Part shown: positions 1 to 64,000 of the stretch, in pieces | How positions within the stretch are numbered: the first letter of the stretch is position 1 | Layout: each line of letters opens with the position of its first letter | Assembly: GCA_022825265.1 (NCBI GenBank) | Contig: JAJDXE010000004.1 | Coordinates: forward strand, 42,343-106,342 | Origin: Dehalococcoidia bacterium | GTDB taxonomy: Bacteria > Chloroflexota > Dehalococcoidia > Bin125 | Direction: 5' to 3' | Length of the DNA: 64,000 nucleotides | The notes under the pieces: generated by a model | Databases searched by the model: none | What the model was told of the DNA's origin: nothing | The model's input: only the letters and a program-made list of their open reading frames with translations | Made by a program: the position numbers and the translations under genes

Positions 1-107
1 CGGCGGCCAGCAGCGGGATGGATGTACCGATTGTCCTCAGCGCGCCGGTGCTGGGCGCGCATATCGGTCCGGGCACGGTTGGGGCCACGGTCCTGCGACG
101 AGCCTGA
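1..107 (+). CDS. 3' end of a DegV-family (fatty-acid-binding) protein, partial. The stop overlaps the recG start (TGATG).
   Basis: Frame 3 translates ...SAPVLGAHIGPGTVGATVLRRA*, which resembles the GxHxGPG C-terminal signature of DegV proteins. degV-recG adjacency is common. Confidence 0.4.
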   Translation, partial: AASSGMDVPIVLSAPVLGAHIGPGTVGATVLRRA

Positions 108-2662
108 TGACCACCCAACGCCGGCCGACCCAGACGCTCCAGTCGATGCTGGCGTTGGAGGACAAGCTCGGCTACGAGGATCGTGCCGTCGCCGGCGGCC
201 TGGACAAGTTCCTGCGCAATGTCCTGCGCGACGGCGACCAGGCGAACTTCTTCAAGCGAATCGTCGCTGCGCTGCCGCAAGAGGGCTACGCCGCGCTCTC
301 CCCGGCAGAGCGTCAACGCTGGGCGGCCGATGTCCGCGCCGCCCTACGCCCCGGAGCCGCTCCAAAGGGCTCCAGACGATCAGATAAACCAGGAATCGCC
401 AGGACTGTCTCGGACTCTGCAGGAAAGAATCGGGAACAATCCAGGACAAATCTGGACAAATCTGGACAAATTCGGACACCAAAGCGCACGAAATCCAGTC
501 GTAGACGCCCCGCAGCCACATTCGACGACGAAAATCCCCTCGCCCGCGACGTTTCCGTGCTCGGCCGAATCGTTCCCATCTCTCGCAAGGCTCTGACGTC
601 GCTGGGAATCAAGACGATCTACGACCTGCTCTGGCACCTGCCTCGCCGATATGAGGACTGGCGCAACGTGCGAGCCGTCTCCGAGGCGCTGGAGGGAATC
701 GAGCTGACGATCGTCGGCGAAATCGCCAGCATCGGCGTCAAGTACCTGCGCGGAGGCCGCGCGGCCACTGAAGCAATCGTGCGCGACGGCTCGGGCAGCC
801 TGCGTGTCTGGTGGTGGCAGCAGCCCTACCTGGCGCGAACGCTGAAGCAAGGCATGCGGGTTGGCTTGTCGGGCAAGATCGAGATTCGCGGCCGTCAGTT
901 GCAGATGGTCTCGCCGGAGTGGGAACGGCTCGACGATCCTGACGACGACACCGTCCACGTCGGCCGGCTCTCGCCGGTCTATCCCAGGACAAAGGGTCTG
1001 CCGAACCGAACGATTCGTCGGCTCGCGCACGCCGCGGTCCGCGACTATCTGCCAATGCTGGCCGAGTCTCTGCCGCCGCAGATCGTCTCGGAACAACGAT
1101 TCCCCTCGGAAGCCGAGGCCCTCCGAGTCATTCACTTCCCCGACCGACTGGAGGATGTCGACACCGCCAAAGAGCGCATCGCATTCCAGGAGCTGCTCTC
1201 GATCCAGTTGGCGGTGCTGTCGCGCAAGCGCGAGGCGAGACTGCGCGCCGACGCGCCCCCGATTCCGATGCCGGGCGACTTTCTCGACAAGTTCCTCGGT
1301 GCGCTGCCGTTCGAGCTGACCACGGCGCAGCAGCGCGTACTGACCGAGATTCGCAACGACATGTTCCGCCGCGAACCAATGGCTCGCTTGCTGCAGGGCG
1401 ACGTCGGCTCAGGCAAGACGGTCGTCGCCGCGGCTGCGATGCTGGCCGCGGTGCGGGCCGGCCACCAGACGGTCCTGATGGCGCCGACCGAAGTGTTGGC
1501 CTCGCAGCATTACGAGACCTTCCAGCAACTCTTCGCAGGCAAGGAGCACTCAGCTGGCGAACAACTCTGGTACGACTTCAGCCTCGCCCCGGCGCTGGGG
1601 CGGCCGGTGCGGATGGCGCTGCTGACCGGCAGCGTGCGCGCCGCGCGCAAGCGACAGATTCACCAGGAGATGGAGTCGGGCATGCTCGACCTGGTGGTCG
1701 GCACGCACGCACTGATCCAGGAGAGCGCCAACTTCAACGACCTTGGCCTGGCCGTCGTCGACGAGCAGCACCGCTTCGGCGTGCTCCAGCGAGACGCCCT
1801 GCGCAGCAAGGGTCGCAGCCCCCACCTGCTTGTCATGACGGCCACGCCAATCCCGCGCACGCTGGCACTGACGGTCTACGGCGAGCTTGATTCCTCAGTC
1901 ATCGACGAACTGCCTCCAGGTAGGCAGCGAGTGCGTACGCAGATTGTTGAACCGTCGCAGCGCGAGGAGATTGTCTACTCGCGCATTCTTGAAGAAGCGC
2001 GGCAGGGCCGACAGACATTCGTGATCTGCCCGCTGGTCGAAGAGTCGGACAAGCTCGAAGCCGAGGCGGCGACCGAGCAGTACGAGTTTCTACGCACCGG
2101 CCCGTTGCGCGAACTGGCGCCCAGGATCCGCCTGCTGCACGGCCGCATGTCGTCCGACGAGAAGCGGTCCGTCATGGCCGATCTGTCGAGCGGCGACGCC
2201 GACGTGCTGGTCTCGACCATTGTGGTTGAAGTCGGGGTGGATCTGCCCAGGGCAACGGTGATGGTGATTGAAGGGGCCGAACGCTTTGGTCTGGCCCAGC
2301 TCCACCAGTTGCGTGGCCGCGTGGGTCGCAGCGATCTGCCGTCGGTCTGCTATCTGATCTCAGATACGGATGTCGAACAGAGTCAGCGGCGCCTGGACCT
2401 GATGGTCCAGGCATCGGATGGGTTTGTATTGGCCGAGGCCGACCTAGAAATGCGCGGACCGGGCGAGTACTTCGGCACGCGGCAATCTGGGCTGCCGGAG
2501 CTGCGCGTCGCCAAGCTGACCGATCATGGGACGCTCAACCTCGCCCGAAACTGGGCTAACCGCATCCTGGACGATGATCCGCATCTCCGGGCGCCGGAAC
2601 ACCGCCTCCTACGCACCCGGGCGGAGAGTCTGAATGTGTCGGGCGCGACGGCCGTGCACTGA
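107..2662 (+). CDS. recG: ATP-dependent DNA helicase RecG with a ~140 aa N-terminal extension and a basic low-complexity linker.
   Basis: Wedge-domain start LPRRYEDW. Walker A GDVGSGKT, DEQH box (VVDEQHRFGV) and helicase C motifs are present. 851 aa. Confidence 0.9.
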   Translation: MTTQRRPTQTLQSMLALEDKLGYEDRAVAGGLDKFLRNVLRDGDQANFFKRIVAALPQEGYAALSPAERQRWAADVRAALRPGAAPKGSRRSDKPGIARTVSDSAGKNREQSRTNLDKSGQIRTPKRTKSSRRRPAATFDDENPLARDVSVLGRIVPISRKALTSLGIKTIYDLLWHLPRRYEDWRNVRAVSEALEGIELTIVGEIASIGVKYLRGGRAATEAIVRDGSGSLRVWWWQQPYLARTLKQGMRVGLSGKIEIRGRQLQMVSPEWERLDDPDDDTVHVGRLSPVYPRTKGLPNRTIRRLAHAAVRDYLPMLAESLPPQIVSEQRFPSEAEALRVIHFPDRLEDVDTAKERIAFQELLSIQLAVLSRKREARLRADAPPIPMPGDFLDKFLGALPFELTTAQQRVLTEIRNDMFRREPMARLLQGDVGSGKTVVAAAAMLAAVRAGHQTVLMAPTEVLASQHYETFQQLFAGKEHSAGEQLWYDFSLAPALGRPVRMALLTGSVRAARKRQIHQEMESGMLDLVVGTHALIQESANFNDLGLAVVDEQHRFGVLQRDALRSKGRSPHLLVMTATPIPRTLALTVYGELDSSVIDELPPGRQRVRTQIVEPSQREEIVYSRILEEARQGRQTFVICPLVEESDKLEAEAATEQYEFLRTGPLRELAPRIRLLHGRMSSDEKRSVMADLSSGDADVLVSTIVVEVGVDLPRATVMVIEGAERFGLAQLHQLRGRVGRSDLPSVCYLISDTDVEQSQRRLDLMVQASDGFVLAEADLEMRGPGEYFGTRQSGLPELRVAKLTDHGTLNLARNWANRILDDDPHLRAPEHRLLRTRAESLNVSGATAVH
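444..478 (+). repeat. 10-bp tandem repeat (GGACAAATCT x about 3.5) inside the recG N-terminal linker.
   Basis: Direct read: ggacaaatct ggacaaatct ggacaaattc ggaca. It encodes ...NLDKSGQIRT... within a basic disordered linker. Confidence 0.6.
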
Positions 2663-2783
2663 GCCGCGCCATACCGTTCCAAACTCTGGCGAGCACTATC
2701 CTGCATCTTTGGCCTCGGAGCGCCTAATGTGAGATCCGGGCCACCACCGACTTGGCTCGGCAAACTGGGAGTGTGACTACGAC

Positions 2784-4466
2784 ATGGCGCGTGCGACGAG
2801 AGATCTCGTAGGCGAGCTGGTTCGCAATGCCCTTGAGCTGGCGCAGGCCGAGCAGGCTCTGCCGCCGATCCCACCGATCGAACTGCGAATCGAGCGGCCC
2901 AAGGAGCGGGAGCACGGCGATTACTCCTGCAATGTCGCGCTCAGGCTGGCCAGCGCGGTGCGGATGGCGCCGATGGATGTCGCCGAAGCGATCGCCCAGC
3001 GGATTCTGCCGACCGAGCCGATTGCCAGCGTTGATGTCGCCCGGCCGGGATTCATCAACATCACGCTCGACGCCGAGTGGCAGCGCGGACAGCTGCTCTC
3101 AGTGATCGACGCGGGCGACCAATGGGGTCGCGTTGATCTGGGCGTGGAGCATCGGGTGCAGGTTGAGTTCGTCTCGGCCAATCCGACCGGTCCGCTGCAA
3201 GTCGGCAACGGACGCGGAGCGGTGCTGGGCGACGCCCTGGCATCGATCCTCGATGCGGCTGGCTACGAGGTTGAGCGCGAGTACTACGTCAACGACGCCG
3301 GGGCGCAGATTCGGCTCTTCGGGCGAACCCTGTTCGCTCGCTATCAGCAGCAGTTTGGACGCGAGGTCCCCTTGCCCGATGGCGGGTACCAGGGCGCATA
3401 CATGATCGACGTAGCGAAGCAACTGAAGGATGAGTCGGGCGACCGCTGGTTGGACAGCAGCGACGATCCGCCGTCCGACCTCTCCGAGCGCGGTTTGCAG
3501 CTCATGGTTGAGCAGATCCGCGGCGATCTGGCATTGCTTCGAGTTGAGTTCGACCAGTGGCAGCGCGAGTCGGCGCTGTACAACGGTAGCGACGGAACAT
3601 CGACGTACGACGTAGCGATGGGTCGGCTGCGCGATGGGTCGTTCGTGATCGAGAAGGAAGGCGCGGTCTGGTTCCGCTCGGAGGATCTGGGCGAGGACAA
3701 GGACAACGTCCTGATTCGCTCTTCCGGAGAGCCGACCTACTTTGCCTCGGATGTTGCCTACCACTACGACAAGTTCCTGACGCGCGGGTTCGACACCGTG
3801 ATCGACGTCTGGGGCGCGGACCACCAGGGTCATGTCGCGCGGACCAAGGCGGCGGTCTCTGCCGTCGGCGGCGACGGCGAGGCGCTGGAGGTGCTGCTCT
3901 ACCAGCTCGTGCATCTGCGACGTGGCGACGAGCGGGTGCGGATGTCGAAGCGTACCGGGGAGATCGTTACGCTGCGCGAGCTGATCGAGGAAGTCGGGGC
4001 CGACGCTGCGCGGTTCTTCATGTTGCAGCGATCGGCCGACGCGCAGATGGACTTCGACCTGGAGGCGGCGGCCTCGGCCGACCCTCGGCAGAACCCGGCG
4101 TCGTACGTCAAGTACGCGCACGCCCGCTGCGCCAGCGTCATGCGCACGGCGGCTGAGGCCGGACTGTCGGCATCGTCTGACCATCTCGACCTGCTGACGA
4201 CCGAGCAGGAGACTCTACTGATCGGCGAGATTTTGCGCTTGCCGGAGCTGGTGGCGGACATGGCGGCGAGGCGCGAACCGCACCATCTGACCTACTACGC
4301 ACAGAGCCTGGCCCAGGCGTTCACCCAGTTCTACGACGCGCATCGGATCGTCTTGCCGGAGGAGGCGGAACGGTCGGGCGCGCGTCTGACCCTCACCCAG
4401 GCTTCGCAGGCGGCGTTGGCGGCGACGCTGCGCATGATCGGCGTTGACGCGCCGGACGAGATGTAA
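2784..4466 (+). CDS. argS: Arginine--tRNA ligase.
   Basis: 560 aa. The class-I HIGH region is degenerate, as usual for ArgS (SANPTGPLQVGNGRGAVLGD). The C-terminal anticodon-binding region is typical. GGGAG lies ~11 nt upstream of the ATG. Confidence 0.9.
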   Translation: MARATRDLVGELVRNALELAQAEQALPPIPPIELRIERPKEREHGDYSCNVALRLASAVRMAPMDVAEAIAQRILPTEPIASVDVARPGFINITLDAEWQRGQLLSVIDAGDQWGRVDLGVEHRVQVEFVSANPTGPLQVGNGRGAVLGDALASILDAAGYEVEREYYVNDAGAQIRLFGRTLFARYQQQFGREVPLPDGGYQGAYMIDVAKQLKDESGDRWLDSSDDPPSDLSERGLQLMVEQIRGDLALLRVEFDQWQRESALYNGSDGTSTYDVAMGRLRDGSFVIEKEGAVWFRSEDLGEDKDNVLIRSSGEPTYFASDVAYHYDKFLTRGFDTVIDVWGADHQGHVARTKAAVSAVGGDGEALEVLLYQLVHLRRGDERVRMSKRTGEIVTLRELIEEVGADAARFFMLQRSADAQMDFDLEAAASADPRQNPASYVKYAHARCASVMRTAAEAGLSASSDHLDLLTTEQETLLIGEILRLPELVADMAARREPHHLTYYAQSLAQAFTQFYDAHRIVLPEEAERSGARLTLTQASQAALAATLRMIGVDAPDEM

Positions 4467-4485
4467 GACTTCGGAGGATTCCACC

Positions 4486-5487
4486 ATGCAGGATCGCGTC
4501 TTCGCGGGGATCCGCGCGACCGGCCGACAGCACATCGGCAACTACCTCGGCGCGATCCAGAACTTCGTCGCGCTGCAGGACAAGTACGAGTGCATCTACT
4601 CGATCGTCGACCTGCATTCGCTGACGACGTTGACCGAGACCGAGCAACTCCGCGACCACGTGCGCGAGACGGCGCTCGACCTGCTCGCGGCGGGCATCCG
4701 TCCCGAGGAGACGATTCTGTACGCGCAGAGTCACGTGCCCGAGATCTCCGAGCTGCACCTCTTGCTCTCGATGGTCACGCCGATTGGCCGATTGATGAAT
4801 GTGCCGACGTTCAAGGAGAAAGCCAAGTCGCAGCCTGAGAACGTCAACTATGGGCTGGTTGGATATCCGGTGCTGCAGACGGCCGACATTGTTCTGTATC
4901 GGGCCAACAAGGTGCCGGTTGGCGAGGATCAGTTGCCTCATCTCGAGTTGGCTCGTGAGATTGTGCGGCGGTTCAACAACATCTTCGGCGACACGTTTCC
5001 GGAGCCTGAGGCTGAGCTGACCAGCGCGCCGATGGTGTTGGGTTTCGACAACCGCAAGATGTCGAAGTCGTACGGCAACGCGGTCGATATGGCGGCGACG
5101 CCGGAGGAGACGTTCCAGGCGATCCGCTCGGCGATCACCGATCCTCAGCGCGTGCGCCGTAATGATCCGGGACGTCCGGAGGTCTGCAACGTGTACTCGC
5201 TGCACGGGTTCTTTGGGCCGGAGAAGCAGGCTGAGGTTGCTCCAGCTTGCCGCAGCGCGGAGATTGGCTGCGTTGATTGCAAGAAGATGTTGGCGGAGTC
5301 GGTGAACGACTACTTTGCTCCGATGCGCGCTCGGCGGGAGGAGCTGGCGGCAGATCCCGACGCCGTGGACGAGATCCTGATTGACGGCGCTCGCCGGGCA
5401 CGGGTGATCGCGGCTGAGGTTTTGGCCGACGTCAAGGCGGCGATCGGGTTGCCGGCGTCGTTGCCTGAGGTGTCGAACGTCTCGTAG
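4486..5487 (+). CDS. trpS: Tryptophan--tRNA ligase.
   Basis: N-terminus FAGIRATGRQHIGNYLGAIQNFV and the KMSKS motif are present. Start refined to the ATG at 4486, preceded by GGAGG at 4473-4477. The track ORF at 4444 would overlap the argS stop. Confidence 0.9.
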   Translation: MQDRVFAGIRATGRQHIGNYLGAIQNFVALQDKYECIYSIVDLHSLTTLTETEQLRDHVRETALDLLAAGIRPEETILYAQSHVPEISELHLLLSMVTPIGRLMNVPTFKEKAKSQPENVNYGLVGYPVLQTADIVLYRANKVPVGEDQLPHLELAREIVRRFNNIFGDTFPEPEAELTSAPMVLGFDNRKMSKSYGNAVDMAATPEETFQAIRSAITDPQRVRRNDPGRPEVCNVYSLHGFFGPEKQAEVAPACRSAEIGCVDCKKMLAESVNDYFAPMRARREELAADPDAVDEILIDGARRARVIAAEVLADVKAAIGLPASLPEVSNVS

Positions 5488-5495
5488 CTGCCGGC

Positions 5496-5524
5496 GTCAT
5501 ACCCACGACGAGCGCGGGTATGAC
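5496..5524. terminator. Hairpin between convergent trpS and the nitroreductase gene, probably a bidirectional terminator.
   Basis: gtcataccc-(11 nt loop)-gggtatgac is a perfect 9-bp inverted repeat lying 9 nt after the trpS stop. Confidence 0.5.
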
Positions 5525-5536
5525 TCGCCTCGTGGA

Positions 5537-5998
5537 CTACTTCCGCTCGAGGACGACGATTGGGATTTGGCGGCCTGCGCCTCCGGCTCGGATGGCGTAG
5601 TCGAGGTAGGGGGCGAAGTCCTTGGCCATCATCGCGTAGAGCTTGTCCCGCTCGGCGCCTTCGGCGGTTCGTGCGGTGGCTTCAAACTGCTCAGTGCCGA
5701 CCATGAGTTGGACATCGGGATTGGCGTCGAGGTTGAGGTACCAGGCCGGGTGGCTTCTCGCGCCGCCCTTGCTGGCGACGATCACGTAGGCGTCGTCGGC
5801 CTCGCCGTAGATCAGCGGCAGCGTCCGCCACTGTCCCGACCGTCGCCCCTGGGTCGCCAACAGCAGACAGGGGATCGAGCCGGAGCCGTCAGGGCGGTCC
5901 CACATGTGGCCTTCTTCGCCGCCTGAGCCGAGGTACTGCTCGGTGTGCTCGCGGATCCAGTCGGGGAGGCTGGGGTCGACGGTGAAGATGTCGGACAT
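5537..5998 (-). CDS. Nitroreductase-family deazaflavin (F420)-dependent oxidoreductase (DUF385 / Ddn-like).
   Basis: 153 aa. Size and sequence (…WYLNLDANPDVQL…) are typical of the F420H2-dependent nitroreductase/quinone reductase family. Confidence 0.6.
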   Translation of the reverse strand: MSDIFTVDPSLPDWIREHTEQYLGSGGEEGHMWDRPDGSGSIPCLLLATQGRRSGQWRTLPLIYGEADDAYVIVASKGGARSHPAWYLNLDANPDVQLMVGTEQFEATARTAEGAERDKLYAMMAKDFAPYLDYAIRAGGAGRQIPIVVLERK

Positions 5999-6042
5999 GC
6001 TGGTTCTCGTTTCTTGCGCGGCGTGCTCGATTGGGGTGGAGT

Positions 6043-7611
6043 CTAAGGCCGGACGCCTGCCTTGCCCTTGACGCCGAGGTTGGCCGAGATGGTTTCGTAG
6101 GCGTGCTCGAGGAAGCGGTGGATGTGGGAGCGGGTCTGGCGTGGGTCGATGATGTCTTCGATGCCGAAGGCTTCGGCGGTGCGGAAGGGGTTGCGGAACT
6201 GGAGCAGGTGTTCTTCGAGCTCTCGGCGGCGCTTGTCGGGGTCGGGTGCGCTTTCGATCTCGCGTCGGTAGGCGGCGGCGACGCCGCCCTCGATCGGGAT
6301 TGATCCCCAGTCGCCGGAGGGCCAGCCGACTCGATAGTTGATCGTGCCGACGTTGGCGGTGGCCTGGCCGGCCATGCCGTAGTTCTTTCGGGTGATCACG
6401 GTGAAGACGGGCACGGTGGCGAGGTAGGTCGCCCAGTAGGCGCGCATCCCGTGACGGAGCGTGCCGGTTGCTTCGGCTTGCGGGCCGAGCATGAAGCCGG
6501 GCACGTCGGCGATGAAGACGATGGGGATGTGGAAGTGGTCGCAGAGTTCGACGAAGTGACCCTGCTTGTCGGCCGAGTCGGCCGTCATCGCACCGGCAAG
6601 CATGCTGGGGTTGTTGGCCACGATGCCGACGACATACCCGCCGACGCGGGCGAAGAGGGTGTGGACGGTGGTGCCGAACTCGGGCTTGATCTCGAAGAAC
6701 TCGCCGTCGTCGACCAGCATCTTGACCAGCTTGAGCATGTTGTAGGGGCGGGTGCGCTTGCGTGGGATGATGCTGAGCAGCGCTTCTTCTTCGCGGTCGG
6801 GCGGGTCGTCGGTGGGCTTGAACGGCGGTTGCTGGTAGACGTTCTGCGGCATGTAGCTGAGGAACGCCTTCATCTGCTCGATGGCGTCGCGCTCGTCGAT
6901 GGCTCGGTTGTCGATTGCGCCTGACTGGGCGACGTGGATGTTTGGTCCGCCGAGCTCGTCCTTGGTGATTTCCTGGCCGAGGGCTCGCTTGACCAGCGGC
7001 GGGCCTCCGGCGAAGAGGGCGCCCTGGGGGGTCATGACGGTGAAGTGACCGAGCATGGCTCGGGCGGCGACGCCGCCGGCGGTAGCTCCGGCGACACCGA
7101 AGATCAGCGGCACCTCCTGCCCGGCGCGGATGTCGGGTCCGAAGACGTCGAAGCTGCTGGGCAGGTGTCCGTGGCCGTCGCCTTCGGCGGCGACGTTGGC
7201 GCCAGCGCCCTCGTGGAAGACGAAGAGGGGGACTCGGTACTCGCGGGCCATGTCGGCGAGGAAGAGGCTCTTGAAGCGTTCCTGGGTGCTGATGTCGGCT
7301 GCACCGCCTCCGACGGTGAAGTCTTCGCCGCCGACGACGACGGAGCGGCCGTCGATCTTGGCGAGGCCGCCGATGTAGGGGAGGGGCTTGAAGTCCTTGA
7401 ACTCGCGATCTTCGTAGGCTCCGTAGCCGGCGAGTCCGCCGATTTCGTGGAAGCTGCCGGGGTCGACGAGGGCGTCGATGCGTTCGCGGATGGTGAGCTT
7501 GCCCAGTTCTCGCTGGCGGTTGACGCGTTCTTCGCCGCCCATCTTGAGGGCGAGCTTGCGGCGCAGGTTGAGTTCGTCGACTTCGGGTTGCCAGTTGGTC
7601 GGTTCGGACAT
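6043..7611 (-). CDS. Acyl-CoA carboxylase carboxyltransferase (beta) subunit, propionyl-/methylmalonyl-CoA type.
   Basis: 522 aa. N-terminus ...RRKLALKMGGEERVNRQRELGKLTIRERIDALVDPGSFHEIG is typical, and two crotonase-like CT half-domains are present. Confidence 0.85.
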   Translation of the reverse strand: MSEPTNWQPEVDELNLRRKLALKMGGEERVNRQRELGKLTIRERIDALVDPGSFHEIGGLAGYGAYEDREFKDFKPLPYIGGLAKIDGRSVVVGGEDFTVGGGAADISTQERFKSLFLADMAREYRVPLFVFHEGAGANVAAEGDGHGHLPSSFDVFGPDIRAGQEVPLIFGVAGATAGGVAARAMLGHFTVMTPQGALFAGGPPLVKRALGQEITKDELGGPNIHVAQSGAIDNRAIDERDAIEQMKAFLSYMPQNVYQQPPFKPTDDPPDREEEALLSIIPRKRTRPYNMLKLVKMLVDDGEFFEIKPEFGTTVHTLFARVGGYVVGIVANNPSMLAGAMTADSADKQGHFVELCDHFHIPIVFIADVPGFMLGPQAEATGTLRHGMRAYWATYLATVPVFTVITRKNYGMAGQATANVGTINYRVGWPSGDWGSIPIEGGVAAAYRREIESAPDPDKRRRELEEHLLQFRNPFRTAEAFGIEDIIDPRQTRSHIHRFLEHAYETISANLGVKGKAGVRP

Positions 7612-7742
7612 CTTGGGCTCCTGGTACTCGGGGTCAACCTAGCAGGGCACGCCAGCCCGACGCGTGGCTCGGGCGTCCCGTCGGGGGGTGGGCTTCAAAG
7701 TTGAGTGATCTGCACTCAAGGGACGAAAAAAAGAAACGGGTA

Positions 7743-8015
7743 TTAGAGCGGTTCGGTCTCTTCCTCGGCTTCTTCTTCGTCGGCGGTCGAGCTGGGTCCA
7801 TGGATGATGGCCATGACTTCGTCGATTGCCTGCTCGATCTTTTGCGCGTTGCGGCCGGCGAAATCAGTCGCGGGCCGGGGGCAGTCCATGCCGAGGATGC
7901 GGGCCATGAGCTTGAGCGCGCCGAGGCGGACGTATGGGGCGGCGTTGGCGGCGAGGTCGCTGATGGCGTCGCGGACGGCCTGAGGTTCGAAGGGAATGGG
8001 CGGGTTGCGAAGCAT
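7743..8015 (-). CDS. Hypothetical small protein with an acidic tail, encoded immediately upstream of the carboxyltransferase on the same strand.
   Basis: ORF with start refined to MLRNPPIPFEPQ..., with GGAGA 8 nt upstream. 90 aa, ending in a DEEEAEEETEPL tail. No recognisable family. Confidence 0.35.
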   Translation of the reverse strand: MLRNPPIPFEPQAVRDAISDLAANAAPYVRLGALKLMARILGMDCPRPATDFAGRNAQKIEQAIDEVMAIIHGPSSTADEEEAEEETEPL

Positions 8016-8174
8016 GATGTTGTCTCCTGTTTCTGTCGCTGCGGACGAAGGCTGCACGCGGACGCGGCATGCCAACACGGCATGCCAACGCTGCCAATGA
8101 AGTCTCCAGGAACAACTGTAGCGAACGAGAGTTCTGTCAGGAGTGCAGGTTCAGAGGTGGACGTAAACGGGGAC

Positions 8175-9200
8175 TCAGGCGGAGGCGGCCGCGCCGAGCC
8201 AGCCGATCAGCAGGAAGGAGAGCATGGGCACGATGAGCCAGCGCTGCAATCGGAGGCGGACCTCGGAGACTCGGCGCATGAGCATCCAGATGCAGAAGAG
8301 TCCGGCGAGGATGAAGTAGAGGAGCGGGCCGAGGAGCCAGGCGAGGTTGCCTCCGGAGAGGTTGATCGAGGCGGCGGCGAGCGCGAGCGCGGCGGCGAGC
8401 ACGGCCCAGGACATGGAGATGGCGGTGTCGATGCCTAACCAATGGAGGACGGAGCGTGAGCCGTCGACATCGTCGATCTCGAAGTCGGGCAGCTTGTAGA
8501 TCATGAAGGTCGCGGCTCCGGTCAGGGCTCCGATGGGGATGACCCAGAGCAGATGGGCGCTGGGGAAGCCCTCGTCGACTGCCTGGATCGCTCCGACCGG
8601 CAGGAGCACGCCGATCAGGGCGAAGGCGAGGAATCCCATGACCGATCCGCGCCAGGCGAGGCTGTAGAGCGTGCTTGCGCCGAGCATGGCGAGTCCGATC
8701 ACGCCGACGCGCCAGTCGGTGAGGAATCCGGCCGTTGCGCCGAGGGCGAAGGGCAGCGAGGCGGCGAGCAGCGCCGACCTGGTAGTGATCTTGCCGGCGG
8801 GGATCGGGCGCATGAGGCGGCTTTTCGCGTCGATCTCGGCGTCGAGCGCGTTACCAATCAGTGCGGCGGCGTAGGAGAAGCCGACGATCATCGATCCGTA
8901 CTGGAACGGGAGTCCCCAGTACAGCGATCCTTCGGCTGCGGTCAGGGTCATCAAGGCGGCCGAGAACAGCAGCCAGGTGCCGGTGGAGGGTCGGCACATC
9001 TCGCCCCAGGCAAAGACGCGGCTGCGGACCAGCTTGACCTGCCAGGGGATTTGCGGCTCGGGCTGGGAGTCGGGTTGAGGGTCGTGATCTGATTGGTTCA
9101 CATCAGGCAGGGTATTCCGAGCCGGTTCTTCCGATGTGCTGCTTACCTGATGTGTACATTCAGTGGAGGAACGGCTGCATATACTCGCAGCCAGCAGCAT
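8175..9200 (-). CDS. UbiA-family aromatic prenyltransferase, integral membrane protein.
   Basis: Asp-rich motif NALDAEIDAKSR is followed by multiple TM helices. The true start may be the ATG at 8999 (MCRPSTGTW...), because the first ~67 codons look non-coding. Confidence 0.75.
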   Translation of the reverse strand: MLLAASICSRSSTECTHQVSSTSEEPARNTLPDVNQSDHDPQPDSQPEPQIPWQVKLVRSRVFAWGEMCRPSTGTWLLFSAALMTLTAAEGSLYWGLPFQYGSMIVGFSYAAALIGNALDAEIDAKSRLMRPIPAGKITTRSALLAASLPFALGATAGFLTDWRVGVIGLAMLGASTLYSLAWRGSVMGFLAFALIGVLLPVGAIQAVDEGFPSAHLLWVIPIGALTGAATFMIYKLPDFEIDDVDGSRSVLHWLGIDTAISMSWAVLAAALALAAASINLSGGNLAWLLGPLLYFILAGLFCIWMLMRRVSEVRLRLQRWLIVPMLSFLLIGWLGAAASA

Positions 9201-9232
9201 TCGTTTAGCACGAAGCAGGACAGGAGCACCCG

Positions 9233-10108
9233 ATGGCGATTATCAACATGGTTCGGGACTACGAACGGGTCGCCAAGTTCCAGCTTGGCCGCTACGTGGG
9301 GATGAAGGGACCGGGGCTGGTCTGGATCATCCCGATTATCCAGGCGGGGACCAAGGTCGATACGCGCGAGCAGTACTTTGATGTGCCGCCGCAGCGCAAC
9401 ATCACCCGAGATAACGCCGGCGTTGACGTGGACTTTGTCGTCTATTTGCGTGTGATGGAGCCAGAGCGAACGGTGCTTGAGGTTCGCGACTATCTGGGCG
9501 CGGCGCGCCAGCTCGCGACGACGACGCTGCGCGCGGTGGTCGGTGAGATGGCATTGGATGAGGTGCTGTCGCGACGCGACGACATCAACGACCAGATGCA
9601 GGTGAAGCTGGACGAGGTGACGAATCGCTGGGGCGTGAAGGTCACAGCGGTGGAAATCCGCGAGATCGAGCCTCCGCCCGCGATTGCCGAGGCGATGACG
9701 CGGCAGATGTCGGCGGAGCGGACGCGCCGGGCGCAGATCACGGAGTCGGAGGGTTCGCGCGACGCGCAGATCAACGTGGCCGAAGGTGAGCGGCAGGCGG
9801 CAATCCTTGAGGCCGAGGGTGAGAAGCAGGCGCAGATCCTGCGGGCCCAAGGTCACCGAGAGGCGCAGATCCTGGAGGCGCAGGGTTATGCCGACGCCCT
9901 GAACTCGATCGACGGCGCCGCGCAGAATGCTCACGGCAACACGATGGGCCTGCAATACCTGGACGCGATCCGGACGCTGGCGACCAGCGAGAGCACCAAG
10001 TGGATCGTGCCGATGGAGTTGACGAACGCGGCTCGGTCGATTGTTGAGCGGCTGGGTGTTGGATCGAGTAACACCGGCGGTAACGGTGGCGGGAACAGCG
10101 GCGGCTAG
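9233..10108 (+). CDS. SPFH/band-7 (stomatin/slipin-like) membrane scaffold protein.
   Basis: PHB domain, then the coiled-coil repeat region EAEGEKQAQILRAQGHREAQILEAQG, then a Gly/Asn-rich tail. Confidence 0.85.
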   Translation: MAIINMVRDYERVAKFQLGRYVGMKGPGLVWIIPIIQAGTKVDTREQYFDVPPQRNITRDNAGVDVDFVVYLRVMEPERTVLEVRDYLGAARQLATTTLRAVVGEMALDEVLSRRDDINDQMQVKLDEVTNRWGVKVTAVEIREIEPPPAIAEAMTRQMSAERTRRAQITESEGSRDAQINVAEGERQAAILEAEGEKQAQILRAQGHREAQILEAQGYADALNSIDGAAQNAHGNTMGLQYLDAIRTLATSESTKWIVPMELTNAARSIVERLGVGSSNTGGNGGGNSGG

Positions 10109-10244
10109 GGCGTCCCGCACCGTTCAGCAGCTGCTCATTTGCTATCGTGGGCCTTGGAACTGGCGTTGATCACTGGATTGACGCTCGGGACCAAGAGGCG
10201 GCTGGCCAGCGCATTAGAGGGTTCGCAGATGCGCAAGCCGGCCT

Positions 10245-10268
10245 AGCGCGGGTCGCTACACCCGCGCT
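10245..10268. terminator. Hairpin in the gap between convergent SPFH and alpha/beta-hydrolase genes.
   Basis: agcgcgggt-cgctac-acccgcgct forms a perfect 9-bp stem. Confidence 0.35.
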
Positions 10269-10326
10269 CGCCTCAACCTACTGCCCATTGGTTTGTAATC
10301 AACCATCCAGCTTCGATGACTCGCCG

Positions 10327-11049
10327 CTATTGCGGGCCGGCGTGGTTGTGGATGAATTGGTGCATTTCGGCGAGGACGGTGTCGGGGTCTTCGGCGAGGC
10401 CGTGGCCTCCGTCGGGGATGAGGACGAGTTTCTTGGGGTCGTTGGCTCGCTCGAAGATGTCTTCGGAGGCCATGTGGTGGAGGATGGCGTCGGCGGTGCC
10501 GTGGATGAGGAGGAGTGGTTTGTTCATCTCGTCGACCTGGCGGGTGCCGAAGAGCTGTGGTGAGAGGGAGATGACTCCGGCCACCTGGGGCATGATCTGA
10601 GCGGTCTTGATGACGACGGCGCCGCCGAAGGAGTGTCCGGCGAGGATGATGCGCTCGGCGCCGACGCCGGAGAGGAATGAGCAGGCTCCGAGCAGGTCGA
10701 GGACGCATTCCTCGAACTCGCCGGCGATTCGGTAGTGGATGCGGAGCGTGGAGACGCCCTGTGCGGGGAGTTGCTCGGCGAGGCGCTGGTAGACGCTGTC
10801 GGCGGGTCCGCGGACCTCGTGCTCGCCGCCCATGGCTCCGGAGCAGGTGATCAGGGCTCCGGTCTGGCCCTCGCAGACGTCGAGGAGGGCTTTGATTTCG
10901 CCTCGGGTGGTGCCGAGGCGGAGTTCGAGCCGTGAGGGATCGGGCTCTCCATCTTCGACTTCTCGCGGTCGCGCCTGGACACCGGTGATCCTGAGGGTGA
11001 GGTCTTCCGGTTCGGGCTCGTCGGGCGCAGGGTTGAGGCGGAAGGTCAT
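10327..11049 (-). CDS. Alpha/beta-fold hydrolase.
   Basis: GHSFGG nucleophile elbow (GxSxG) and a C-terminal ...HGTAD...DGGH triad-like arrangement. 240 aa. Confidence 0.65.
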   Translation of the reverse strand: MTFRLNPAPDEPEPEDLTLRITGVQARPREVEDGEPDPSRLELRLGTTRGEIKALLDVCEGQTGALITCSGAMGGEHEVRGPADSVYQRLAEQLPAQGVSTLRIHYRIAGEFEECVLDLLGACSFLSGVGAERIILAGHSFGGAVVIKTAQIMPQVAGVISLSPQLFGTRQVDEMNKPLLLIHGTADAILHHMASEDIFERANDPKKLVLIPDGGHGLAEDPDTVLAEMHQFIHNHAGPQ

Positions 11050-11089
11050 GGTCGCAGGCTAGCGCCTGGGCGACCGATCGCCGGTCGCG

Positions 11090-12385
11090 CTACTTGGCTA
11101 ATGGGGCGTAGTGCAGAAAGCGACCGATTCGCTCCAGCGCTTCTTCGATCTCGTCGTAGCTGGTGGCGTAGCAGGCTCGGACGTGTCCGGCGCCGGCAGT
11201 TCCGAAGGCGGAGCCGGGGACGACGGCGACCTGCTCGCGGAGGAGCAGTTGCTCGGCGAAGGTTTCGTCGTCGTAGCCGGTCTGGGCGACGGAGGGGAAG
11301 GCGTAGAAGGCGCCTCGGGGCTCGGCGCAGGAGAGTCCGAGCTTGTTGAATCCGCGCCACATGAGTTGTCGTCGGCGATCGTACTCCTCGCGCATGGAGA
11401 TGACGTACTCCTCGCCCGCGCGGACGGCCTCGAGGGCGGCGTATTGGGCGACGGTGGGGGCGGACATCATGGCGTACTGGTGGATCTTGAGCATGCCGGC
11501 CATGAGGTCGGTCGGGGCGGCGGCCCAGGCGACGCGCCAGCCGGTCATCGCGTGCGACTTCGAGAATCCGCCCAGCGTGATCGTGCGCTCCTTCATGCCG
11601 GGCAGCGCGGCGATCGGCGTGTGCTCGAAGCCTCCGTAGACGAGGCGGTCGTAGATCTCGTCGGAGATGACGAGGAGGTCGTGTCGGCGGGCGACGTCGG
11701 CGAGGGCTTCGAGGGTGGCGCGTTCGAGCACCGCTCCGGTTGGGTTTGAGGGATAGGCGATCAAGAGGGCCCTGGTCCTGGGCGTGATCGCGGCTTCGAC
11801 TTCCTTTGGATTGAGGGCAAAGCCCTGCGAGGCCCGAGTCGTGATCGGAACAGGGACGCCGCCGGCGAGGAGGACGGCGGGGGCGTGGGCGGCGTAGGAG
11901 GGGTCGGCGACGATGACTTCGTCTCCCGGGTTGATGATTGCTCGGGCGGCAAGGTCGAGGCCCTCAGAGACGCCTGTGGTGATCAGCATTTCCTCGCGCG
12001 GGTCCCACTCGACGCCGTAGCGGCGCTCGAGGTCTCGGGCGATGGCCTCTCGGAGCTCGAGTAGGCCGAGGTTGGAGGTGTAGTGGGTGTGGCCTTGCTC
12101 GATGGCTCGGATGCCGGCCTCGGAGATCGGCCAGGGGGTAACGAAATCGGGCTCGCCGACGCCGAGGGAGATCACGTGGTCCATGGAGGCGATGATGTCG
12201 AAGAAGCGCCTAATGCCGGAGCCGGGCACGGCCTGCACCCGCTCGGCGACTCGGGCGGCTCCATCCGCCGCTTGCTCAGCCGATCCGGTTGCTTGCGCCG
12301 CAGCCGCCGATCCAGCACCCGCGGCGCCGGTACGCCGGGGATCGTCGTCGCTGGAGTATTGGCGGTCGTTGGACGCTATCGGCAT
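11090..12385 (-). CDS. Class-I/II PLP-dependent aminotransferase (aspartate/aromatic type).
   Basis: The SKSHAMTGWR lysine motif and the N-terminal SGIRRFFD motif are present. The first ~45 codons are low-complexity, so the start is uncertain. Confidence 0.8.
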   Translation of the reverse strand: MPIASNDRQYSSDDDPRRTGAAGAGSAAAAQATGSAEQAADGAARVAERVQAVPGSGIRRFFDIIASMDHVISLGVGEPDFVTPWPISEAGIRAIEQGHTHYTSNLGLLELREAIARDLERRYGVEWDPREEMLITTGVSEGLDLAARAIINPGDEVIVADPSYAAHAPAVLLAGGVPVPITTRASQGFALNPKEVEAAITPRTRALLIAYPSNPTGAVLERATLEALADVARRHDLLVISDEIYDRLVYGGFEHTPIAALPGMKERTITLGGFSKSHAMTGWRVAWAAAPTDLMAGMLKIHQYAMMSAPTVAQYAALEAVRAGEEYVISMREEYDRRRQLMWRGFNKLGLSCAEPRGAFYAFPSVAQTGYDDETFAEQLLLREQVAVVPGSAFGTAGAGHVRACYATSYDEIEEALERIGRFLHYAPLAK

Positions 12386-12428
12386 GGCTGAACTCGCTTT
12401 GAACTCGTTCCTGCTCTGGCGCGGTGGT

Positions 12429-12920
12429 TCAGAAAACGACCTTCTGGCGGTCGTTCTGTAGGTCGGAATCGATGTAGACGCCGTCTTCCTTGTAGCGGCG
12501 CATGAGGACGCGGGTGGTGGTGCCCTTGACGCCGGACATCGTGGCCAGGCGCTCGCCGACGAAGTCGGAGATGCCGCGCATGTTGTCGGCGGCGATCATG
12601 ACGAGGAGGTCGTAGGCGCCGGAGACGAAGTAGACGGTCTGGACTTCGTCGAAGCGGGCGATGCGGCGGGCGACGGCGTTGTAGCCGACGTTGGGCTGTG
12701 GTTCGACGGTGACCTCGACGACGGCGTAGACGGTGGAGAGACCGAGCGTTTCCCAGTTCACCTTTGCGCCGTAGCCGAGGAGGATGTTGCGCTCCTCGGC
12801 CTCGTCAATGGCCTGCTGAACGGATGCCTCGTCGGCGTCGATGTTCTCGCCGATCTGGGCTGGCGATTGGCGGGCGTCGCGGGCGAGTTCGCGGAGGACG
12901 GGTTCGAGGATTGGGTCCAT
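12429..12920 (-). CDS. Lrp/AsnC-family transcriptional regulator.
   Basis: N-terminal HTH (LDPILEPVLRELARDARQSPAQIGENI) plus a C-terminal RAM domain. 163 aa. Lies upstream of the aminotransferase on the same strand. Confidence 0.8.
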   Translation of the reverse strand: MDPILEPVLRELARDARQSPAQIGENIDADEASVQQAIDEAEERNILLGYGAKVNWETLGLSTVYAVVEVTVEPQPNVGYNAVARRIARFDEVQTVYFVSGAYDLLVMIAADNMRGISDFVGERLATMSGVKGTTTRVLMRRYKEDGVYIDSDLQNDRQKVVF

Positions 12921-12985
12921 CAGGATCGAACTTTACGTGAAGAATCTGGCCGTGTCAGTGGTGGTGGGGGTGTGTGGTGATCTCG

Positions 12986-14482
12986 TTACGTTGAGCCAAC
13001 ATTCCCGGGCGGGACGGTCGGCCATTGGGCGAGTTGCTCGTAGGCGTTGGCGATGCCGAGTAGGGTCGTTTCGCCGAGGCGTTGTCCGACGAATTGGAGT
13101 CCGACGGGCATGCCGTCGGCGCCGAATCCGCCGGGGACGGAGATGGCTGGGAGACCGGCGATGTTGGCGGGGATCGTGTAGATGTCGTTGAGGTACATCT
13201 GATAGGGATCGGTGATTTCGCCCTGCTTGAAGGCGACGGTGGGCGCGGTGGGCGCGACGATCACGTCGTGCTGGGCGAAGACTCGGTCGAACTCCCGGCG
13301 GATCAGCGTGCGCACCTTCTGGGCCTGGAGGTAGTAGGCGTCGTAGTAGCCGGCGGAGAGGGCGTAGGCGCCGAGCAGGATGCGTCGCTTGACTTCGCGG
13401 CCGAAGCCGTGTTTGCGGCTGGCTTCCATGTCGGCCCACATGGACTCGCCGCCGCGAGCGCCGTAGCCGTACTTGACCCCGTCGAAGCGGGCCAGATTGG
13501 CGGAGCACTCGGAGGGGGCGAGGATGTAGTAGACGGGCAGCGCCATCGGCACTGAGGGCATTGACGGCGTGCGGTCGATGATCGCGCCGTTGGCGGCGAG
13601 CAGGTCGAGCGCGGTTTCAATGGTCGAGGCGACGTCGTCGTCCATGCCGTCGCCGAAGAACTCCTGCGGCGCGGCGACCTTGAGGCCGTCGAGGCCGCGG
13701 TCCAGTTGCGCGCTGAAGTCGGGGACGGGTTCGTCGTAGCAGGTGGAGTCGAGCGGGTCGGGTCCGGCGATGGCCTGGAGGAGCAGAGCGGCGTCCTCGA
13801 CGGTGTGAGTGAAGGGGCCGATCTGGTCGAGGGAGCTGGCGAACGCGATCAGTCCGTAGCGGGAGACCCGGCCGTAGGTCGGTTTGAGTCCGACGACGCC
13901 GCAGAAGGAGGCCGGCTGGCGGATGGAGCCTCCGGTGTCGGAGCCGAGCGTGGCGATGCACTGCTGGGCGGCGACGGCGGCGGCGGAGCCGCCTGAGGAG
14001 CCTCCGGGGACGCGCTCGAGGTCCCAGGGGTTTGCCGTGGGGAACCAGGCCGAGTGCTCGGTCGAGGAGCCCATGGCGAACTCGTCCATGTTGAGCTTGC
14101 CCAGCGAGATCGCGCCGGCGTCGCGGAGACGGCCGACGACGGTGGCGTCGTAGGGCGGGATCAGGCTGTCGAGCATGCGCGAGCCGGCGGTGGTGCGGAC
14201 GCCACTGGTCATGAGGACGTCCTTGAGGCCAATCGGCAGGCCGGTCAGTTGGGCAGTTGCGTCTCCCTGAGAGAGGAGGTTGTCGGCTTCGGCGGCCTGT
14301 TCGAGGGCTGCCTCTGCGGTGACGGTGACGAAGGCTTTGACCTGGTCGTCGGTGGCGGCGATTCGGTCGAGGAAGGTCTGAGTGAGCTGCTGCGAGGTGA
14401 TCTCGCCATCGAGCAGTTTGCGGCGGCCTTCGGCCAGTGTGATCGACAACAGATCGAGTTCGGAATCGGTGGATGTGGTCAT
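12986..14482 (-). CDS. gatA: Glu/Asp-tRNA amidotransferase subunit A (amidase-signature enzyme).
   Basis: Amidase signature GGSSGGSAAAVAA is present. 498 aa. Start overlaps the gatC stop (ATGA). Confidence 0.8.
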   Translation of the reverse strand: MTTSTDSELDLLSITLAEGRRKLLDGEITSQQLTQTFLDRIAATDDQVKAFVTVTAEAALEQAAEADNLLSQGDATAQLTGLPIGLKDVLMTSGVRTTAGSRMLDSLIPPYDATVVGRLRDAGAISLGKLNMDEFAMGSSTEHSAWFPTANPWDLERVPGGSSGGSAAAVAAQQCIATLGSDTGGSIRQPASFCGVVGLKPTYGRVSRYGLIAFASSLDQIGPFTHTVEDAALLLQAIAGPDPLDSTCYDEPVPDFSAQLDRGLDGLKVAAPQEFFGDGMDDDVASTIETALDLLAANGAIIDRTPSMPSVPMALPVYYILAPSECSANLARFDGVKYGYGARGGESMWADMEASRKHGFGREVKRRILLGAYALSAGYYDAYYLQAQKVRTLIRREFDRVFAQHDVIVAPTAPTVAFKQGEITDPYQMYLNDIYTIPANIAGLPAISVPGGFGADGMPVGLQFVGQRLGETTLLGIANAYEQLAQWPTVPPGNVGST

Positions 14483-14790
14483 GACTGATCGAGGACCGCG
14501 TGGACGCGGAAGTACTCGTCCTCGCGCTGGGGCGCGTTGGCGAGGATTTGATCTCTTGGTAGAGCGGGACGCGAGGCGTCGGTGTCCTGGACGTTGAGCA
14601 GGTCGGCGCCATTGTTGGTCGGCGGGACGCCGGCGGTGTCGATCTCGGAGAGGGCGTCGATGTGGGAGAGGATGCTGGCGAGCTCGCTACGGAACTCTTC
14701 GACCTCGGAATCCGTCAATTCAATACGGACCAGCGAGGCCAGATGGCGCACCTGGTCGCTGGTGAACTGCGTGCTCTCGGAATCAGACAT
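14479..14790 (-). CDS. gatC: Glu/Asp-tRNA amidotransferase subunit C.
   Basis: ~100 aa. MSDSESTQFTSDQVRHLASLVRIELTDSEVEEF... is GatC-like. The track ORF begins at a GTG at 14814, but the ATG at 14790 is preferred. Confidence 0.7.
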   Translation of the reverse strand: MSDSESTQFTSDQVRHLASLVRIELTDSEVEEFRSELASILSHIDALSEIDTAGVPPTNNGADLLNVQDTDASRPALPRDQILANAPQREDEYFRVHAVLDQS

Positions 14791-14914
14791 GACTTGTCGT
14801 TCGGCTGGTGACACTTCGTTATTCGCAGGTGAAATGCAGCGTATCGCGGGCGCGGCTAATGGTCGGGTCCCAGGTCACAAGACGTAATGTGGAGTCTGAG
14901 ACGGAGTCCGGGCA

Positions 14915-17755
14915 TTGCCATCTGAACCTCAATCGGGACGCAAGCGGCGCATGAGCCTGGCCACGCGGCTGGCAATTCGCTCGCGTCGACGAAAGCGCGG
15001 GGAGCGAGTCGAGCCAGTGCGGATGCGCGGCTGGATGATCGCGCTGGTGATCGTGCTCGGATTGCCGATGGTGATGCTCGGGGCGGCGGCCGGCGCGGCG
15101 TATCTGATCTACTCGGACTTCGCCGACGATCTCGCGCCGCCGGATCAGATCGAGGAGACGCAACGACTGCTGGGCAGCAGCCGGGTCTTCGATCGCAACG
15201 GCGAGGACGGCGTGCTGCTGTTCGAGTACGCGCGGCCCTATGACGGCTTGCGGGCTCCGGTGCGGTTGCACCGGGTGTCGCAGCACATCATCGACGCGAC
15301 CGTCGCGACCGAGGACTCGTCGTTCTGGACGAACCAGGGGATCAACTTTCGCGGTCTGATGCGCGCGGCGTGGGAGAACTTTGGGGTCGGGAGTTCCGAT
15401 TTCCTCGGCGGATCGGGCGGGTCGTCGATCACGCAGCAGTTGGTCAAGAACGTGCTGATTCCGCCGGAGGAACGGAGCGGGCGGACGCTGAATCGGGTTC
15501 GAGGCAAGCTCAAGGAGACGATCCTCGCGGTTGAGCTGACCGACGAGTACAGCAAGGAGCAAATCCTTGAGTGGTACCTGAACTCGATCTTCTATGGGAA
15601 CTTCTCTTACGGGATCGGGGCGGCGAGCCAGCGTTACTTCGGCAAGCGTCCTTCGGAGTTGACACTGGCGGAGTCGGCGATGTTGGCGGGTCTGCCTCAG
15701 GCGCCGTCGCTGTATGACCCGCTGGTCAACTTCGATGGGGCGAAGTGGCGTCAGGGGCAGGTGTTGTCGCTGATGGTTCGGCATGGTTACATCAGCCAGG
15801 TTGAGGCGAATGCGGCGTGGGCGGAGGAGCTCGAGTTTGACTCGGTGGAGTTCGACATCCACGCGCCGCACTACGTGATCTACGTGCGTGAGCAAGTTGA
15901 GCAGCTCTGTCGGTTGGAGCGGTTCGTGCCTCCTCCGGGCGCGGGCGGCTGCGAGAATTTGATGCATAACGGCGGGTTGCGGATTCGCACGTCGCTGGAC
16001 TTTGCCTTGCAGGAGCGGGCTGAAGTCGAGTTGCGCTCGGCGATTGCCGGCTTCGAAGCGTCTACGGGTGCACATAACGGAGCGCTGGTGGCGATTGATC
16101 CTGCGACGGGGCAGATCCTGGCGCTGGTCGGGAGTCGCGACTTCTTTGACGAGGCGATCGATGGGCAGGTCAACCTGGCGACGGCGACGCACTCGCCGGG
16201 GTCGGCGCTGAAGCCGCTGACCTATCTGGCGGCGTTCCAGATTGATCCGCGCAGCTGGCATCCGGCGACGGTGTTGTGGGATGTGCCGACGACGTATGTC
16301 GAAGCGGATGGGACGGAGTTCCGGCCGGTCAACTTCGACGGCGTGTTCCGCGGGCCGGTGACGGTGCGCAGCGCGCTGGCGAACTCGATGAATGTGCCGG
16401 CGTTCAAGGTGGCCGATCGGTTGGGCAGCAGCGCGCTGCTCGACACGTTGCATCGGCTGGGGATCACGACGATGCATGATCCGGGGGCGTATGGTCCGTC
16501 GATCACACTGGGCGGCGGTGAGGTCTCGCTGCTGGACATGACCTACGCCTATGCGACGCTGGCCAACTTGGGTGAGATGAAGGGTCAGCCGACGGTCCTG
16601 TCGTTGCCGGACGGCTTCCGCGAGCTGGATCCGGTGGCCGTGCTGGAGATTCGCGATGCGGAGGGCCGGTTGTTGTACGAGTGGTCGGCGACGGGCGAGC
16701 CGGAACTGCGGGCGGTGGCCAAACCGGCTCAGGTGTATCAGATCACTCACATGCTGTCGGATAACCATGCGCGGTCGCTGTTGTACGGGACGAACAGTCC
16801 GCTCGTGCTCGATCGGCCGGCAGCGGCCAAGACCGGAACGGCGGGAGATCCGGGCAAGGACGACCTTCGCCGCGACTACTGGACGTTGGGCTACACACCG
16901 CAGCTCGCGGTTGGGGTCTGGGTTGGCAATGCGGACGAGTCGCCGATGACCGGCGGATCGTCGGTGCAGACGGCGGGGCAGATCTGGAATCGGTTCATGC
17001 TCGCCGCGCATGAGGGGTTGGAAGCGGAAGCGTTCTCGGCACCCGACGGGATTCACTGGGCCGATGTCTATGCTCCCTCGGCGACTCCGTTGGTAGTGGC
17101 CGCTCAAAGTGATGGCGGGCTGCAGAATCCGTGCGTGTCTCCGAGGCGGGAACTGTTCATCTCGATCCGGGTAGCGCCGCCGGTGGACAACTCGATCTGC
17201 GTTGAGGTTGAGGTTGATCGTCGAACGCTGCAGCGGGCAACGGTGTCGACACCTGAGGAATTCCTGGAGCCGGGCGTCTGGCTGGAGCCGCCGACCGTGG
17301 CTCGGGGGAGCGCGACGGCGCTGGACCCGGCTGTGGTCGATTGGTTGCGGCGCAATCGGATTGCCTACCTGCAGCCCGGGACGTTGGACGAGGCGGATGC
17401 GCCGGTGCGTCTGGATTCACCGGGCGACGCCGAGATCGTGGAGCGGGGCGAGTTGTTGATCAGTGGCCGGGCGCAGACTTCGGAGCTGGTTGGTTGGACG
17501 CTGAGTGCTCGGCAGTTGGGCAGCGAGGACGTGATCACGATTGCGACCGGGGAGCGGCCGATCGAGCGAGGCGTCCTGGCGCACTGGGATAGCAGCGAGA
17601 TTCCCGGCGGCGTGTATCGGCTGACGCTGGAGGTGGTTGATCGGTACCTGGGATCGATGGTTGACGAGATCGTGATCGCGGTGCCGGAGGATGCGAGTGT
17701 GTCGGGGCTTGAGGCGGACGAGGCGGATGAAGCGGATGAGGCGGACTCGAATTAG
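14915..17755 (+). CDS. Class-A penicillin-binding protein (PBP1A-type transglycosylase/transpeptidase) with a ~250 aa C-terminal extension.
   Basis: GT51 motifs (GSSITQQLVKN, RKLKE) and transpeptidase SxxK (GSALKP) and KTGT motifs are present. The C-terminus ends in (EAD)4 from a 9-bp gaggcggac repeat. Confidence 0.85.
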   Translation: MPSEPQSGRKRRMSLATRLAIRSRRRKRGERVEPVRMRGWMIALVIVLGLPMVMLGAAAGAAYLIYSDFADDLAPPDQIEETQRLLGSSRVFDRNGEDGVLLFEYARPYDGLRAPVRLHRVSQHIIDATVATEDSSFWTNQGINFRGLMRAAWENFGVGSSDFLGGSGGSSITQQLVKNVLIPPEERSGRTLNRVRGKLKETILAVELTDEYSKEQILEWYLNSIFYGNFSYGIGAASQRYFGKRPSELTLAESAMLAGLPQAPSLYDPLVNFDGAKWRQGQVLSLMVRHGYISQVEANAAWAEELEFDSVEFDIHAPHYVIYVREQVEQLCRLERFVPPPGAGGCENLMHNGGLRIRTSLDFALQERAEVELRSAIAGFEASTGAHNGALVAIDPATGQILALVGSRDFFDEAIDGQVNLATATHSPGSALKPLTYLAAFQIDPRSWHPATVLWDVPTTYVEADGTEFRPVNFDGVFRGPVTVRSALANSMNVPAFKVADRLGSSALLDTLHRLGITTMHDPGAYGPSITLGGGEVSLLDMTYAYATLANLGEMKGQPTVLSLPDGFRELDPVAVLEIRDAEGRLLYEWSATGEPELRAVAKPAQVYQITHMLSDNHARSLLYGTNSPLVLDRPAAAKTGTAGDPGKDDLRRDYWTLGYTPQLAVGVWVGNADESPMTGGSSVQTAGQIWNRFMLAAHEGLEAEAFSAPDGIHWADVYAPSATPLVVAAQSDGGLQNPCVSPRRELFISIRVAPPVDNSICVEVEVDRRTLQRATVSTPEEFLEPGVWLEPPTVARGSATALDPAVVDWLRRNRIAYLQPGTLDEADAPVRLDSPGDAEIVERGELLISGRAQTSELVGWTLSARQLGSEDVITIATGERPIERGVLAHWDSSEIPGGVYRLTLEVVDRYLGSMVDEIVIAVPEDASVSGLEADEADEADEADSN

Positions 17756-17760
17756 TACGG

Positions 17761-18927
17761 TCAGCGGGGTAAGAGCGCGTCGGCATCGTTGGGCGAGCCG
17801 ATTTCGCGGACGTCGGTGAGGAACTCGGCGAGGGTGTTCTTGCCAGCTCGGAATTCGAGCAGGCGCTGTCCCCAGGGGCTGGCCGAGGATGGGCTTGCTC
17901 CGTAGCCGCCGCGGAACGCGAGGAAGGCCTGGTTGATGCGGCGGAAGGGGCGACCGAGGTCGATGAGCTGCTGCCGCACTTCTCGCATGAGTAGTTCGGC
18001 CTCGTTGATCTCGCCCTGTTCGAGGAGTTCGTCAACGTCCAGGGAGAGCTGGCGGAGGATGGGATCGGTGACGGCTCGGATTGCATCCCAGTCGGCATCC
18101 GATTCGGTTTCCGACGCCGCTTCGTAGCCGGGCAGATCGGCGGCGTACTCGCCGAGTTGGTCGCCGACGATGTCGGCCACGGTCTCGTTGATCGTGCGCA
18201 TGTCGGAACCACGTGCGTAGGCGAGGCCGAGTGGATAGAAGCCGAGGTAGTGGTGCGTCCACTCGTGAGCCATGATCTGCAGCGTGCTGAGATAGTCGCG
18301 CGAGGAGATCACCGAAGCGGGATAGAGCGCGACACCACCGATGCCGCCGACCCAGGCTGACCAGTCTCCGCTGGCTTCGACTTCGGCTTCGATTCGGTCG
18401 TAATCTTCGCGCTCGACCTCGGAGGTGAGCAGGACTGAGCGGACCATGCGCACCTCGTCACGCGGAGAGACGGCGACGATATGCAGCCGGTCGCTCAGGT
18501 CGACATCGATTGGCGGCCAGACGACGCGGACTCGGTTGAACAGGGGCAGCGGCGTGTCGAGATCGAGCTGTGATGCAGCGCGGCTGAGTCGGCGTTCAAG
18601 AAGCAGCTCCGCTTTCTTGCGGTCGCTCTGATCGCGCTGTTCGCGCTGATCACCTTGATCGAACCATCGCTCGAGGATCGCCTCTTCATCGAGGTCGGGC
18701 GCGTCCAGCCAGCCGGCGACGTTGGTCAGCCAGCGATTGGGCAAATGGGTGAGCTCGTACTTGATCAGCGAGAAGCGATGCGTCTCGGTGGCGTCTCCGA
18801 GCAATTCGTCGAGCTCCGGCGCGGACTGAGCTCGGAGCGTCGATGCGGCGAGCAGGGCGGCGGCCATCGTCATGGACACGACGAGCGCAGCAAGCGTCGC
18901 GGCGAGGAAGAGGCGTCTCTGGGCCAT
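17761..18927 (-). CDS. Hypothetical secreted or membrane-anchored protein with a zincin-like HExxH motif.
   Basis: N-terminal hydrophobic signal (LFLAATLAALVVSMTMAAALLAAS) and the motif IMAHEWTHHYLGFY. No confident family assignment. Confidence 0.4.
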   Translation of the reverse strand: MAQRRLFLAATLAALVVSMTMAAALLAASTLRAQSAPELDELLGDATETHRFSLIKYELTHLPNRWLTNVAGWLDAPDLDEEAILERWFDQGDQREQRDQSDRKKAELLLERRLSRAASQLDLDTPLPLFNRVRVVWPPIDVDLSDRLHIVAVSPRDEVRMVRSVLLTSEVEREDYDRIEAEVEASGDWSAWVGGIGGVALYPASVISSRDYLSTLQIMAHEWTHHYLGFYPLGLAYARGSDMRTINETVADIVGDQLGEYAADLPGYEAASETESDADWDAIRAVTDPILRQLSLDVDELLEQGEINEAELLMREVRQQLIDLGRPFRRINQAFLAFRGGYGASPSSASPWGQRLLEFRAGKNTLAEFLTDVREIGSPNDADALLPR

Positions 18928-18955
18928 GGATTCGATGCTACGCTCAACCGCGTTG

Positions 18956-19423
18956 ATGGCCCGTCCTGATTCCGAACCTCTCTACATTCCTATCGTGCGC
19001 CGCGAGGCGCGTCTGGTTGCGGCTGCGATTGATTTTGTCGTGATTGGGCTGTTCAGCGGTCTGTGCGCCGTGATGGCGACCGTCGCCATGCTGTTGCAGG
19101 TGGATCCGTTTGAGCGAGACCCAACCGCGGGCGAGTGGGGCGTGGGCTACGCGATCGCGCTGCTGTGGTTTCTGCTGTCTTCGTTGTATGCAGGGCTCGG
19201 CGCGCGGACAGTGGGCGCTCGGTTGTTGGGATTGCGGGAGTTGCGAGGCGGGGCTCGGACGTTTGTGATCCGGGGCTTGATCTGGTGGCCGTCGGTGCTG
19301 CTGCTCGGGATCGGGATGTGGTGGCCGTGGGTTGATGCTCAGGGCCGCAGCTTGCCGGACATGCTGTCGGGATCGCTGTTGATCGAGACGTCCCTCCCCG
19401 AGGGCGAGATGAGGACGATGTGA
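18956..19423 (+). CDS. RDD-family membrane protein.
   Basis: ...RREARLVAAAIDFVVIGL... plus three TM segments. Start refined to the ATG at 18956, since the track ORF would overlap the convergent upstream gene. Confidence 0.55.
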   Translation: MARPDSEPLYIPIVRREARLVAAAIDFVVIGLFSGLCAVMATVAMLLQVDPFERDPTAGEWGVGYAIALLWFLLSSLYAGLGARTVGARLLGLRELRGGARTFVIRGLIWWPSVLLLGIGMWWPWVDAQGRSLPDMLSGSLLIETSLPEGEMRTM

Positions 19424-20256
19424 GCAGTCTGCCGACTCTGCATCGGCCGGGGCGAGACTCGGGTTGGCGTCGCTGGTCGTTGGTGATCACGATGCTATTG
19501 ACGGCGATCACCACGGCGGTTGTGGTGGTCTTCATGTCGGCGACTCAACTGACGGAGCGCGTGACCGCTCAGGAGTTCCTCGCCCGATCGGTGAGTTCGC
19601 TGCTGGAGATCGATCAGTTCGTGCTGAACGCCTGGCCGGCAATGGAGGCGGCCGCCGCTCAGGGCGAGGCCATATCGCTCACCGACTTCCCCCTGGCGCT
19701 GCAGATCGATCCGGATGGGCTGGCCGAGGGTCCGGCTGCCGTGTCGGACGGAGTGGCGGCGGCGACGGCGTCTTTGGTTTACGACGATGGCCTGGAAGTT
19801 CTGTCCGACGCTCCTCAGGCGTTCCGGTTGGTTTCTCGAGGCGCGGCATTCGACGGCACGGTCGGCCGATTGACAGGCGGTGGTCATGCGGTGGCGACGG
19901 TGGCGCTGATCGTCAGTGGGACGCTGGCGATCCTGCTCGGGATGGCGACGGCGGCTCAGGTCGGCGGGTTGAGTCGGGTCGGCGTTCCGGCGCTGGCGAT
20001 CGGTCTGGGAGCGACGCTGATCTGGGTGGTGGCGATCCTGGCGCAGTCATCGTTTGAGGGCCGCGCTGAGTCGACGCTTGACCCGTTTGCGGCCGACCTC
20101 TGGCTGATCGCGGTCGACGCGGTGTCGTTTGCGGTACGGAATGCGGCGATCGTGGCTCTGGCGTCGGGAATCGTTGCGTCGCTGGCCGGGATCGGTGGCC
20201 TGTTGTTGCGGGCCGTCGAGGAGACGAATCGGGCTGGCGCGCCGGGATATCGATAG
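19420..20256 (+). CDS. Hypothetical polytopic membrane protein, translationally coupled to the RDD gene (ATGA overlap).
   Basis: ORF with an N-terminal TM helix and a C-terminal cluster of TM helices. No recognisable domain. Confidence 0.4.
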   Translation: MSSLPTLHRPGRDSGWRRWSLVITMLLTAITTAVVVVFMSATQLTERVTAQEFLARSVSSLLEIDQFVLNAWPAMEAAAAQGEAISLTDFPLALQIDPDGLAEGPAAVSDGVAAATASLVYDDGLEVLSDAPQAFRLVSRGAAFDGTVGRLTGGGHAVATVALIVSGTLAILLGMATAAQVGGLSRVGVPALAIGLGATLIWVVAILAQSSFEGRAESTLDPFAADLWLIAVDAVSFAVRNAAIVALASGIVASLAGIGGLLLRAVEETNRAGAPGYR

Positions 20257-20350
20257 GTCACTACTTGATTCCGCGGCGGTCGGGTCGGCGTGTACGATGC
20301 AACAAACTGGTTCGCAGGCGCGCGACGCAATTGGCGCACCTGCGGGCGCT

Positions 20351-20425
20351 GCGGGAGTAGCTCAGTGGTAGAGCATCTGCTTCCCAAGCAGAGGGTCGCG
20401 GGTTCGAATCCCGTCTCCCGCTCCA
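20351..20425 (+). tRNA. tRNA-Gly (anticodon CCC).
   Basis: Cloverleaf read directly: 7-bp acceptor gcgggag/ctcccgc, D-arm gctc agtggta gagc, anticodon stem tctgc / loop ttCCCaa / gcaga, T-arm gcggg ttcgaatc ccgtc, then CCA. Confidence 0.85.
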
Positions 20426-20482
20426 CGCATCACGAGAAGACCCAGCCGACGAGCCATCTCAGGCGTAAGTAAGGAAGCACCG

Positions 20483-21664
20483 ATGGAACTGCGATTTTCC
20501 GAGACCGAGGAAGCCCTGCGCGGCGAGGTCCGCCAATTCCTGCTCGACAACATTCCCGAGCCGGCCTCCAGCGAGGGTCCGGGCGGCGCGCGCGAGAACG
20601 AAGAAGACTTCAACAACGCCGTCGATTTCAACCGCAAACTCGCCGACCGAGGCTGGATCGCTCCGGCCTGGCCGAAGGAGTACGGCGGTCTGGGCGCATC
20701 GATTTACGAGCAGATCGTCTTCAACGAGGAGTTCGGCTACCACGGCGCGCCAGACACCGGCACGCGCGGTTTCGGCGTCGGGATGATCGGCCCGACCCTG
20801 ATCATCCATGGCTCGGATGAACAGAAGGCCGAGTACCTGCCCAAGATCACCTCGGGTGAGCACATCTGGTGCCAGGGCTATTCCGAGCCCGGCTCCGGCT
20901 CCGACCTGGCCTCGCTGCAGACCCGCGCCGTCCGCGACGGTGACGACTACATCATCAACGGCCAGAAGATCTGGACCTCTGGCGGTCACCGTGCCAACCA
21001 GATGTTCTGCCTGGTCCGCACCGACCCCGACGCGCCCAAGCATCGCGGCATCTCATTCCTCCTGATCGACGACATCAAGAACACGCCAGGCCTCTCGGTG
21101 CGGCCGCTGATCAACATGGCCGGACGCCACCACTTCAACGAGGTCTTCTTCGAGGATGTTCGCGTCCCGGCCAAGAACCGCATCGGCGAAGAGAACCGCG
21201 GCTGGTACGTCGGCATGACCCTGCTCGACTTCGAGCGCTCCGGCATCGGCACGACCGCCGGCCAGCGCAAGACGCTCGAGGGCATGACCGAGGAGCTGCA
21301 GAATGGCTCGGCCGAGGAGCGCGATCGCTACCGGCTGGGTCTGTCGGACCTGGTCATCTCCAACAACGTCGCCAAGTACCTCGGCTACCGGATCGGCCAC
21401 ATCCAGGCGACCGGCAACGTGCCCAACTACGAGGCCTCGGTGATCAAGATCTTCCAGTCCGAGCTGGGTCAGAAGATCTACAACTACGGGATCAAAATGT
21501 TCGGCCTCAGCGGCCAGCTGATTCCCGAGGAGCCGACCGCCCCCTGGGCCGGCGACATGCCCGAGCAGTACCTGCTCGCCGTGCCCAGCACGATCTACTC
21601 CGGCACCAACGAGATCCAGCGAAACATCATCGCGACTCGTGGTTTGGGTTTGCCTCGGTCGTAG
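20483..21664 (+). CDS. Acyl-CoA dehydrogenase family protein.
   Basis: 393 aa with the typical three-domain ACAD layout. The C-terminus GTNEIQRNIIA matches the ACAD consensus. Confidence 0.85.
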   Translation: MELRFSETEEALRGEVRQFLLDNIPEPASSEGPGGARENEEDFNNAVDFNRKLADRGWIAPAWPKEYGGLGASIYEQIVFNEEFGYHGAPDTGTRGFGVGMIGPTLIIHGSDEQKAEYLPKITSGEHIWCQGYSEPGSGSDLASLQTRAVRDGDDYIINGQKIWTSGGHRANQMFCLVRTDPDAPKHRGISFLLIDDIKNTPGLSVRPLINMAGRHHFNEVFFEDVRVPAKNRIGEENRGWYVGMTLLDFERSGIGTTAGQRKTLEGMTEELQNGSAEERDRYRLGLSDLVISNNVAKYLGYRIGHIQATGNVPNYEASVIKIFQSELGQKIYNYGIKMFGLSGQLIPEEPTAPWAGDMPEQYLLAVPSTIYSGTNEIQRNIIATRGLGLPRS

Positions 21665-21723
21665 GCGCTCTCGTCCACAGTTCGACAATCGCCGCGGCGC
21701 GTCCAAGACGCGCCGCAGTTGTC

Positions 21724-22656
21724 TTAGTGCCCGCAGAGCGACCAGAACACCGGCGGGTTTCGCTTCAGTACGTCGTCACTGACTTTGACGCAGCTGTCAT
21801 GGAGTTTGGTTTGGCGGGATGCGTACGTCACCTGCAACGTCCCATCCGGTTCGGCCGACCTTGGCGCGCCAAGGGAGACAGCGATGCTTCCCGCGAGGTC
21901 GTCGGACAGGAACCACGAGGCAGTCTGAAGTCCTTCGCCCGCAGATCCTGCATCCAGGTTGACCAGGATTGCGCCTGGGCCGAGCGCTTGATCAACCAGC
22001 GTCAGTACCCAGGGATGGACGACCATTTCCTCCCAATGGCGGCCAACGACTCCCTGCTCGCGCAACTCATTTGCCATCTTGTCGGTGAACGCGTCTTCAA
22101 TGACCGTGAAGCCCTGTTTGGTCAGCTCCTCAACGTTTGAGCGCAAGCCGTAATGCTCAATCCTGTGATCGATGTCGGGGTTGTTGATGGTTCTGCGGGC
22201 CATGTGATCGTGGAGGCCACCGAGAAACGGGAGCATCGGCGGATGGGACGGGAACTGGCCCTTCATCTTGACTGGCTTGTCTCGCGAGAGGTGACTGTAT
22301 TCGCGCTGAGCACGGGCCTGGACCTCGGCGTCACCGCCGTAGATCGTCCAGCCGATCGGCAGGATGGCGTTGTAGTTGCCGTCGATCTCGGTCTCGGCTT
22401 CGGGCGCAGGTCCGGCTCCGACCTCGATCTCGCCGTCCGAGATGGTGAACCAGAAGCCTGCGATGTTGTCGGCGAATCCGAGATGGGGCGGCGCGTTTCG
22501 CCAGCGTTCGGTGACCGACCATTCGACACCGTCGAGTGCCTCGGGATGTTTGTCGGCTTGTTCCTGGAGGTAGCGGTTGGCCTCTTCGCACCACTCCCTG
22601 GAGGCGAACTCCACCCACTCGCTCCTGGGAACCGGCAGTTCTGCGCTGGTCGACAT
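21724..22656 (-). CDS. Hypothetical protein. The C-terminal half weakly resembles a PhyH-like dioxygenase (…HPWVLTLVDQALGPGAIL…).
   Basis: Long ORF, 310 aa, with no strong motif. Confidence 0.3.
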   Translation of the reverse strand: MSTSAELPVPRSEWVEFASREWCEEANRYLQEQADKHPEALDGVEWSVTERWRNAPPHLGFADNIAGFWFTISDGEIEVGAGPAPEAETEIDGNYNAILPIGWTIYGGDAEVQARAQREYSHLSRDKPVKMKGQFPSHPPMLPFLGGLHDHMARRTINNPDIDHRIEHYGLRSNVEELTKQGFTVIEDAFTDKMANELREQGVVGRHWEEMVVHPWVLTLVDQALGPGAILVNLDAGSAGEGLQTASWFLSDDLAGSIAVSLGAPRSAEPDGTLQVTYASRQTKLHDSCVKVSDDVLKRNPPVFWSLCGH

Positions 22657-22708
22657 CGGGGTCTCCTCGCCGTTCTGGGCGAAGATAGCGAACCGACTGG
22701 ACGGGAGA

Positions 22709-24385
22709 TCAGCCTTCCCAGAGTTGGCCGTTGTCGGTCTGGTTGGTGATTGCGAACCAGTAGGCGTTGTGGCCGCCGACTCGGGGCAGGACCTGGCCGT
22801 CCGGTCCGAGCAGGCTGTCCTCTCTGATCATCCAGACGCCTCCATCGGAGTCGGTCAACGTGTCGGCTGCCGGATCGGCGGACGCGAACTGGATGCTGCC
22901 GGACTCATATGAGCGGCCTCCCTCGCCATTGGCGGTGCTCACGACGACGATGGCCACCCCACCGACTTCGTCCAGCGCGAACCTACGCTCGGCGAGCAGT
23001 TGGATCGGGTAGGCGGCGAGGGAGTCGCCGACTCGCACGGCGTAGACGTTGTCCTTCTGCGCGAGTCGCTCGTCCTCGACCGGGACATTGAACCAGGTCA
23101 GCGGACTGTTGAAGTAGTCGTTGTAGGCGACGTCGGGTCCGTAATCGCGGACGAATCCGGTATTGATGCTGAGCACGGTGGTGTCGGGGTGGCGGGTGTA
23201 CCAGTCGCCCCAGGTCGTGACGACGACGGGCAGGACCTTGAGCCGGATGTCCTGGCCGACCAATGGTCCCCAGGCGGGTTTGCCGCTGAACTGGTTCCAG
23301 AGCGTGCGCGTGTTGCGGTCGTACATCAGCTTGTTCGAGCGGTAGAGCAGGCCGCTGGTGCCGAAGCGATAGACCTCGCTGCCGACGCGACCGTCGAAGA
23401 GAATCGGCGAACCGCAGAGGGTGCAGTAGGCGAGCGAGACGGGGACGCCGCCGATCGTGTCGTTGACCATCTCGTGCCAGGCAATGATCCGGATCGGATA
23501 GGCGCGGGCGTCGCCATCGATCTCGACGCCGACGACGATGTCCGTGTCGTTGATCCACTCGGCCGCCTCGTCGGGGAAGATCTGGGTGGGGAACTCGAGC
23601 GGTGGGATACCGTCGACGCGGACGCCGCCCCACATGATCTCCCGCGCATCGATGATGATCGGTTCGTCCGGGTTCATCATCTCGGCCATGTCCTCGAACT
23701 GACTGCCGAACAGGGCCTGCTTGAAGCGCAGGTATGAGATGGTGGCGCGGTCATCTGGGTGGAACTCGAAGATGTCTGGGTACTCGTAGACCGTGCGATA
23801 TCCGCCGCCGTAGCGCTGGTTCAGATAATCCAACGCTTGACCCCAATAGGGACTAGGGAACGCGGCCAGGTCGATCACGTACTTGTCGATCGCGGGCGAG
23901 TCGGAGGCCAGCAACTGGTCGAGCAGTTGCTGACCCGCGACGGGAATCGGCACGTAGCGACCGAAGAACCCATCCATCGGGCCCCAGAAGATCAGCTGCG
24001 ACATATCGATGGCGTCAGGGTCGAAGGGGAGGTCGCTGACCTGCGCGTCTTTTTGTTGGTCTGCAGTCTCGACCTGGTGCTGTTGAGAAGCAGATTGGTC
24101 GACCTGATCTGTGGTTTGAGAGACGGACTGATCGATATCCTCAGTCGCTTGTTGTTGCTGCTGCGACTGCTGAGGTTGGGATTGAGGAGGTTGCCGCGGC
24201 TCGGCTGGTTGCGATTGCTCAACGGAATCAGAGATGGGAGCGTCGTCTTCCGAGCTGCTGCAGGCCGCCAGCAGCAGGGTGAGCATGAGGATTGAGATCA
24301 ACCAGCGCATATCGCCGCCCGTCACATCCGCTTTGCTCATCGTACGTCGTGGTGGGGCGTGGAGATTACGCATCGATCCTCGCAA
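22709..24385 (-). CDS. DUF3179-domain lipoprotein with a Q/S-rich linker.
   Basis: Lipoprotein signal MRWLISILMLTLLLAAC, so the likely start is 24310 or 24340. Next comes a Q-rich low-complexity stretch. The DUF3179-like core is AYPIRIIAWHEMVNDTIGGVPVSLAYCTLCGSPILF...LYRSNKLMYDRNTRTLWNQFSG, followed by a degenerate second copy. Confidence 0.55.
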   Translation of the reverse strand: MRGSMRNLHAPPRRTMSKADVTGGDMRWLISILMLTLLLAACSSSEDDAPISDSVEQSQPAEPRQPPQSQPQQSQQQQQATEDIDQSVSQTTDQVDQSASQQHQVETADQQKDAQVSDLPFDPDAIDMSQLIFWGPMDGFFGRYVPIPVAGQQLLDQLLASDSPAIDKYVIDLAAFPSPYWGQALDYLNQRYGGGYRTVYEYPDIFEFHPDDRATISYLRFKQALFGSQFEDMAEMMNPDEPIIIDAREIMWGGVRVDGIPPLEFPTQIFPDEAAEWINDTDIVVGVEIDGDARAYPIRIIAWHEMVNDTIGGVPVSLAYCTLCGSPILFDGRVGSEVYRFGTSGLLYRSNKLMYDRNTRTLWNQFSGKPAWGPLVGQDIRLKVLPVVVTTWGDWYTRHPDTTVLSINTGFVRDYGPDVAYNDYFNSPLTWFNVPVEDERLAQKDNVYAVRVGDSLAAYPIQLLAERRFALDEVGGVAIVVVSTANGEGGRSYESGSIQFASADPAADTLTDSDGGVWMIREDSLLGPDGQVLPRVGGHNAYWFAITNQTDNGQLWEG

Positions 24386-24443
24386 TCGTGTTTGCCCGTA
24401 TCTTCTGACTACACCTCGGCCGACCGAGAAGTGGAGTCTCCCG

Positions 24444-25232
24444 ATGTCCGAACCTCCCCTCCTTTACGAACCCGACAGAGCGAACCGCCGGGCGCTGATG
24501 ACGTTCAATCGTCCCGAGCGGATGAACGCGATGAGCCCCGAGCTCCAGGTGTTGATGCGCGAGGCGATCGAGGAGTTCAAGAGTGACCCGGATGTCTGGG
24601 TCCTGATCGTGACCGGCGCCGGCGAGCGCGCGTTCTGCGCCGGAGCGGACCTCGGCAGCACGATTCCCAACGCGACGCAGGCCACCCGCGACGAGCCGCT
24701 CAAGGTCAACGAGACGCGCGGCTTGCACGACGTGCACAAGCCGGTGATCGCGGCAGTCAACGGGTACTGCATCGCCGGTGGGCTTGAGTTCATGCTGGGC
24801 ACCGACATCCGCGTGGCCGCCGAACACGCCGAGTTCGGCCTGCAGGAAGTGCGTTGGGGGATCATTCCAATCGGCGGATCGCATATTCGGTTGCCCAGAC
24901 AGATTCCCTGGTGCTGGGCGATGGAAATCCTGCTGACCGGCCGGCGGCTCTCGGCCGCCGAGGCGCTCCAGTGCGGCCTGGTCAATCGGGTCGTGCCGGC
25001 CGACCAGCTCATGGAGACGGCGAATGGGATTGCGGATCTGATCTGTCGCAACGGGCCGCTGGCGGTTCGGACGGCCAAGGAGATCGCCGTGCGCGGCGCG
25101 ATGGGCATGTCCTGGGAGCAGGCCTGGAGCATGGAATCGCTGCTTGGCGCCCGGGCGTTCGGCAGCGAGGACGCGATCGAAGGACCGCGCGCGTTCATGG
25201 AGAAGCGCGATCCGGTGTTCAAGGGCCGTTAG
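24444..25232 (+). CDS. Enoyl-CoA hydratase/isomerase (crotonase) family protein, paralog 1.
   Basis: Motif AAVNGYCIAGGLEFMLGTDIRVAAE. Start refined to 24444, with GTGGAG 8 nt upstream. The N-terminus aligns with the downstream paralog. Confidence 0.8.
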   Translation: MSEPPLLYEPDRANRRALMTFNRPERMNAMSPELQVLMREAIEEFKSDPDVWVLIVTGAGERAFCAGADLGSTIPNATQATRDEPLKVNETRGLHDVHKPVIAAVNGYCIAGGLEFMLGTDIRVAAEHAEFGLQEVRWGIIPIGGSHIRLPRQIPWCWAMEILLTGRRLSAAEALQCGLVNRVVPADQLMETANGIADLICRNGPLAVRTAKEIAVRGAMGMSWEQAWSMESLLGARAFGSEDAIEGPRAFMEKRDPVFKGR

Positions 25233-25268
25233 GCCGATAGGCTCTGACTCGAATCAAGGAGACCGCCG

Positions 25269-26066
25269 ATGCCCGATCAGTCCGATTTGCCGCTGATTTA
25301 CGAGAAAGACCCTGCCAACAAGCGCTGCGTGATCACGTTCAATCGTCCGGAGCGTATGAACTCCATGTCGCAGGAACTGCTGCGGCTGCTGCGCGACGCG
25401 ACCGAGGACTTCAACAATGATCCCGATATCTGGGTCGCGATCCTGACCGGAGCAGGTGAGCGGGCCTTCTGCGCGGGCGCCGACCTGGGCAGCACGATCC
25501 CGGCGAAGTCGGCCGGCGCTCGCGACAATCCGCTGCGAGTGCAGGAGACGCGCAGCCTGCATCACGTGTTCAAGCCGGTCATCTCGGCGGTCAACGGCTA
25601 CTGCATCGCCGGCGGACTGGAGTACATGCTGGGCACCGACATCCGCGTCGCCGCCGAGCACGCAGAGTTCGGTCTGCAGGAAGTCCGCTGGGGCATCGTC
25701 CCCGACGCCGGCGCGCACATCCGACTGCCGCGCCAGATTCCCTGGGCCTGGGCAATGGAGCTGATCCTGACCGGTCGCCGGATATCGGCGCAGGAAGCGC
25801 TGCATTGCGGGCTGATCAATCGGGTCGTTCCGCTCGAAGACCTGATGCCGACCGCTCACGGCATCGCTGATCTGATCTGCGCCAACGGCCCGCTCGCCGT
25901 GCGAACGGCCAAGGAAATCGCCGTCCGAGGCGCGATGGGCATGTCCTGGGAGCAGGCCTGGAGCATGGAGTCGCTGCTGGGAGCCAGAGCGTTCGGAAGC
26001 GAGGACGCGATCGAGGGTCCGAGAGCATTCATGGAGAAGCGGACGCCGCAGTTCAAAGGGCGCTGA
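25269..26066 (+). CDS. Enoyl-CoA hydratase/isomerase family protein, paralog 2 (tandem duplicate).
   Basis: Its 3' ~140 nt and C-terminal 45 aa are near-identical to paralog 1 (…MSWEQAWSMESLLGARAFGSEDAIEGPRAFMEKR…). Confidence 0.8.
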   Translation: MPDQSDLPLIYEKDPANKRCVITFNRPERMNSMSQELLRLLRDATEDFNNDPDIWVAILTGAGERAFCAGADLGSTIPAKSAGARDNPLRVQETRSLHHVFKPVISAVNGYCIAGGLEYMLGTDIRVAAEHAEFGLQEVRWGIVPDAGAHIRLPRQIPWAWAMELILTGRRISAQEALHCGLINRVVPLEDLMPTAHGIADLICANGPLAVRTAKEIAVRGAMGMSWEQAWSMESLLGARAFGSEDAIEGPRAFMEKRTPQFKGR

Positions 26067-27218
26067 ATGATGGACTTGACTGGCTACGGCGCTGAGACCC
26101 TGGATCCGAGCATTCGCTCTCGCTTCGTCGAGGGTGTCAATGGCCTGACCGTGCACATCCTCGAGGCCGGCTGGGGCGAGGATCGCCCGCGGCTCCTCAT
26201 GCTGCACGGATTTCCCGAGATTGCCTATAGCTGGCGGCGGGTGATGCCGCTGCTGGCGGAGGCCGGATTTCACGTGATCGCTCCCGATCAGCGCGGCTAC
26301 GGTCGGACGACCGGCTGGACGGCCGACTACGACGACAGTCTGATCCCGTACGGCATGCTGAATCTGACCCGGGACGCGGTCGGGCTGGTCAGCGCTCTGG
26401 GCTGGGACTCGGTCGATGGCGTGATCGGGCATGACTTTGGCTCGCCGGTGGCCGCCTACTGCGCCTTGATCCGGCCGGATATCTTCTGCTCGGTCGTGAC
26501 GATGAGCGGGCCGTTTGGTGGTCCGCCCGGTCTGGCGTCTGGCGAGGTTCGCGGATCTGGCGCGGCGGGCTCGGCGAGCATCGCCGACGACCTGGCCGCG
26601 CTGGATCGGCCGCGCAAGCACTACCAGCTCTACTACTGCACCCGTCCCGCCGATGCCGACATGACCAACGCGCCGCAGGGCGTGCATGATTTCCTGCGCG
26701 CCTACTACCACCACAAGAGCGCCGACTGGACGCAGAACCGGCCCCACCAACTCGAGGGCTGGACGGCCACCGAACTGGCCAAGCTGCCTACCTACTACGT
26801 CATGGACCTGGACGAGGACATGCCGACGACGGTCGCGCACGAGATGCCCTCGGCCGAGGAGATCGCCAACTGCTCCTGGCTGACCGAGGCGGAGATGTCG
26901 GTCTATGCGGGCGAATACGAGCGCAACGGATTCCAGGGCGGGCTGAACTGGTATCGGGGCACGCGCGATCCCGAGTGCCTGGCGCAACTGCAACTCTTCC
27001 ACGGCAAAACGATCGACGTACCGGCGGCCTTCATCGGCGGCAAGAGCGACTGGGGCGTCTACCAGTCGCCGGGCGGCCTCGACCGGATGAAGGCCGCTTG
27101 CACAAATCTCTTGGGACAGCATCTCGTCGATGGAGCCGGCCACTGGGTCCAGCAAGAGCAGCCCGAAGCAGTGGCCGAATTGTTGCTGCGCTTCTTCGAT
27201 CAGGCGGCGTCCGCCTGA
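26067..27218 (+). CDS. Alpha/beta hydrolase, epoxide-hydrolase-like.
   Basis: HGFPEIAYSWRR oxyanion/HGxP region and GHDFGSP nucleophile region. The start abuts the ECH stop (TGAATGATG). Confidence 0.75.
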   Translation: MMDLTGYGAETLDPSIRSRFVEGVNGLTVHILEAGWGEDRPRLLMLHGFPEIAYSWRRVMPLLAEAGFHVIAPDQRGYGRTTGWTADYDDSLIPYGMLNLTRDAVGLVSALGWDSVDGVIGHDFGSPVAAYCALIRPDIFCSVVTMSGPFGGPPGLASGEVRGSGAAGSASIADDLAALDRPRKHYQLYYCTRPADADMTNAPQGVHDFLRAYYHHKSADWTQNRPHQLEGWTATELAKLPTYYVMDLDEDMPTTVAHEMPSAEEIANCSWLTEAEMSVYAGEYERNGFQGGLNWYRGTRDPECLAQLQLFHGKTIDVPAAFIGGKSDWGVYQSPGGLDRMKAACTNLLGQHLVDGAGHWVQQEQPEAVAELLLRFFDQAASA

Positions 27219-27221
27219 ACA

Positions 27222-28295
27222 TCAGCGCCTGAGTTGCGGCGCGACCTCGCTGACGAAGCGTTCGCTGCACTCGGCGTTGGGGTGGCTCGGGTCCAGGGTG
27301 GTGCCCGCGATGAAGAAGCGGGTGATTCCCAGCTCGATCAGTTCGCCGAGTCGCTGGACGCAGTAGTCGGGCGGGCCGAACACGCCGAAGCTACCGGCGA
27401 ACTCCTGGGTGACCTGGGCCGACTGCGGGCTTCCCTCGCGCGCGTGGCCGTGCATGTCGTAGCTGTCGTGGATTTTCGTCAACACGTCGCGCTGCGTATC
27501 GGTGACGGGACCGACGATCTCGCCGTACATATTGGAGAAGCGGGCGAACAGGGAGAGTCCGGCCGAGCCGATGCCGAGCGCGACTTCGGCGTCGTCGTGG
27601 ACGACCGTGGGCAGGTACGCGCCGAAGGCGATCTCGGGATCGAGCCCCGCCTCGGAGCGCGCCTCGCGGGCGACCTCCATGCCCCACTTGACCCGCTCGG
27701 GGTCGCCGCCGACCGCCAGGCTGACCTGGTCGGCGTGACGCGCGGCCGCGGCGATCACCCGAGGTCCGGTGGCGGCGACATCAACCGGCACCTTGGGATA
27801 GGACGGGTTGAGCCACTCGATCCGGCTCGCCTCGGGCGTGTCGGCCAGGCCGAGGACGTGGACATCGGTTTGGCCGAAGGCCACGTCCTCGCCGCGCAGG
27901 TATCCCTGGAGCTGTTCGAGATACCGCTCGAACTTTGGCACCGCGTGCGGCGCCAGACCGAGATGGGCCAGCGCCGAGTCGCCGCGTCCGATGCCGAGGT
28001 AGGCGCGGCCTCCGCTCTCAGCCTGGATCGCCGCGATCGCCGAGGCCGTCACGGCCGGATGCCGCGTGTAGGAGTTGGTCACGCCGGTGCCCAGCTTGAG
28101 GTGCGTCGTCGCGTTGGCGGCGACGGTCAGCGCGACGTAGCAGTCGCTGGCTCGGTTCTGACTGTCGACGAACGTGATGCCGTCGAAGCCCAGCTCCTCG
28201 GCCCGCTGCGCCTGCCTGGCGGAGGTGAACGCGGTCGGATCCCCGCTTGAGGCGAGGCCTCGACCCGAGGTCCAGAATTCGACCGGCATGATCAC
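27222..28295 (-). CDS. LLM-class (luciferase-like) F420-dependent oxidoreductase, paralog A.
   Basis: TIM-barrel LLM family, 357 aa. ~60% identical to the adjacent paralog. Confidence 0.75.
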   Translation of the reverse strand: MIMPVEFWTSGRGLASSGDPTAFTSARQAQRAEELGFDGITFVDSQNRASDCYVALTVAANATTHLKLGTGVTNSYTRHPAVTASAIAAIQAESGGRAYLGIGRGDSALAHLGLAPHAVPKFERYLEQLQGYLRGEDVAFGQTDVHVLGLADTPEASRIEWLNPSYPKVPVDVAATGPRVIAAAARHADQVSLAVGGDPERVKWGMEVAREARSEAGLDPEIAFGAYLPTVVHDDAEVALGIGSAGLSLFARFSNMYGEIVGPVTDTQRDVLTKIHDSYDMHGHAREGSPQSAQVTQEFAGSFGVFGPPDYCVQRLGELIELGITRFFIAGTTLDPSHPNAECSERFVSEVAPQLRR

Positions 28296-29362
28296 GAGCC
28301 CTTCAACTGCGGGATGACTTCCTGGGTGAAACGGACGCTTGACTCGGTGTCGGGATCGTTCGGATCGAGTGGCGAGCCCCGGAAGATAAAGCGGTCGATG
28401 CCAATCTCGACCAGCTCGCCGAGCCGTTGGACAACATAGTCGGGCGGGCCGAAGACGCCGAACGAGCGCTCGAACTCGGTCGGGATCACGTCGGCCTGAG
28501 CGCTGCCCGGTCGCCCGTGGCCGTGCATGTCGTAGTTGTCGTGGATGTCGGTCAGGACCTGGGCCTGCTGCTCGGACGCCGGCCCGACCACCGTGCCGTA
28601 CATGTTCGAGAAGCGGGCGAACAGCGAGACCTGTCCCGCCCCGATCCGCATGGCCTGCTCGGGGTCATCGTCGACGGCGAGCGGGATGTAGGCGGCGAAG
28701 GGGATCTCGGGATCGAGACCAGCTTCGGCACGCGCCTCGCGCGCGACCTCCATGCCCCAGAGCGTGCGATCGACATCCGCGCCGACGTTGAAGCTGACCC
28801 GGTCGGCATGGCGGGCGGCGGCCTGGATCACGCGTGGTCCGGTCGCGGCGACGTCGACGGGCACCTTGGGTCCCATCCGGTTCATGTAGCGGATGTTGCT
28901 GGCCTGCGGCGTGTCGGCCAGACCGAGCGCGTCGACGTCGCTCTCCTCGAATCCGACGCTCTCGCCGCGCAGGTAGGCCTGCAGTTCCTCGAGATAGCGC
29001 TCGAACGGGCCGACCGCATGCGGGGCGAGTCCGAGGTGAGCCAGCGCCGAGTCGCCGCGCCCGATGCCCATGTGCGCCCGGCCGCGGCTCTCGGCCTGGA
29101 TGCTGGCAATCGCCGAGGCGGTGATCGCGGGGTGCCGCGTATAGGAGTTCGTCACGCCCGTGCCGAGCTGGATGCGCGAGGTCGCGTGGGCAGCCAGGGC
29201 CATCGAGATGTAGCAGTCCGGGGCGAGATTCTGGCTGTCGACCCAGACGATCCCGTCGTAGCCCATCTGCTCGGCCTGGACGGCCATCTGCACGCCATCA
29301 AAAACCGACGGGTCGTCGCTGGTCGGCACGCCGGCGCCCATGGTCCAGAATTCGACTGTCAT
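28292..29362 (-). CDS. LLM-class F420-dependent oxidoreductase, paralog B. It overlaps A by 4 nt.
   Basis: 356 aa and collinear with paralog A (…GTGVTNSYTRHPA…IGRGDSALAHLGLAPHAV…). Confidence 0.75.
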   Translation of the reverse strand: MTVEFWTMGAGVPTSDDPSVFDGVQMAVQAEQMGYDGIVWVDSQNLAPDCYISMALAAHATSRIQLGTGVTNSYTRHPAITASAIASIQAESRGRAHMGIGRGDSALAHLGLAPHAVGPFERYLEELQAYLRGESVGFEESDVDALGLADTPQASNIRYMNRMGPKVPVDVAATGPRVIQAAARHADRVSFNVGADVDRTLWGMEVAREARAEAGLDPEIPFAAYIPLAVDDDPEQAMRIGAGQVSLFARFSNMYGTVVGPASEQQAQVLTDIHDNYDMHGHGRPGSAQADVIPTEFERSFGVFGPPDYVVQRLGELVEIGIDRFIFRGSPLDPNDPDTESSVRFTQEVIPQLKGS

Positions 29363-29422
29363 CGCAGGCCTCCCAAGCTGATTCTGTTCATCGGATTGGC
29401 TGGAGGGTAATGCTCCACAGGC

Positions 29423-31681
29423 TCACTGGCTGCGCATCAAGTCGTCAATCAGGGTCTGGGGATTTTCGTTCTCCCGACCGGCGGAGTCGATGGTCACGTC
29501 GAGCAGTCGGCCCTCGAACTCGAACGGCGACTCGTAGAGGTCATCGACCGGAGTCTGTCCGTCGCGGCCGACCTCCAGCGGTTCGTTGACGTAGTTGCGA
29601 TCCTCGAAGTGGAGCAGGTTGCCCCCGCCGGCCGGCTCGTCGTTGATGAACATCCGGACCGAGGCCTCGCCGTCGTCCACTCGAACCACGTCGGCGCGCA
29701 GCGTGACGGCGCCAACAGGGATCGCCGAGTCGGAGATCACCCGGCTGCGCTCGCCGAAGGCGTTGGTCGTGTAGCAAAGCCGATTGTGCTGGACGTACAG
29801 CGCGACGCCTCCGAAGCGGCCGCCGTCAGCGAGGATCACCCCGCCCTGTGCGGCAGTGGCGCGTTCGATCTTCGCCTCGATCCGGTGCGAGCTGCCGAGC
29901 AGAAACGGCCCCTGGCGAAAGAAGTGAGGCAGGACCGCGCCTTGCTGGAACACCCATCGACCTGGACCGGGGCGCTGCAGGCGGAGTTGATGGCCGCCGC
30001 TAAAGTCGTCGAGCGGCAGAACCCCATAGCGTTCGGCCTCCTGCCACCAGAGGTCGATCATGGCCTGGAGCCGTTCCGGCTCCGCCTGCGCCAGATCATT
30101 GAGCTCGGCGATGTCCTCTTCGAGGTGATAGAGCTCCCAGGGTTCGGCGTCGTAGTCGGCGCCGCGCTCGTGGAAGGTGACCACCTTCCAACCCTCGTGC
30201 CAGATGGCGCGATTGCCGACCATCTCGAAGTACTGCGTCGTTTTGGGCGAGGGCGCATCGGCGTCCTCGATCGTGGATGTGAGCGAGACGCCGTGCATGG
30301 GAATCTGCTCGATCCCGTTGACCGCCTCCGGCATCTCGACGCCGGCGAGTTCGAGGATCGTCGGTGCGAGGTCGACGACATGGCAGAACTGACGGCGGGT
30401 CTCGCCGCGGGCCTCGATCCCCTTCGGCCAGGAGATCACGAGCGGCGCGCGAACTCCGCCGGCATGAGTGTGCGACTTGTAGCGCTTGAACGGCGTGTTG
30501 CCGGCCATCGCCCAACCGCGCGGGTAGTGGTTCATGGTCAGCGGACCACCGAGATCGTCGAGCCGCGAGACCATCTCATCGACGCTGTCGCCGACGGCAT
30601 TGCGTCGGCGAGTGTGATCGACGGTTCCGCCAGCCCCGCCCTCGGCCGATGCGCCGTTGTCGGAGATCGCGATGACCAGGGTGTCGTCAAGTTTGCCCAG
30701 CCGTTCCAGCTCGTCCAGCAGCCGTCCGATCTGGCCGTCGGCGTGATCGAGGAAGCCGGCGAAGACTTCCTGCATGCGCGCATAGACAGTCCGCTCATCG
30801 TCCGCTAACTCGCCCCAGGGTCGGACGTCGTGATTGCGCGGAGCCAGCTGCTGATCTCCAGGAAGCAGTCCCGACGCGCGCTGCCGGGCGAGGATCCGGT
30901 CGCGCTCAACGTCCCAACCGTCGTCGAAGCGGCTGCGGTACTTGTCGGCGTAGTCAGCGGGAACGTGATGGGGCGAGTGCGCCGCCGCGAATGCGACGTA
31001 GAGGAAGAAGGGTGCATCGTCGTCGGCGGACGCGAGCTGGCGCAGCCAGAGGTTGGCACGATCGACGATCGCTTCCGAGAGGTGGTAGTCGTCGCCCGAG
31101 TCGACTGTGGCCGGCGCATCGATCCGTTCGTTGCCGAGGAACAGTTCCGGATTCCACTGGCTCGTCTCGCCGAAGAGGAAGCCGTAGAAGCGATCGAATC
31201 CGCGCTGCAGGGGCCAGTGGTCGTACGGTCCGGCGGGGCTCTGCATGGCGCTGAGCATGAGGTGCCACTTGCCGACGCACATCGTTCGGTATCCGCTCGG
31301 CTTGAGCATCTCGGCCAGGGTGCCGGCTTCTCGGGCGACGAAGCCGGCCGTGTTGGGGAAGCCGTTGCCCATCTCGGTGACTCGGGACATGCCGACCGCA
31401 TGATGGTTGCGACCGGTGAGCAAACAGGCTCGGGTCGGTGAACAGAGCGGCGTGACGTGGAAGTTCGCGTAGCGCAGGCCGTTGGCGGCGATTCGATCCA
31501 GTGAGGGCGTGTCGATGCTCGAGCCGTAGCAACCGAGCTGCGAATAGCCGACATCGTCGAGCACGATCACCACGACGTTGGGTCCCTGCGCCGCCGGTTC
31601 ATCCTGCCAGGAGCGCTGGGACTCGTGGATCGTGCGCCCAATCGTGCCGGTGAACCCTCGCTCGTGTTCCAACTGCGGCAT
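29423..31681 (-). CDS. Sulfatase (arylsulfatase-family) with a ~250 aa C-terminal extension.
   Basis: FGly motif CSPTRACLLTGR, plus VVIVLDDVGY and GKWH motifs. No FGE or anSME gene is nearby. Confidence 0.8.
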   Translation of the reverse strand: MPQLEHERGFTGTIGRTIHESQRSWQDEPAAQGPNVVVIVLDDVGYSQLGCYGSSIDTPSLDRIAANGLRYANFHVTPLCSPTRACLLTGRNHHAVGMSRVTEMGNGFPNTAGFVAREAGTLAEMLKPSGYRTMCVGKWHLMLSAMQSPAGPYDHWPLQRGFDRFYGFLFGETSQWNPELFLGNERIDAPATVDSGDDYHLSEAIVDRANLWLRQLASADDDAPFFLYVAFAAAHSPHHVPADYADKYRSRFDDGWDVERDRILARQRASGLLPGDQQLAPRNHDVRPWGELADDERTVYARMQEVFAGFLDHADGQIGRLLDELERLGKLDDTLVIAISDNGASAEGGAGGTVDHTRRRNAVGDSVDEMVSRLDDLGGPLTMNHYPRGWAMAGNTPFKRYKSHTHAGGVRAPLVISWPKGIEARGETRRQFCHVVDLAPTILELAGVEMPEAVNGIEQIPMHGVSLTSTIEDADAPSPKTTQYFEMVGNRAIWHEGWKVVTFHERGADYDAEPWELYHLEEDIAELNDLAQAEPERLQAMIDLWWQEAERYGVLPLDDFSGGHQLRLQRPGPGRWVFQQGAVLPHFFRQGPFLLGSSHRIEAKIERATAAQGGVILADGGRFGGVALYVQHNRLCYTTNAFGERSRVISDSAIPVGAVTLRADVVRVDDGEASVRMFINDEPAGGGNLLHFEDRNYVNEPLEVGRDGQTPVDDLYESPFEFEGRLLDVTIDSAGRENENPQTLIDDLMRSQ

Positions 31682-31834
31682 CGGATGTTTCCCTTCCGCC
31701 TGTCGGCGCTGAGAGTGGTCGGCTGAGGAGGCGCCGTCGATGTCGGGGTCAGGCTAGGGCCGATGAACGGTCGGGCGATCCGGTGCGGCGAGCCTCATCG
31801 TCGTCTCAAACTCGCTATATTTCGCGAATACGAA

Positions 31835-31848
31835 CCGTTCCATGGAAC
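31835..31848. promoter_or_regulatory. Perfect 14-bp palindrome (cgttccatggaacg) 16 nt upstream of the SBP start, next to a ttcgcgaa palindrome at 31820-31827. Candidate operator.
   Basis: Read directly from sequence. It sits between a TATATT -10-like box at 31815 and the RBS. Confidence 0.3.
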
Positions 31849-31863
31849 GAAGGATGGAGCACG

Positions 31864-33786
31864 ATGACACGACATTGGACAAACCTACGGCGCTCGCGAC
31901 TGAGTCGGCGGTCGCTGCTGAAGGCATCGGCGCGTGCCGGGGTCGGCGCAGCAGGCCTGGCACTGGTCGGTTGTGGCGGCGACGACGATGACGACCAGCA
32001 GCAGGCGGTCGCCCAGGTCCAGCAAGAGCAGGACCAGCAGCAGCAGGCCATGCAGCAACAACAGCAGCAACAGGCGATGCAGCAGCAGGCTCAACAGCAG
32101 GCGATGCAAGAGCAGCAGGAACAACAGGCCGAGCAACAGGCTCAGCAGGTCGAACAACAAGAGCAGGCCCAGCAGGAAGAACTGGACCGCTCAACGGCAC
32201 AGGAGGAAGCCGAGGTCAGCGAGGTCGATCTCGACGCGGAGATCATCGTCGGCTACGGATCGTTCCCACCGACGCTCGACATCACCACCGCCGGCGGCGG
32301 CGGCGGACAGGGCGCGAGCAACAACCTGCACTTCGCGGCCTTGGCGGCCTACAACTCGGGCCGCGTGATCCAGGCGGAGGGCGGGTTCGGCGACTGGGAG
32401 TTTTCCGACGACCTGTCCAGCTTCATCTGGCGGATCAAGCCGGGCGTCACCTTCCATAACGGCGAGCCGCTGAACGCCGAGTCGGTGCAGTTCTATTACG
32501 AGCGCATTCTCGGCCGGGCTGAGTACAACCCCGACTTCGAGTCCTCGCTCCGCGCGCGGGCCGGCTGGATGGGCGACATCTCCGTCGTTGACGAGCACAC
32601 GGTCTCGATTGCGATGGACACGCCGTTCGTGGATGCGCCGGAGCAATCGGGCGGGATCAACTTCGGTCTGCTGCCCAAGCAGTACATCATCGACAACGGC
32701 GACGACCACTTCGCCAACAACCCGATTGGTTGCGGGGCGTACCAGTTCATGTCCTGGATCCCCGACCAGGAGATTCGCAGCCAGCGCTTTGAGAACTTCG
32801 CCTTCCCGCACGACGCGCCGTTCCAGTGGAAGGCTGGCTGGGCCAAATACATCACGGGCCGCTACTTCCCAGAGGAGCAGGCGCGCGCGGCGGCGTTGGA
32901 GGCCGGCGAGGTTGACATCGCCTACCGGATCAGCCCCGACGTCGCCAAGCAGTTCGAGGACCGCGACGACTTCAAGGTGATCGCGCTGCCCGACGTTCGC
33001 GTGATGGCGCTGGAGCTGCCGGTCAACCAGTCGCTCGACCCGATCACCGGGGAAGAGAACCCGTGGCGCGATGTGCGGGTGCGGCAGGCGGCCAACTATG
33101 CGATTGACGCCGACGCGATCATCGACAACCTGCTGACCGGTACCGAGGAACGCGCCTATTCGCCGTTCCCGGCCGGCTACGACCCGCCGATCGGCAATCT
33201 GCCGGGGCAGTACAACTACGACCCGGACAAGGCGCGGGCGCTGCTCGAGGAGGCCGGCCAGATCGGCTTTGCGTTCACGATTACGTTGCCGACCGGCCTC
33301 TGGACCGCTGACCGCATCTGGATGCCGGCGGTCCAGCAGATGCTCAACGACGTCGGGTTCCAGGTTGAGGTCGACTACGCCGACTTCGGCAACGCGCTGT
33401 CGTTGATCCGCAACAACGAAGTGCCGAATCCGTTCGTCTTCAACCAGGCCGGCGTGTCGAGCGGCGCACCGCTCGGCCCGGCCTTCGCCTACCGACTGGT
33501 GACGACGGTCGGCTCGCCCTACTCGCACGCGCAGGAGAGCGACGATTTCCTGCCCGAGTTCTCGGAGTTCCAGGCCTTGATCGAAGAAGCGAACGCCGAG
33601 TTCGATCAGCAGCGGGCGAACGATCTGTACTACCAGGCCTCGGTGATCTCGTACGAGAACGCCTTCCAGGTGCCGCTGTTTGGTCTGCCGCACCTCTACG
33701 CGGTCACGCCGCAGATTCTCTACAACGAGTACTACGGCACCTCGACCGGTCTGAACGCGATCTACGCGCAGAAGCTGAAGACCTAG
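31864..33786 (+). CDS. ABC transporter substrate-binding lipoprotein, family 5 (peptide/nickel/opine type), with a Tat-like signal and a poly-Q linker.
   Basis: Signal RRSRLSRRSLLKASARAGVGAAGLALVGCGG, then DDDDD and a ~70-residue Q-rich tract, then the SBP_bac_5 core. Start refined to 31864, with aaggatggag upstream. Confidence 0.8.
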   Translation: MTRHWTNLRRSRLSRRSLLKASARAGVGAAGLALVGCGGDDDDDQQQAVAQVQQEQDQQQQAMQQQQQQQAMQQQAQQQAMQEQQEQQAEQQAQQVEQQEQAQQEELDRSTAQEEAEVSEVDLDAEIIVGYGSFPPTLDITTAGGGGGQGASNNLHFAALAAYNSGRVIQAEGGFGDWEFSDDLSSFIWRIKPGVTFHNGEPLNAESVQFYYERILGRAEYNPDFESSLRARAGWMGDISVVDEHTVSIAMDTPFVDAPEQSGGINFGLLPKQYIIDNGDDHFANNPIGCGAYQFMSWIPDQEIRSQRFENFAFPHDAPFQWKAGWAKYITGRYFPEEQARAAALEAGEVDIAYRISPDVAKQFEDRDDFKVIALPDVRVMALELPVNQSLDPITGEENPWRDVRVRQAANYAIDADAIIDNLLTGTEERAYSPFPAGYDPPIGNLPGQYNYDPDKARALLEEAGQIGFAFTITLPTGLWTADRIWMPAVQQMLNDVGFQVEVDYADFGNALSLIRNNEVPNPFVFNQAGVSSGAPLGPAFAYRLVTTVGSPYSHAQESDDFLPEFSEFQALIEEANAEFDQQRANDLYYQASVISYENAFQVPLFGLPHLYAVTPQILYNEYYGTSTGLNAIYAQKLKT

Positions 33787-33815
33787 CAGGAGTTCAACAG
33801 CGCCGTCGGATGATC

Positions 33816-33845
33816 AACCGCTCCCCCCAAACGGGGGGAGCGGTT
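33816..33845. repeat. Perfect 13-bp-stem hairpin (aaccgctcccccc-aaac-ggggggagcggtt) between the SBP and permease genes. This is a REP-family unit and a probable intra-operon attenuator.
   Basis: Direct read. It shares the CTCCCCCC/GGGGGGAG core with the other copies. Confidence 0.55.
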
Positions 33846-33865
33846 TCGAAGGAGTCTGATCGACG

Positions 33866-34801
33866 ATGCGTAGCGAACTCGGAGCGACCGCCTTCGGACG
33901 GCTGCTGCGGTCGATCGCGGTCGTGCTCGGTGTGGTCTCGATCGTTTTTTTCTTGAGCCGCGGCGCCGGCGATCCGGTGTCGCGGCTTGCGCCGATCGAC
34001 GCCACTCAACAGGAGATTGAAGAAGCGAAGGAGCGCTACGGGCTCAACGACCCGATGATCGAGCAGTACGGTCGCTTCCTCTGGGACATTGTGCGGCTGG
34101 AGTTTGGACAGTCCTTCCGCGCGACGCGGCCGGCGACTGATGTGGTCGGCGAGCGGTTGGTGGCAACGATCCAGCTCGGCGCGGCCGGACTGCTCGTCGC
34201 GTTCCTGATTGGCATTCCGTTAGGGATCGTGGCCGCCGTGCGTCGCGGCGGCGCGACCGACATCTTCAGCAGGATCGGCGCCCTGTTTGGTCAGGCGGTG
34301 CCCAACTTCTGGCTGGGCCTGATGTTGATCCTCTTTGTCGCGCTGTACATCGACTGGATACCGACGGGCGGCCGCACGACACCGCAGAGCATCATCTTGC
34401 CGGCTATCACGCTGGGATCGTTCCCGGCGGCGGCGGTGATGCGATTTACCCGTTCGGCGATGCTCGACACGCTGCAGCAGGACTACATCCGCACCGCTCG
34501 GGCTAAGGGTCTGAGCGAGCGCGCCGTGTTGTTCAAGCACGCCTTGCGCAACTCAATGCTCGCTGTGATCACGTTGCTTGGGCTGCAGGTCGGCAACATC
34601 CTCTCCGGCGCGATCATCGTCGAGACCGTCTTCGCCTGGCCCGGCCTCGGTCAGTTGATCATTCAGTCGATCGTGGCGACCGACTATCCGGTCGTACAGG
34701 CCTCGGTATTGCTGACGTCAGTCTGGATCGTGTTCATCAATCTCGTGGTTGATGTGTCCTACACGTTTATCGATCCGCGCATTCGAACGGGAGCGATCTG
34801 A
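33866..34801 (+). CDS. ABC transporter permease (DppB/OppB-like).
   Basis: 311 aa with six TM helices and the EAA-like loop ...ARAKGLSERAVLFKHALRNS. Confidence 0.85.
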   Translation: MRSELGATAFGRLLRSIAVVLGVVSIVFFLSRGAGDPVSRLAPIDATQQEIEEAKERYGLNDPMIEQYGRFLWDIVRLEFGQSFRATRPATDVVGERLVATIQLGAAGLLVAFLIGIPLGIVAAVRRGGATDIFSRIGALFGQAVPNFWLGLMLILFVALYIDWIPTGGRTTPQSIILPAITLGSFPAAAVMRFTRSAMLDTLQQDYIRTARAKGLSERAVLFKHALRNSMLAVITLLGLQVGNILSGAIIVETVFAWPGLGQLIIQSIVATDYPVVQASVLLTSVWIVFINLVVDVSYTFIDPRIRTGAI

Positions 34802-34804
34802 CCC

Positions 34805-35710
34805 GTGGCCGAGTCGCCAGCCCCCGCCCAGGCAGTTGAGGATCCGTTCGCCAGACAGCGGCGCAACTGGCGCGTCCGTTCGCCGAAGACGCTGATCGCC
34901 ACCTTCTCGATTCTCTTGCTGTTCGTCGTATTGGGCATCTTTGGATCGCAGATCGCGCCCGAGGATCCGTTCAAGCTCAACCTCGTCGGCCGGCTGCAGC
35001 CGCCCTTCTTCGAGGCGGAGGGCAGCCTCGATCATCCGCTCGGCACCGACGATCTGGGCCGCGACACGCTGAGCCGTCTGATTTACGGCGCCAGGATCTC
35101 GTTGCTGGCGATCGTGATGGTGATCCCGCTGGCGACCGTGATCGGTTCCATCCTCGGCATCCTGGCGGGCTGGTTTGGAGGTTGGACGAGCCGTGTGATC
35201 ATGGCGCTCGTCGATCTCCAGTTGGCGATGCCAGCGATCCTGATTGCGGTCTTTCTGCGCGCGATCTGGGAACCGAGCCTGAGCAACGTGGTGATCGTGC
35301 TGGTCTTCGCCTTGTGGGCAACGTTCGCCCGCCTGGTGCGAGGCGAGACGCTGGGCCTGAAAGAGCGAGAGTTTGTCATAGCGGCGCGCACGATCGGCGC
35401 CAACGACCTGCGGATCATGGTGCGCCACGTGCTGCCCAGCTTGGTCAACTCGATCGTCATCCTGGCGACGCTGAACGTCGCCACGGTGGTCATCGCCGAA
35501 GCCGGGCTGAGCTTCCTCGGCGTCGGGATTCCGCAGGACTCGATCTCCTGGGGCATCATGATCTCACAGGGGCGCGGTGTGATTGTGACCGCGTGGTGGC
35601 TGGTCACGGTGCCGGGGATCGCGATTATCGTGGTCTCGTTGGTCGTCAACCTGTTCGGCGACTGGCTGCGGGACTTCCTGGACCCCCAACTACGGAACAT
35701 CCAGAGATAG
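34805..35710 (+). CDS. ABC transporter permease (DppC/OppC-like).
   Basis: 301 aa with N-terminal TM helices and ...AARTIGANDLRIMVRHVLP. Confidence 0.85.
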   Translation: MAESPAPAQAVEDPFARQRRNWRVRSPKTLIATFSILLLFVVLGIFGSQIAPEDPFKLNLVGRLQPPFFEAEGSLDHPLGTDDLGRDTLSRLIYGARISLLAIVMVIPLATVIGSILGILAGWFGGWTSRVIMALVDLQLAMPAILIAVFLRAIWEPSLSNVVIVLVFALWATFARLVRGETLGLKEREFVIAARTIGANDLRIMVRHVLPSLVNSIVILATLNVATVVIAEAGLSFLGVGIPQDSISWGIMISQGRGVIVTAWWLVTVPGIAIIVVSLVVNLFGDWLRDFLDPQLRNIQR

Positions 35711-35737
35711 GCGCGGACCCACGCGAAGGAGCCGCAG

Positions 35738-37300
35738 ATGAGCTGGCAGTCCGAACTGGACGAGATGGAGCGGCGGGCGGACCTCGCTCGGCAGATGGGT
35801 GGCCCCGACAGCGTCGCCTTCCACCACGGACGCGGCAAACTGACGGTCCGTGAGCGGATCGATCTGCTGACCGACCCGGGCGAATTCCAGGAGACCGGCG
35901 TGCTGGCCGGGAATCCCGAGTGGGACGGCAACGAACTGACCGGCCTGACGCCGGCCAACTCGGTCGTCGGTGTGGCCCGGATCAACGGTCGCAAGGTGGC
36001 GGTGCAAGGCGACGATTTCACTATCCGTGGAGGCTCGGCCGACGGCATGATCGGGACCAAGGGCGGCTGGGCCCAGCGCCATGCCTACATGAACCGGATT
36101 CCCTACGTGCGACTGCTCGATGCGACCGGCGGCAGCGTCAAGCACTTCGAGCAGCTCGGCCGCACGTACGTCGTCGGACCGGAGGTCGGCGGCGGCACGG
36201 GCGTCGACGACCTGCTCTGGTACATGCCGGTCGTCAACGTGGTGCTGGGCTCCGTGGCCGGCGCGCCGGCTGTGATCGCAGCCGACGGCCACTTCAACGT
36301 GATGGTCAAAGGCACGAGCCAGCTCTTTGTCGGCGGACCGCCGGTGGTCAAAGCCAGCCGCGGGTTGGAGATCTCCAAGGAGGAACTCGGCGGCGAAGAT
36401 GTCCACGTCTACGGCAACGGTGTGGTCCAGAACCTCGCCGAGACCGAGGCGGAGGCAATGGCGCAGGCGCGCAGATTCCTGAGCTATCTGCCCCAGAACG
36501 TCTGGGAAATGCCTCCACGCACTGAACCGACGGACGATCCCGATCGACGTGAGGAGCGCCTGCTGTCGGTGATCCCGCGCAACATGCGGCGGATCTACAA
36601 CGCGCGCAAGATCCTCGACTGGGTGTTGGACAAGGACTCGTTCTTCGAGATTCAACCGCACTGGGGCAAGTCGCGGATTACGGGCCTGGCCCGGGTCGAC
36701 GGCTATCCGGTTGGAGTGATGATCAACAACCCGCGCGAGAACGGCGGCTCACCGAACAAGGCGACGTCGGAGAAGATCATGCGCATGATCTCGCTATGCG
36801 ACAACTTCCACCTGCCGTTGATCTACTTCTGCGACGAACCGGGATTCTCGGTCGGCCCGGCCGACGAGCAGTCCGGCATCATCCGCACCGGCGCCCGGCT
36901 GATGCTGACCAGCCGGCTCTCGCAGATGCCGTATCTGGTGTTCATCACGCGTCAGGCTTACGGGGTCGCGGGTGGACTGCAGTACCGACGAGGCAACGCG
37001 CTCTATCGGCGCTACGCCTGGCCCTCGGCCCACTGGGGATCGATGCACATCGAAGGCGGAGTGACCGCCGCTTACCGCCGAGAGATCCGCGAAGCCGATG
37101 ACCCAGAGGCGAAGCGTCTGGAGATTGAGGGGCGGCTGAACGAGATCCGCTCACCGTTGCGGACAGCGCACGCGTTTGGCATCGAGGACATGATCGATCC
37201 GCGAGATACGCGTCCGCTGATGGTCGAGTTTGTTCGCGACGCGCAGTCATACATCCAGCAACATCTCGGTCCGACGGCGCGAATTCCATATCTGCCCTGA
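35738..37300 (+). CDS. Carboxyltransferase-family protein (acyl-CoA carboxylase beta / decarboxylase alpha-like), stand-alone.
   Basis: 520 aa. Paralogous to 6043..7611 (…LTVRERIDLLTDPGEFQETG…). No biotin carboxylase or BCCP gene is nearby. Confidence 0.8.
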   Translation: MSWQSELDEMERRADLARQMGGPDSVAFHHGRGKLTVRERIDLLTDPGEFQETGVLAGNPEWDGNELTGLTPANSVVGVARINGRKVAVQGDDFTIRGGSADGMIGTKGGWAQRHAYMNRIPYVRLLDATGGSVKHFEQLGRTYVVGPEVGGGTGVDDLLWYMPVVNVVLGSVAGAPAVIAADGHFNVMVKGTSQLFVGGPPVVKASRGLEISKEELGGEDVHVYGNGVVQNLAETEAEAMAQARRFLSYLPQNVWEMPPRTEPTDDPDRREERLLSVIPRNMRRIYNARKILDWVLDKDSFFEIQPHWGKSRITGLARVDGYPVGVMINNPRENGGSPNKATSEKIMRMISLCDNFHLPLIYFCDEPGFSVGPADEQSGIIRTGARLMLTSRLSQMPYLVFITRQAYGVAGGLQYRRGNALYRRYAWPSAHWGSMHIEGGVTAAYRREIREADDPEAKRLEIEGRLNEIRSPLRTAHAFGIEDMIDPRDTRPLMVEFVRDAQSYIQQHLGPTARIPYLP

Positions 37301-37305
37301 AGACG

Positions 37306-38553
37306 TCAGAACGGTGGGGCCTTGTGCGACTCCACCTCCGCGATCGCCGACTCTTCGTAGCCGAGCTCTGACATTAGTTCCGCAGTGTGCTCACCCAGGT
37401 CGGAGAACATGTTCTTGGCCGTTCCCGGAGTCCGGCTCAGACGGGTTGGAATGCCCGCGACCCGGCGTCGGCCGACGTGGGGGATGTCCTTCTCGACGAT
37501 GTATCCGTTGACCAGCGCCTGCTCGTCGTCGAGGACCTCTTCGTAGCTCTGGACGCGCTGGGCCGTCGCGCCGTCTGGGTGGATGTCGAAGAACTCCTGC
37601 CACTCGTCGGAAGTGCGTGTCTTCATCATCTCGGCGACGTACGGACGGACATCCTTGACACGGTCCATCGCGTCCTGGTCGCGAAACGGATCGCGTCCCT
37701 CGCGGTGGTTCCAGCGCGGGTCGTCGGCCAGCTCCGGGTTGCCGCCGTGTTCGCAGAACTCGCGCCAGGTTTCGTCCTCGCGAATGCCCATGCAGAAGGC
37801 GACGCCGTCGGACGCTTCGTAGATCCCGGTCATCGCCGAGACGATGGGATGAAACGCGCCGTCGCGAGTGGGTAGATGGCCCGTTGCCGAAGTGTGGTTG
37901 ATCTCCCAGGCCTGCATCCAGATCATCGCGCCGTAGGAGGAGGTCTGAACTTTCTGGCCGAGGCCGTCGCGCTGGCGCGCGACCAGCGCGGTGAGGATGC
38001 CCATTGCGAGCGCCATCGCGCCGCCGGTATCGGCGATGATCGCGCCGGGGATGAGCTGTGGGTCGTCGGGCGTGCCGGTGACGCCGGCAATGCCGCTGCG
38101 CGCCTGCGAGTACTGATCGCTCATCCGGTTCTCGCGGGCCGGTCCATCCGGTCCGAAGCCATTGGCGGTGGCGTAGACGAGGCCGGGATTGCGAGCGGAG
38201 AGGCGCTCGTAGCCCATGCCGATGCGTTCGAGCGCAGGTTCGCGGAAGTTGCTCAGGAAGACGTCGGCGCTGTCGACTAGCTTGTCCACCAGCTCCAGCC
38301 CGATCTCGGTGTGGATGTCGACGCAGACCGAGCGCTTGCCGTGCGACGCGCCGATGAACTGCGTCCCGACCGACTCCGGCGGCAGCTCGTTGTTCGCTCC
38401 GCGATACCAGCGGTTGGCGTCGCCCATCGGCGGCTCGACCTTGATCACGTCCGCCCCCATGTCCGAGAGGAAGCCGCCCGCTGCCGGTCCCTGCACTGCG
38501 ATCGATAGCTCAACGACCCGGATGCCTTCGAGCGCTTCCATCTGATCCTCCAA
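37306..38553 (-). CDS. Family-III CoA-transferase (CaiB/BaiF), single domain.
   Basis: 415 aa. N-terminus LEGIRVVELSIAVQGPAAGGFLSDMGADVIKVEPP. Confidence 0.8.
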   Translation of the reverse strand: MEDQMEALEGIRVVELSIAVQGPAAGGFLSDMGADVIKVEPPMGDANRWYRGANNELPPESVGTQFIGASHGKRSVCVDIHTEIGLELVDKLVDSADVFLSNFREPALERIGMGYERLSARNPGLVYATANGFGPDGPARENRMSDQYSQARSGIAGVTGTPDDPQLIPGAIIADTGGAMALAMGILTALVARQRDGLGQKVQTSSYGAMIWMQAWEINHTSATGHLPTRDGAFHPIVSAMTGIYEASDGVAFCMGIREDETWREFCEHGGNPELADDPRWNHREGRDPFRDQDAMDRVKDVRPYVAEMMKTRTSDEWQEFFDIHPDGATAQRVQSYEEVLDDEQALVNGYIVEKDIPHVGRRRVAGIPTRLSRTPGTAKNMFSDLGEHTAELMSELGYEESAIAEVESHKAPPF

Positions 38554-38584
38554 ACCCTGATCGGTCCGACCGCACGAGGCTAGT

Positions 38585-41023
38585 ATGCCAACGCGTGCTC
38601 CCGTGTTGGATGTTGTTGTTTCCAGAGGTGGATTCGTGAACTTGCCGCTACACGATGTCCGAGTGCTTGACCTGTCCGATCATCGGGCAGCTCTCGGCAG
38701 CAGGATGCTGGCCGACCTCGGCGCCGAGGTCACGATGGTGGAGCCGCCGGGCGGGAGTTCGATTCGGCATCTCGCGCCGTTCGTCGACGATCAGCCGTCG
38801 CTCGACGGCAGCTACCAGCATCTCTACTTCAACGTCAACAAGCGCTCCGTCGTGCTCGACTGGCGAACCAGAGAGGACATGGAGCGACTGCTCGAACTGG
38901 TTCAGGCGGCCGACATCCTGATCGAATCGAACCAGCCGGGCGAGTTTCCGGTCGCCCAGGTTCGCGCGGCGAATCCGCATCTAATCGTTGTCTCGGCGAC
39001 GCCGTACGGGTCCCGCGGTCCAAGATCCAGCTGGCGCGCAACCGACCTGACAACCACGGCCGCCGGCGGACTGCTGCAGATCAGCGGCGAGCGCGACGAT
39101 CCACCGGTGCACGGCGCGGCGTTTCCCGGTCACACGATGACCGGACTGACCATCGCCTCATCGGCGATGACGGCGCTGCACGGTCGTGATCGGACACCCG
39201 GTCAGCCCGGGTGCCAGATCGATATCTCAATGCAGGAGGCGACCTCTCTGCAGGTCGTCCAGACATCCAATCCCAACATCTGGCGCTGGCGTGGGGAGGC
39301 GCCGTATCGGCCGGCGCTCTCGCAGGTGATTCGCTGCGCCGACGATCGGTGGATGGCCTGTAACATCTCGCCGAACCGGCTGCCCGAGTTCATCGCCATG
39401 CTGGACGAAGCCGGCGTCGAGCACCATCTCGATCCCGACAACTGGGAAGTCATCCATCGCGGCGACCGCGCGGCCTGGCAGTACCTCGAGAATCCGCTGC
39501 AAGACCTGGCCAAGGACCTGGCTGCCGTCTGGCCGCGACAGCAGCTGCTGACCCGACTCTGGGAAGCCGGCATGCCTGCCATGCCCACGCTGCGCTTCAG
39601 CGAGTTCGCCGAGACTGAGCACTATCCAAGCTCAGGTCAGTTCATTGATGTCGAGACACCGGCAGTCCGCAAGTCGTTGAGCTACTCGCGCAGCCCGCTC
39701 GATCCGGTGCAGTCGCCGCTGCCGATGCGGCCTGCCCCACAGCTCGGAGCCCACGACCACGAGTCTGACACGGTGAGGGGTGAACGCTCTACGGAGCCGC
39801 CGGGCAAGTTCCCCGACATGCCGTTGGCGGGCATTCGCGTCCTCGACCTGACCTGGGTTGCCGCTGGTCCGCTCACAACCCGGCTAATGGCCAACTTCGG
39901 CGCCGAGGTGATCAAAGTCGAGTCCAGCGGCGAGCGCATGGATCCGCTGCGGGTACAGCCGGTCAACGGCGAGTTCAACTTCGACCTTCCGGACCTGTAC
40001 AACGAGGCCAACACGGGCAAGAAGTCGCTGACGCTCAACCTGGCCGATGAGCGAGGCAAGCAAGTGCTTCGGGAACTCGTGGCTCGCTGCGACGTGATGG
40101 TCAACAACTACTCGGCCGGTTCGCTGGCTCGTATGGGATTCCCCTGGGAGGAACTGCGGCAAATCAACCCGCGTCTGATCAGCGTCCACCTGCCCGGCGT
40201 CGGCGGCGATAGCCCCTGGCGGCCGCTGCGCACGCTGGGCAATCTGCTCAAGGCGGCGGCGGGGATGAACTTCCAGATGGGCTATCCGCATCAGCCGCCG
40301 CGAGGCATGGGGGTCGCGTATCCCGACTTCACGACGCCACACGTCGGGGTGACGGCGATCCTGTCGGCGCTGCGCGCGCTCGAAGAGATGGGTGAGGGCC
40401 GAGAGATCGAACTGAGCCAGCTCAGCGCGACGGTTGCCTTGCTCGGCGCGCAGTGGATGCAGTTCGATCAACTCGGCGAGGACCTGCCGCGAATCGGTAA
40501 CCGCGATCCAAACATGTGCCCGCATGGCGTGTTTCCCTCGCAGGGAGACGACCAGTGGGTCGCGATCGCAATGGAGTCCGACGGCCAGTGGCCGGCATTC
40601 GCGACGGCGATTCGCCGTCCAGACTGGGCGGAGCAGTCGGAACTTCAGTCGTTGTCCGGCAGGCAGGCTTGCGAGGATGAGATTGAAGCTGCGATCGCTC
40701 AGTGGACTAGCGAGCTCAGCAAGTGGGACGCCGCCGAGCAGATGCAAGCGGTGGGCATCGCCGCCAACGCGGTCGAGGACCTGCGCGACATGATGGATAT
40801 CGACGAGCACTTCCGCGATCACTACCAGCGGGTCGAGCAGCCCTCGCATCCTGGCTTCGGCATCTGGGTTGATCGACCGCCGTGGGAATTCGCCCATCTG
40901 GAACCGCGAGTGATCGAGCGCTCGCCGATGCTGGGCGAGCACAACGAAGAGATCCTGAGCGGGTTGCTCGGCAAGACCGGGGATGAGATCGCCGAGCTGA
41001 TCGCGGCTGGTGTCGTCGGTTGA
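38585..41023 (+). CDS. Duplicated-domain family-III CoA-transferase (two CaiB/BaiF modules in one 812 aa chain).
   Basis: Module 1 begins LPLHDVRVLDLSDHRAALGSRMLADLGAEVTMVEPP. Module 2 begins MPLAGIRVLDLTWVAAGPLTTRLMANFGAEVIKVES. A ~60 aa linker separates them. Confidence 0.7.
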   Translation: MPTRAPVLDVVVSRGGFVNLPLHDVRVLDLSDHRAALGSRMLADLGAEVTMVEPPGGSSIRHLAPFVDDQPSLDGSYQHLYFNVNKRSVVLDWRTREDMERLLELVQAADILIESNQPGEFPVAQVRAANPHLIVVSATPYGSRGPRSSWRATDLTTTAAGGLLQISGERDDPPVHGAAFPGHTMTGLTIASSAMTALHGRDRTPGQPGCQIDISMQEATSLQVVQTSNPNIWRWRGEAPYRPALSQVIRCADDRWMACNISPNRLPEFIAMLDEAGVEHHLDPDNWEVIHRGDRAAWQYLENPLQDLAKDLAAVWPRQQLLTRLWEAGMPAMPTLRFSEFAETEHYPSSGQFIDVETPAVRKSLSYSRSPLDPVQSPLPMRPAPQLGAHDHESDTVRGERSTEPPGKFPDMPLAGIRVLDLTWVAAGPLTTRLMANFGAEVIKVESSGERMDPLRVQPVNGEFNFDLPDLYNEANTGKKSLTLNLADERGKQVLRELVARCDVMVNNYSAGSLARMGFPWEELRQINPRLISVHLPGVGGDSPWRPLRTLGNLLKAAAGMNFQMGYPHQPPRGMGVAYPDFTTPHVGVTAILSALRALEEMGEGREIELSQLSATVALLGAQWMQFDQLGEDLPRIGNRDPNMCPHGVFPSQGDDQWVAIAMESDGQWPAFATAIRRPDWAEQSELQSLSGRQACEDEIEAAIAQWTSELSKWDAAEQMQAVGIAANAVEDLRDMMDIDEHFRDHYQRVEQPSHPGFGIWVDRPPWEFAHLEPRVIERSPMLGEHNEEILSGLLGKTGDEIAELIAAGVVG

Positions 41024-41055
41024 GCCGAGCGGCTACCCATCGATAGGGAGACTCC

Positions 41056-42018
41056 ATGCCGAAGTACGTGATGTTGCCGCCGATCGACGATGACATCCGC
41101 GAGTGGGCTCAGCGGATGCGCGAAGAGATTCCGGGCTTGGATGTCGTGGTTGTGGAAGATGAGACGGACGGTCCGCAGGAATTGGCCGACGCGGACGGCG
41201 CCTACGGCTGGGTTCCGCCCGAGGTGCTGCCCAATGTCGAGCGGTTGCGACTGTTGCAGAATCCGTTCGCCGGACCACCGGTGGGCTGGTACTACCCGGA
41301 GCTGGCTGAACATTCCGTGACGGTCAGCAATCCCCGAGGTATCTATTCCGACCACATCGCCCACCACATCATGATGTACATGCTCGCGCTCTCGCGCGGG
41401 CTGCCCTACTACTCGGCCGCGCAGGCCGAGGGTCGCTGGGACACGCGGGCTCGCAAACACGGATACGTCGACCTGACCGAGTCGACCGTGCTGATCAACG
41501 GCATTGGCGGGATCGGTTCGGAGGCCGCGCGCTTGTGTTCGGCGTTTGGTTGCCGAGTGATCGGCGTCGATCCAAGTCCGTACGGTGAGTTCGAAGGTGA
41601 CCTCGTTCCGCCGTCGGAGCTTGACGCCCGCCTGCCCGAGGCCGACTTCGTCGTCACCACGGTTCCACACACGCCCGAGACCGAGTTCATGTGGAACGCC
41701 GACCGCTTCGCAGCGATGAAGGACACGGCATACTTCATCAACATCGGCCGTGGCATGACCTGCAAACTCGATGACCTGGTCGCTGCCCTCGACGACGGTG
41801 AGATCGCCGGGGCAGGCCTGGACGTGTACGAGATCGAGCCGCTGCCCGAGGGCCATCCGCTCTGGCAGATGGAGAACGTGATCCTGACGCCGCACATCGC
41901 GGTCGCCAACGCAGTGAACATCCCCGAGCGACGCTTTGAGTTGATTCTTGAGAACGCGCGGCGGCTCGTTGAGGGTCGCGATTTCGTTAACGTCGTCGAC
42001 AAGGAGAAGTGGTACTAG
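41056..42018 (+). CDS. D-isomer-specific 2-hydroxyacid dehydrogenase family protein.
   Basis: NAD-binding GIGGIGSEAARLCSAFGCRVIGVD and the catalytic R/E/H arrangement. Confidence 0.8.
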   Translation: MPKYVMLPPIDDDIREWAQRMREEIPGLDVVVVEDETDGPQELADADGAYGWVPPEVLPNVERLRLLQNPFAGPPVGWYYPELAEHSVTVSNPRGIYSDHIAHHIMMYMLALSRGLPYYSAAQAEGRWDTRARKHGYVDLTESTVLINGIGGIGSEAARLCSAFGCRVIGVDPSPYGEFEGDLVPPSELDARLPEADFVVTTVPHTPETEFMWNADRFAAMKDTAYFINIGRGMTCKLDDLVAALDDGEIAGAGLDVYEIEPLPEGHPLWQMENVILTPHIAVANAVNIPERRFELILENARRLVEGRDFVNVVDKEKWY

Positions 42019-42054
42019 AGCCACTGGCCGGAATGTTGGAGATCGGGGCCCGTC

Positions 42055-43107
42055 ATGAAGATCGTGGAAATGTACGGCGATTCGCGCGTGGGAGTGGTCG
42101 AAGCCCCTGAACCTGAGCCGCGCGACAACTGGGTCGTGGTCAAGGTGATTGCGAGCACGATCTGCGGCACCGAGGCGCGAACCTACCAGTACGGCGACAG
42201 CACGTTCAACTCGCACTCCTACAACTCTGGCCATGAGGCCGCCGGGATCGTCTGGAAGGCCGGGCCGACGGCCAAGATTGCCGAGGGAACCAGAGTCGCG
42301 TTGATTGCGCACATGGGCGAGCAGTGCAATCAGTGCTTCTACTGCTACCAGGGCCTCTGGCTGCTGTGCACGAACCTGACCGAGGGCGGCGAGGAGTACC
42401 TGGGCACGCACGCGCAGTACATTATCCGGCCCGACAGTCACTGCATCCCGATGCCCGATGACGTGCCGTTTGAAATCGGCTCGATCCTGGTCGACGCCGT
42501 CGGCACGCCCTACCGCGCGATCCGCCGGCTGGACGTGAATGGATTCGACACGGTGCTGATCACCGGTCTGGGTCCGCTGGGGGCGTCGGCGGCGATCATT
42601 TGTGAGAAGCTCGGCGCCCGCGTGATCGCGAGCGAACCTGCCGAGTATCGCCGCAGCCTGGCTCGCGAGTACGGGGTCGACGTCGCGATTGATCCCATGT
42701 CGGAAGACGCGCTGGAACGGGTGATGGATCTCACTGATGGCCGCGGGCCCGACGTCGCGCTGGACTTCACCGGCTACACCGAGCCGCAGATGCTCTGCGT
42801 CGACTCGGTCAGGGTCGGCGGACGGGTCGGCTTCATCGGTCTCAAGTACGACGAGACGCCGGACGGTCCGGTACCGCGACCGACACCGGTGACCGTCGCC
42901 GGTCATTTGCTGCCCAAGGAACTGACCCTGATCGGAAGCTGGAGCGTCGCACCGCACGAGATGTTGGAGTTGTACGAGCTGGTCCAGAAGGGTCTACCGG
43001 TCGAGAAGCTGATCACGCACCGGTTCAGCATCGACGAGGCGCAGGAGGCGTACGAGACGGCATTCAATCAGCGCGGCTGCAAGGTGATCATCGATCCGTG
43101 GGCATGA
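42055..43107 (+). CDS. Zinc-dependent medium-chain alcohol dehydrogenase (threonine/sorbitol-DH-like).
   Basis: GHEAAGIV zinc ligand region, structural-zinc Cys cluster CNQCFYCYQGLWLLC, and GLGPLG NAD motif. Confidence 0.8.
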   Translation: MKIVEMYGDSRVGVVEAPEPEPRDNWVVVKVIASTICGTEARTYQYGDSTFNSHSYNSGHEAAGIVWKAGPTAKIAEGTRVALIAHMGEQCNQCFYCYQGLWLLCTNLTEGGEEYLGTHAQYIIRPDSHCIPMPDDVPFEIGSILVDAVGTPYRAIRRLDVNGFDTVLITGLGPLGASAAIICEKLGARVIASEPAEYRRSLAREYGVDVAIDPMSEDALERVMDLTDGRGPDVALDFTGYTEPQMLCVDSVRVGGRVGFIGLKYDETPDGPVPRPTPVTVAGHLLPKELTLIGSWSVAPHEMLELYELVQKGLPVEKLITHRFSIDEAQEAYETAFNQRGCKVIIDPWA

Positions 43108-43116
43108 TGGAAACGC

Positions 43117-45633
43117 CTAGCGAATCACCTCGTCGACGAGCAACTGGGTGAACTCTTCCTCGCTCAGGCCGAGTTCCTGCCGATAGACCTGCTCGTTGTG
43201 CTCTCCGAAGAAGGGCGCACGGCGGATCGGCAAACGCTCCCCGTTCCAGAGGAACGGCTGGTTCTGAGCCATGAATCTGATTCCGACCGGGTGATCGAAC
43301 TCGTGGAAGAAGCCCTGCATCGACGGATCGGTGTCAACCAGGTCCTCAATGTCTTCGTTCGGTCCAGCCGGTACCCCGACCGCTTCGAATGAGGCAGTCG
43401 CCTGCCACACGCCCTGTCCGCAGGTCCACGCTGTGATCGCTGCCTCGATCTCGTCCTCAGCGGCCTTGCGCCCAGCCAGCGTGCGCAGATCGTCGCGCGA
43501 AGCCAGGTCGTCGCGACCAATCACACGGCAGATCTCCAGCCAGTCGACCGTGTTCCGCGCCGACAGCGCCAACCAGCGATCATCCCCTGCGCAGCGGAAC
43601 AGTCCGTGCGGAGACATCTCAGGCGAGCGATTGCCGCGTCTTGGCGACAACTCACCGTTGGCAAGCTGCTCGATCAGCTCCGTGTCGAGCAGGTGGATGC
43701 CAGCCTCGTACTGAGGAATCTCGATCTCCTGCCCGACCCCGGTGCGATCACGCTGGATCAGCGCCGAAATGATCGCCGTCACCGCCAGCGGGCCGAGCGT
43801 AAAATCGGTATGCAGCAACACACCGGTCGGCTTGCGGTCGGCAGCGCCGGTGTGGGCGGCCAGTCCGCAAAGCGCGACCACGCTATTCCCGATCCCCTTC
43901 CACGACGCCTTCGGACCCCAGGTCCCCATCACCGGCAGGCTGCACACAACGATCCGAGGATTGATCTTCTTCAGGTCTTCAAACCCCAGCCCCAATCGCT
44001 TCATCACGCCGCCCGTGAAGTTGTCGGTTACGACATCCGACTCGCGGATCAGGTCGTAGGCAACCCGAAGTCCGTCGGGCGCGCCGAGGTTGAGATTGAT
44101 GCTGCGCTTGTCGGTGTTGCAGTCCTGGAAAAACGCGCCGGTCTCAATCGTCGGCGGATCATGCGCAGGCAGCGCCACGCGAAGCGTGTCGATCCGGGCG
44201 TCGGACTCAACCTTGATCACATCCGCGCCGAGGTTGGCCATCAGCTCCGTCGTCAAGGGCCCCGCCGCCTGCCAGCAGAAGTCGATGACGCGAATCCCCT
44301 TGAGCGGCAGGCTGTCTCGATGGGCTGAGGACCTAGGCCGCGATCCATTTGCTCCCCCCTCTGGGGGGAGCTGTCGCGAAGCGACTGAGGGGGGTCCCGC
44401 CGCCGCTGCGGTACGGCGATTCGATCCCGCAACCAACCCACTGCCAACCAAATCGTCATATTCCGCAGAATCCAGACCAAGCAACTCCGACAGCACATTC
44501 CACGTATCCGCGCCCAACACCGGCGCCGGCCGGCCGACCGGCTCATAGCCGGTCGAGTGGATCGGCAGGCGCGGGAGATCGATCTCCCGCTCGAACTGAG
44601 GATGCTCAACCGAGAGGAATGCCCCTCGCTCATGTAGATGCGAGTCCTCGATGATGTCGCGGGCTGAGTTCACCGGCACGGCCAGGAACCCCCGGGACTG
44701 ACCCTCGTAGCACAGCTCCTCCCGATCCACCGAGGCGCAGGCTCGCTGAAACGCCTGGTGAGTCTCGCCGCCCCACTCCGGGATGTAGATGTCGCCCGGA
44801 TACTCCGCTCCGATGATTCCGTCGTAGCCCGCCCGCTCATACAGCCACTGTCCGAAGGCCGCCCAGCGTTCGTGCGTGTTCGGAGTAATCCCGAACGTCA
44901 GCCACCGACCGTCCCTGGCCTGCAACAGCGAAGAAATATCGCCCCCCGGACGAAACGCCTTCTCGCCCATCTGCCGCCACATGTTCTCGTTGGCGAAATG
45001 GATCGTGGTCGAGAGAATCGCTTCCTGCAGCGAGATGTACGCATGACTCGCGCGGACGCCGTTGCGCCGGTCGTAGAGCATCGCCACGCCGGTCGCCGCC
45101 GCGACCTGGCTGGCCTGCTTGTAAGCCAGCTTGCCCGCCGGATAGTCGGGCGCGACCTCAGGAAAACCCAGGCCCTCCATCAGACCACCGGCGGCGACGC
45201 CGACAATGTCAGACGCTGGCAGTCCCTCGCCGCCGCGCCGCGTCACCACGTCAATCACGCCCAGGTGCGGATGCACGCGCTGCAACCGTTCGCGGTCATA
45301 GAAGCGGCGCACGTCTGCATTCTTGTCCAACGGCGCGAGCACAACATCGGCGGCATCAAGCAGCCGATCGATCAGATCCCAAGCCCCCGGAGCATCGAAG
45401 TTCAGCGCCAGGCTGCGCTTGCCTGCGTTGTAGAGCAGATGCCGCAGCCCGCTCTCAATATCCGTCCCGTCGTCCAGATGCGGCCCGTTGATTCGCAGCG
45501 CGTCGCCCGTTGTTGCTTCAACCCGGATCACATCCGCGCCGAAGTCCGACAGCCAGCGAGCGCCCAGCGCCAGGCACTCGTCGCTCAGGTCGATCACGAC
45601 CGAGCTCGCCAGCGGAAGATCGGATAGCGCCAT
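43117..45633 (-). CDS. Duplicated-domain family-III CoA-transferase (838 aa), paralog of 38585..41023. A REP element is embedded in its inter-domain linker.
   Basis: Module 1 begins VVIDLSDECLALGARWLSDFGADVIRVEA. Module 2 begins LPLKGIRVIDFCWQAAGPLTTELMANLGADVIKVES. The linker ...AAAAGPPSVASRQLPPEGGANG... is encoded by the repeat at 44349-44400. Confidence 0.7.
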   Translation of the reverse strand: MALSDLPLASSVVIDLSDECLALGARWLSDFGADVIRVEATTGDALRINGPHLDDGTDIESGLRHLLYNAGKRSLALNFDAPGAWDLIDRLLDAADVVLAPLDKNADVRRFYDRERLQRVHPHLGVIDVVTRRGGEGLPASDIVGVAAGGLMEGLGFPEVAPDYPAGKLAYKQASQVAAATGVAMLYDRRNGVRASHAYISLQEAILSTTIHFANENMWRQMGEKAFRPGGDISSLLQARDGRWLTFGITPNTHERWAAFGQWLYERAGYDGIIGAEYPGDIYIPEWGGETHQAFQRACASVDREELCYEGQSRGFLAVPVNSARDIIEDSHLHERGAFLSVEHPQFEREIDLPRLPIHSTGYEPVGRPAPVLGADTWNVLSELLGLDSAEYDDLVGSGLVAGSNRRTAAAAGPPSVASRQLPPEGGANGSRPRSSAHRDSLPLKGIRVIDFCWQAAGPLTTELMANLGADVIKVESDARIDTLRVALPAHDPPTIETGAFFQDCNTDKRSINLNLGAPDGLRVAYDLIRESDVVTDNFTGGVMKRLGLGFEDLKKINPRIVVCSLPVMGTWGPKASWKGIGNSVVALCGLAAHTGAADRKPTGVLLHTDFTLGPLAVTAIISALIQRDRTGVGQEIEIPQYEAGIHLLDTELIEQLANGELSPRRGNRSPEMSPHGLFRCAGDDRWLALSARNTVDWLEICRVIGRDDLASRDDLRTLAGRKAAEDEIEAAITAWTCGQGVWQATASFEAVGVPAGPNEDIEDLVDTDPSMQGFFHEFDHPVGIRFMAQNQPFLWNGERLPIRRAPFFGEHNEQVYRQELGLSEEEFTQLLVDEVIR
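44349..44400. repeat. REP-family palindromic unit (gctcccccc-tct-ggggggagc ... gaggggggtcccgc) located inside a coding region.
   Basis: Direct read. It is homologous to the intergenic copy at 49211-49285 and is translated in-frame on the minus strand. Confidence 0.55.
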
Positions 45634-46406
45634 CAGCCCAGAGTAGATTCGTACGGGTGTTGGCGATACAGATCGCTCATCCGGTGAGTGATCAGCTGCA
45701 TCCGCAGGTCGTCATCGAGATGCGGCCACAGCGACCGATTCATCGATTCCTTGACCACGCCGAAGTAGCCGTGCCGCTCCCGCCCCATCGCCGCCAGACG
45801 GTTGGCCAGCTCATCCACTTCCTCGCGCAGCTTGCCCGGCTCGGCCACGCTGGTCACGAGACCCAGCTCCGCCGCCTCCGTCCCCGAAATGAACCGATCG
45901 TCGAGGATTAGCCGCGTCGCCTGCTTGAGCCCGACGTACTTGGGCAGAAACGCCGTCGCCGGGATCACCATCCGCAACTTCGCGTCCGGATCCGCGATCG
46001 CGTAGTCCGAGGCCAGCATCAAATCGAACCCCGAGCCCATGCAATAGCCCTGCACCTGCGCGATCACCATCTGCGGAATCCGCCGGAGCAGCGACTGCAT
46101 CCGAAAGTACGGATGCCGCTCCAGGTTGAACGCGGCGATGTGCGGAGCGTGATACGGGTTCTTCCACGGGTAGTCGGGAATCGATCCGTCCCCGCCCTCC
46201 GACACGTCATCGCCCGAGCAGAAGGAGCGTCCCTCACCAGCCAGCACCAGAACCTGAACCGCCGGGTCGCGCCCGACCCGGTTGATGACCTCGATCATCG
46301 CGTCGCCGACCTCGGTGTTGATCGCATTGTGTCGCTCAGGTCGGTTGATCGTCAGCCGGGTGATCGGCCCCTCCTCAACAATGAGTTCGCTGTGTTCGTT
46401 GGACAT
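45633..46406 (-). CDS. Enoyl-CoA hydratase/isomerase family protein.
   Basis: 257 aa. …LTINRPERHNAINTEV… and QGYCMGSGFDLMLASD are crotonase motifs. Confidence 0.8.
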   Translation of the reverse strand: MSNEHSELIVEEGPITRLTINRPERHNAINTEVGDAMIEVINRVGRDPAVQVLVLAGEGRSFCSGDDVSEGGDGSIPDYPWKNPYHAPHIAAFNLERHPYFRMQSLLRRIPQMVIAQVQGYCMGSGFDLMLASDYAIADPDAKLRMVIPATAFLPKYVGLKQATRLILDDRFISGTEAAELGLVTSVAEPGKLREEVDELANRLAAMGRERHGYFGVVKESMNRSLWPHLDDDLRMQLITHRMSDLYRQHPYESTLG

Positions 46407-46585
46407 GATTCGTCTCCCCCACCTGGCCCGAAGCCTAGATCACCTGCCAAGCCCTCGCTGAGACCCGTGTCAAGCGTCCACATACCGAGAAAATCAGGCG
46501 ATCCCGTGACAAATTGTGTAGCTTGTGATACGGAGCGCCACGCGGTGAGTGGGGCTCTGTCCTGGTACGGAATCTGAGGAAACAC

Positions 46586-47995
46586 ATGTCGGAAACGCTG
46601 GAGATCGCCCAGATGGCGCACTTGATGCGGCGGGCTGGGTTTGGCGCGTCGCGCGATGAGCTGGAGCGGCTCGTCGAGCAGGGTTACGAAGAGACGGTCG
46701 AGCAGTTGGTCGACCCGCCCGCGGAGATCCCGCGCGCCGACCTGTATCAACTATTCCGCTACATGCCGTCGCTGGAGACCGGTGGTCCGGTGACTGTCCC
46801 CGGGGCGGCCAACTGGCTCTACCACCTGGTCAACACGCAGCGGCCGCTGGAAGAGAAGATGGCGCTGTTCTGGCACGGCATCTTCGCGGTGGGCAACTCC
46901 AAGGTCGACAACGACAATCACCTGACCGCGATGGTCGACATGTTCCGCGATCACGGAACCGGCAACTATCGCGACCTGCTCATCATGCTGGCCCAGAGCC
47001 CGGCGATGATTTACTGGCTCGACAACCACGAGAACCACAAGCGCTCGCCCAACGAGAACTGGGGCCGCGAGTTGTTGGAGCTGTTCTCGATGGGGGTCGG
47101 CAACTACACGGAGAAGGACGTCTTCGAGTGCGCCCGCGCCTTCACCGGCTGGACGCTGGGTCCGAAGATCCCGCGCGTGCCCAACCACCGCTTCTTCTTC
47201 CAGTTCGAGTTCCGCCCCGAGGAGCACGACTTCGGCGAGAAAGAGTTCCTCGGCCGCACGGGCAACTTCGACGGCCTCGACATCATCGACATCATCCTCG
47301 AGGAAGACGCCTGCCCGCGCTTCATCGCGCGCCATCTGTACACGTTCTTCGTCGCCGACGAGCCGCAGGTGCCGGCCTGGGACATCGAACCACCGAAGGA
47401 TCCCGAGGCGATCGACTATCTCGCCGGCGTGTTGAAGGACTCGAGCTACGAAATCAAGCCGGTCCTGCGCGCTCTGTTCAACTCGGACTTCTTCAAAGAA
47501 GCCACCTTCCAGAAGGTTAAGAGTCCGGTCGAGACCGTGGTCTCGACGCTGCGCTTGACCGAGGACCTGTTTGGTCCTCAGCCGGCCCTGATCGAGCTGG
47601 GTCAGGAATCAGCGCACATGGGCCAGAGCCTGCACAATCCGCCTTCGGTTGAAGGCTGGTCAACGGGCCCAAACTGGATCAACTCCGGCGCCGTGGTCGG
47701 ACGGATCAACTTCGTCGCCGACCGGGTGAGCAACACCGAGTTGCCCGGCGTGCAGAAGATCTGCCAGCGCGTCGCCGCGTCGAACGGCGCGAAGATGACG
47801 CCGAACGAGATGGTTGACCATTGCCTCGACCTGTTCGGTCCGCTCGACGTGGCCGAGGCCACGCGGCTGGAACTGATCGAGCACGCGTCAGAAGGCGGCG
47901 AGCTGTCCTGGAACGAGGACTACGACGGTTCCTCGGAGCGCGTCGGCGAGATGCTTGCGCTGATCGCGGCGACGACGGAGTACCAGTTCGGCTAA
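46586..47995 (+). CDS. DUF1800-domain protein.
   Basis: The N-terminal hallmark MRRAGFGAS is present. 469 aa with no signal peptide. Confidence 0.7.
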   Translation: MSETLEIAQMAHLMRRAGFGASRDELERLVEQGYEETVEQLVDPPAEIPRADLYQLFRYMPSLETGGPVTVPGAANWLYHLVNTQRPLEEKMALFWHGIFAVGNSKVDNDNHLTAMVDMFRDHGTGNYRDLLIMLAQSPAMIYWLDNHENHKRSPNENWGRELLELFSMGVGNYTEKDVFECARAFTGWTLGPKIPRVPNHRFFFQFEFRPEEHDFGEKEFLGRTGNFDGLDIIDIILEEDACPRFIARHLYTFFVADEPQVPAWDIEPPKDPEAIDYLAGVLKDSSYEIKPVLRALFNSDFFKEATFQKVKSPVETVVSTLRLTEDLFGPQPALIELGQESAHMGQSLHNPPSVEGWSTGPNWINSGAVVGRINFVADRVSNTELPGVQKICQRVAASNGAKMTPNEMVDHCLDLFGPLDVAEATRLELIEHASEGGELSWNEDYDGSSERVGEMLALIAATTEYQFG

Positions 47996-48041
47996 GAGAG
48001 CACCAACGATCGCACAGGAGCAGCACAGAGAGACCCCAGCC

Positions 48042-49199
48042 ATGACCACCGCGACCAACAGCAAAGACCCCGTCGTCGTCATCATCCAGTTGACCGGCGG
48101 CAACGACTACATGAACAGCGTGGTGCCCTACGCGGACGGGTACTACAACGACGCCCGTAACGGCGAGCTCTGCATCGGCGAGGACCAGGTCCTCAAGATC
48201 GACGACCACTTCGGCTTGCACCCGACGATGGCGCCGCTGAAGGAGCTCTACGACCAGGGCGAGATGGCCCTGATCCACGGCGTCGGTTACCCCAACTCGC
48301 CGCGATCGCACTTCCGCTCAATGGACATCTGGCACACCTGTGAGCCCAACAAGGTCGGAACCGAGGGCTGGGTCGGCCGCGCGATCCGCGACCTCGATCC
48401 GACCGGCGAGAACCCCGTCACGGGTGTGCATATCGGACAGGGGTTGCCGCGCGCGCTGGTCGTGCCGGGTGTGACCGTGGCGTCCGTCGCCGACCTGTCG
48501 ACCTACGGTCTGCTGACCGGCATCGAGCAGCAGCGGCAGCGCGAGAAGATGCTCGAGCGGTTTGTCAACATGTACGGCCGCGCGATCGGCACTGGCTACG
48601 TCCAGGAGTACCTGGGCCGCACGGGACTCGACGCGCTCAAGGGCGCCGACATCCTCAAGGAGGGCCTGGGCCGCTACGAGACATCGGTCGAGTGGGGCAC
48701 CGAGCAGATCTCTCGCAGTCTCAAGGACATGGCCACGATTCACTGCGCCGACCTCGGCACGCGCGTCTTCTACACGCAGTTGATCGGGTTCGACACACAC
48801 GCCAACCAGAAGCCGGTCTTCGAGAAGTTGTGGACCGACCTCTCACGGGCGATCTCGGACTTCTGGGACGACGTCAAGGCCCACGACCGCGCCGACAACG
48901 TGATCATGTTCCTGTTCACCGAATTCGGCCGCCGGGTGCGGGACAACGGCTCCGGCTCCGACCACGGCGCCGGCGGCGGTTGCTTCGTGATCGGCCCGCA
49001 TGCCGTTGGCGGCATGCACGGCGAGTTCCCCAGCATCAACCCCAGGGACCTTGAGCAGGGCGACCTGGTTCCCAACCACGACTTCCGCGGGGTCTACTCG
49101 ACGCTGCTCGAGGACTGGATGGGCCTCGACGCCAAGCCAATCGTTGACGGCGAGTTCGAGAAGCTCAGCTTCATCGAGCCAGTCATGGCGACTGCCTGA
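48042..49199 (+). CDS. DUF1501-domain protein (sulfatase/alkaline-phosphatase-like fold).
   Basis: The N-terminus VVVIIQLTGGNDYMN and GSGSDHGAGG are typical of DUF1501. It lacks the usual Tat signal. Confidence 0.7.
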   Translation: MTTATNSKDPVVVIIQLTGGNDYMNSVVPYADGYYNDARNGELCIGEDQVLKIDDHFGLHPTMAPLKELYDQGEMALIHGVGYPNSPRSHFRSMDIWHTCEPNKVGTEGWVGRAIRDLDPTGENPVTGVHIGQGLPRALVVPGVTVASVADLSTYGLLTGIEQQRQREKMLERFVNMYGRAIGTGYVQEYLGRTGLDALKGADILKEGLGRYETSVEWGTEQISRSLKDMATIHCADLGTRVFYTQLIGFDTHANQKPVFEKLWTDLSRAISDFWDDVKAHDRADNVIMFLFTEFGRRVRDNGSGSDHGAGGGCFVIGPHAVGGMHGEFPSINPRDLEQGDLVPNHDFRGVYSTLLEDWMGLDAKPIVDGEFEKLSFIEPVMATA

Positions 49200-49210
49200 G
49201 CATTTCCCAG

Positions 49211-49342
49211 GAGCTCCCCCTCTGGGGGAGCCTGCCCCACACTCGATGCGGGGCTGTCGCGGAGCAACTGAGGGGGCTCTCCGCGTCAATTGTCAGGTCG
49301 GCCCCCTCCGTCACTTCGTGACACCTCCCCCAGAGGGGGAGG
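49211..49342. repeat. Compound REP-like element: two perfect hairpins (gctccccc-tct-gggggagc and acctccccc-aga-gggggaggt) flanking a GC-rich core.
   Basis: Direct read. Homologous to the copies at 44349, 56759 and 63803. Confidence 0.55.
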
Positions 49343-49358
49343 TCTTTGAGGAGCAGCC

Positions 49359-50381
49359 ATGCTGACCACGACCGTTGCCGGGCGCACCTGGCATTTCGAC
49401 CACTCGATCGGGCATTTCGTCGGCCCGCAGGGCTATACCTACCCGACTCCGATTGCGATGACGCCTGCCGGCACGATGTACGTCGCCGACATCGGCCTGG
49501 CCGAGTACTCAGGCGCGGGCGGCCTCGGCTCGAAGATCTACAAGCATCGGATCGAGGACGAGTTCCTCGGCGAGATGGGCGCGGGCGACCTCAAGTGGCC
49601 CGAGGGCCTCGCGCTCGCCGCCGACGGATCGGTCTGGTGCGCCGACGCCTTCCACCACCGCATTTTCGGCTACGACGCCGAAGGCTCGCCGATCGGCGAC
49701 TGGGGCGACTTCGGCGACGGCGACGGTCAATTCAATCGGCCCTCCGGGATCGCCTTCGACGCTGACGACAACCTACACGTCGTCGACAGCCACAATCACC
49801 GGGTGCAAACGTTCACCAAGGGCGGCGAGTTTCTCGGTTCCTGGGGCACGCACGGCTCCGACGAGGGACAGCTCAACCAGCCGTGGGGAATCTCATTCGA
49901 CAACGAGGGCGCGCTGTATCTCGCCGACTGGGGCAACGATCGCGTGCAGAAGTTTGCTCCCGACGGCGAGTTCCTGGGACGCTTTGGCTCGCGTTACGAG
50001 GACATCGGCGTCGACGACGGCGGCAGCCTCAAGCGTCCGGCCGATGTCGCGGTCGACAGCGTCGGCGACGTCTACGTCTGCGACTGGGGCAACCGCCGGG
50101 TCCAGATCTACTACCCGGACGGCGACATCATCTGCAGCCTCCAGGGCGACGCGCATGAGTTCTCCAGTGCAGCGGCGAAAGTCATGGAAGTCAATATGGA
50201 GTACGCCCAGGCCTTCCGCCGTGTCAATCCGGTCGAGTTGATCAAGTTCGGCATCTTCGACCGTCCGCGCGGCATCGCCATCGACGGCCAGGACCGGATC
50301 GCGATCAGTGACGGGGGCCGCGGCCGGGTGCAGGTCTACCACAAGGATCACGACTACCTGGTCCCGCAGTTCAATGCCTAG
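49359..50381 (+). CDS. NHL-repeat (six-bladed beta-propeller) protein.
   Basis: Repeated ...NRPSGIAFDADDNLHVVDSHNHRVQTF... and ...NQPWGISFDNEGALYLADWGNDRVQKF... blades. GAGGAG RBS at 49347. Confidence 0.7.
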   Translation: MLTTTVAGRTWHFDHSIGHFVGPQGYTYPTPIAMTPAGTMYVADIGLAEYSGAGGLGSKIYKHRIEDEFLGEMGAGDLKWPEGLALAADGSVWCADAFHHRIFGYDAEGSPIGDWGDFGDGDGQFNRPSGIAFDADDNLHVVDSHNHRVQTFTKGGEFLGSWGTHGSDEGQLNQPWGISFDNEGALYLADWGNDRVQKFAPDGEFLGRFGSRYEDIGVDDGGSLKRPADVAVDSVGDVYVCDWGNRRVQIYYPDGDIICSLQGDAHEFSSAAAKVMEVNMEYAQAFRRVNPVELIKFGIFDRPRGIAIDGQDRIAISDGGRGRVQVYHKDHDYLVPQFNA

Positions 50382-50395
50382 TTGTTGATCGGGCG

Positions 50396-51382
50396 GTGCT
50401 GCGACTGGGACTCCTCGGAGCCGCGGCGATTGCGCCGCGCGCGATCATCAAGCCGGTCCAGGTATTCGACGACGTCGAGATCGTCAGCATGGCCGCGCGC
50501 CATCGTGAGCGCGCCGAAGTCTTCGCCGCCCGCGCCGGTATAGCCACGGTCCACGACAGCTACGAAGAAGTTGTCAGCGATCCGAACGTCGACGCGGTCT
50601 ACAATCCGCTGGCGATCAGCGGGCACCACGAGTGGACGATCAAGGCGCTCAACGCAGGCAAGCACGTGCTTTGCGAGAAGCCGTTGGCGATGAACGAGGC
50701 CGAAGCGCGGGAGATGGCCGACTGCGCTCGTGAGAACGGACTGGTTTGCGCCGAGGCGTTTCATTACTACTACCATCCGGTCTCCCGGCGAATGCGCGAA
50801 AATGTTCGAAGCGGCATCCTCGGAGAGATTCGATTCGCCGACGCCCACTTCCAGAACCTGGTCGAAGAAACTCCCGAGCAGATCCGCTACCGGATCGAGC
50901 TGGGCGGCGGCTCGACCATGGATCTGGGCTGCTACCCGCTGCACTTCCTTCGTCACACCTTCGGCGCGGAGCCCAAAGTCGTTTCGGCCAGGGCCGGCAT
51001 CGTCCATGAGCACATCGACATCGAGATGGAAGCCGAATTGCTCTTCCCCGGCGGGATCCCGGCTCGCACCTGGTCGCGGATGAACACCACCGCCGGCTGG
51101 TCATCGGTCGTCAATGTCTTCGGTGACCGTGGCCGCCTCAAGGTGGTCAATCCGCTCGTGCCTCACCGTGAACCGCATGTGATCGAAATTGTCACATCGT
51201 GGGGTACGCGCCGGGAGACCCTGACCAAGCGCCCAACCTTCGAATTCCAGCTCCAGGCCTTCATCGACGCCATCGAAGGCGTCAGGCCGATGCCGACCGA
51301 CGCCGAGGACGGCGTCGTCAGCATGCGCGTGATCGACAATGTCTATCGGGCAGCGGGTATGATTCCGCGCGGCCAGATTTAG
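50396..51382 (+). CDS. Gfo/Idh/MocA-family NAD(P)-dependent oxidoreductase.
   Basis: Rossmann N-terminus LRLGLLGAAAIAPRAI and the EKPLA motif. Confidence 0.8.
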   Translation: MLRLGLLGAAAIAPRAIIKPVQVFDDVEIVSMAARHRERAEVFAARAGIATVHDSYEEVVSDPNVDAVYNPLAISGHHEWTIKALNAGKHVLCEKPLAMNEAEAREMADCARENGLVCAEAFHYYYHPVSRRMRENVRSGILGEIRFADAHFQNLVEETPEQIRYRIELGGGSTMDLGCYPLHFLRHTFGAEPKVVSARAGIVHEHIDIEMEAELLFPGGIPARTWSRMNTTAGWSSVVNVFGDRGRLKVVNPLVPHREPHVIEIVTSWGTRRETLTKRPTFEFQLQAFIDAIEGVRPMPTDAEDGVVSMRVIDNVYRAAGMIPRGQI

Positions 51383-51418
51383 ACTTCATCTGACTTGAGC
51401 ATCTGACTTGAACGTGAC

Positions 51419-52234
51419 ATGACCGACCGCATCCGCGCCATCGACTCACTGATCAACTCCGCCTTCCTCGATCCCTCAGGCGACACCGCCCTCAGCTACT
51501 TGTTCAAGGACATCGAGGGCCGAGGCGCGATCGAAACGCCCGAGCAGCTGCTCGAAGTCCTCGATCAGTCCGACATCGGGGCCGGCGTCGTCTCGATCAT
51601 GCAGCCGGAGCACGCCGAGTGGGTCGGCAACGCCCACCAGCAGTTCCCGGACAAGATCCTGCCCGCGATGATCGTCAATCCGCTCAACGGCTACGACGAA
51701 ATCCGCAAGGTCGTCGACTACTACGAGCGCTACGGAGTCCGCTGCCTGCGCATCCCGCCCTTCCGCTACGAGCTCCCGCCAACCGACCGTGTCTACTGGC
51801 CCTTCTACGTCAAGGCGCTCGAGCTCGGCATCGCCGTCTCAATGAACGCCGGCATGCCCGGTCCCAGACGCCCCGGCTGGGTCCAGAACCCAGTCCACTA
51901 CGACGAGGTCGCCTACCACTTCCCCGAACTCCGCCTGATCATGACCCACTGCGGACAGCCCTGGATCGAGGAAGCGATCTCAACCATCGCCCATTGGGAC
52001 CACGTCTACATGTCCTGCACCTCGGTCGCGCCCAAGTACTGGCCGCCAAACTTCGTCCAATTCATCAACACCCGCGGCCGCAAGAAGATGATGTTCGGCA
52101 CCGAGTACCCGACCATCCCCTGGCCCAGAGCCCGAGACGAAATCGACGCCCTCCAGCTTCGTGAAACAGTCGTCAACGACTTCTTCGTCCAAAACGCCCG
52201 CGAAGCCTACCGCTGGAACGCCGATCCGGACTGA
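51419..52234 (+). CDS. Amidohydrolase-2 family metal-dependent hydrolase (TIM barrel).
   Basis: 271 aa. ...MTHCGQPW... and ...MFGTEYP... are typical of the ACMSD/LigI-like superfamily. Confidence 0.6.
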   Translation: MTDRIRAIDSLINSAFLDPSGDTALSYLFKDIEGRGAIETPEQLLEVLDQSDIGAGVVSIMQPEHAEWVGNAHQQFPDKILPAMIVNPLNGYDEIRKVVDYYERYGVRCLRIPPFRYELPPTDRVYWPFYVKALELGIAVSMNAGMPGPRRPGWVQNPVHYDEVAYHFPELRLIMTHCGQPWIEEAISTIAHWDHVYMSCTSVAPKYWPPNFVQFINTRGRKKMMFGTEYPTIPWPRARDEIDALQLRETVVNDFFVQNAREAYRWNADPD

Positions 52235-52242
52235 ACCAGCCG

Positions 52243-52914
52243 CTAATCCGGCCAGTGAGCATGCATCGCCTGCACCCACGTATGCCGAGTCAGCGAATGC
52301 CGCTCACGAACACTCTCCTGGAACAGCTTCAGCAGATCCTCCGAGACCCCCGAACCGGGCGCCTGCGGAGTCCGAGTCTCATGCCAGTGCCCGACCGAGT
52401 CGTAGCCGGCCAGGTTCGTGACCTCCATGTCGTCGCTCAGCACGGCGTCATGGAAGTTGCCCAACACCCGATGCCCCATCGCGTCCATCGCCGGCCAGAC
52501 CCCGAACTCGGTCAGCTCTGAGAAGCGCTCCCATGTCGACGGATCAATCGTCCAGCGGCGCAATCCGTACACCGCCCGACGGTCCGAATCGGGAGTCTCC
52601 GCCAGCGGCCTGCCCGAATACGGAATCTTCGGCCGCGCCGTCTCATTCACGATCAGTTCACGCCGAGCGTTGCGGTAGGAGTCATCGCCAAGCCCGACCA
52701 GGATCTCCTGACCCCGCCGCCAGTCATCCCAACTCGGAGACCCAATGAAGGTGTGTACCTCCTCGGGAGTCCCGCCGATCGCCGGGTTGAGCAGACACAG
52801 AGGCCGGAACCCCGCCTCGACCAGTCGGGGCCACGACTCCTGCACGAACAAGTCCCGGTACTCGGGGAACCGCTTCGGCTCGACCATCGTCACGCGGTGT
52901 TCGTAGAGGTCCAT
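52243..52914 (-). CDS. Hypothetical protein, possibly tandem NIPSNAP-like (dimeric alpha+beta barrel) domains.
   Basis: Two ~100 aa halves with a similar pattern (…FPEYRDLFVQESWPRLVEAGF… and …WERFSELTEFGVWPAMDAMG…). Confidence 0.35.
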   Translation of the reverse strand: MDLYEHRVTMVEPKRFPEYRDLFVQESWPRLVEAGFRPLCLLNPAIGGTPEEVHTFIGSPSWDDWRRGQEILVGLGDDSYRNARRELIVNETARPKIPYSGRPLAETPDSDRRAVYGLRRWTIDPSTWERFSELTEFGVWPAMDAMGHRVLGNFHDAVLSDDMEVTNLAGYDSVGHWHETRTPQAPGSGVSEDLLKLFQESVRERHSLTRHTWVQAMHAHWPD

Positions 52915-52982
52915 GACCCACCCTCCTCGGCTCGGCTGACACCCGTCACGCCGCAGGGTAGCCTCAGAATCGGAGGCGAGGC

Positions 52983-54674
52983 ATGGCCGAATCCTGCGAC
53001 ATCGTCGTCATCGGTGGCGGACCGGGCGGTTCGGCCTGCGCCACGTTGCTCGCCGATCAGGGCTACCGCGTCACGCTGCTGGAGCGCGCCAAATTCCCCC
53101 GCGAACACGTCGGAGAGTCCCTCCTACCGGCCAGCATTCCGGTACTCGAGCAGATCGGAGTCATGCCCGCGATCGAGGCCGCCGGATTCGTCGTCAAGCG
53201 CGGCGCCACACTCGTCTGGGGCAAGGATCCCGACCCCTGGAGTTGGTACTTCGCCGACGACCCCGGCCAGCGCCCCACCTCCTTCCAGGTCGTCCGCTCC
53301 GAGTTCGATCACATCCTGCTCAAGAATGCGGCCGAACACGGCGTCGACGTACGCGAAGAGCACCAGGTCCTCGATATCCATTTCGATGGAGCGCGAGTCG
53401 CGGGCGTCAGCTACCTGCACGGTGGACAAGCGGGCGAAATCAACTGCCGGTTCCTCGTCGACGCCAGCGGTCAGGCCGCGCTGCTCAGTCGCAAGCTGAA
53501 TCTGCACCAGTGGGACGACTACTTCAAGAATCTCGCCGTCTACGGCTACTACCAGGACGCCAAACACCTCGATCCGCCCAACAACGGCAACATCTTCATC
53601 GAGTCCTACGAACACGGCTGGCTCTGGAAGATTCCGCTGCACACCGGAGTCACCAGCGTCGGCGCCGTCGTCGATAAGGAGATCGGCCAGCAGGGCCTGC
53701 GCGAACTGGGTGCCAGGGGATTCCTCGAAGCACAGATCGCCGAGGCGCCGAATACCAGGGAACTCCTGGCCGGGGCGACGATGGTCGACGAGCCGGACGT
53801 CGAACGCGACTGGTCCTACACCTCGAAGCAATTCGCCGGCGATGGCTACGTGCTCGTCGGCGATGCCGCCTGCTTCGTCGATCCGCTCTTCTCCTCCGGC
53901 GTCCACCTCGCGCTGGGCAGCGCAACGCTCGCGGCCAACTACGTCAAGTCGGCGCTCGAACAGCCCAAGGCCCGAGATCAGGCGGCGCAGCTCTACGAGT
54001 CGCTCTATCGCAAGCAGTACGACTACTTCCACCTGACCGCCCAGCTCTTCTACGGGACCAACCGCAGCGCCGATTCCTACTTCTGGGAGGCCCGCCGCAT
54101 CCTCGGCGACGACGACACCACACCCCGAGAAGCCTTCGTGCGAGTCGTCAGCGGGCAACCGCCGCAGGGCTACGAGCGTGCCGTCATCGAGCATGGCGAG
54201 CTACCAGCCGAGATCGAATCCGAGGTCCGTCGCCGCGACGAGCGAGCCGAACGTCGCCGTCGAGAGACCGAGGCCCTGACGGCTGAATCCGGAGCGTTGC
54301 TCCGCGCCGTCCCGACGTTGCCGGCCCACGTCAAGCTCGAACAGCGCCGAGCACTCGCCGGCGCCAACTTCCAGCAGGCGTTTCAGCTCGTGGTCGAGAC
54401 AAGCCAGGGCCGTTCGGAGCCATTTCCAGTGACGGCAGTCATGGCTGCCTGCATCGGGCAGATGAACGGGCGGACATCGCTCGGCGACATCGTGGCGACC
54501 GTCAATCGACAGCACAATCTCCGCGGTGAACAAGGCCTGCGCACGATCATCGAGCGCGATCTCCCACCCCTGATCGAAGCCGGCCTGGTCGACGTGACCA
54601 CCCGCAACGCCGGACGCAACGATCCCTGTCCCTGCGGCTCGGGCAAGAAGTACAAGCGCTGCCACGGTCGCTGA
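52983..54674 (+). CDS. Flavin-dependent halogenase-like FAD oxidoreductase (PltA/Bmp2-type) with a C-terminal SEC-C metal-binding motif.
   Basis: Contains GxGxxG (VVIGGGPGGS), GESLLP...VVKRGATLVWG, WxWxIP (GWLWKIPL) and FxDPxxSxG (FVDPLFSSG). The C-terminal 14 aa are CPCGSGKKYKRCHG. Confidence 0.65.
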   Translation: MAESCDIVVIGGGPGGSACATLLADQGYRVTLLERAKFPREHVGESLLPASIPVLEQIGVMPAIEAAGFVVKRGATLVWGKDPDPWSWYFADDPGQRPTSFQVVRSEFDHILLKNAAEHGVDVREEHQVLDIHFDGARVAGVSYLHGGQAGEINCRFLVDASGQAALLSRKLNLHQWDDYFKNLAVYGYYQDAKHLDPPNNGNIFIESYEHGWLWKIPLHTGVTSVGAVVDKEIGQQGLRELGARGFLEAQIAEAPNTRELLAGATMVDEPDVERDWSYTSKQFAGDGYVLVGDAACFVDPLFSSGVHLALGSATLAANYVKSALEQPKARDQAAQLYESLYRKQYDYFHLTAQLFYGTNRSADSYFWEARRILGDDDTTPREAFVRVVSGQPPQGYERAVIEHGELPAEIESEVRRRDERAERRRRETEALTAESGALLRAVPTLPAHVKLEQRRALAGANFQQAFQLVVETSQGRSEPFPVTAVMAACIGQMNGRTSLGDIVATVNRQHNLRGEQGLRTIIERDLPPLIEAGLVDVTTRNAGRNDPCPCGSGKKYKRCHGR

Positions 54675-54751
54675 GCAAGTCGCTCCGCCCAAGGACCAGC
54701 GATAGATCATTCCGATTCCGCTCATTGTGAGCGCAAATGAAAAACTTCAGA

Positions 54752-54779
54752 TTGACGTAGCTTCTACCCTTCGATAATT
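54752..54779 (+). promoter_or_regulatory. Candidate sigma-70-like promoter (TTGACG -35, GATAAT -10) in the AT-richer gap upstream of the second SBP gene.
   Basis: ttgacg at 54752-54757 and gataat at 54773-54778. The spacer is short (15 nt), so this is weak. Confidence 0.25.
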
Positions 54780-54842
54780 TCGACCCGAAGCGCGAAGCCC
54801 TTCTAGACCCGGGTGACGCGGAGCGAGAACAGAAGGAGACGT

Positions 54843-56738
54843 ATGGAACGCAACTATTGGTCACGGATGAGGCGGCAGCGGATGAGCCGTCGATCCTTGC
54901 TGCGCGCGAGCGCCCGGGCAGGTGTGGGCGCCGCAGGTCTGGCGCTCGTCGGTTGTGGCGACGATGATGACGACGATCAGCAGGCCGCTGCGCAGGTCCA
55001 ACAGCAACAGCAGGCGATGCAGCAGCAGGCCGAACAACAGGCCATGCAGCAGGAGCAGCAGGAAGCTCCCGCTCAGCAACAGCAACAACAGCAGCAGGCG
55101 GCCGTCGCCCAGGCGCAGGACCAGGCGATGGTCGACAGCCAGGGCAACACGATCCAGACCGGCGGCGTCTTCAAGCGCGCAGCCGCATCGCAGCTCACGC
55201 TGATCCGCTTCCCCTGGAACTCGGCCGGCAACAACGGCACCATCGACCCAACCGGCTACATGTACAACTGCCTCACGCAGTACGGCGGCGTCCAGCTCGA
55301 CGAGACAGCCAACCGCTTTTGGGAGTACGCCAACCCCGACTGGGAGATCAAGCCCGATGTCGCCGCCGGTTGGGAAACGCCCGACAACCTGACCTGGATC
55401 TTCGACATCAAGCCCAACGTCGTCTTCCACGACGGTCGCGCCTTCACCGCCGACGACGCGGCGCACAGCTACGAGGCGATCCGCGACCAGGGCGTTTCCG
55501 GCGGCGGTTCACCGGCCTACAACCTGGGCAAGGTGATCGCCGGCACCGAGGCGATCGACGACTCAACGATGCGACTCAGCCTGGGCGAGCCGCGCGGCTT
55601 CACCGGCGCGCTGACCGCCTACGTTCGCATGGGTCACCCCGAAACTGCCGGCTCCGCCACCGCGCCGGCGCTCGACGTGGCGCGCAACGAAGAGGCCGTG
55701 CTGATCGGCACCGGCCCCTGGCGCTTCGACACCGACAGCTACGACCCCAACACCGGTTGGCGTCTGACGCCCTTCCCAGAGAGCCACATGGGCGCGCCCA
55801 ACATGGACGAGATCACCTACACGATCTTCTCCGACGCCGACGCCATCGGTATCGCCCTCGAAGCCGGCGACATCGACTCCCACAACGGCATCCCCTTCAA
55901 CAATCCCGAGACCATCGACCGGCTGATCGCCAGCGACGACCACTGGGGTTGGGCCGGCACCAGCCTCGGCGGACAGATCTTCCGCTTCGCGATCGACGTC
56001 GAGCCGACGACCGACCCGCGCGCCCGGCACGGCGTCTGGCGAATGGTCGACCAGGAGCGCGTCGTGCGCGACTACTTCGGTCCCTACGACGACGCTGGAC
56101 GACTCTTCTTCCAGCGCGGCTCGCAGGGCTACATCGAGGACCAGGACCGGCCCAACTACGACCCGGCCGAGGGCGCTAAGCTGCTCGACGCCGCGGGCGT
56201 CGGCGAAGGCAGCGTGCTGACCGCCAGCACCCTCCCGATTCGCCCCTACGCTCCGGCCCTCGCACAGTTGCTCCAGGCCGAACTCTCGACCCTCGACATC
56301 GAACTCGAGCTCGACCCGACCGAGTACAACGTCATGATCGAGAAGCAGCAGGCCGGCGACTTCGGCAACTTCCTGATCGGTTTCGGCAACTGGATCCGCC
56401 CCGAGTCCGCAGCGCTCGCCATGGTCATGCAGGACGCCCTGCACGGCGAAGGCAACGCCAAGCGCGGCGGCGACGCCAGCAACCCGATCCCGGTCCGCGA
56501 ACGTCCCTACATGGACAACTACTTCCACTGGCTCGACATGATCATCGATGTCCAGACCGGAAACCACGAGGACACCGAGGAATACTGGCGCTCGTTCAAC
56601 GACACCTTCCACGAGGTCATGTTCGCCCAGGCCATCGCGCGACAGCGCGGTGCGGAGTTCTACACCAACAGGGTCCACGTGCCCGACCCGGGCCCCACGA
56701 CCCCGAACCCGCAAACGGTCTGGCTCGAACAGACCTAA
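54843..56738 (+). CDS. ABC transporter substrate-binding lipoprotein, family 5, paralog of 31864..33786, with the same Tat/lipobox and poly-Q linker architecture.
   Basis: Signal MSRRSLLRASARAGVGAAGLALVGCGDDDDDDQQ..., then a Q-rich tract, then the SBP_bac_5 core. The start at 54843 has AAGGAG 4 nt upstream. Confidence 0.8.
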   Translation: MERNYWSRMRRQRMSRRSLLRASARAGVGAAGLALVGCGDDDDDDQQAAAQVQQQQQAMQQQAEQQAMQQEQQEAPAQQQQQQQQAAVAQAQDQAMVDSQGNTIQTGGVFKRAAASQLTLIRFPWNSAGNNGTIDPTGYMYNCLTQYGGVQLDETANRFWEYANPDWEIKPDVAAGWETPDNLTWIFDIKPNVVFHDGRAFTADDAAHSYEAIRDQGVSGGGSPAYNLGKVIAGTEAIDDSTMRLSLGEPRGFTGALTAYVRMGHPETAGSATAPALDVARNEEAVLIGTGPWRFDTDSYDPNTGWRLTPFPESHMGAPNMDEITYTIFSDADAIGIALEAGDIDSHNGIPFNNPETIDRLIASDDHWGWAGTSLGGQIFRFAIDVEPTTDPRARHGVWRMVDQERVVRDYFGPYDDAGRLFFQRGSQGYIEDQDRPNYDPAEGAKLLDAAGVGEGSVLTASTLPIRPYAPALAQLLQAELSTLDIELELDPTEYNVMIEKQQAGDFGNFLIGFGNWIRPESAALAMVMQDALHGEGNAKRGGDASNPIPVRERPYMDNYFHWLDMIIDVQTGNHEDTEEYWRSFNDTFHEVMFAQAIARQRGAEFYTNRVHVPDPGPTTPNPQTVWLEQT

Positions 56739-56758
56739 GCACCGATTCAAGCACTTCG

Positions 56759-56865
56759 CTCTCCCCCCTCTGGGGGGAGATGCCGAATGCCTGCCCCGGG
56801 CTTGGACCCGGGGGCAGAGGGGGGCTCCCCCTCGCCGAGAAGCGTTAGCCCCCTCCGGAGAAGGA
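56759..56865. repeat. Compound REP-like element (tctcccccc-tct-ggggggaga, ctgccccggg...cccgggggcag, gaggggggctccccctc) between the SBP and permease genes.
   Basis: Direct read. Its 3' half is homologous to 63893-63925. Confidence 0.55.
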
Positions 56866-56889
56866 GCGGGCTGATTTCGTAGCGGACCG

Positions 56890-57855
56890 ATGACCTACGT
56901 ACTCCGCCGCCTCGTCACCCAGCTGATCCCCGTCCTCTTTGTCGCCTCGATCCTGATCTTCGCCTCCGTGCGACTGATCCCCGGCGACCCGGTCGCCGGC
57001 GCCATCGGCGACGCGATGGGCAACACTGACCCCGAGGTCTACGAACAGCTCAAGGAAGAACTCGGCCTCAACAAGCCGATGTATGAGCAGTACTGGATCT
57101 GGCTGGGCCGAATCTTCACCGGAGACTTCGGCCAGTCGCTCACCGGACTGCCCGTCACCGAGATCCTCGGCAACGCCATCCCCGCCTCGGTCGAACTGGC
57201 CGGGCTGGCGATCATCATCGGCTTCACGCTCGGTCTCACTCTGGGCGTGCTCGCCGCCGTCAATCGAGGTGGCTTCTTCGACTGGTTCGCCGCCCTCTGG
57301 ACCGGCTGGAACATTGGCGTCCCCTCATTCGTCGCCGGACTGGTCTACCTGATCGTGTTCTCGGTCTGGTTCGACCTCACCCCCGTCTCCGGCCGAGTCC
57401 CCCTGACCGAGGATCCGCTCAAGGCCCTGGAACACCTCGCCCTGCCGTCCTTGGCCCTCGGTGGCATCGTCGCCGCCAACATCAGCCGCTTCACCCGGCA
57501 GTCCCTGCTCGACACCATGACCGAGGACTACATCCGCACCGCCCGCTCGAAGGGACTCACCAACCGGGCCGTCATCGTCCGTCACGCGCTGCGGCCTAGC
57601 CTGATTCCCGTCGTCACCATCATGGGACTCGAACTTGCCTCCATCCTCAGTGGCACGCTGGTCATCGAGACCGTCTTCACCTGGCCGGGACTCGGTCGAG
57701 CCCTGATTAACGCCGTCAACAACCGCGACTACACGGTCATCCAGGCCACGACAATCCTGCTCGTCTTCGTCTTTGTCGTCGTCAACCTGATCGTCGATCT
57801 CGTCTACGTCGGACTCGATCCACGTATCCGCATCGGTCAGGGTTCAGAGGTCTAG
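56890..57855 (+). CDS. ABC transporter permease (DppB-like), paralog of 33866..34801.
   Basis: 321 aa, with TM helices and ...ARSKGLTNRAVIVRHALRPS. Confidence 0.85.
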   Translation: MTYVLRRLVTQLIPVLFVASILIFASVRLIPGDPVAGAIGDAMGNTDPEVYEQLKEELGLNKPMYEQYWIWLGRIFTGDFGQSLTGLPVTEILGNAIPASVELAGLAIIIGFTLGLTLGVLAAVNRGGFFDWFAALWTGWNIGVPSFVAGLVYLIVFSVWFDLTPVSGRVPLTEDPLKALEHLALPSLALGGIVAANISRFTRQSLLDTMTEDYIRTARSKGLTNRAVIVRHALRPSLIPVVTIMGLELASILSGTLVIETVFTWPGLGRALINAVNNRDYTVIQATTILLVFVFVVVNLIVDLVYVGLDPRIRIGQGSEV

Positions 57856-57857
57856 CC

Positions 57858-58760
57858 ATGTCCGGTCGAGTCGCAGACGTCCCCTTCGAGGAAGAGAGCG
57901 ATCGCTTTCACTTCCTGCGCAGCGTCGGCTCCGAGCTGCGCGCTGTCGCCCGCGAGCCTCGAGGAGGACTCGCGCTCAGCGTGCTCGCCGTCCTGCTCTT
58001 CTTCGCCTTCATCTTCCCGGTGCTGGACCCGACAGATCCGAACAAACCCGGCGATACGCCAAAGAACGGCGGCATCACCTGGGATGCGCCGATGGGCACC
58101 GATCACATTTCGCGTGATCTGCTGGCCAGAAACTCGATTGGCCTGGGTCGCACGATCAAGCACGGCTTCGCGGCCGTCATGGTCGGCTGGCTGGTCGGCA
58201 TCACGATCGGCTACACCGCCGGTTGGCGCGGAGGACGCACCGACACCCTGATCATGAGAGGAGTCGACGTCCTCCTCGCCTTCCCCGGGATCGTCTTCGC
58301 GATCCTGCTGATCACGATCATGGGCTCCGGCATCTTCAGCGTCGCCGTCGCGATCGCCTTCTTCAACATCCCCGGTTCAGCCCGCCTGGCCCGCGCCGGA
58401 GTGCTGCGTGAACGAGAGCGCGACTACATCCTCGCCGGACGCTGCCTCGGTCTCTCCGGACGGCGAATCCTCTTCCGCCACGTCGCGCCAAACACCTTCG
58501 GAGCCTTCACGGTCCAGGTCCCCCTCGCGATCGTTGCCTCCGTGCTCATCATGGCCGCGCTCAACTTCCTCGGCCTGGGCGCTGAACTGCCCGACCCCAC
58601 GCTCGGCGCAATCATGCAGGAAGGCCGGCCCTTCATGCGCGACGCCCCGCACTTCGTACTAGGACCAGTCGTGATCCTCGCCCTCATGCTGACCGCCCTC
58701 AACTTCCTCAGCGACGTCCTCACCGAACGCCTCGATCCCGTCCGACGCCGCCGCGTGTAG
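57858..58760 (+). CDS. ABC transporter permease (DppC-like).
   Basis: 300 aa, with ...AGRCLGLSGRRILFRHVAPN. Confidence 0.85.
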   Translation: MSGRVADVPFEEESDRFHFLRSVGSELRAVAREPRGGLALSVLAVLLFFAFIFPVLDPTDPNKPGDTPKNGGITWDAPMGTDHISRDLLARNSIGLGRTIKHGFAAVMVGWLVGITIGYTAGWRGGRTDTLIMRGVDVLLAFPGIVFAILLITIMGSGIFSVAVAIAFFNIPGSARLARAGVLRERERDYILAGRCLGLSGRRILFRHVAPNTFGAFTVQVPLAIVASVLIMAALNFLGLGAELPDPTLGAIMQEGRPFMRDAPHFVLGPVVILALMLTALNFLSDVLTERLDPVRRRRV

Positions 58761-58807
58761 CATCACACACATGGTGAAGGTCGTCGGTTGCCGTTGCGAG
58801 TAGCGAC

Positions 58808-59119
58808 ATGGTGATTCCGCTGGTCGAAGAGCGTACGGATGAGATTGTCCGGCTCTGCCGACGCCACCAGGTGCAACGGTTGTGGGTCTTCGGCTCGGCG
58901 GCGAGCGGCGCATGGGATCCGAAGTCCAGCGACCTCGATTTCTTGGTCCGATTCAACCCTGAGGCGCAGGTGACCTACGTCGGCGAGTTCGCCCGTCTAC
59001 AGACAGGTTTGAGCGAACTGTTCGGCCGTCCGGTCGATCTGATCATCGACCGGGAATTCAGCAATCCGGAGTTCCGCGCCTCGATTGAGCAGACTCGGAC
59101 GCCCTTGTATGAATCCTAG
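58808..59119 (+). CDS. Nucleotidyltransferase-domain antitoxin (MntA-like) of a HepT/MNT pair.
   Basis: GS motif (VFGSAASGAWDPKSSDLD) of minimal nucleotidyltransferases. 103 aa. Confidence 0.7.
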   Translation: MVIPLVEERTDEIVRLCRRHQVQRLWVFGSAASGAWDPKSSDLDFLVRFNPEAQVTYVGEFARLQTGLSELFGRPVDLIIDREFSNPEFRASIEQTRTPLYES

Positions 59120-59450
59120 ATCCCGCTCTTACCTGAGGGACGCGCGCGACAACGGGACGCTCATTCTGAATTCGGTCGCGCAGCGGACCCTGGCCGACTA
59201 CGAATCCGATGTCAGGCTCCGTCATCAAGTCGAGCGGGAATTCATGATCATTGGCGAGGCGCTCGATCGGCTCGACAGATTGGAGCCGGAACTGGCAGCC
59301 CGGATCACCGATTTCCGGGGATACATCGGACTTCGAAACGTACTGAATCACGGATACTCGGACGTCGATCATCCAACCATGTGGCGCACGATCGAGATCG
59401 AACTTCCCATCCTGATTCGGGAGATTGACGGCCTGCTGGCTGAGGTGTGA
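59109..59450 (+). CDS. HepT-like (DUF86) RNase toxin.
   Basis: Rx4HxY motif (RNVLNHGY). The start ATG at 59109 overlaps the MNT stop by 11 nt. 113 aa. Confidence 0.7.
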   Translation: MNPRSRSYLRDARDNGTLILNSVAQRTLADYESDVRLRHQVEREFMIIGEALDRLDRLEPELAARITDFRGYIGLRNVLNHGYSDVDHPTMWRTIEIELPILIREIDGLLAEV

Positions 59451-59523
59451 TTCGCCGCCGCGTCTGACTCGCCTCTACCCTGTTCCGCGAACCGCAACTG
59501 AATCCCAACCAAGGAGACGACCT

Positions 59524-60327
59524 ATGGCCGTGCTTGCCAACACCTTCCGCGAAAAACTCGACGCCGGCGAACCGACGATCGGCACCCACTTCCTCTTCAA
59601 CGACCCCGACATCGCCGAGCTGATCGGCGACACCGGCCAGTTCGACTACGGCGAGTACGTCGCCGAGTATTCGACCTTCGACATGAAGACGCTCTATCAC
59701 CTCGCCCGAGCGGCGCAGTGCGGCAACCTGCCCCTGATGATCAAGCTCGACCAGGCCAACCAGACCTTCTGGGCCCAGGCTGCCCTCGGGGCCGGCTTCA
59801 AGTCGATGCTCTACACCGACATCCGCACGCCCGAGGACGTTGACCTCGCCATGCAGGCGATCCGCCCCGACAAGCCGGGCACGCTCGGTGAACTGGGCGG
59901 ACACATGGGCGTCAAGACCCGACGCCCTGCCCTCGCCGGTTACGCCGCCGGCGACTATGGCGCCGACCTCGACGGCATCGTCACCGTGATCATGATCGAG
60001 AAGCGCGTCGCCCTCGACGACATCGACGCCATCCTCGAACGCGCCGCCGAACTCGGCGTCGACATGACTCAGTGGGGACCCAGCGACTACGGCTTCTCCT
60101 TCGACCAGCGACCCAACCCCGAGGAGATTCGCGAGGCGGAGGAGAAGGTCATCGCCAAGTCGCTGGAGTACAACGTCGCTCCGCGGATCGAGATCGGCGC
60201 CGTCGAGCAGGCGCAACGCTACCTCGACCTCGGCGTCAAGCACTTCTGCATCGGCTGGGACCGCTTCCTGCTCAACCAGGGCTATACGGAGCTCGGCCGC
60301 GGCCTGCGCGAACTCATGGATTCCTAG
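59524..60327 (+). CDS. HpcH/HpaI-family aldolase/citrate-lyase-beta-like protein.
   Basis: 267 aa TIM-barrel pattern (…VIMIEK…, …WGPSDY…). The ATG at 59524 has a strong RBS (AAGGAGACG). The longer track ORF from 59425 is rejected. Confidence 0.6.
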   Translation: MAVLANTFREKLDAGEPTIGTHFLFNDPDIAELIGDTGQFDYGEYVAEYSTFDMKTLYHLARAAQCGNLPLMIKLDQANQTFWAQAALGAGFKSMLYTDIRTPEDVDLAMQAIRPDKPGTLGELGGHMGVKTRRPALAGYAAGDYGADLDGIVTVIMIEKRVALDDIDAILERAAELGVDMTQWGPSDYGFSFDQRPNPEEIREAEEKVIAKSLEYNVAPRIEIGAVEQAQRYLDLGVKHFCIGWDRFLLNQGYTELGRGLRELMDS

Positions 60328-60340
60328 GAAGACACTCATC

Positions 60341-61360
60341 ATGGTCACCAACAACTTCGACTGGCTCGCCACCAACCAGGAGCCCGCCGTCGACCCCGAC
60401 CAGAAAATCATCGACCCCCACCACCACCTCTGGGACGCACGCCCTGACGGTCCGCGCCTGCGCTACTTCCTCGATGAGCTGCTGGAGGACACGAAGGACC
60501 TCAACGTTCGCCAGACGGTCTTCATCGAGTGCGGCGCGATGTACAACGCCGACGCCCCAACCGCCATGGCGCCCGTCGGCGAGACCGAGTACGTCGCCGG
60601 AGTCTCGGCCCAGAGCGCCAGCGGTCTCTACGGAGAGATCCGCGCCTGCGCAGGCATCGTCAGCCACGCCGACCTGCTGCTGGGCGCCGCCGTCGGCGAG
60701 GTGCTGGACGCCCACATGGCGACCAGCGACCGCTTCCGCGGCATCCGGCACCACGCCAGCTGGGATGCCTCACCCGACGTGCCCAACTCGCGCATCGTCG
60801 AGATCCCGCACATCTACATGAACGAGGCCTACCGCGAAGGCTTCGCCGAGCTTGGCAAGCGCGGCCTCAGTTTCGAGGCCTGGCTCTACCACCCGCAGAT
60901 CCCCGAGCTCACCGATCTCGCCCGCGCCTTTCCCGACACCACGATCATCCTTAATCACCTCGGCGGACCGCTGGGCGTGGGACCGTACGCCGGCAAGCAC
61001 GACGAGTATTTCCCCGACTGGCGCGACTCGATCTCCGAGTTGGCCACCTGCGAGAACGTCGTCGCCAAAGTCGGCGGAATCCAGATGGTTGTCAACGGCT
61101 TCGGCTGGGAACAGATGGAGCGCGCGCCGTCGTCGGACGAGTTGCTAGCGGTCAACCGCCGCTGGTACGAGCACATGATCCAATCGTTCGGTCCCGACCG
61201 CTGCATGTTCGAGAGCAACTTCCCGGTCGACAAGGTCTGCTGCAGCTACACGAACATGTACAACCAGTTCTTCAAGCTCGTCGCCGACTACCCCCAGGAC
61301 GAAAAGGATCAAATGTTTCACGACACCGCCCAGCGCGTGTATCGGCTCGAGCCCCACTAA
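60341..61360 (+). CDS. Amidohydrolase-2 family protein.
   Basis: N-terminal metal-binding IIDPHHHLWD, then ...LNHLGGP..., then C-terminal ...MFESNFPVDK. Confidence 0.7.
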   Translation: MVTNNFDWLATNQEPAVDPDQKIIDPHHHLWDARPDGPRLRYFLDELLEDTKDLNVRQTVFIECGAMYNADAPTAMAPVGETEYVAGVSAQSASGLYGEIRACAGIVSHADLLLGAAVGEVLDAHMATSDRFRGIRHHASWDASPDVPNSRIVEIPHIYMNEAYREGFAELGKRGLSFEAWLYHPQIPELTDLARAFPDTTIILNHLGGPLGVGPYAGKHDEYFPDWRDSISELATCENVVAKVGGIQMVVNGFGWEQMERAPSSDELLAVNRRWYEHMIQSFGPDRCMFESNFPVDKVCCSYTNMYNQFFKLVADYPQDEKDQMFHDTAQRVYRLEPH

Positions 61361-61369
61361 GCGGGTAGG

Positions 61370-61451
61370 CCCTCACCCCAGCCCTCTCCCTCGGAGAAGG
61401 CACGCTCCCCTTCCGATCCCCTCTCCCTCTGGGAGAGGGCTAGGGTGAGGG
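61370..61451. repeat. REP-like nested inverted repeat with 21-bp arms (ccctcaccccagccctctccc / gggagagggctagggtgaggg, one mismatch) enclosing ccctctccc-tct-gggagaggg.
   Basis: Direct read. It lies between the amidohydrolase and dehydrogenase genes and is probably also a terminator. Confidence 0.55.
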
Positions 61452-61504
61452 TCCCGCCCTGTCCTACCATTCAGCCAACAACCCAAAACCGAAAGCGTCA
61501 ACCC

Positions 61505-62464
61505 ATGCCGACCATCGTCCAGGCCGTACCGATTGAAGACGAACTCCACGACATGCTCGCCGAAGCCGGCGATGTCCGCGTCGTCGACGGACGAGACCGC
61601 GGCGCGTTCATTGAGGCCGTCAAGGACGCCGACGGCGTGCTGGGCAACCCGCTGATCAAGATCGACCAGCAGGTCGTTGACCTCGCCCCCAACCTCAAGG
61701 TCGTCGCCACCACCTCGGTCGGCTTCGACGCTTTCGATGTCCCCTTCCTGACCAGTAACGGCATCGCCCTCTGCAACACGCCAGGCGTGCTCAGTGCCGC
61801 CGTCGCCGACCTGACGATGGCCTTCCTGCTCATGCTCTCCAGGCACCTGATGGAGTTCGAGGCCTACAACCGCTCGGGCGGCTGGGGACGCCGCGAGCCG
61901 TATCCCGGGCTCGCCAATGACCCACTGGGCAAGACGATCGGCATCGTCGGCTTCGGCCGAATCGGACAGGAAGTCGCCCGCCGAGCCAACTTCGCCGGCA
62001 TGAAGGTCATCTGGTACGACATCTACGACAACCCGCCCGCAGACGCACCACCGGCCGAGAAGCGAACCCTCGACGAACTACTCGCCGAGTCCGACTTCGT
62101 CAGCGTCCACACCGACCTCAACCAGTCCTCACGCCACATGATCGGTGCCCGCGAGATCGCGCTGATGAAGCCAACCGCCTACCTGATCAACACCTCGCGA
62201 GGCCCAGCCGTCGACCAGAAGGCCCTCCACGACGCCCTGGTCGCCAACCAGATCGCCGGTGCCGGCCTCGACGTCCTCGAAGACGAGCCACCTGACCCCG
62301 ACGAGCCAATCGTCAAGCTGCCCAACGTGATCACATTCCCCCACATTGGAACCGCCACCGAGGAAACTCGCTACGCCATGCGAGCCCTGGCAACCCGAAA
62401 CGTCGTCAACGTCGTCACCGGCCAAACCCCCGAAGCAATCGTCAACCCCGAGGTGCTCGGCTAA
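61505..62464 (+). CDS. D-2-hydroxyacid dehydrogenase / glyoxylate-hydroxypyruvate reductase family protein.
   Basis: GIVGFGRIGQEVARRA NAD motif and the catalytic ...SVHTDL...R...E...H... pattern. Start refined to 61505. The track extension upstream is a translation of the REP element. Confidence 0.8.
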   Translation: MPTIVQAVPIEDELHDMLAEAGDVRVVDGRDRGAFIEAVKDADGVLGNPLIKIDQQVVDLAPNLKVVATTSVGFDAFDVPFLTSNGIALCNTPGVLSAAVADLTMAFLLMLSRHLMEFEAYNRSGGWGRREPYPGLANDPLGKTIGIVGFGRIGQEVARRANFAGMKVIWYDIYDNPPADAPPAEKRTLDELLAESDFVSVHTDLNQSSRHMIGAREIALMKPTAYLINTSRGPAVDQKALHDALVANQIAGAGLDVLEDEPPDPDEPIVKLPNVITFPHIGTATEETRYAMRALATRNVVNVVTGQTPEAIVNPEVLG

Positions 62465-62544
62465 ACGCGTATCGGATCGTCGAGGTGCCGCGACGCTATC
62501 CTCAATCCCGTACGACCCCCATCACCGATAGATCGGACTGAACC

Positions 62545-63798
62545 ATGTCCTGGCGACCCAAGCGCATGAAATTCGGACTATTCCTCGCTCCATTCCACTC
62601 CGTCGGCGAACACCCGACCCTCGCCCTTCAGCGCGACGTGGAGCTGATCGAGCACCTCGACGACCTCGGCTACGACGAAGCCTGGATCGGCGAGCACCAC
62701 TCGTTCGCTCGCGAGATCATCTCCAACCCGATGATCTTCATCGCCGCCCTGGCTGAGCGAACCAAGCACATCAAGCTCGGCACCGGCGTCGTCTCCCTGC
62801 CCTACCACAATCCGCTGATGATCGCCGACGACCTGCTCCAGCTCGACCACATGACTCGCGGTCGCGTGATGCTCGGAGTTGGACCCGGCGCGCTCACCTC
62901 CGACGCCGTGCAGATGGGCATCGAGCCAACCACCCAGCGCCAGCGCATGGCCGAGGCATTCGACGCCATCGTCCAGCTCGCCCGGGACGAAGAGCCGGTC
63001 TCGATCGAGACCGACTGGTTCTCCTTGACCGAGGCTCGCCTGCAGATGGCCTGGTACTCCGATCCGCATCCCGAGCTCGCCGTCGCCGTCATCCTCACCC
63101 CGTCCGGACCGCAACTTGCCGGCAAGCACGGCGCCAGCCTGCTCTCCGTCGCCGGCGCCGACTCCGATGGCATGAAGCAGGTCTGGGACTGGTACGAAGA
63201 AGCCGCAACCGAGAACGGCCACGAGGTATCGCGCAAGAACTGGCGCGTCGTCACCGCGATCCACATCGCCGAGACCCGCGCCCAGGCGATCGATGATGTC
63301 CGCGCTGGATTCCTCAAGCGCGCCTACGTCGGCGACGTCCGCGATCCCGGCCGCCGCGGCGGCATCGCGCTGCAGATGGCCGACACGATCGAGGAAGCGA
63401 TCGACAAGAATATGGTCATCGTCGGCTCGCCCGACGACGCCGTCGACCAGATCGAGGCCATGCACGACCGCTCCGGCGGCATCGGCGGACTCCTCGGCAT
63501 GCACCACGAGTGGGCCTCGACCGACGCCACCAAGCGCAGCTTCGAGTTACTCATGCGCTACGTCGCCCCGAGGTACCAGGGACAGCTCGACCGCCTTGTC
63601 GCCTCCCGCGACTTCGTCGAAGATCGCCAGCTCGACATCTTCGGCGCCGGTCAGAAAGCAATGGCCAAAGCCTTCGCCGACGCCGGCAAGGACCTGCCCG
63701 AAGCCTTCCAGCAAGCCATCGCCGCGCGTGCCGAAGAAACCAACGGAGCCAGCGCCCCCTCCGAAGCCGAAGCTGAGGCCGAACCCGTCGCCGACTAG
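62545..63798 (+). CDS. LLM-class flavin-dependent oxidoreductase.
   Basis: 417 aa. MKFGLFLAPFH...GYDEAWIGEHH is the classic luciferase-like N-terminus. Confidence 0.75.
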   Translation: MSWRPKRMKFGLFLAPFHSVGEHPTLALQRDVELIEHLDDLGYDEAWIGEHHSFAREIISNPMIFIAALAERTKHIKLGTGVVSLPYHNPLMIADDLLQLDHMTRGRVMLGVGPGALTSDAVQMGIEPTTQRQRMAEAFDAIVQLARDEEPVSIETDWFSLTEARLQMAWYSDPHPELAVAVILTPSGPQLAGKHGASLLSVAGADSDGMKQVWDWYEEAATENGHEVSRKNWRVVTAIHIAETRAQAIDDVRAGFLKRAYVGDVRDPGRRGGIALQMADTIEEAIDKNMVIVGSPDDAVDQIEAMHDRSGGIGGLLGMHHEWASTDATKRSFELLMRYVAPRYQGQLDRLVASRDFVEDRQLDIFGAGQKAMAKAFADAGKDLPEAFQQAIAARAEETNGASAPSEAEAEAEPVAD

Positions 63799-63802
63799 CA
63801 GC

Positions 63803-63928
63803 CTGCTCTCCCCTCTAGGGGAGTTTCCCTAGCTATCCTCTCCCCCCTTGGGGGAGAGGACCCGACCATCCCCTTTTCTCCCCCCTTTGGGGGGGAGATG
63901 CCGCAGGCAGAGGGGGGCTCCCGGGCCT
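63803..63928. repeat. Cluster of three or four REP-like hairpins (ctcccc-tcta-ggggag, tctcccccc-ttg-gggggagagg, tctcccccc-ttt-gggggggaga, gaggggggctccc).
   Basis: Direct read, downstream of the LLM gene stop. Confidence 0.55.
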
Positions 63929-63932
63929 AAAC

Positions 63933-64000
63933 ATGCAAGCCGTTGTCGCCCTCGCCGGCGAGATCCACGACTCCCCACTCGTCCGCAGCGCGCTCAACGG
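63933..64000 (+). CDS. Possible 5' end of a further gene (MQAVVALAGEIHDSPLVRSALN...), truncated by the window edge.
   Basis: ATG at 63933 in an open frame to the window end. No other evidence. Confidence 0.15.
   Translation, partial: MQAVVALAGEIHDSPLVRSALN

Follow-up and report, generated by a model that had tools for sequence, protein, structure and literature searches.

The window, that is, the whole 64,000-nt stretch of DNA analysed, belongs to a SAR202-type Dehalococcoidia genome and carries a trio of plus-strand genes encoding a DUF1800 protein, a DUF1501 protein and an NHL-repeat protein (Table 1). The first two genes are separated by 46 nt, and the gap upstream of the trio is bordered by a divergent enoyl-CoA hydratase gene. 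Scanning of this upstream region returned no sigma-70 consensus match and no Fur-box-like site. The surroundings of the trio in the window are catabolic, with CoA-transferase, enoyl-CoA hydratase, Gfo/Idh/MocA and amidohydrolase genes. The initial annotation described the trio as leading into the last two, which is correct as gene order in the window. As conserved partners they do not stand, since they follow the trio only in L001, a 96%-identical relative, and therefore lie outside the conserved unit; other loci carry Ldh_2, sulfatase, transposase, OTCase, FUR and other genes where the window has Gfo/Idh/MocA.

Table 1. Features of the trio locus and its surroundings (positions are those of the window).
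Feature	Position	Strand	Details
Upstream intergenic region, presumed promoter and leader of the trio	46407-46585	+	179-nt gap
DUF1800 protein, all-alpha, without signal peptide, partner of DUF1501	46586-47995	+	469 aa; PF08811
DUF1501 protein, putative catalytic subunit of the alkaline-phosphatase superfamily, without Tat signal	48042-49199	+	385 aa; PF07394
REP/MITE-like long hairpin, intergenic between DUF1501 and NHL	49200-49358		terminal palindromes 49214-49230, 49325-49341
NHL-repeat beta-propeller, without signal peptide, third conserved member	49359-50381	+	340 aa; PF01436
Gfo/Idh/MocA oxidoreductase, co-directional local neighbour	50396-51382	+	PF01408, PF22725, PF02894
Amidohydro_2 protein, local neighbour	51419-52234	+	PF04909, E 5.8e-31
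SBP_bac_5 solute-binding lipoprotein, twin-arginine-type signal	54813-56738	+	PF00496, E 2.6e-52

In line with the REP hairpin first noted there, the 159-nt gap between the DUF1501 and NHL genes contains a long hairpin (MFE -102.7 kcal/mol, z = -7.39 against shuffles), which is flanked by the palindromes CTCCCCCTCTGGGGGAG and CTCCCCCAGAGGGGGAG. Related palindromes lie at 61421 and 63840, and the palindrome family has four matches in the 64-kb window against 0.1 expected. The copies are dispersed, intergenic and palindromic, as in REP/MITE-like elements, with few copies within the 64 kb. The hairpin is partly shared with L001, as partial copies, and occurs in no other locus of L001-L099; judged by this distribution, it is a lineage-specific insert and not a trait of the trio.

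The DUF1800 protein matches PF08811 over residues 12-467 (profile positions 1-418 of 419; E 4.5e-105, 352.7 bits vs 26.1), and its fold is all-helical, without a solved relative. Its gene adjoins that of DUF1501 in 70 of 80 GTDB loci. Weak matches to PSD1, PSD2 and PSD5 over residues 268-307, below every curated cut-off, hint that the partners of DUF1501 proteins may be distantly related. In a possible link to metals, Entotheonella has been reported to have two DUF1800 proteins among those abundant in its arsenic/barium mineral vesicle fraction (PMC12981691).

The DUF1501 protein scores 67.1 bits against PF07394 (cut-off 27), a model that covers only residues 235-347, and its full-length homology to members of the family is clear. 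The core motifs are all present (GGNDxxN in the first strand, R-S-H-F, G-F-D-T-H, S-E-F-G-R-R and T-D-H-G). Across 134 sequences, D22, H90, D251, H253, E294, F295, R297, D307, H308 and G309 are invariant, while N21, S89, F91, G296 and R298 are kept in at least 90%. The predicted structure has the core alpha/beta fold, a nucleophile at a helix N-terminus and Asp/His metal ligands, and on this basis the protein is confidently predicted to be an enzyme of the alkaline-phosphatase superfamily, closest to the NPP phosphodiesterases and with a Ser nucleophile. Identity to NPP/ENPP and other hydrolases of the superfamily is only 9-14%. Because the profile alignment to an NPP-family protein is not significant (hhalign probability 0.13), the mapping of the active site rests on fold match and conservation, which make Ser89 the probable nucleophile and Asp22, Asp251/His253 and Asp307/His308 the probable metal ligands.

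The description of DUF1501 as sulfatase-like has to be revised, as the fold is nearest to NPP-type phosphodiesterases and the formylglycine motif is absent. The nucleophile context, P-N-S-P-R-S89-H-F-R-S, has no C/S-x-P-x-R starting at the nucleophile, as a formylglycine (S1) sulfatase would require, and no match to the Sulfatase family (PF00884) appears even at E up to 10. Membership of NPP/ENPP itself was also rejected, with no PF01663 (Phosphodiest) match and Ser, not Thr, at the nucleophile position. DUF1501 would thus probably be a hydrolase or transferase of the phospho- or sulfo-ester/diester type and not a formylglycine sulfatase. It also differs from NPP/ENPP, PafA, phosphonate monoester hydrolase and S1 sulfatases in needing, or always accompanying, a DUF1800 partner.

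The NHL protein matches PF01436 with four scored repeats (E 1.7e-36, 122.9 bits) and is predicted to form a six-bladed propeller with the conserved blade motif D-x-x-N-x-R-(V/I)-Q. Its best solved relatives by sequence are the NHL domain of Thin/TRIM32 (1.5e-57), TRIM71 (~1e-56) and PknD, all non-enzymatic binding propellers, and it has no obvious catalytic cluster.

Signal absence was judged from N-terminal length, motif and hydropathy analysis. The Tat motif S/T-R-R-x-F-L-K with a following h-region is absent from all three proteins of the window. The ATG of DUF1501 at 48042 is the first ATG, GTG or TTG after an upstream in-frame stop, so that no standard start codon permits an N-terminal extension, and the first core strand, VVVIIQLTGGND, begins after just 10 residues. 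The closest homologs (120, at least 67% identity) agree with this, being 362-397 aa long, with the core strand beginning at residue 11-16 in 118 of them. The longest possible upstream open reading frames, in the 31 loci where they extend by at least 4 residues, never encode RRxFL with a hydrophobic stretch. In all loci of the signal-less lineage that were examined (69-94 per protein), the trio proteins have no N-terminal extension, RR motif with hydrophobic region or transmembrane segment. The SBP_bac_5 lipoprotein of the window, which has MSRRSLLRASARAGVGAAGLALVGC before its mature domain, is an internal control: proteins that this organism exports do bear signals of this kind.

In comparison, when the nearest cluster representatives (50% identity) are considered, a twin-arginine signal is present in 116 of the 128 DUF1501 proteins that are full-length, with RRxFL 40-60 residues before the core strand. 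All 85 signal-less DUF1501 sequences form one exclusive neighbour-joining clade (bootstrap 81/100), and the signal-less trio apparently descends from a normally Tat-exported DUF1800/DUF1501 pair via a single event. The proposals of the initial annotation that DUF1501 is usually exported via Tat, that neither DUF1800 nor DUF1501 has a signal peptide here, and that DUF1501 starts directly with its core as a cytoplasmic version are all upheld, and the missed upstream in-frame start with a Tat signal that could have overturned them was looked for and is not available.

Other heteromeric enzymes are known to use Tat hitch-hiking, and the trio proteins could still be exported in this way or through an unrecognised signal, in which case the lineage would not be cytoplasmic. 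The DUF1800 proteins of some Tat-bearing pairs (Miltoncostaea, Thermus) also lack an obvious signal, and DUF1800 has a conserved RR-containing N-terminal motif. However, this motif forms part of the Pfam domain, with polar residues of a helix after it, signal features are missing in all examined loci of the lineage, and in the transporter-linked operons L096 and L100 the binding protein is the sole gene with an export function. We therefore consider continued export very unlikely. While most bacteria export this enzyme pair, the signal-less trio is a cytoplasmic offshoot of it.

The Tat-exported pair, found in Proteobacteria, Deinococcota and others, has been described as an operon beside bacterial chitin synthases (PMC5122149). 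It shares with the trio of the window the same two Pfam families in the same order and the DUF1501 core motifs GGND, SHF, DTH, EFGRR and DHG, whereas in the window DUF1501 is without the twin-arginine signal and DUF1800 without a Sec or lipoprotein signal. Further, the signal-less lineage forms a separate clade to which the NHL gene is attached, unlike the exported pairs examined. In modules of the PVC superphylum, DUF1501 is paired with PSCyt1/PSCyt2/PSD1 proteins (DUF1549/DUF1553) (PMC3542564). These modules resemble the pair of the window in joining DUF1501 to a large partner; however, their partners are envelope-targeted, with cytochrome-c motifs and signal peptides, while the DUF1800 protein of the window has no haem motif, signal or PSCyt domain.

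The NHL gene that was noted after the pair recurs there, as the initial annotation had proposed to check. The canonical order is found in 61 of 80 species-representative GTDB genomes, a further 9 have the trio inside 2.5 kb, and 68 of the 80 metagenome loci contain the NHL gene. The gene also occurs in Actinomycetota at a mere 34-37% identity, and the linkage persists at 34-40% identity in Actinomycetota, in Tectimicrobiota and at a locus with a TonB-dependent receptor gene. Most examples come from related Dehalococcoidia genomes, which could suggest synteny inherited inside one clade without functional meaning. Yet among 136 complete loci, which include a few near-duplicate places of one genome, the order is DUF1800-DUF1501-NHL in 113, DUF1501-DUF1800-NHL in 12, DUF1800-NHL-DUF1501 in 10 and NHL-DUF1501-DUF1800 in 1, so that the trio stays together in different gene orders, three of them recurrent. 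The three genes always share a strand, the median gaps between them being 58-97 nt, and in the loci from Actinomycetota (Micromonospora, Mycobacterium sp.) start codons overlap stop codons. The flanks are otherwise heterogeneous and wholly different between loci. Tat-bearing pairs (Thermus, Miltoncostaea, Agarilytica, Vibrio, Paracoccus plasmids) have no NHL neighbour. Because the clusters have been rearranged yet preserved, mere inherited synteny is effectively refuted and hardly credible. DUF1800 and DUF1501 have a genuine third partner in the NHL gene.

Outside SAR202 (Micromonospora, a Mycobacterium MAG and metagenomes), the trio lies on the same strand as FecCD/Peripla_BP_2 importer genes or NicT. 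The order is TonB receptor, FecCD, ABC, Peripla_BP_2, DUF1800, DUF1501 and NHL in L100; FecCD, ABC, Peripla_BP_2 and then the trio in L096 (Micromonospora musae); Peripla_BP_2 and then the trio in L012; the trio and then Peripla_BP_2 and FecCD in L101; and Peripla_BP_2, FecCD, ABC and DUF1501 in L148. In L097 (Mycobacterium sp.), NicT (594 bits, cut-off 450) comes next after the trio, and a FUR gene is found at a distance of 4 kb. Of the 80 SAR202 loci, 7 have a Fur-family gene immediately next to the trio, in two independent arrangements, and L159 has one as well; the encoded proteins score best against PerR models, below every curated cut-off. In seven further loci (L032, L036, L037, L040, L042, L043, L050), a Fur-box-like palindrome resembling TTATAATCATTATCA lies ~145 nt upstream of DUF1800, and only two other matches with at most 2 mismatches occur in the ~1.3 Mb scanned (window and L001-L099). 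Against a metal link, the loci with transporter or NicT genes yielded no IdeR, Fur or Zur box.

Type II (FecCD/Peripla_BP_2) importers serve siderophores, haem and cobamides, not general organic esters. These observations are consistent with the trio being a cytoplasmic three-protein hydrolase module that plausibly processes an imported metal chelate, a reading that we favour tentatively and at somewhat less than even odds. It has a parallel in the cytoplasmic ferric-siderophore enzymes (Fes-type esterases, siderophore-interacting reductases), which are encoded beside FecCD/Peripla_BP_2 importers. The genomic logic is alike, with an importer operon followed by cytoplasmic enzymes and putative Fur-family control in some loci. 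The protein families are unrelated: in place of an alpha/beta hydrolase or flavoreductase, the trio has an alkaline-phosphatase-superfamily enzyme, a protein of a new helical fold and an NHL propeller. Such an importer link is missing in the window itself, which has no FecCD, Peripla_BP_2, FUR or NicT gene.

Alternatively, the trio could work as a catabolic esterase module in the cytoplasm, acting on organic esters of phosphate, sulfate or phosphonate or on related dissolved organic matter, without a specific metal link, as one of the paralog-expanded enzyme sets of SAR202; the importers elsewhere would then take up organic substrates. In its fold, DUF1501 resembles phosphodiesterases, phosphonate monoester hydrolases and sulfatases to an equal degree. 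Marine SAR202-type loci rarely have the transporter link (1 of 80 metagenome loci), and their neighbours, as in the window, are mostly catabolic, with SDRs, luciferase-like monooxygenases and CoA-transferases prevailing in flanks that also include a sulfatase (L008), ABC peptide-type permeases and SBP_bac_5. In addition, several genomes hold at least two copies, and a second DUF1800 occurs in L028, L064, L080 and L116. Multiple copies and catabolic neighbours fit substrate-diverse catabolism better than a single iron-release task. However, no single catabolic neighbour family is conserved beside the trio across loci, while Fur-family genes and Fur-like boxes recur there, NicT adjoins it in Mycobacterium, and the known cargo of the importers points elsewhere. 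On balance, a purely catabolic role seems less likely than not.

A TonB receptor with FecCD, ABC and Peripla_BP_2 components, as in L100, is also the BtuB/BtuCDF architecture. The module might thus salvage or remodel cobamides or other corrinoid- or haem-type cofactors, with DUF1501 cleaving the nucleotide-loop phosphodiester after BtuBCDF-like uptake, a reaction in keeping with its predicted fold nearest to phosphodiesterases. The Peripla_BP_2 protein of L096 has weak matches to BtuF, IsdE and F420-0 binding proteins, and also to siderophore binders, and a CbiA/CobQ-like gene lies near the Mycobacterium trio along with NicT, a Ni/Co transporter. Nevertheless, neither a cobalamin riboswitch nor any other Rfam family was found in L012, L096, L097, L100 and L101 or near the trio in the window, and the Fur-type boxes and regulators suggest iron or peroxide, not B12. 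This role is accordingly improbable.

The analysis establishes which genes the trio contains, that signals are missing, that the signal-less clade is monophyletic, that the three genes are linked, and the fold and conserved residues. For a metal-chelate module, we infer complex formation, the chemistry and the substrate as follows. DUF1501 would be the catalytic subunit, a metallo-hydrolase of NPP-like architecture, and DUF1800 its obligatory helical partner, with an invariant polar pocket of its own and a possible role in substrate or cofactor binding or in activation of DUF1501. For the NHL propeller, which only the cytoplasmic lineage has recruited, binding or scaffolding is the most probable function. 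The module would act on a small molecule delivered by an uptake system, the likeliest candidate being a siderophore-, haem- or metallophore-type metal chelate, and would open or modify the chelate so that the metal or the scaffold becomes usable. At least in some lineages, expression may answer to metal status through Fur-family regulators.

Taken more broadly, the signal-less trio could represent an unrecognised class of cytoplasmic machinery that unloads or dismantles imported metal chelates and has a catalytic subunit of the alkaline-phosphatase superfamily and a new helical fold at its centre, with the Tat-exported pairs as periplasmic counterparts, though we regard this generalisation as unlikely. 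If it is true, a function would be assigned to two large families, DUF1800 and DUF1501. The importer linkage in several lineages is the first testable lead to the function of the trio.

The DUF1800, DUF1501 and NHL-repeat genes (the trio) head a run of five open reading frames in the same direction (46586-52234, + strand), in a window of about 65% G+C. The nearest homologs come from SAR202-type MAGs (Chloroflexota/Dehalococcoidia), the best DUF1501 match being 96% identical and encoded on a 340-kb scaffold of a Chloroflexota MAG; the window protein itself has no exact entry among public assemblies. The initial annotation had described the trio as leading into Gfo/Idh/MocA and amidohydrolase genes. 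This is true of the window, but as a unit the arrangement recurs only in the 96% relative, so both genes were ruled out as system members and are regarded as local neighbours rather than partners. Scanning 46300-52400 for promoter and terminator consensus sequences gave no match, and none of the transporter or regulator genes linked to the trio elsewhere (FecCD, Peripla_BP_2, FUR, NicT) was found in the 64-kb window. Among the surrounding genes, a counterpart of the tandem CoA-transferase gene lies near the trio in one compared locus (L003) and as a second copy in the 96% relative (L001), and the halogenase-like protein carries its SEC-C motif (CPCGSGKKYKRCHG) in an unusual domain combination. 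GC skew is strongly positive at ~6-20 kb, and cumulative skew peaks at ~40-44 kb and falls steadily afterwards, which may mark a switch in strand bias, or one related to replication, inside the 64 kb.

Coordinates of features in the window and in two compared loci (L070, L097)
Feature	Location	Strand	Size	Description
tRNA	window 20351-20422			
Tandem CoA-transferase protein	window 43117-45633	-	838 aa	Two tandem CoA-transferase family III domains
DUF1800	window 46586-47995	+	469 aa	PF08811, E 4.5e-105, full length
DUF1800 RR motif	window 46616-46645		residues 11-20	AHLMRRAGFG
DUF1501	window 48042-49199	+	385 aa	PF07394, 67 bits vs cut-off 27
Hairpin-edge palindromes	window 49214 and 49325			CTCCCCC(N3)GGGGGAG
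NHL-repeat protein	window 49359-50381	+	340 aa	PF01436, 4 repeats
Gfo/Idh/MocA oxidoreductase	window 50396-51382	+	328 aa	PF01408, PF22725, PF02894
Amidohydro_2 protein	window 51419-52234	+	271 aa	PF04909
Halogenase-like protein	window 52983-54674	+	563 aa	FAD-dependent, tryptophan-halogenase-like; C-terminal SEC-C
SBP_bac_5 lipoprotein	window 54813-56738	+		Twin-arginine lipoprotein signal
Related palindrome	window 61421-61437			Intergenic
Palindrome row	window 63780-63900			Several GC-rich, CTC(C/T)CCC...GGG(G/A)GAG, intergenic
Related palindrome	window 63840-63856			Intergenic
NPP-family gene	L097:3881-4999			PF01663 Phosphodiest
DUF1800 gene with in-frame stop	L070:4499-5872			Pseudogene or assembly error

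DUF1800 and DUF1501 had been claimed to lack signal peptides, and this is borne out: no signal-like or membrane-helix-like stretch was found in the three trio proteins or in their in-frame upstream sequence. The DUF1501 N-terminus extends just ten residues ahead of the first core strand (VVVIIQLTGGND), and the 120 closest homologs (362-397 aa) are equally short at this end. A missed upstream in-frame start encoding a Tat signal was looked for, and none exists, ATG 48042 being the first possible start past the upstream in-frame stop. At 31 loci the longest reading frame is at least 4 residues longer; no extension there contains an RRxFL motif with a hydrophobic segment, and the internal start M(T/A)(S/T)TKKDP is conserved in all of them. 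Because Kyte-Doolittle hydropathy alone fails to separate Tat h-regions (controls 1.07-1.71), the conclusion is drawn from the RR motif and the length of the extension. The SBP_bac_5 lipoprotein of the same window served as an internal control, with a textbook twin-arginine signal (MSRRSLLRASARAGVGAAGLALVGC); its reading frame as listed begins at a GTG 25 codons further upstream, and an acidic, poly-glutamine low-complexity linker (DDDDDDQQAAAQVQQQQQAMQQQ...) separates signal and binding domain. DUF1800 has a near-invariant H-L-(L/M)-R-R-A-G-F-G motif of its own, which lies in a helix within the Pfam domain with no hydrophobic region after it and could be mis-called by motif-only Tat predictors.

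When 1.84 billion cluster representatives were searched exhaustively with HMMER, 12,520 DUF1501 relatives were recovered (E up to 0.001). Among the best 150 of these, 128 are full-length proteins (33-42% identity), and in 116 of the 128 an RRxFL motif stands 40-60 residues ahead of the core strand, in agreement with the expectation that DUF1501 is usually Tat-exported; the remainder mostly have an N-terminal extension of similar length. Residual export of the trio proteins is effectively excluded. Annotated pairs with a Tat signal, located on Thermus, Miltoncostaea, Agarilytica, Vibrio and Paracoccus plasmids, have DUF1800 followed by DUF1501 and no NHL gene. The pair and its Tat motif have been described without an assigned function (PMC5122149; PMC3542564). 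When 213 DUF1501 sequences were placed in a neighbour-joining tree, the signal-less proteins, 85 in all (from SAR202 trios, six solitary SAR202 copies, two metagenomic representatives and Actinomycetota members), fell together into one exclusive clade, with bootstrap support of 81/100 in an 88-taxon subsample. Loss of the Tat signal thus looks like a single event, a provisional result since this is a distance tree. The signal-less branch is frequent among SAR202-type Dehalococcoidia, a group abundant in the deep ocean and associated with sponges, and is also present in Micromonospora musae and a Mycobacterium sp. assembly.

The NHL gene is a recurrent third member. All three genes occur together in 5/5 unrelated flanking contexts, in homologs that range from 96% to 67% identity. 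When one genome per GTDB species was scanned, at least 594 stretches matched, and the best 80 loci were analysed, neighbour genes being picked by GC3-aware selection and homology clustering because of GC-rich DNA and antisense reading frames. These loci all belong to Dehalococcoidia/SAR202/Chloroflexota except for one Tectimicrobiota and one Caldilineaceae bin. Recurrence of the NHL gene with this pair in other genomes had been proposed as a check, and it was borne out: 61 of the 80 have the canonical order with gaps below 400 bp, and 9 more have all three genes within 2.5 kb. DUF1800 is missing in two, an NHL gene nearby is absent in two (one at a contig end, the other with NHL 4.7 kb off) and DUF1501 is solitary in six. 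In a metagenome scan seeded with distant members, NHL was present in 68/80 loci and DUF1800 in 65/80, the exceptions being mostly short contigs. Altogether, 136 full-trio loci, including a few near-duplicate places of one genome, have the genes all on one strand, in the orders 1800-1501-NHL (113), 1501-1800-NHL (12), 1800-NHL-1501 (10) and NHL-1501-1800 (1). Linkage that survives rearrangement is strong evidence for functional coupling, and synteny by chance is effectively excluded. The linkage also holds at 34-40% identity in Micromonospora musae, Mycobacterium sp. and unassigned contigs; the 4-nt gene overlaps in the Micromonospora and Mycobacterium loci suggest translational coupling. A gene-fusion (Rosetta-stone) search of 180 loci yielded no convincing fusion.

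Several variants were seen. In six loci (L027, L084, L092, L122, L144, L175) the pair is followed by two or three tandem NHL paralogs, so the propeller subunit has itself been duplicated in some genomes. The solitary signal-less DUF1501 genes (L041, L044, L057, L058, L074, L079) have no DUF1800 or NHL nearby, and several are followed by a 139-aa reading frame with a weak aspartyl-protease-like match and a radical-SAM/HHH protein. One SAR202 sub-clade (L036, L040, L042, L043) has, upstream of the trio on the + strand, a 613-aa protein with a fn3/purple-acid-phosphatase-N-like domain and many leucine-rich repeats.

The REP hairpin that had been noticed between DUF1501 and NHL is indeed present. 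The 159-nt gap, as against a median of ~97 nt in canonical-trio relatives, forms a long hairpin with a folding energy of -102.7 kcal/mol (z = -7.4), edged by palindromes, with related intergenic copies in the window and also in the 96% relative. These palindromes look like a dispersed REP-like family, and the hairpin is a REP/MITE-like insert tolerated inside the operon, not a part of the system.

Across 134 signal-less and Tat-bearing sequences, the invariant or near-invariant DUF1501 residues are D22, S89/H90, D251/H253, E294-F-G-R-R298 and D307/H308/G309. D22 ends strand 1, and S89/H90 cap the N-terminus of helix 90-99, where the nucleophile canonically lies; S89 would be the nucleophile, and D22, D251/H253 and D307/H308 would act as metal ligands. 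The catalytic residues are identical in exported and cytoplasmic forms, which suggests compartment-independent chemistry. DUF1501 contains no C/S-x-P-x-R formylglycine motif and has no Sulfatase or Phosphodiest Pfam match; kinship to an NPP-family protein was not significant by profile comparison. PDB sequence searches with DUF1501 and DUF1800 gave no match, and no solved structure was found for either. The NHL protein, a canonical propeller of that family, most resembles the binding domains of TRIM-NHL proteins and PknD and has no conspicuous catalytic cluster. Within the DUF1800/DUF1501 system, the analysis shows the trio to be a conserved three-gene branch that is cytoplasmic and whose alkaline-phosphatase-type catalytic core is intact. 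We infer that the three proteins act together, probably as a complex, in which DUF1501 would be the hydrolase, with DUF1800 as its obligatory partner and a binding role for the NHL propeller.

Outside SAR202, importer genes adjoin the trio. The gene order is TonB receptor, FecCD, ABC, Peripla_BP_2, DUF1800, DUF1501, NHL in L100; FecCD, ABC, Peripla_BP_2, trio in Micromonospora musae (L096); Peripla_BP_2, trio in L012; and trio, Peripla_BP_2, FecCD in L101. L148 has Peripla_BP_2, FecCD and ABC followed by a solitary DUF1501, and in the Mycobacterium sp. MAG (L097) the trio precedes a NicT nickel transporter. Type II importers (FecCD/Peripla_BP_2) carry siderophores, haem or cobamides; remodelling of the latter two by the trio is a minor alternative. 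No cobalamin riboswitch was matched in Rfam at five transporter/NicT loci (L012, L096, L097, L100, L101) or near the window trio, and scans for IdeR, Fur and Zur boxes at the five loci were negative. In L097, an NPP-family gene lies 3 kb upstream of the trio and next to a FUR gene; it is a second alkaline-phosphatase-superfamily enzyme in that neighbourhood. Proteomics of Entotheonella, whose phylum also has the trio (a Tectimicrobiota bin, L075, and database protein P0311), placed two DUF1800 proteins among the abundant ones of an arsenic/barium-mineralising vesicle fraction (PMC12981691).

Of the 80 best GTDB loci, 7 have a Fur-family gene immediately next to the trio. Two independent arrangements occur, with the gene placed after NHL (L045, L051, L062, L091) or before DUF1800 (L017, L018, L019). 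Another occurs in metagenome locus L159, and one lies 4 kb off in the Mycobacterium locus. The best models for the trio-adjacent proteins are PerR and Fur, with scores below curated cut-offs. Seven loci other than those with an adjacent Fur gene have a Fur-box-like palindrome (TTATAATCATTATCA) ~145 nt ahead of DUF1800. It differs from the classical 7-1-7 Fur box by a single mismatch; its immediate flanks have diverged among the seven, and just two more matches at up to 2 mismatches were found in ~1.3 Mb (window plus L001-L099). In these seven loci (L032, L036, L037, L040, L042, L043 and L050), clear TTGACA / TAAATT-type promoters occur ~90-150 nt upstream of DUF1800, followed by leaders of ~80-90 nt that could form hairpins and contain a strong GGAAGGAGG ribosome-binding site. 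The palindrome does not overlap the promoter but sits ~25 nt ahead of its -35 element. In L030 and L061, the stretch from the predicted -10 element to the ribosome-binding site contains, 30-52 nt before DUF1800, an inverted repeat, ATAATCATT-(N10)-AATGATTAT, which may be two Fur-type half-sites at unusual spacing. L060, L063, L068 and L076 share a motif, (A/G)AA(A/C)CGTAATNAC, 16-57 nt upstream of DUF1800; it resembles a Zur-box half-site (TCGTAAT), and no matching second half was seen.

Because of the importer and Fur links, an imported metal chelate is the single most likely substrate class, as a tentative assignment. Nearly as likely is general organic-ester catabolism by SAR202: several genomes have at least two copies, and the trio neighbours are largely catabolic. 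The SAR202 flanks are heterogeneous, with SDRs, luciferase-like monooxygenases, OTCase, ABC permeases and others.

In the searched literature DUF1501 and DUF1800 figure only as an unexplained Tat-linked pair, with no function. The pair and its Tat signal are thus already known; the signal-less clade, its constant NHL partner and the FecCD-type importer and Fur-family links were not found in that literature. Within these two large families, a distinct, apparently monophyletic cytoplasmic branch with a third partner is defined here. The trio finding does not itself solve the function, but the presence of the trio in importer operons of Micromonospora musae and Mycobacterium sp., lineages with cultivable members, makes a long-standing DUF pair experimentally approachable.
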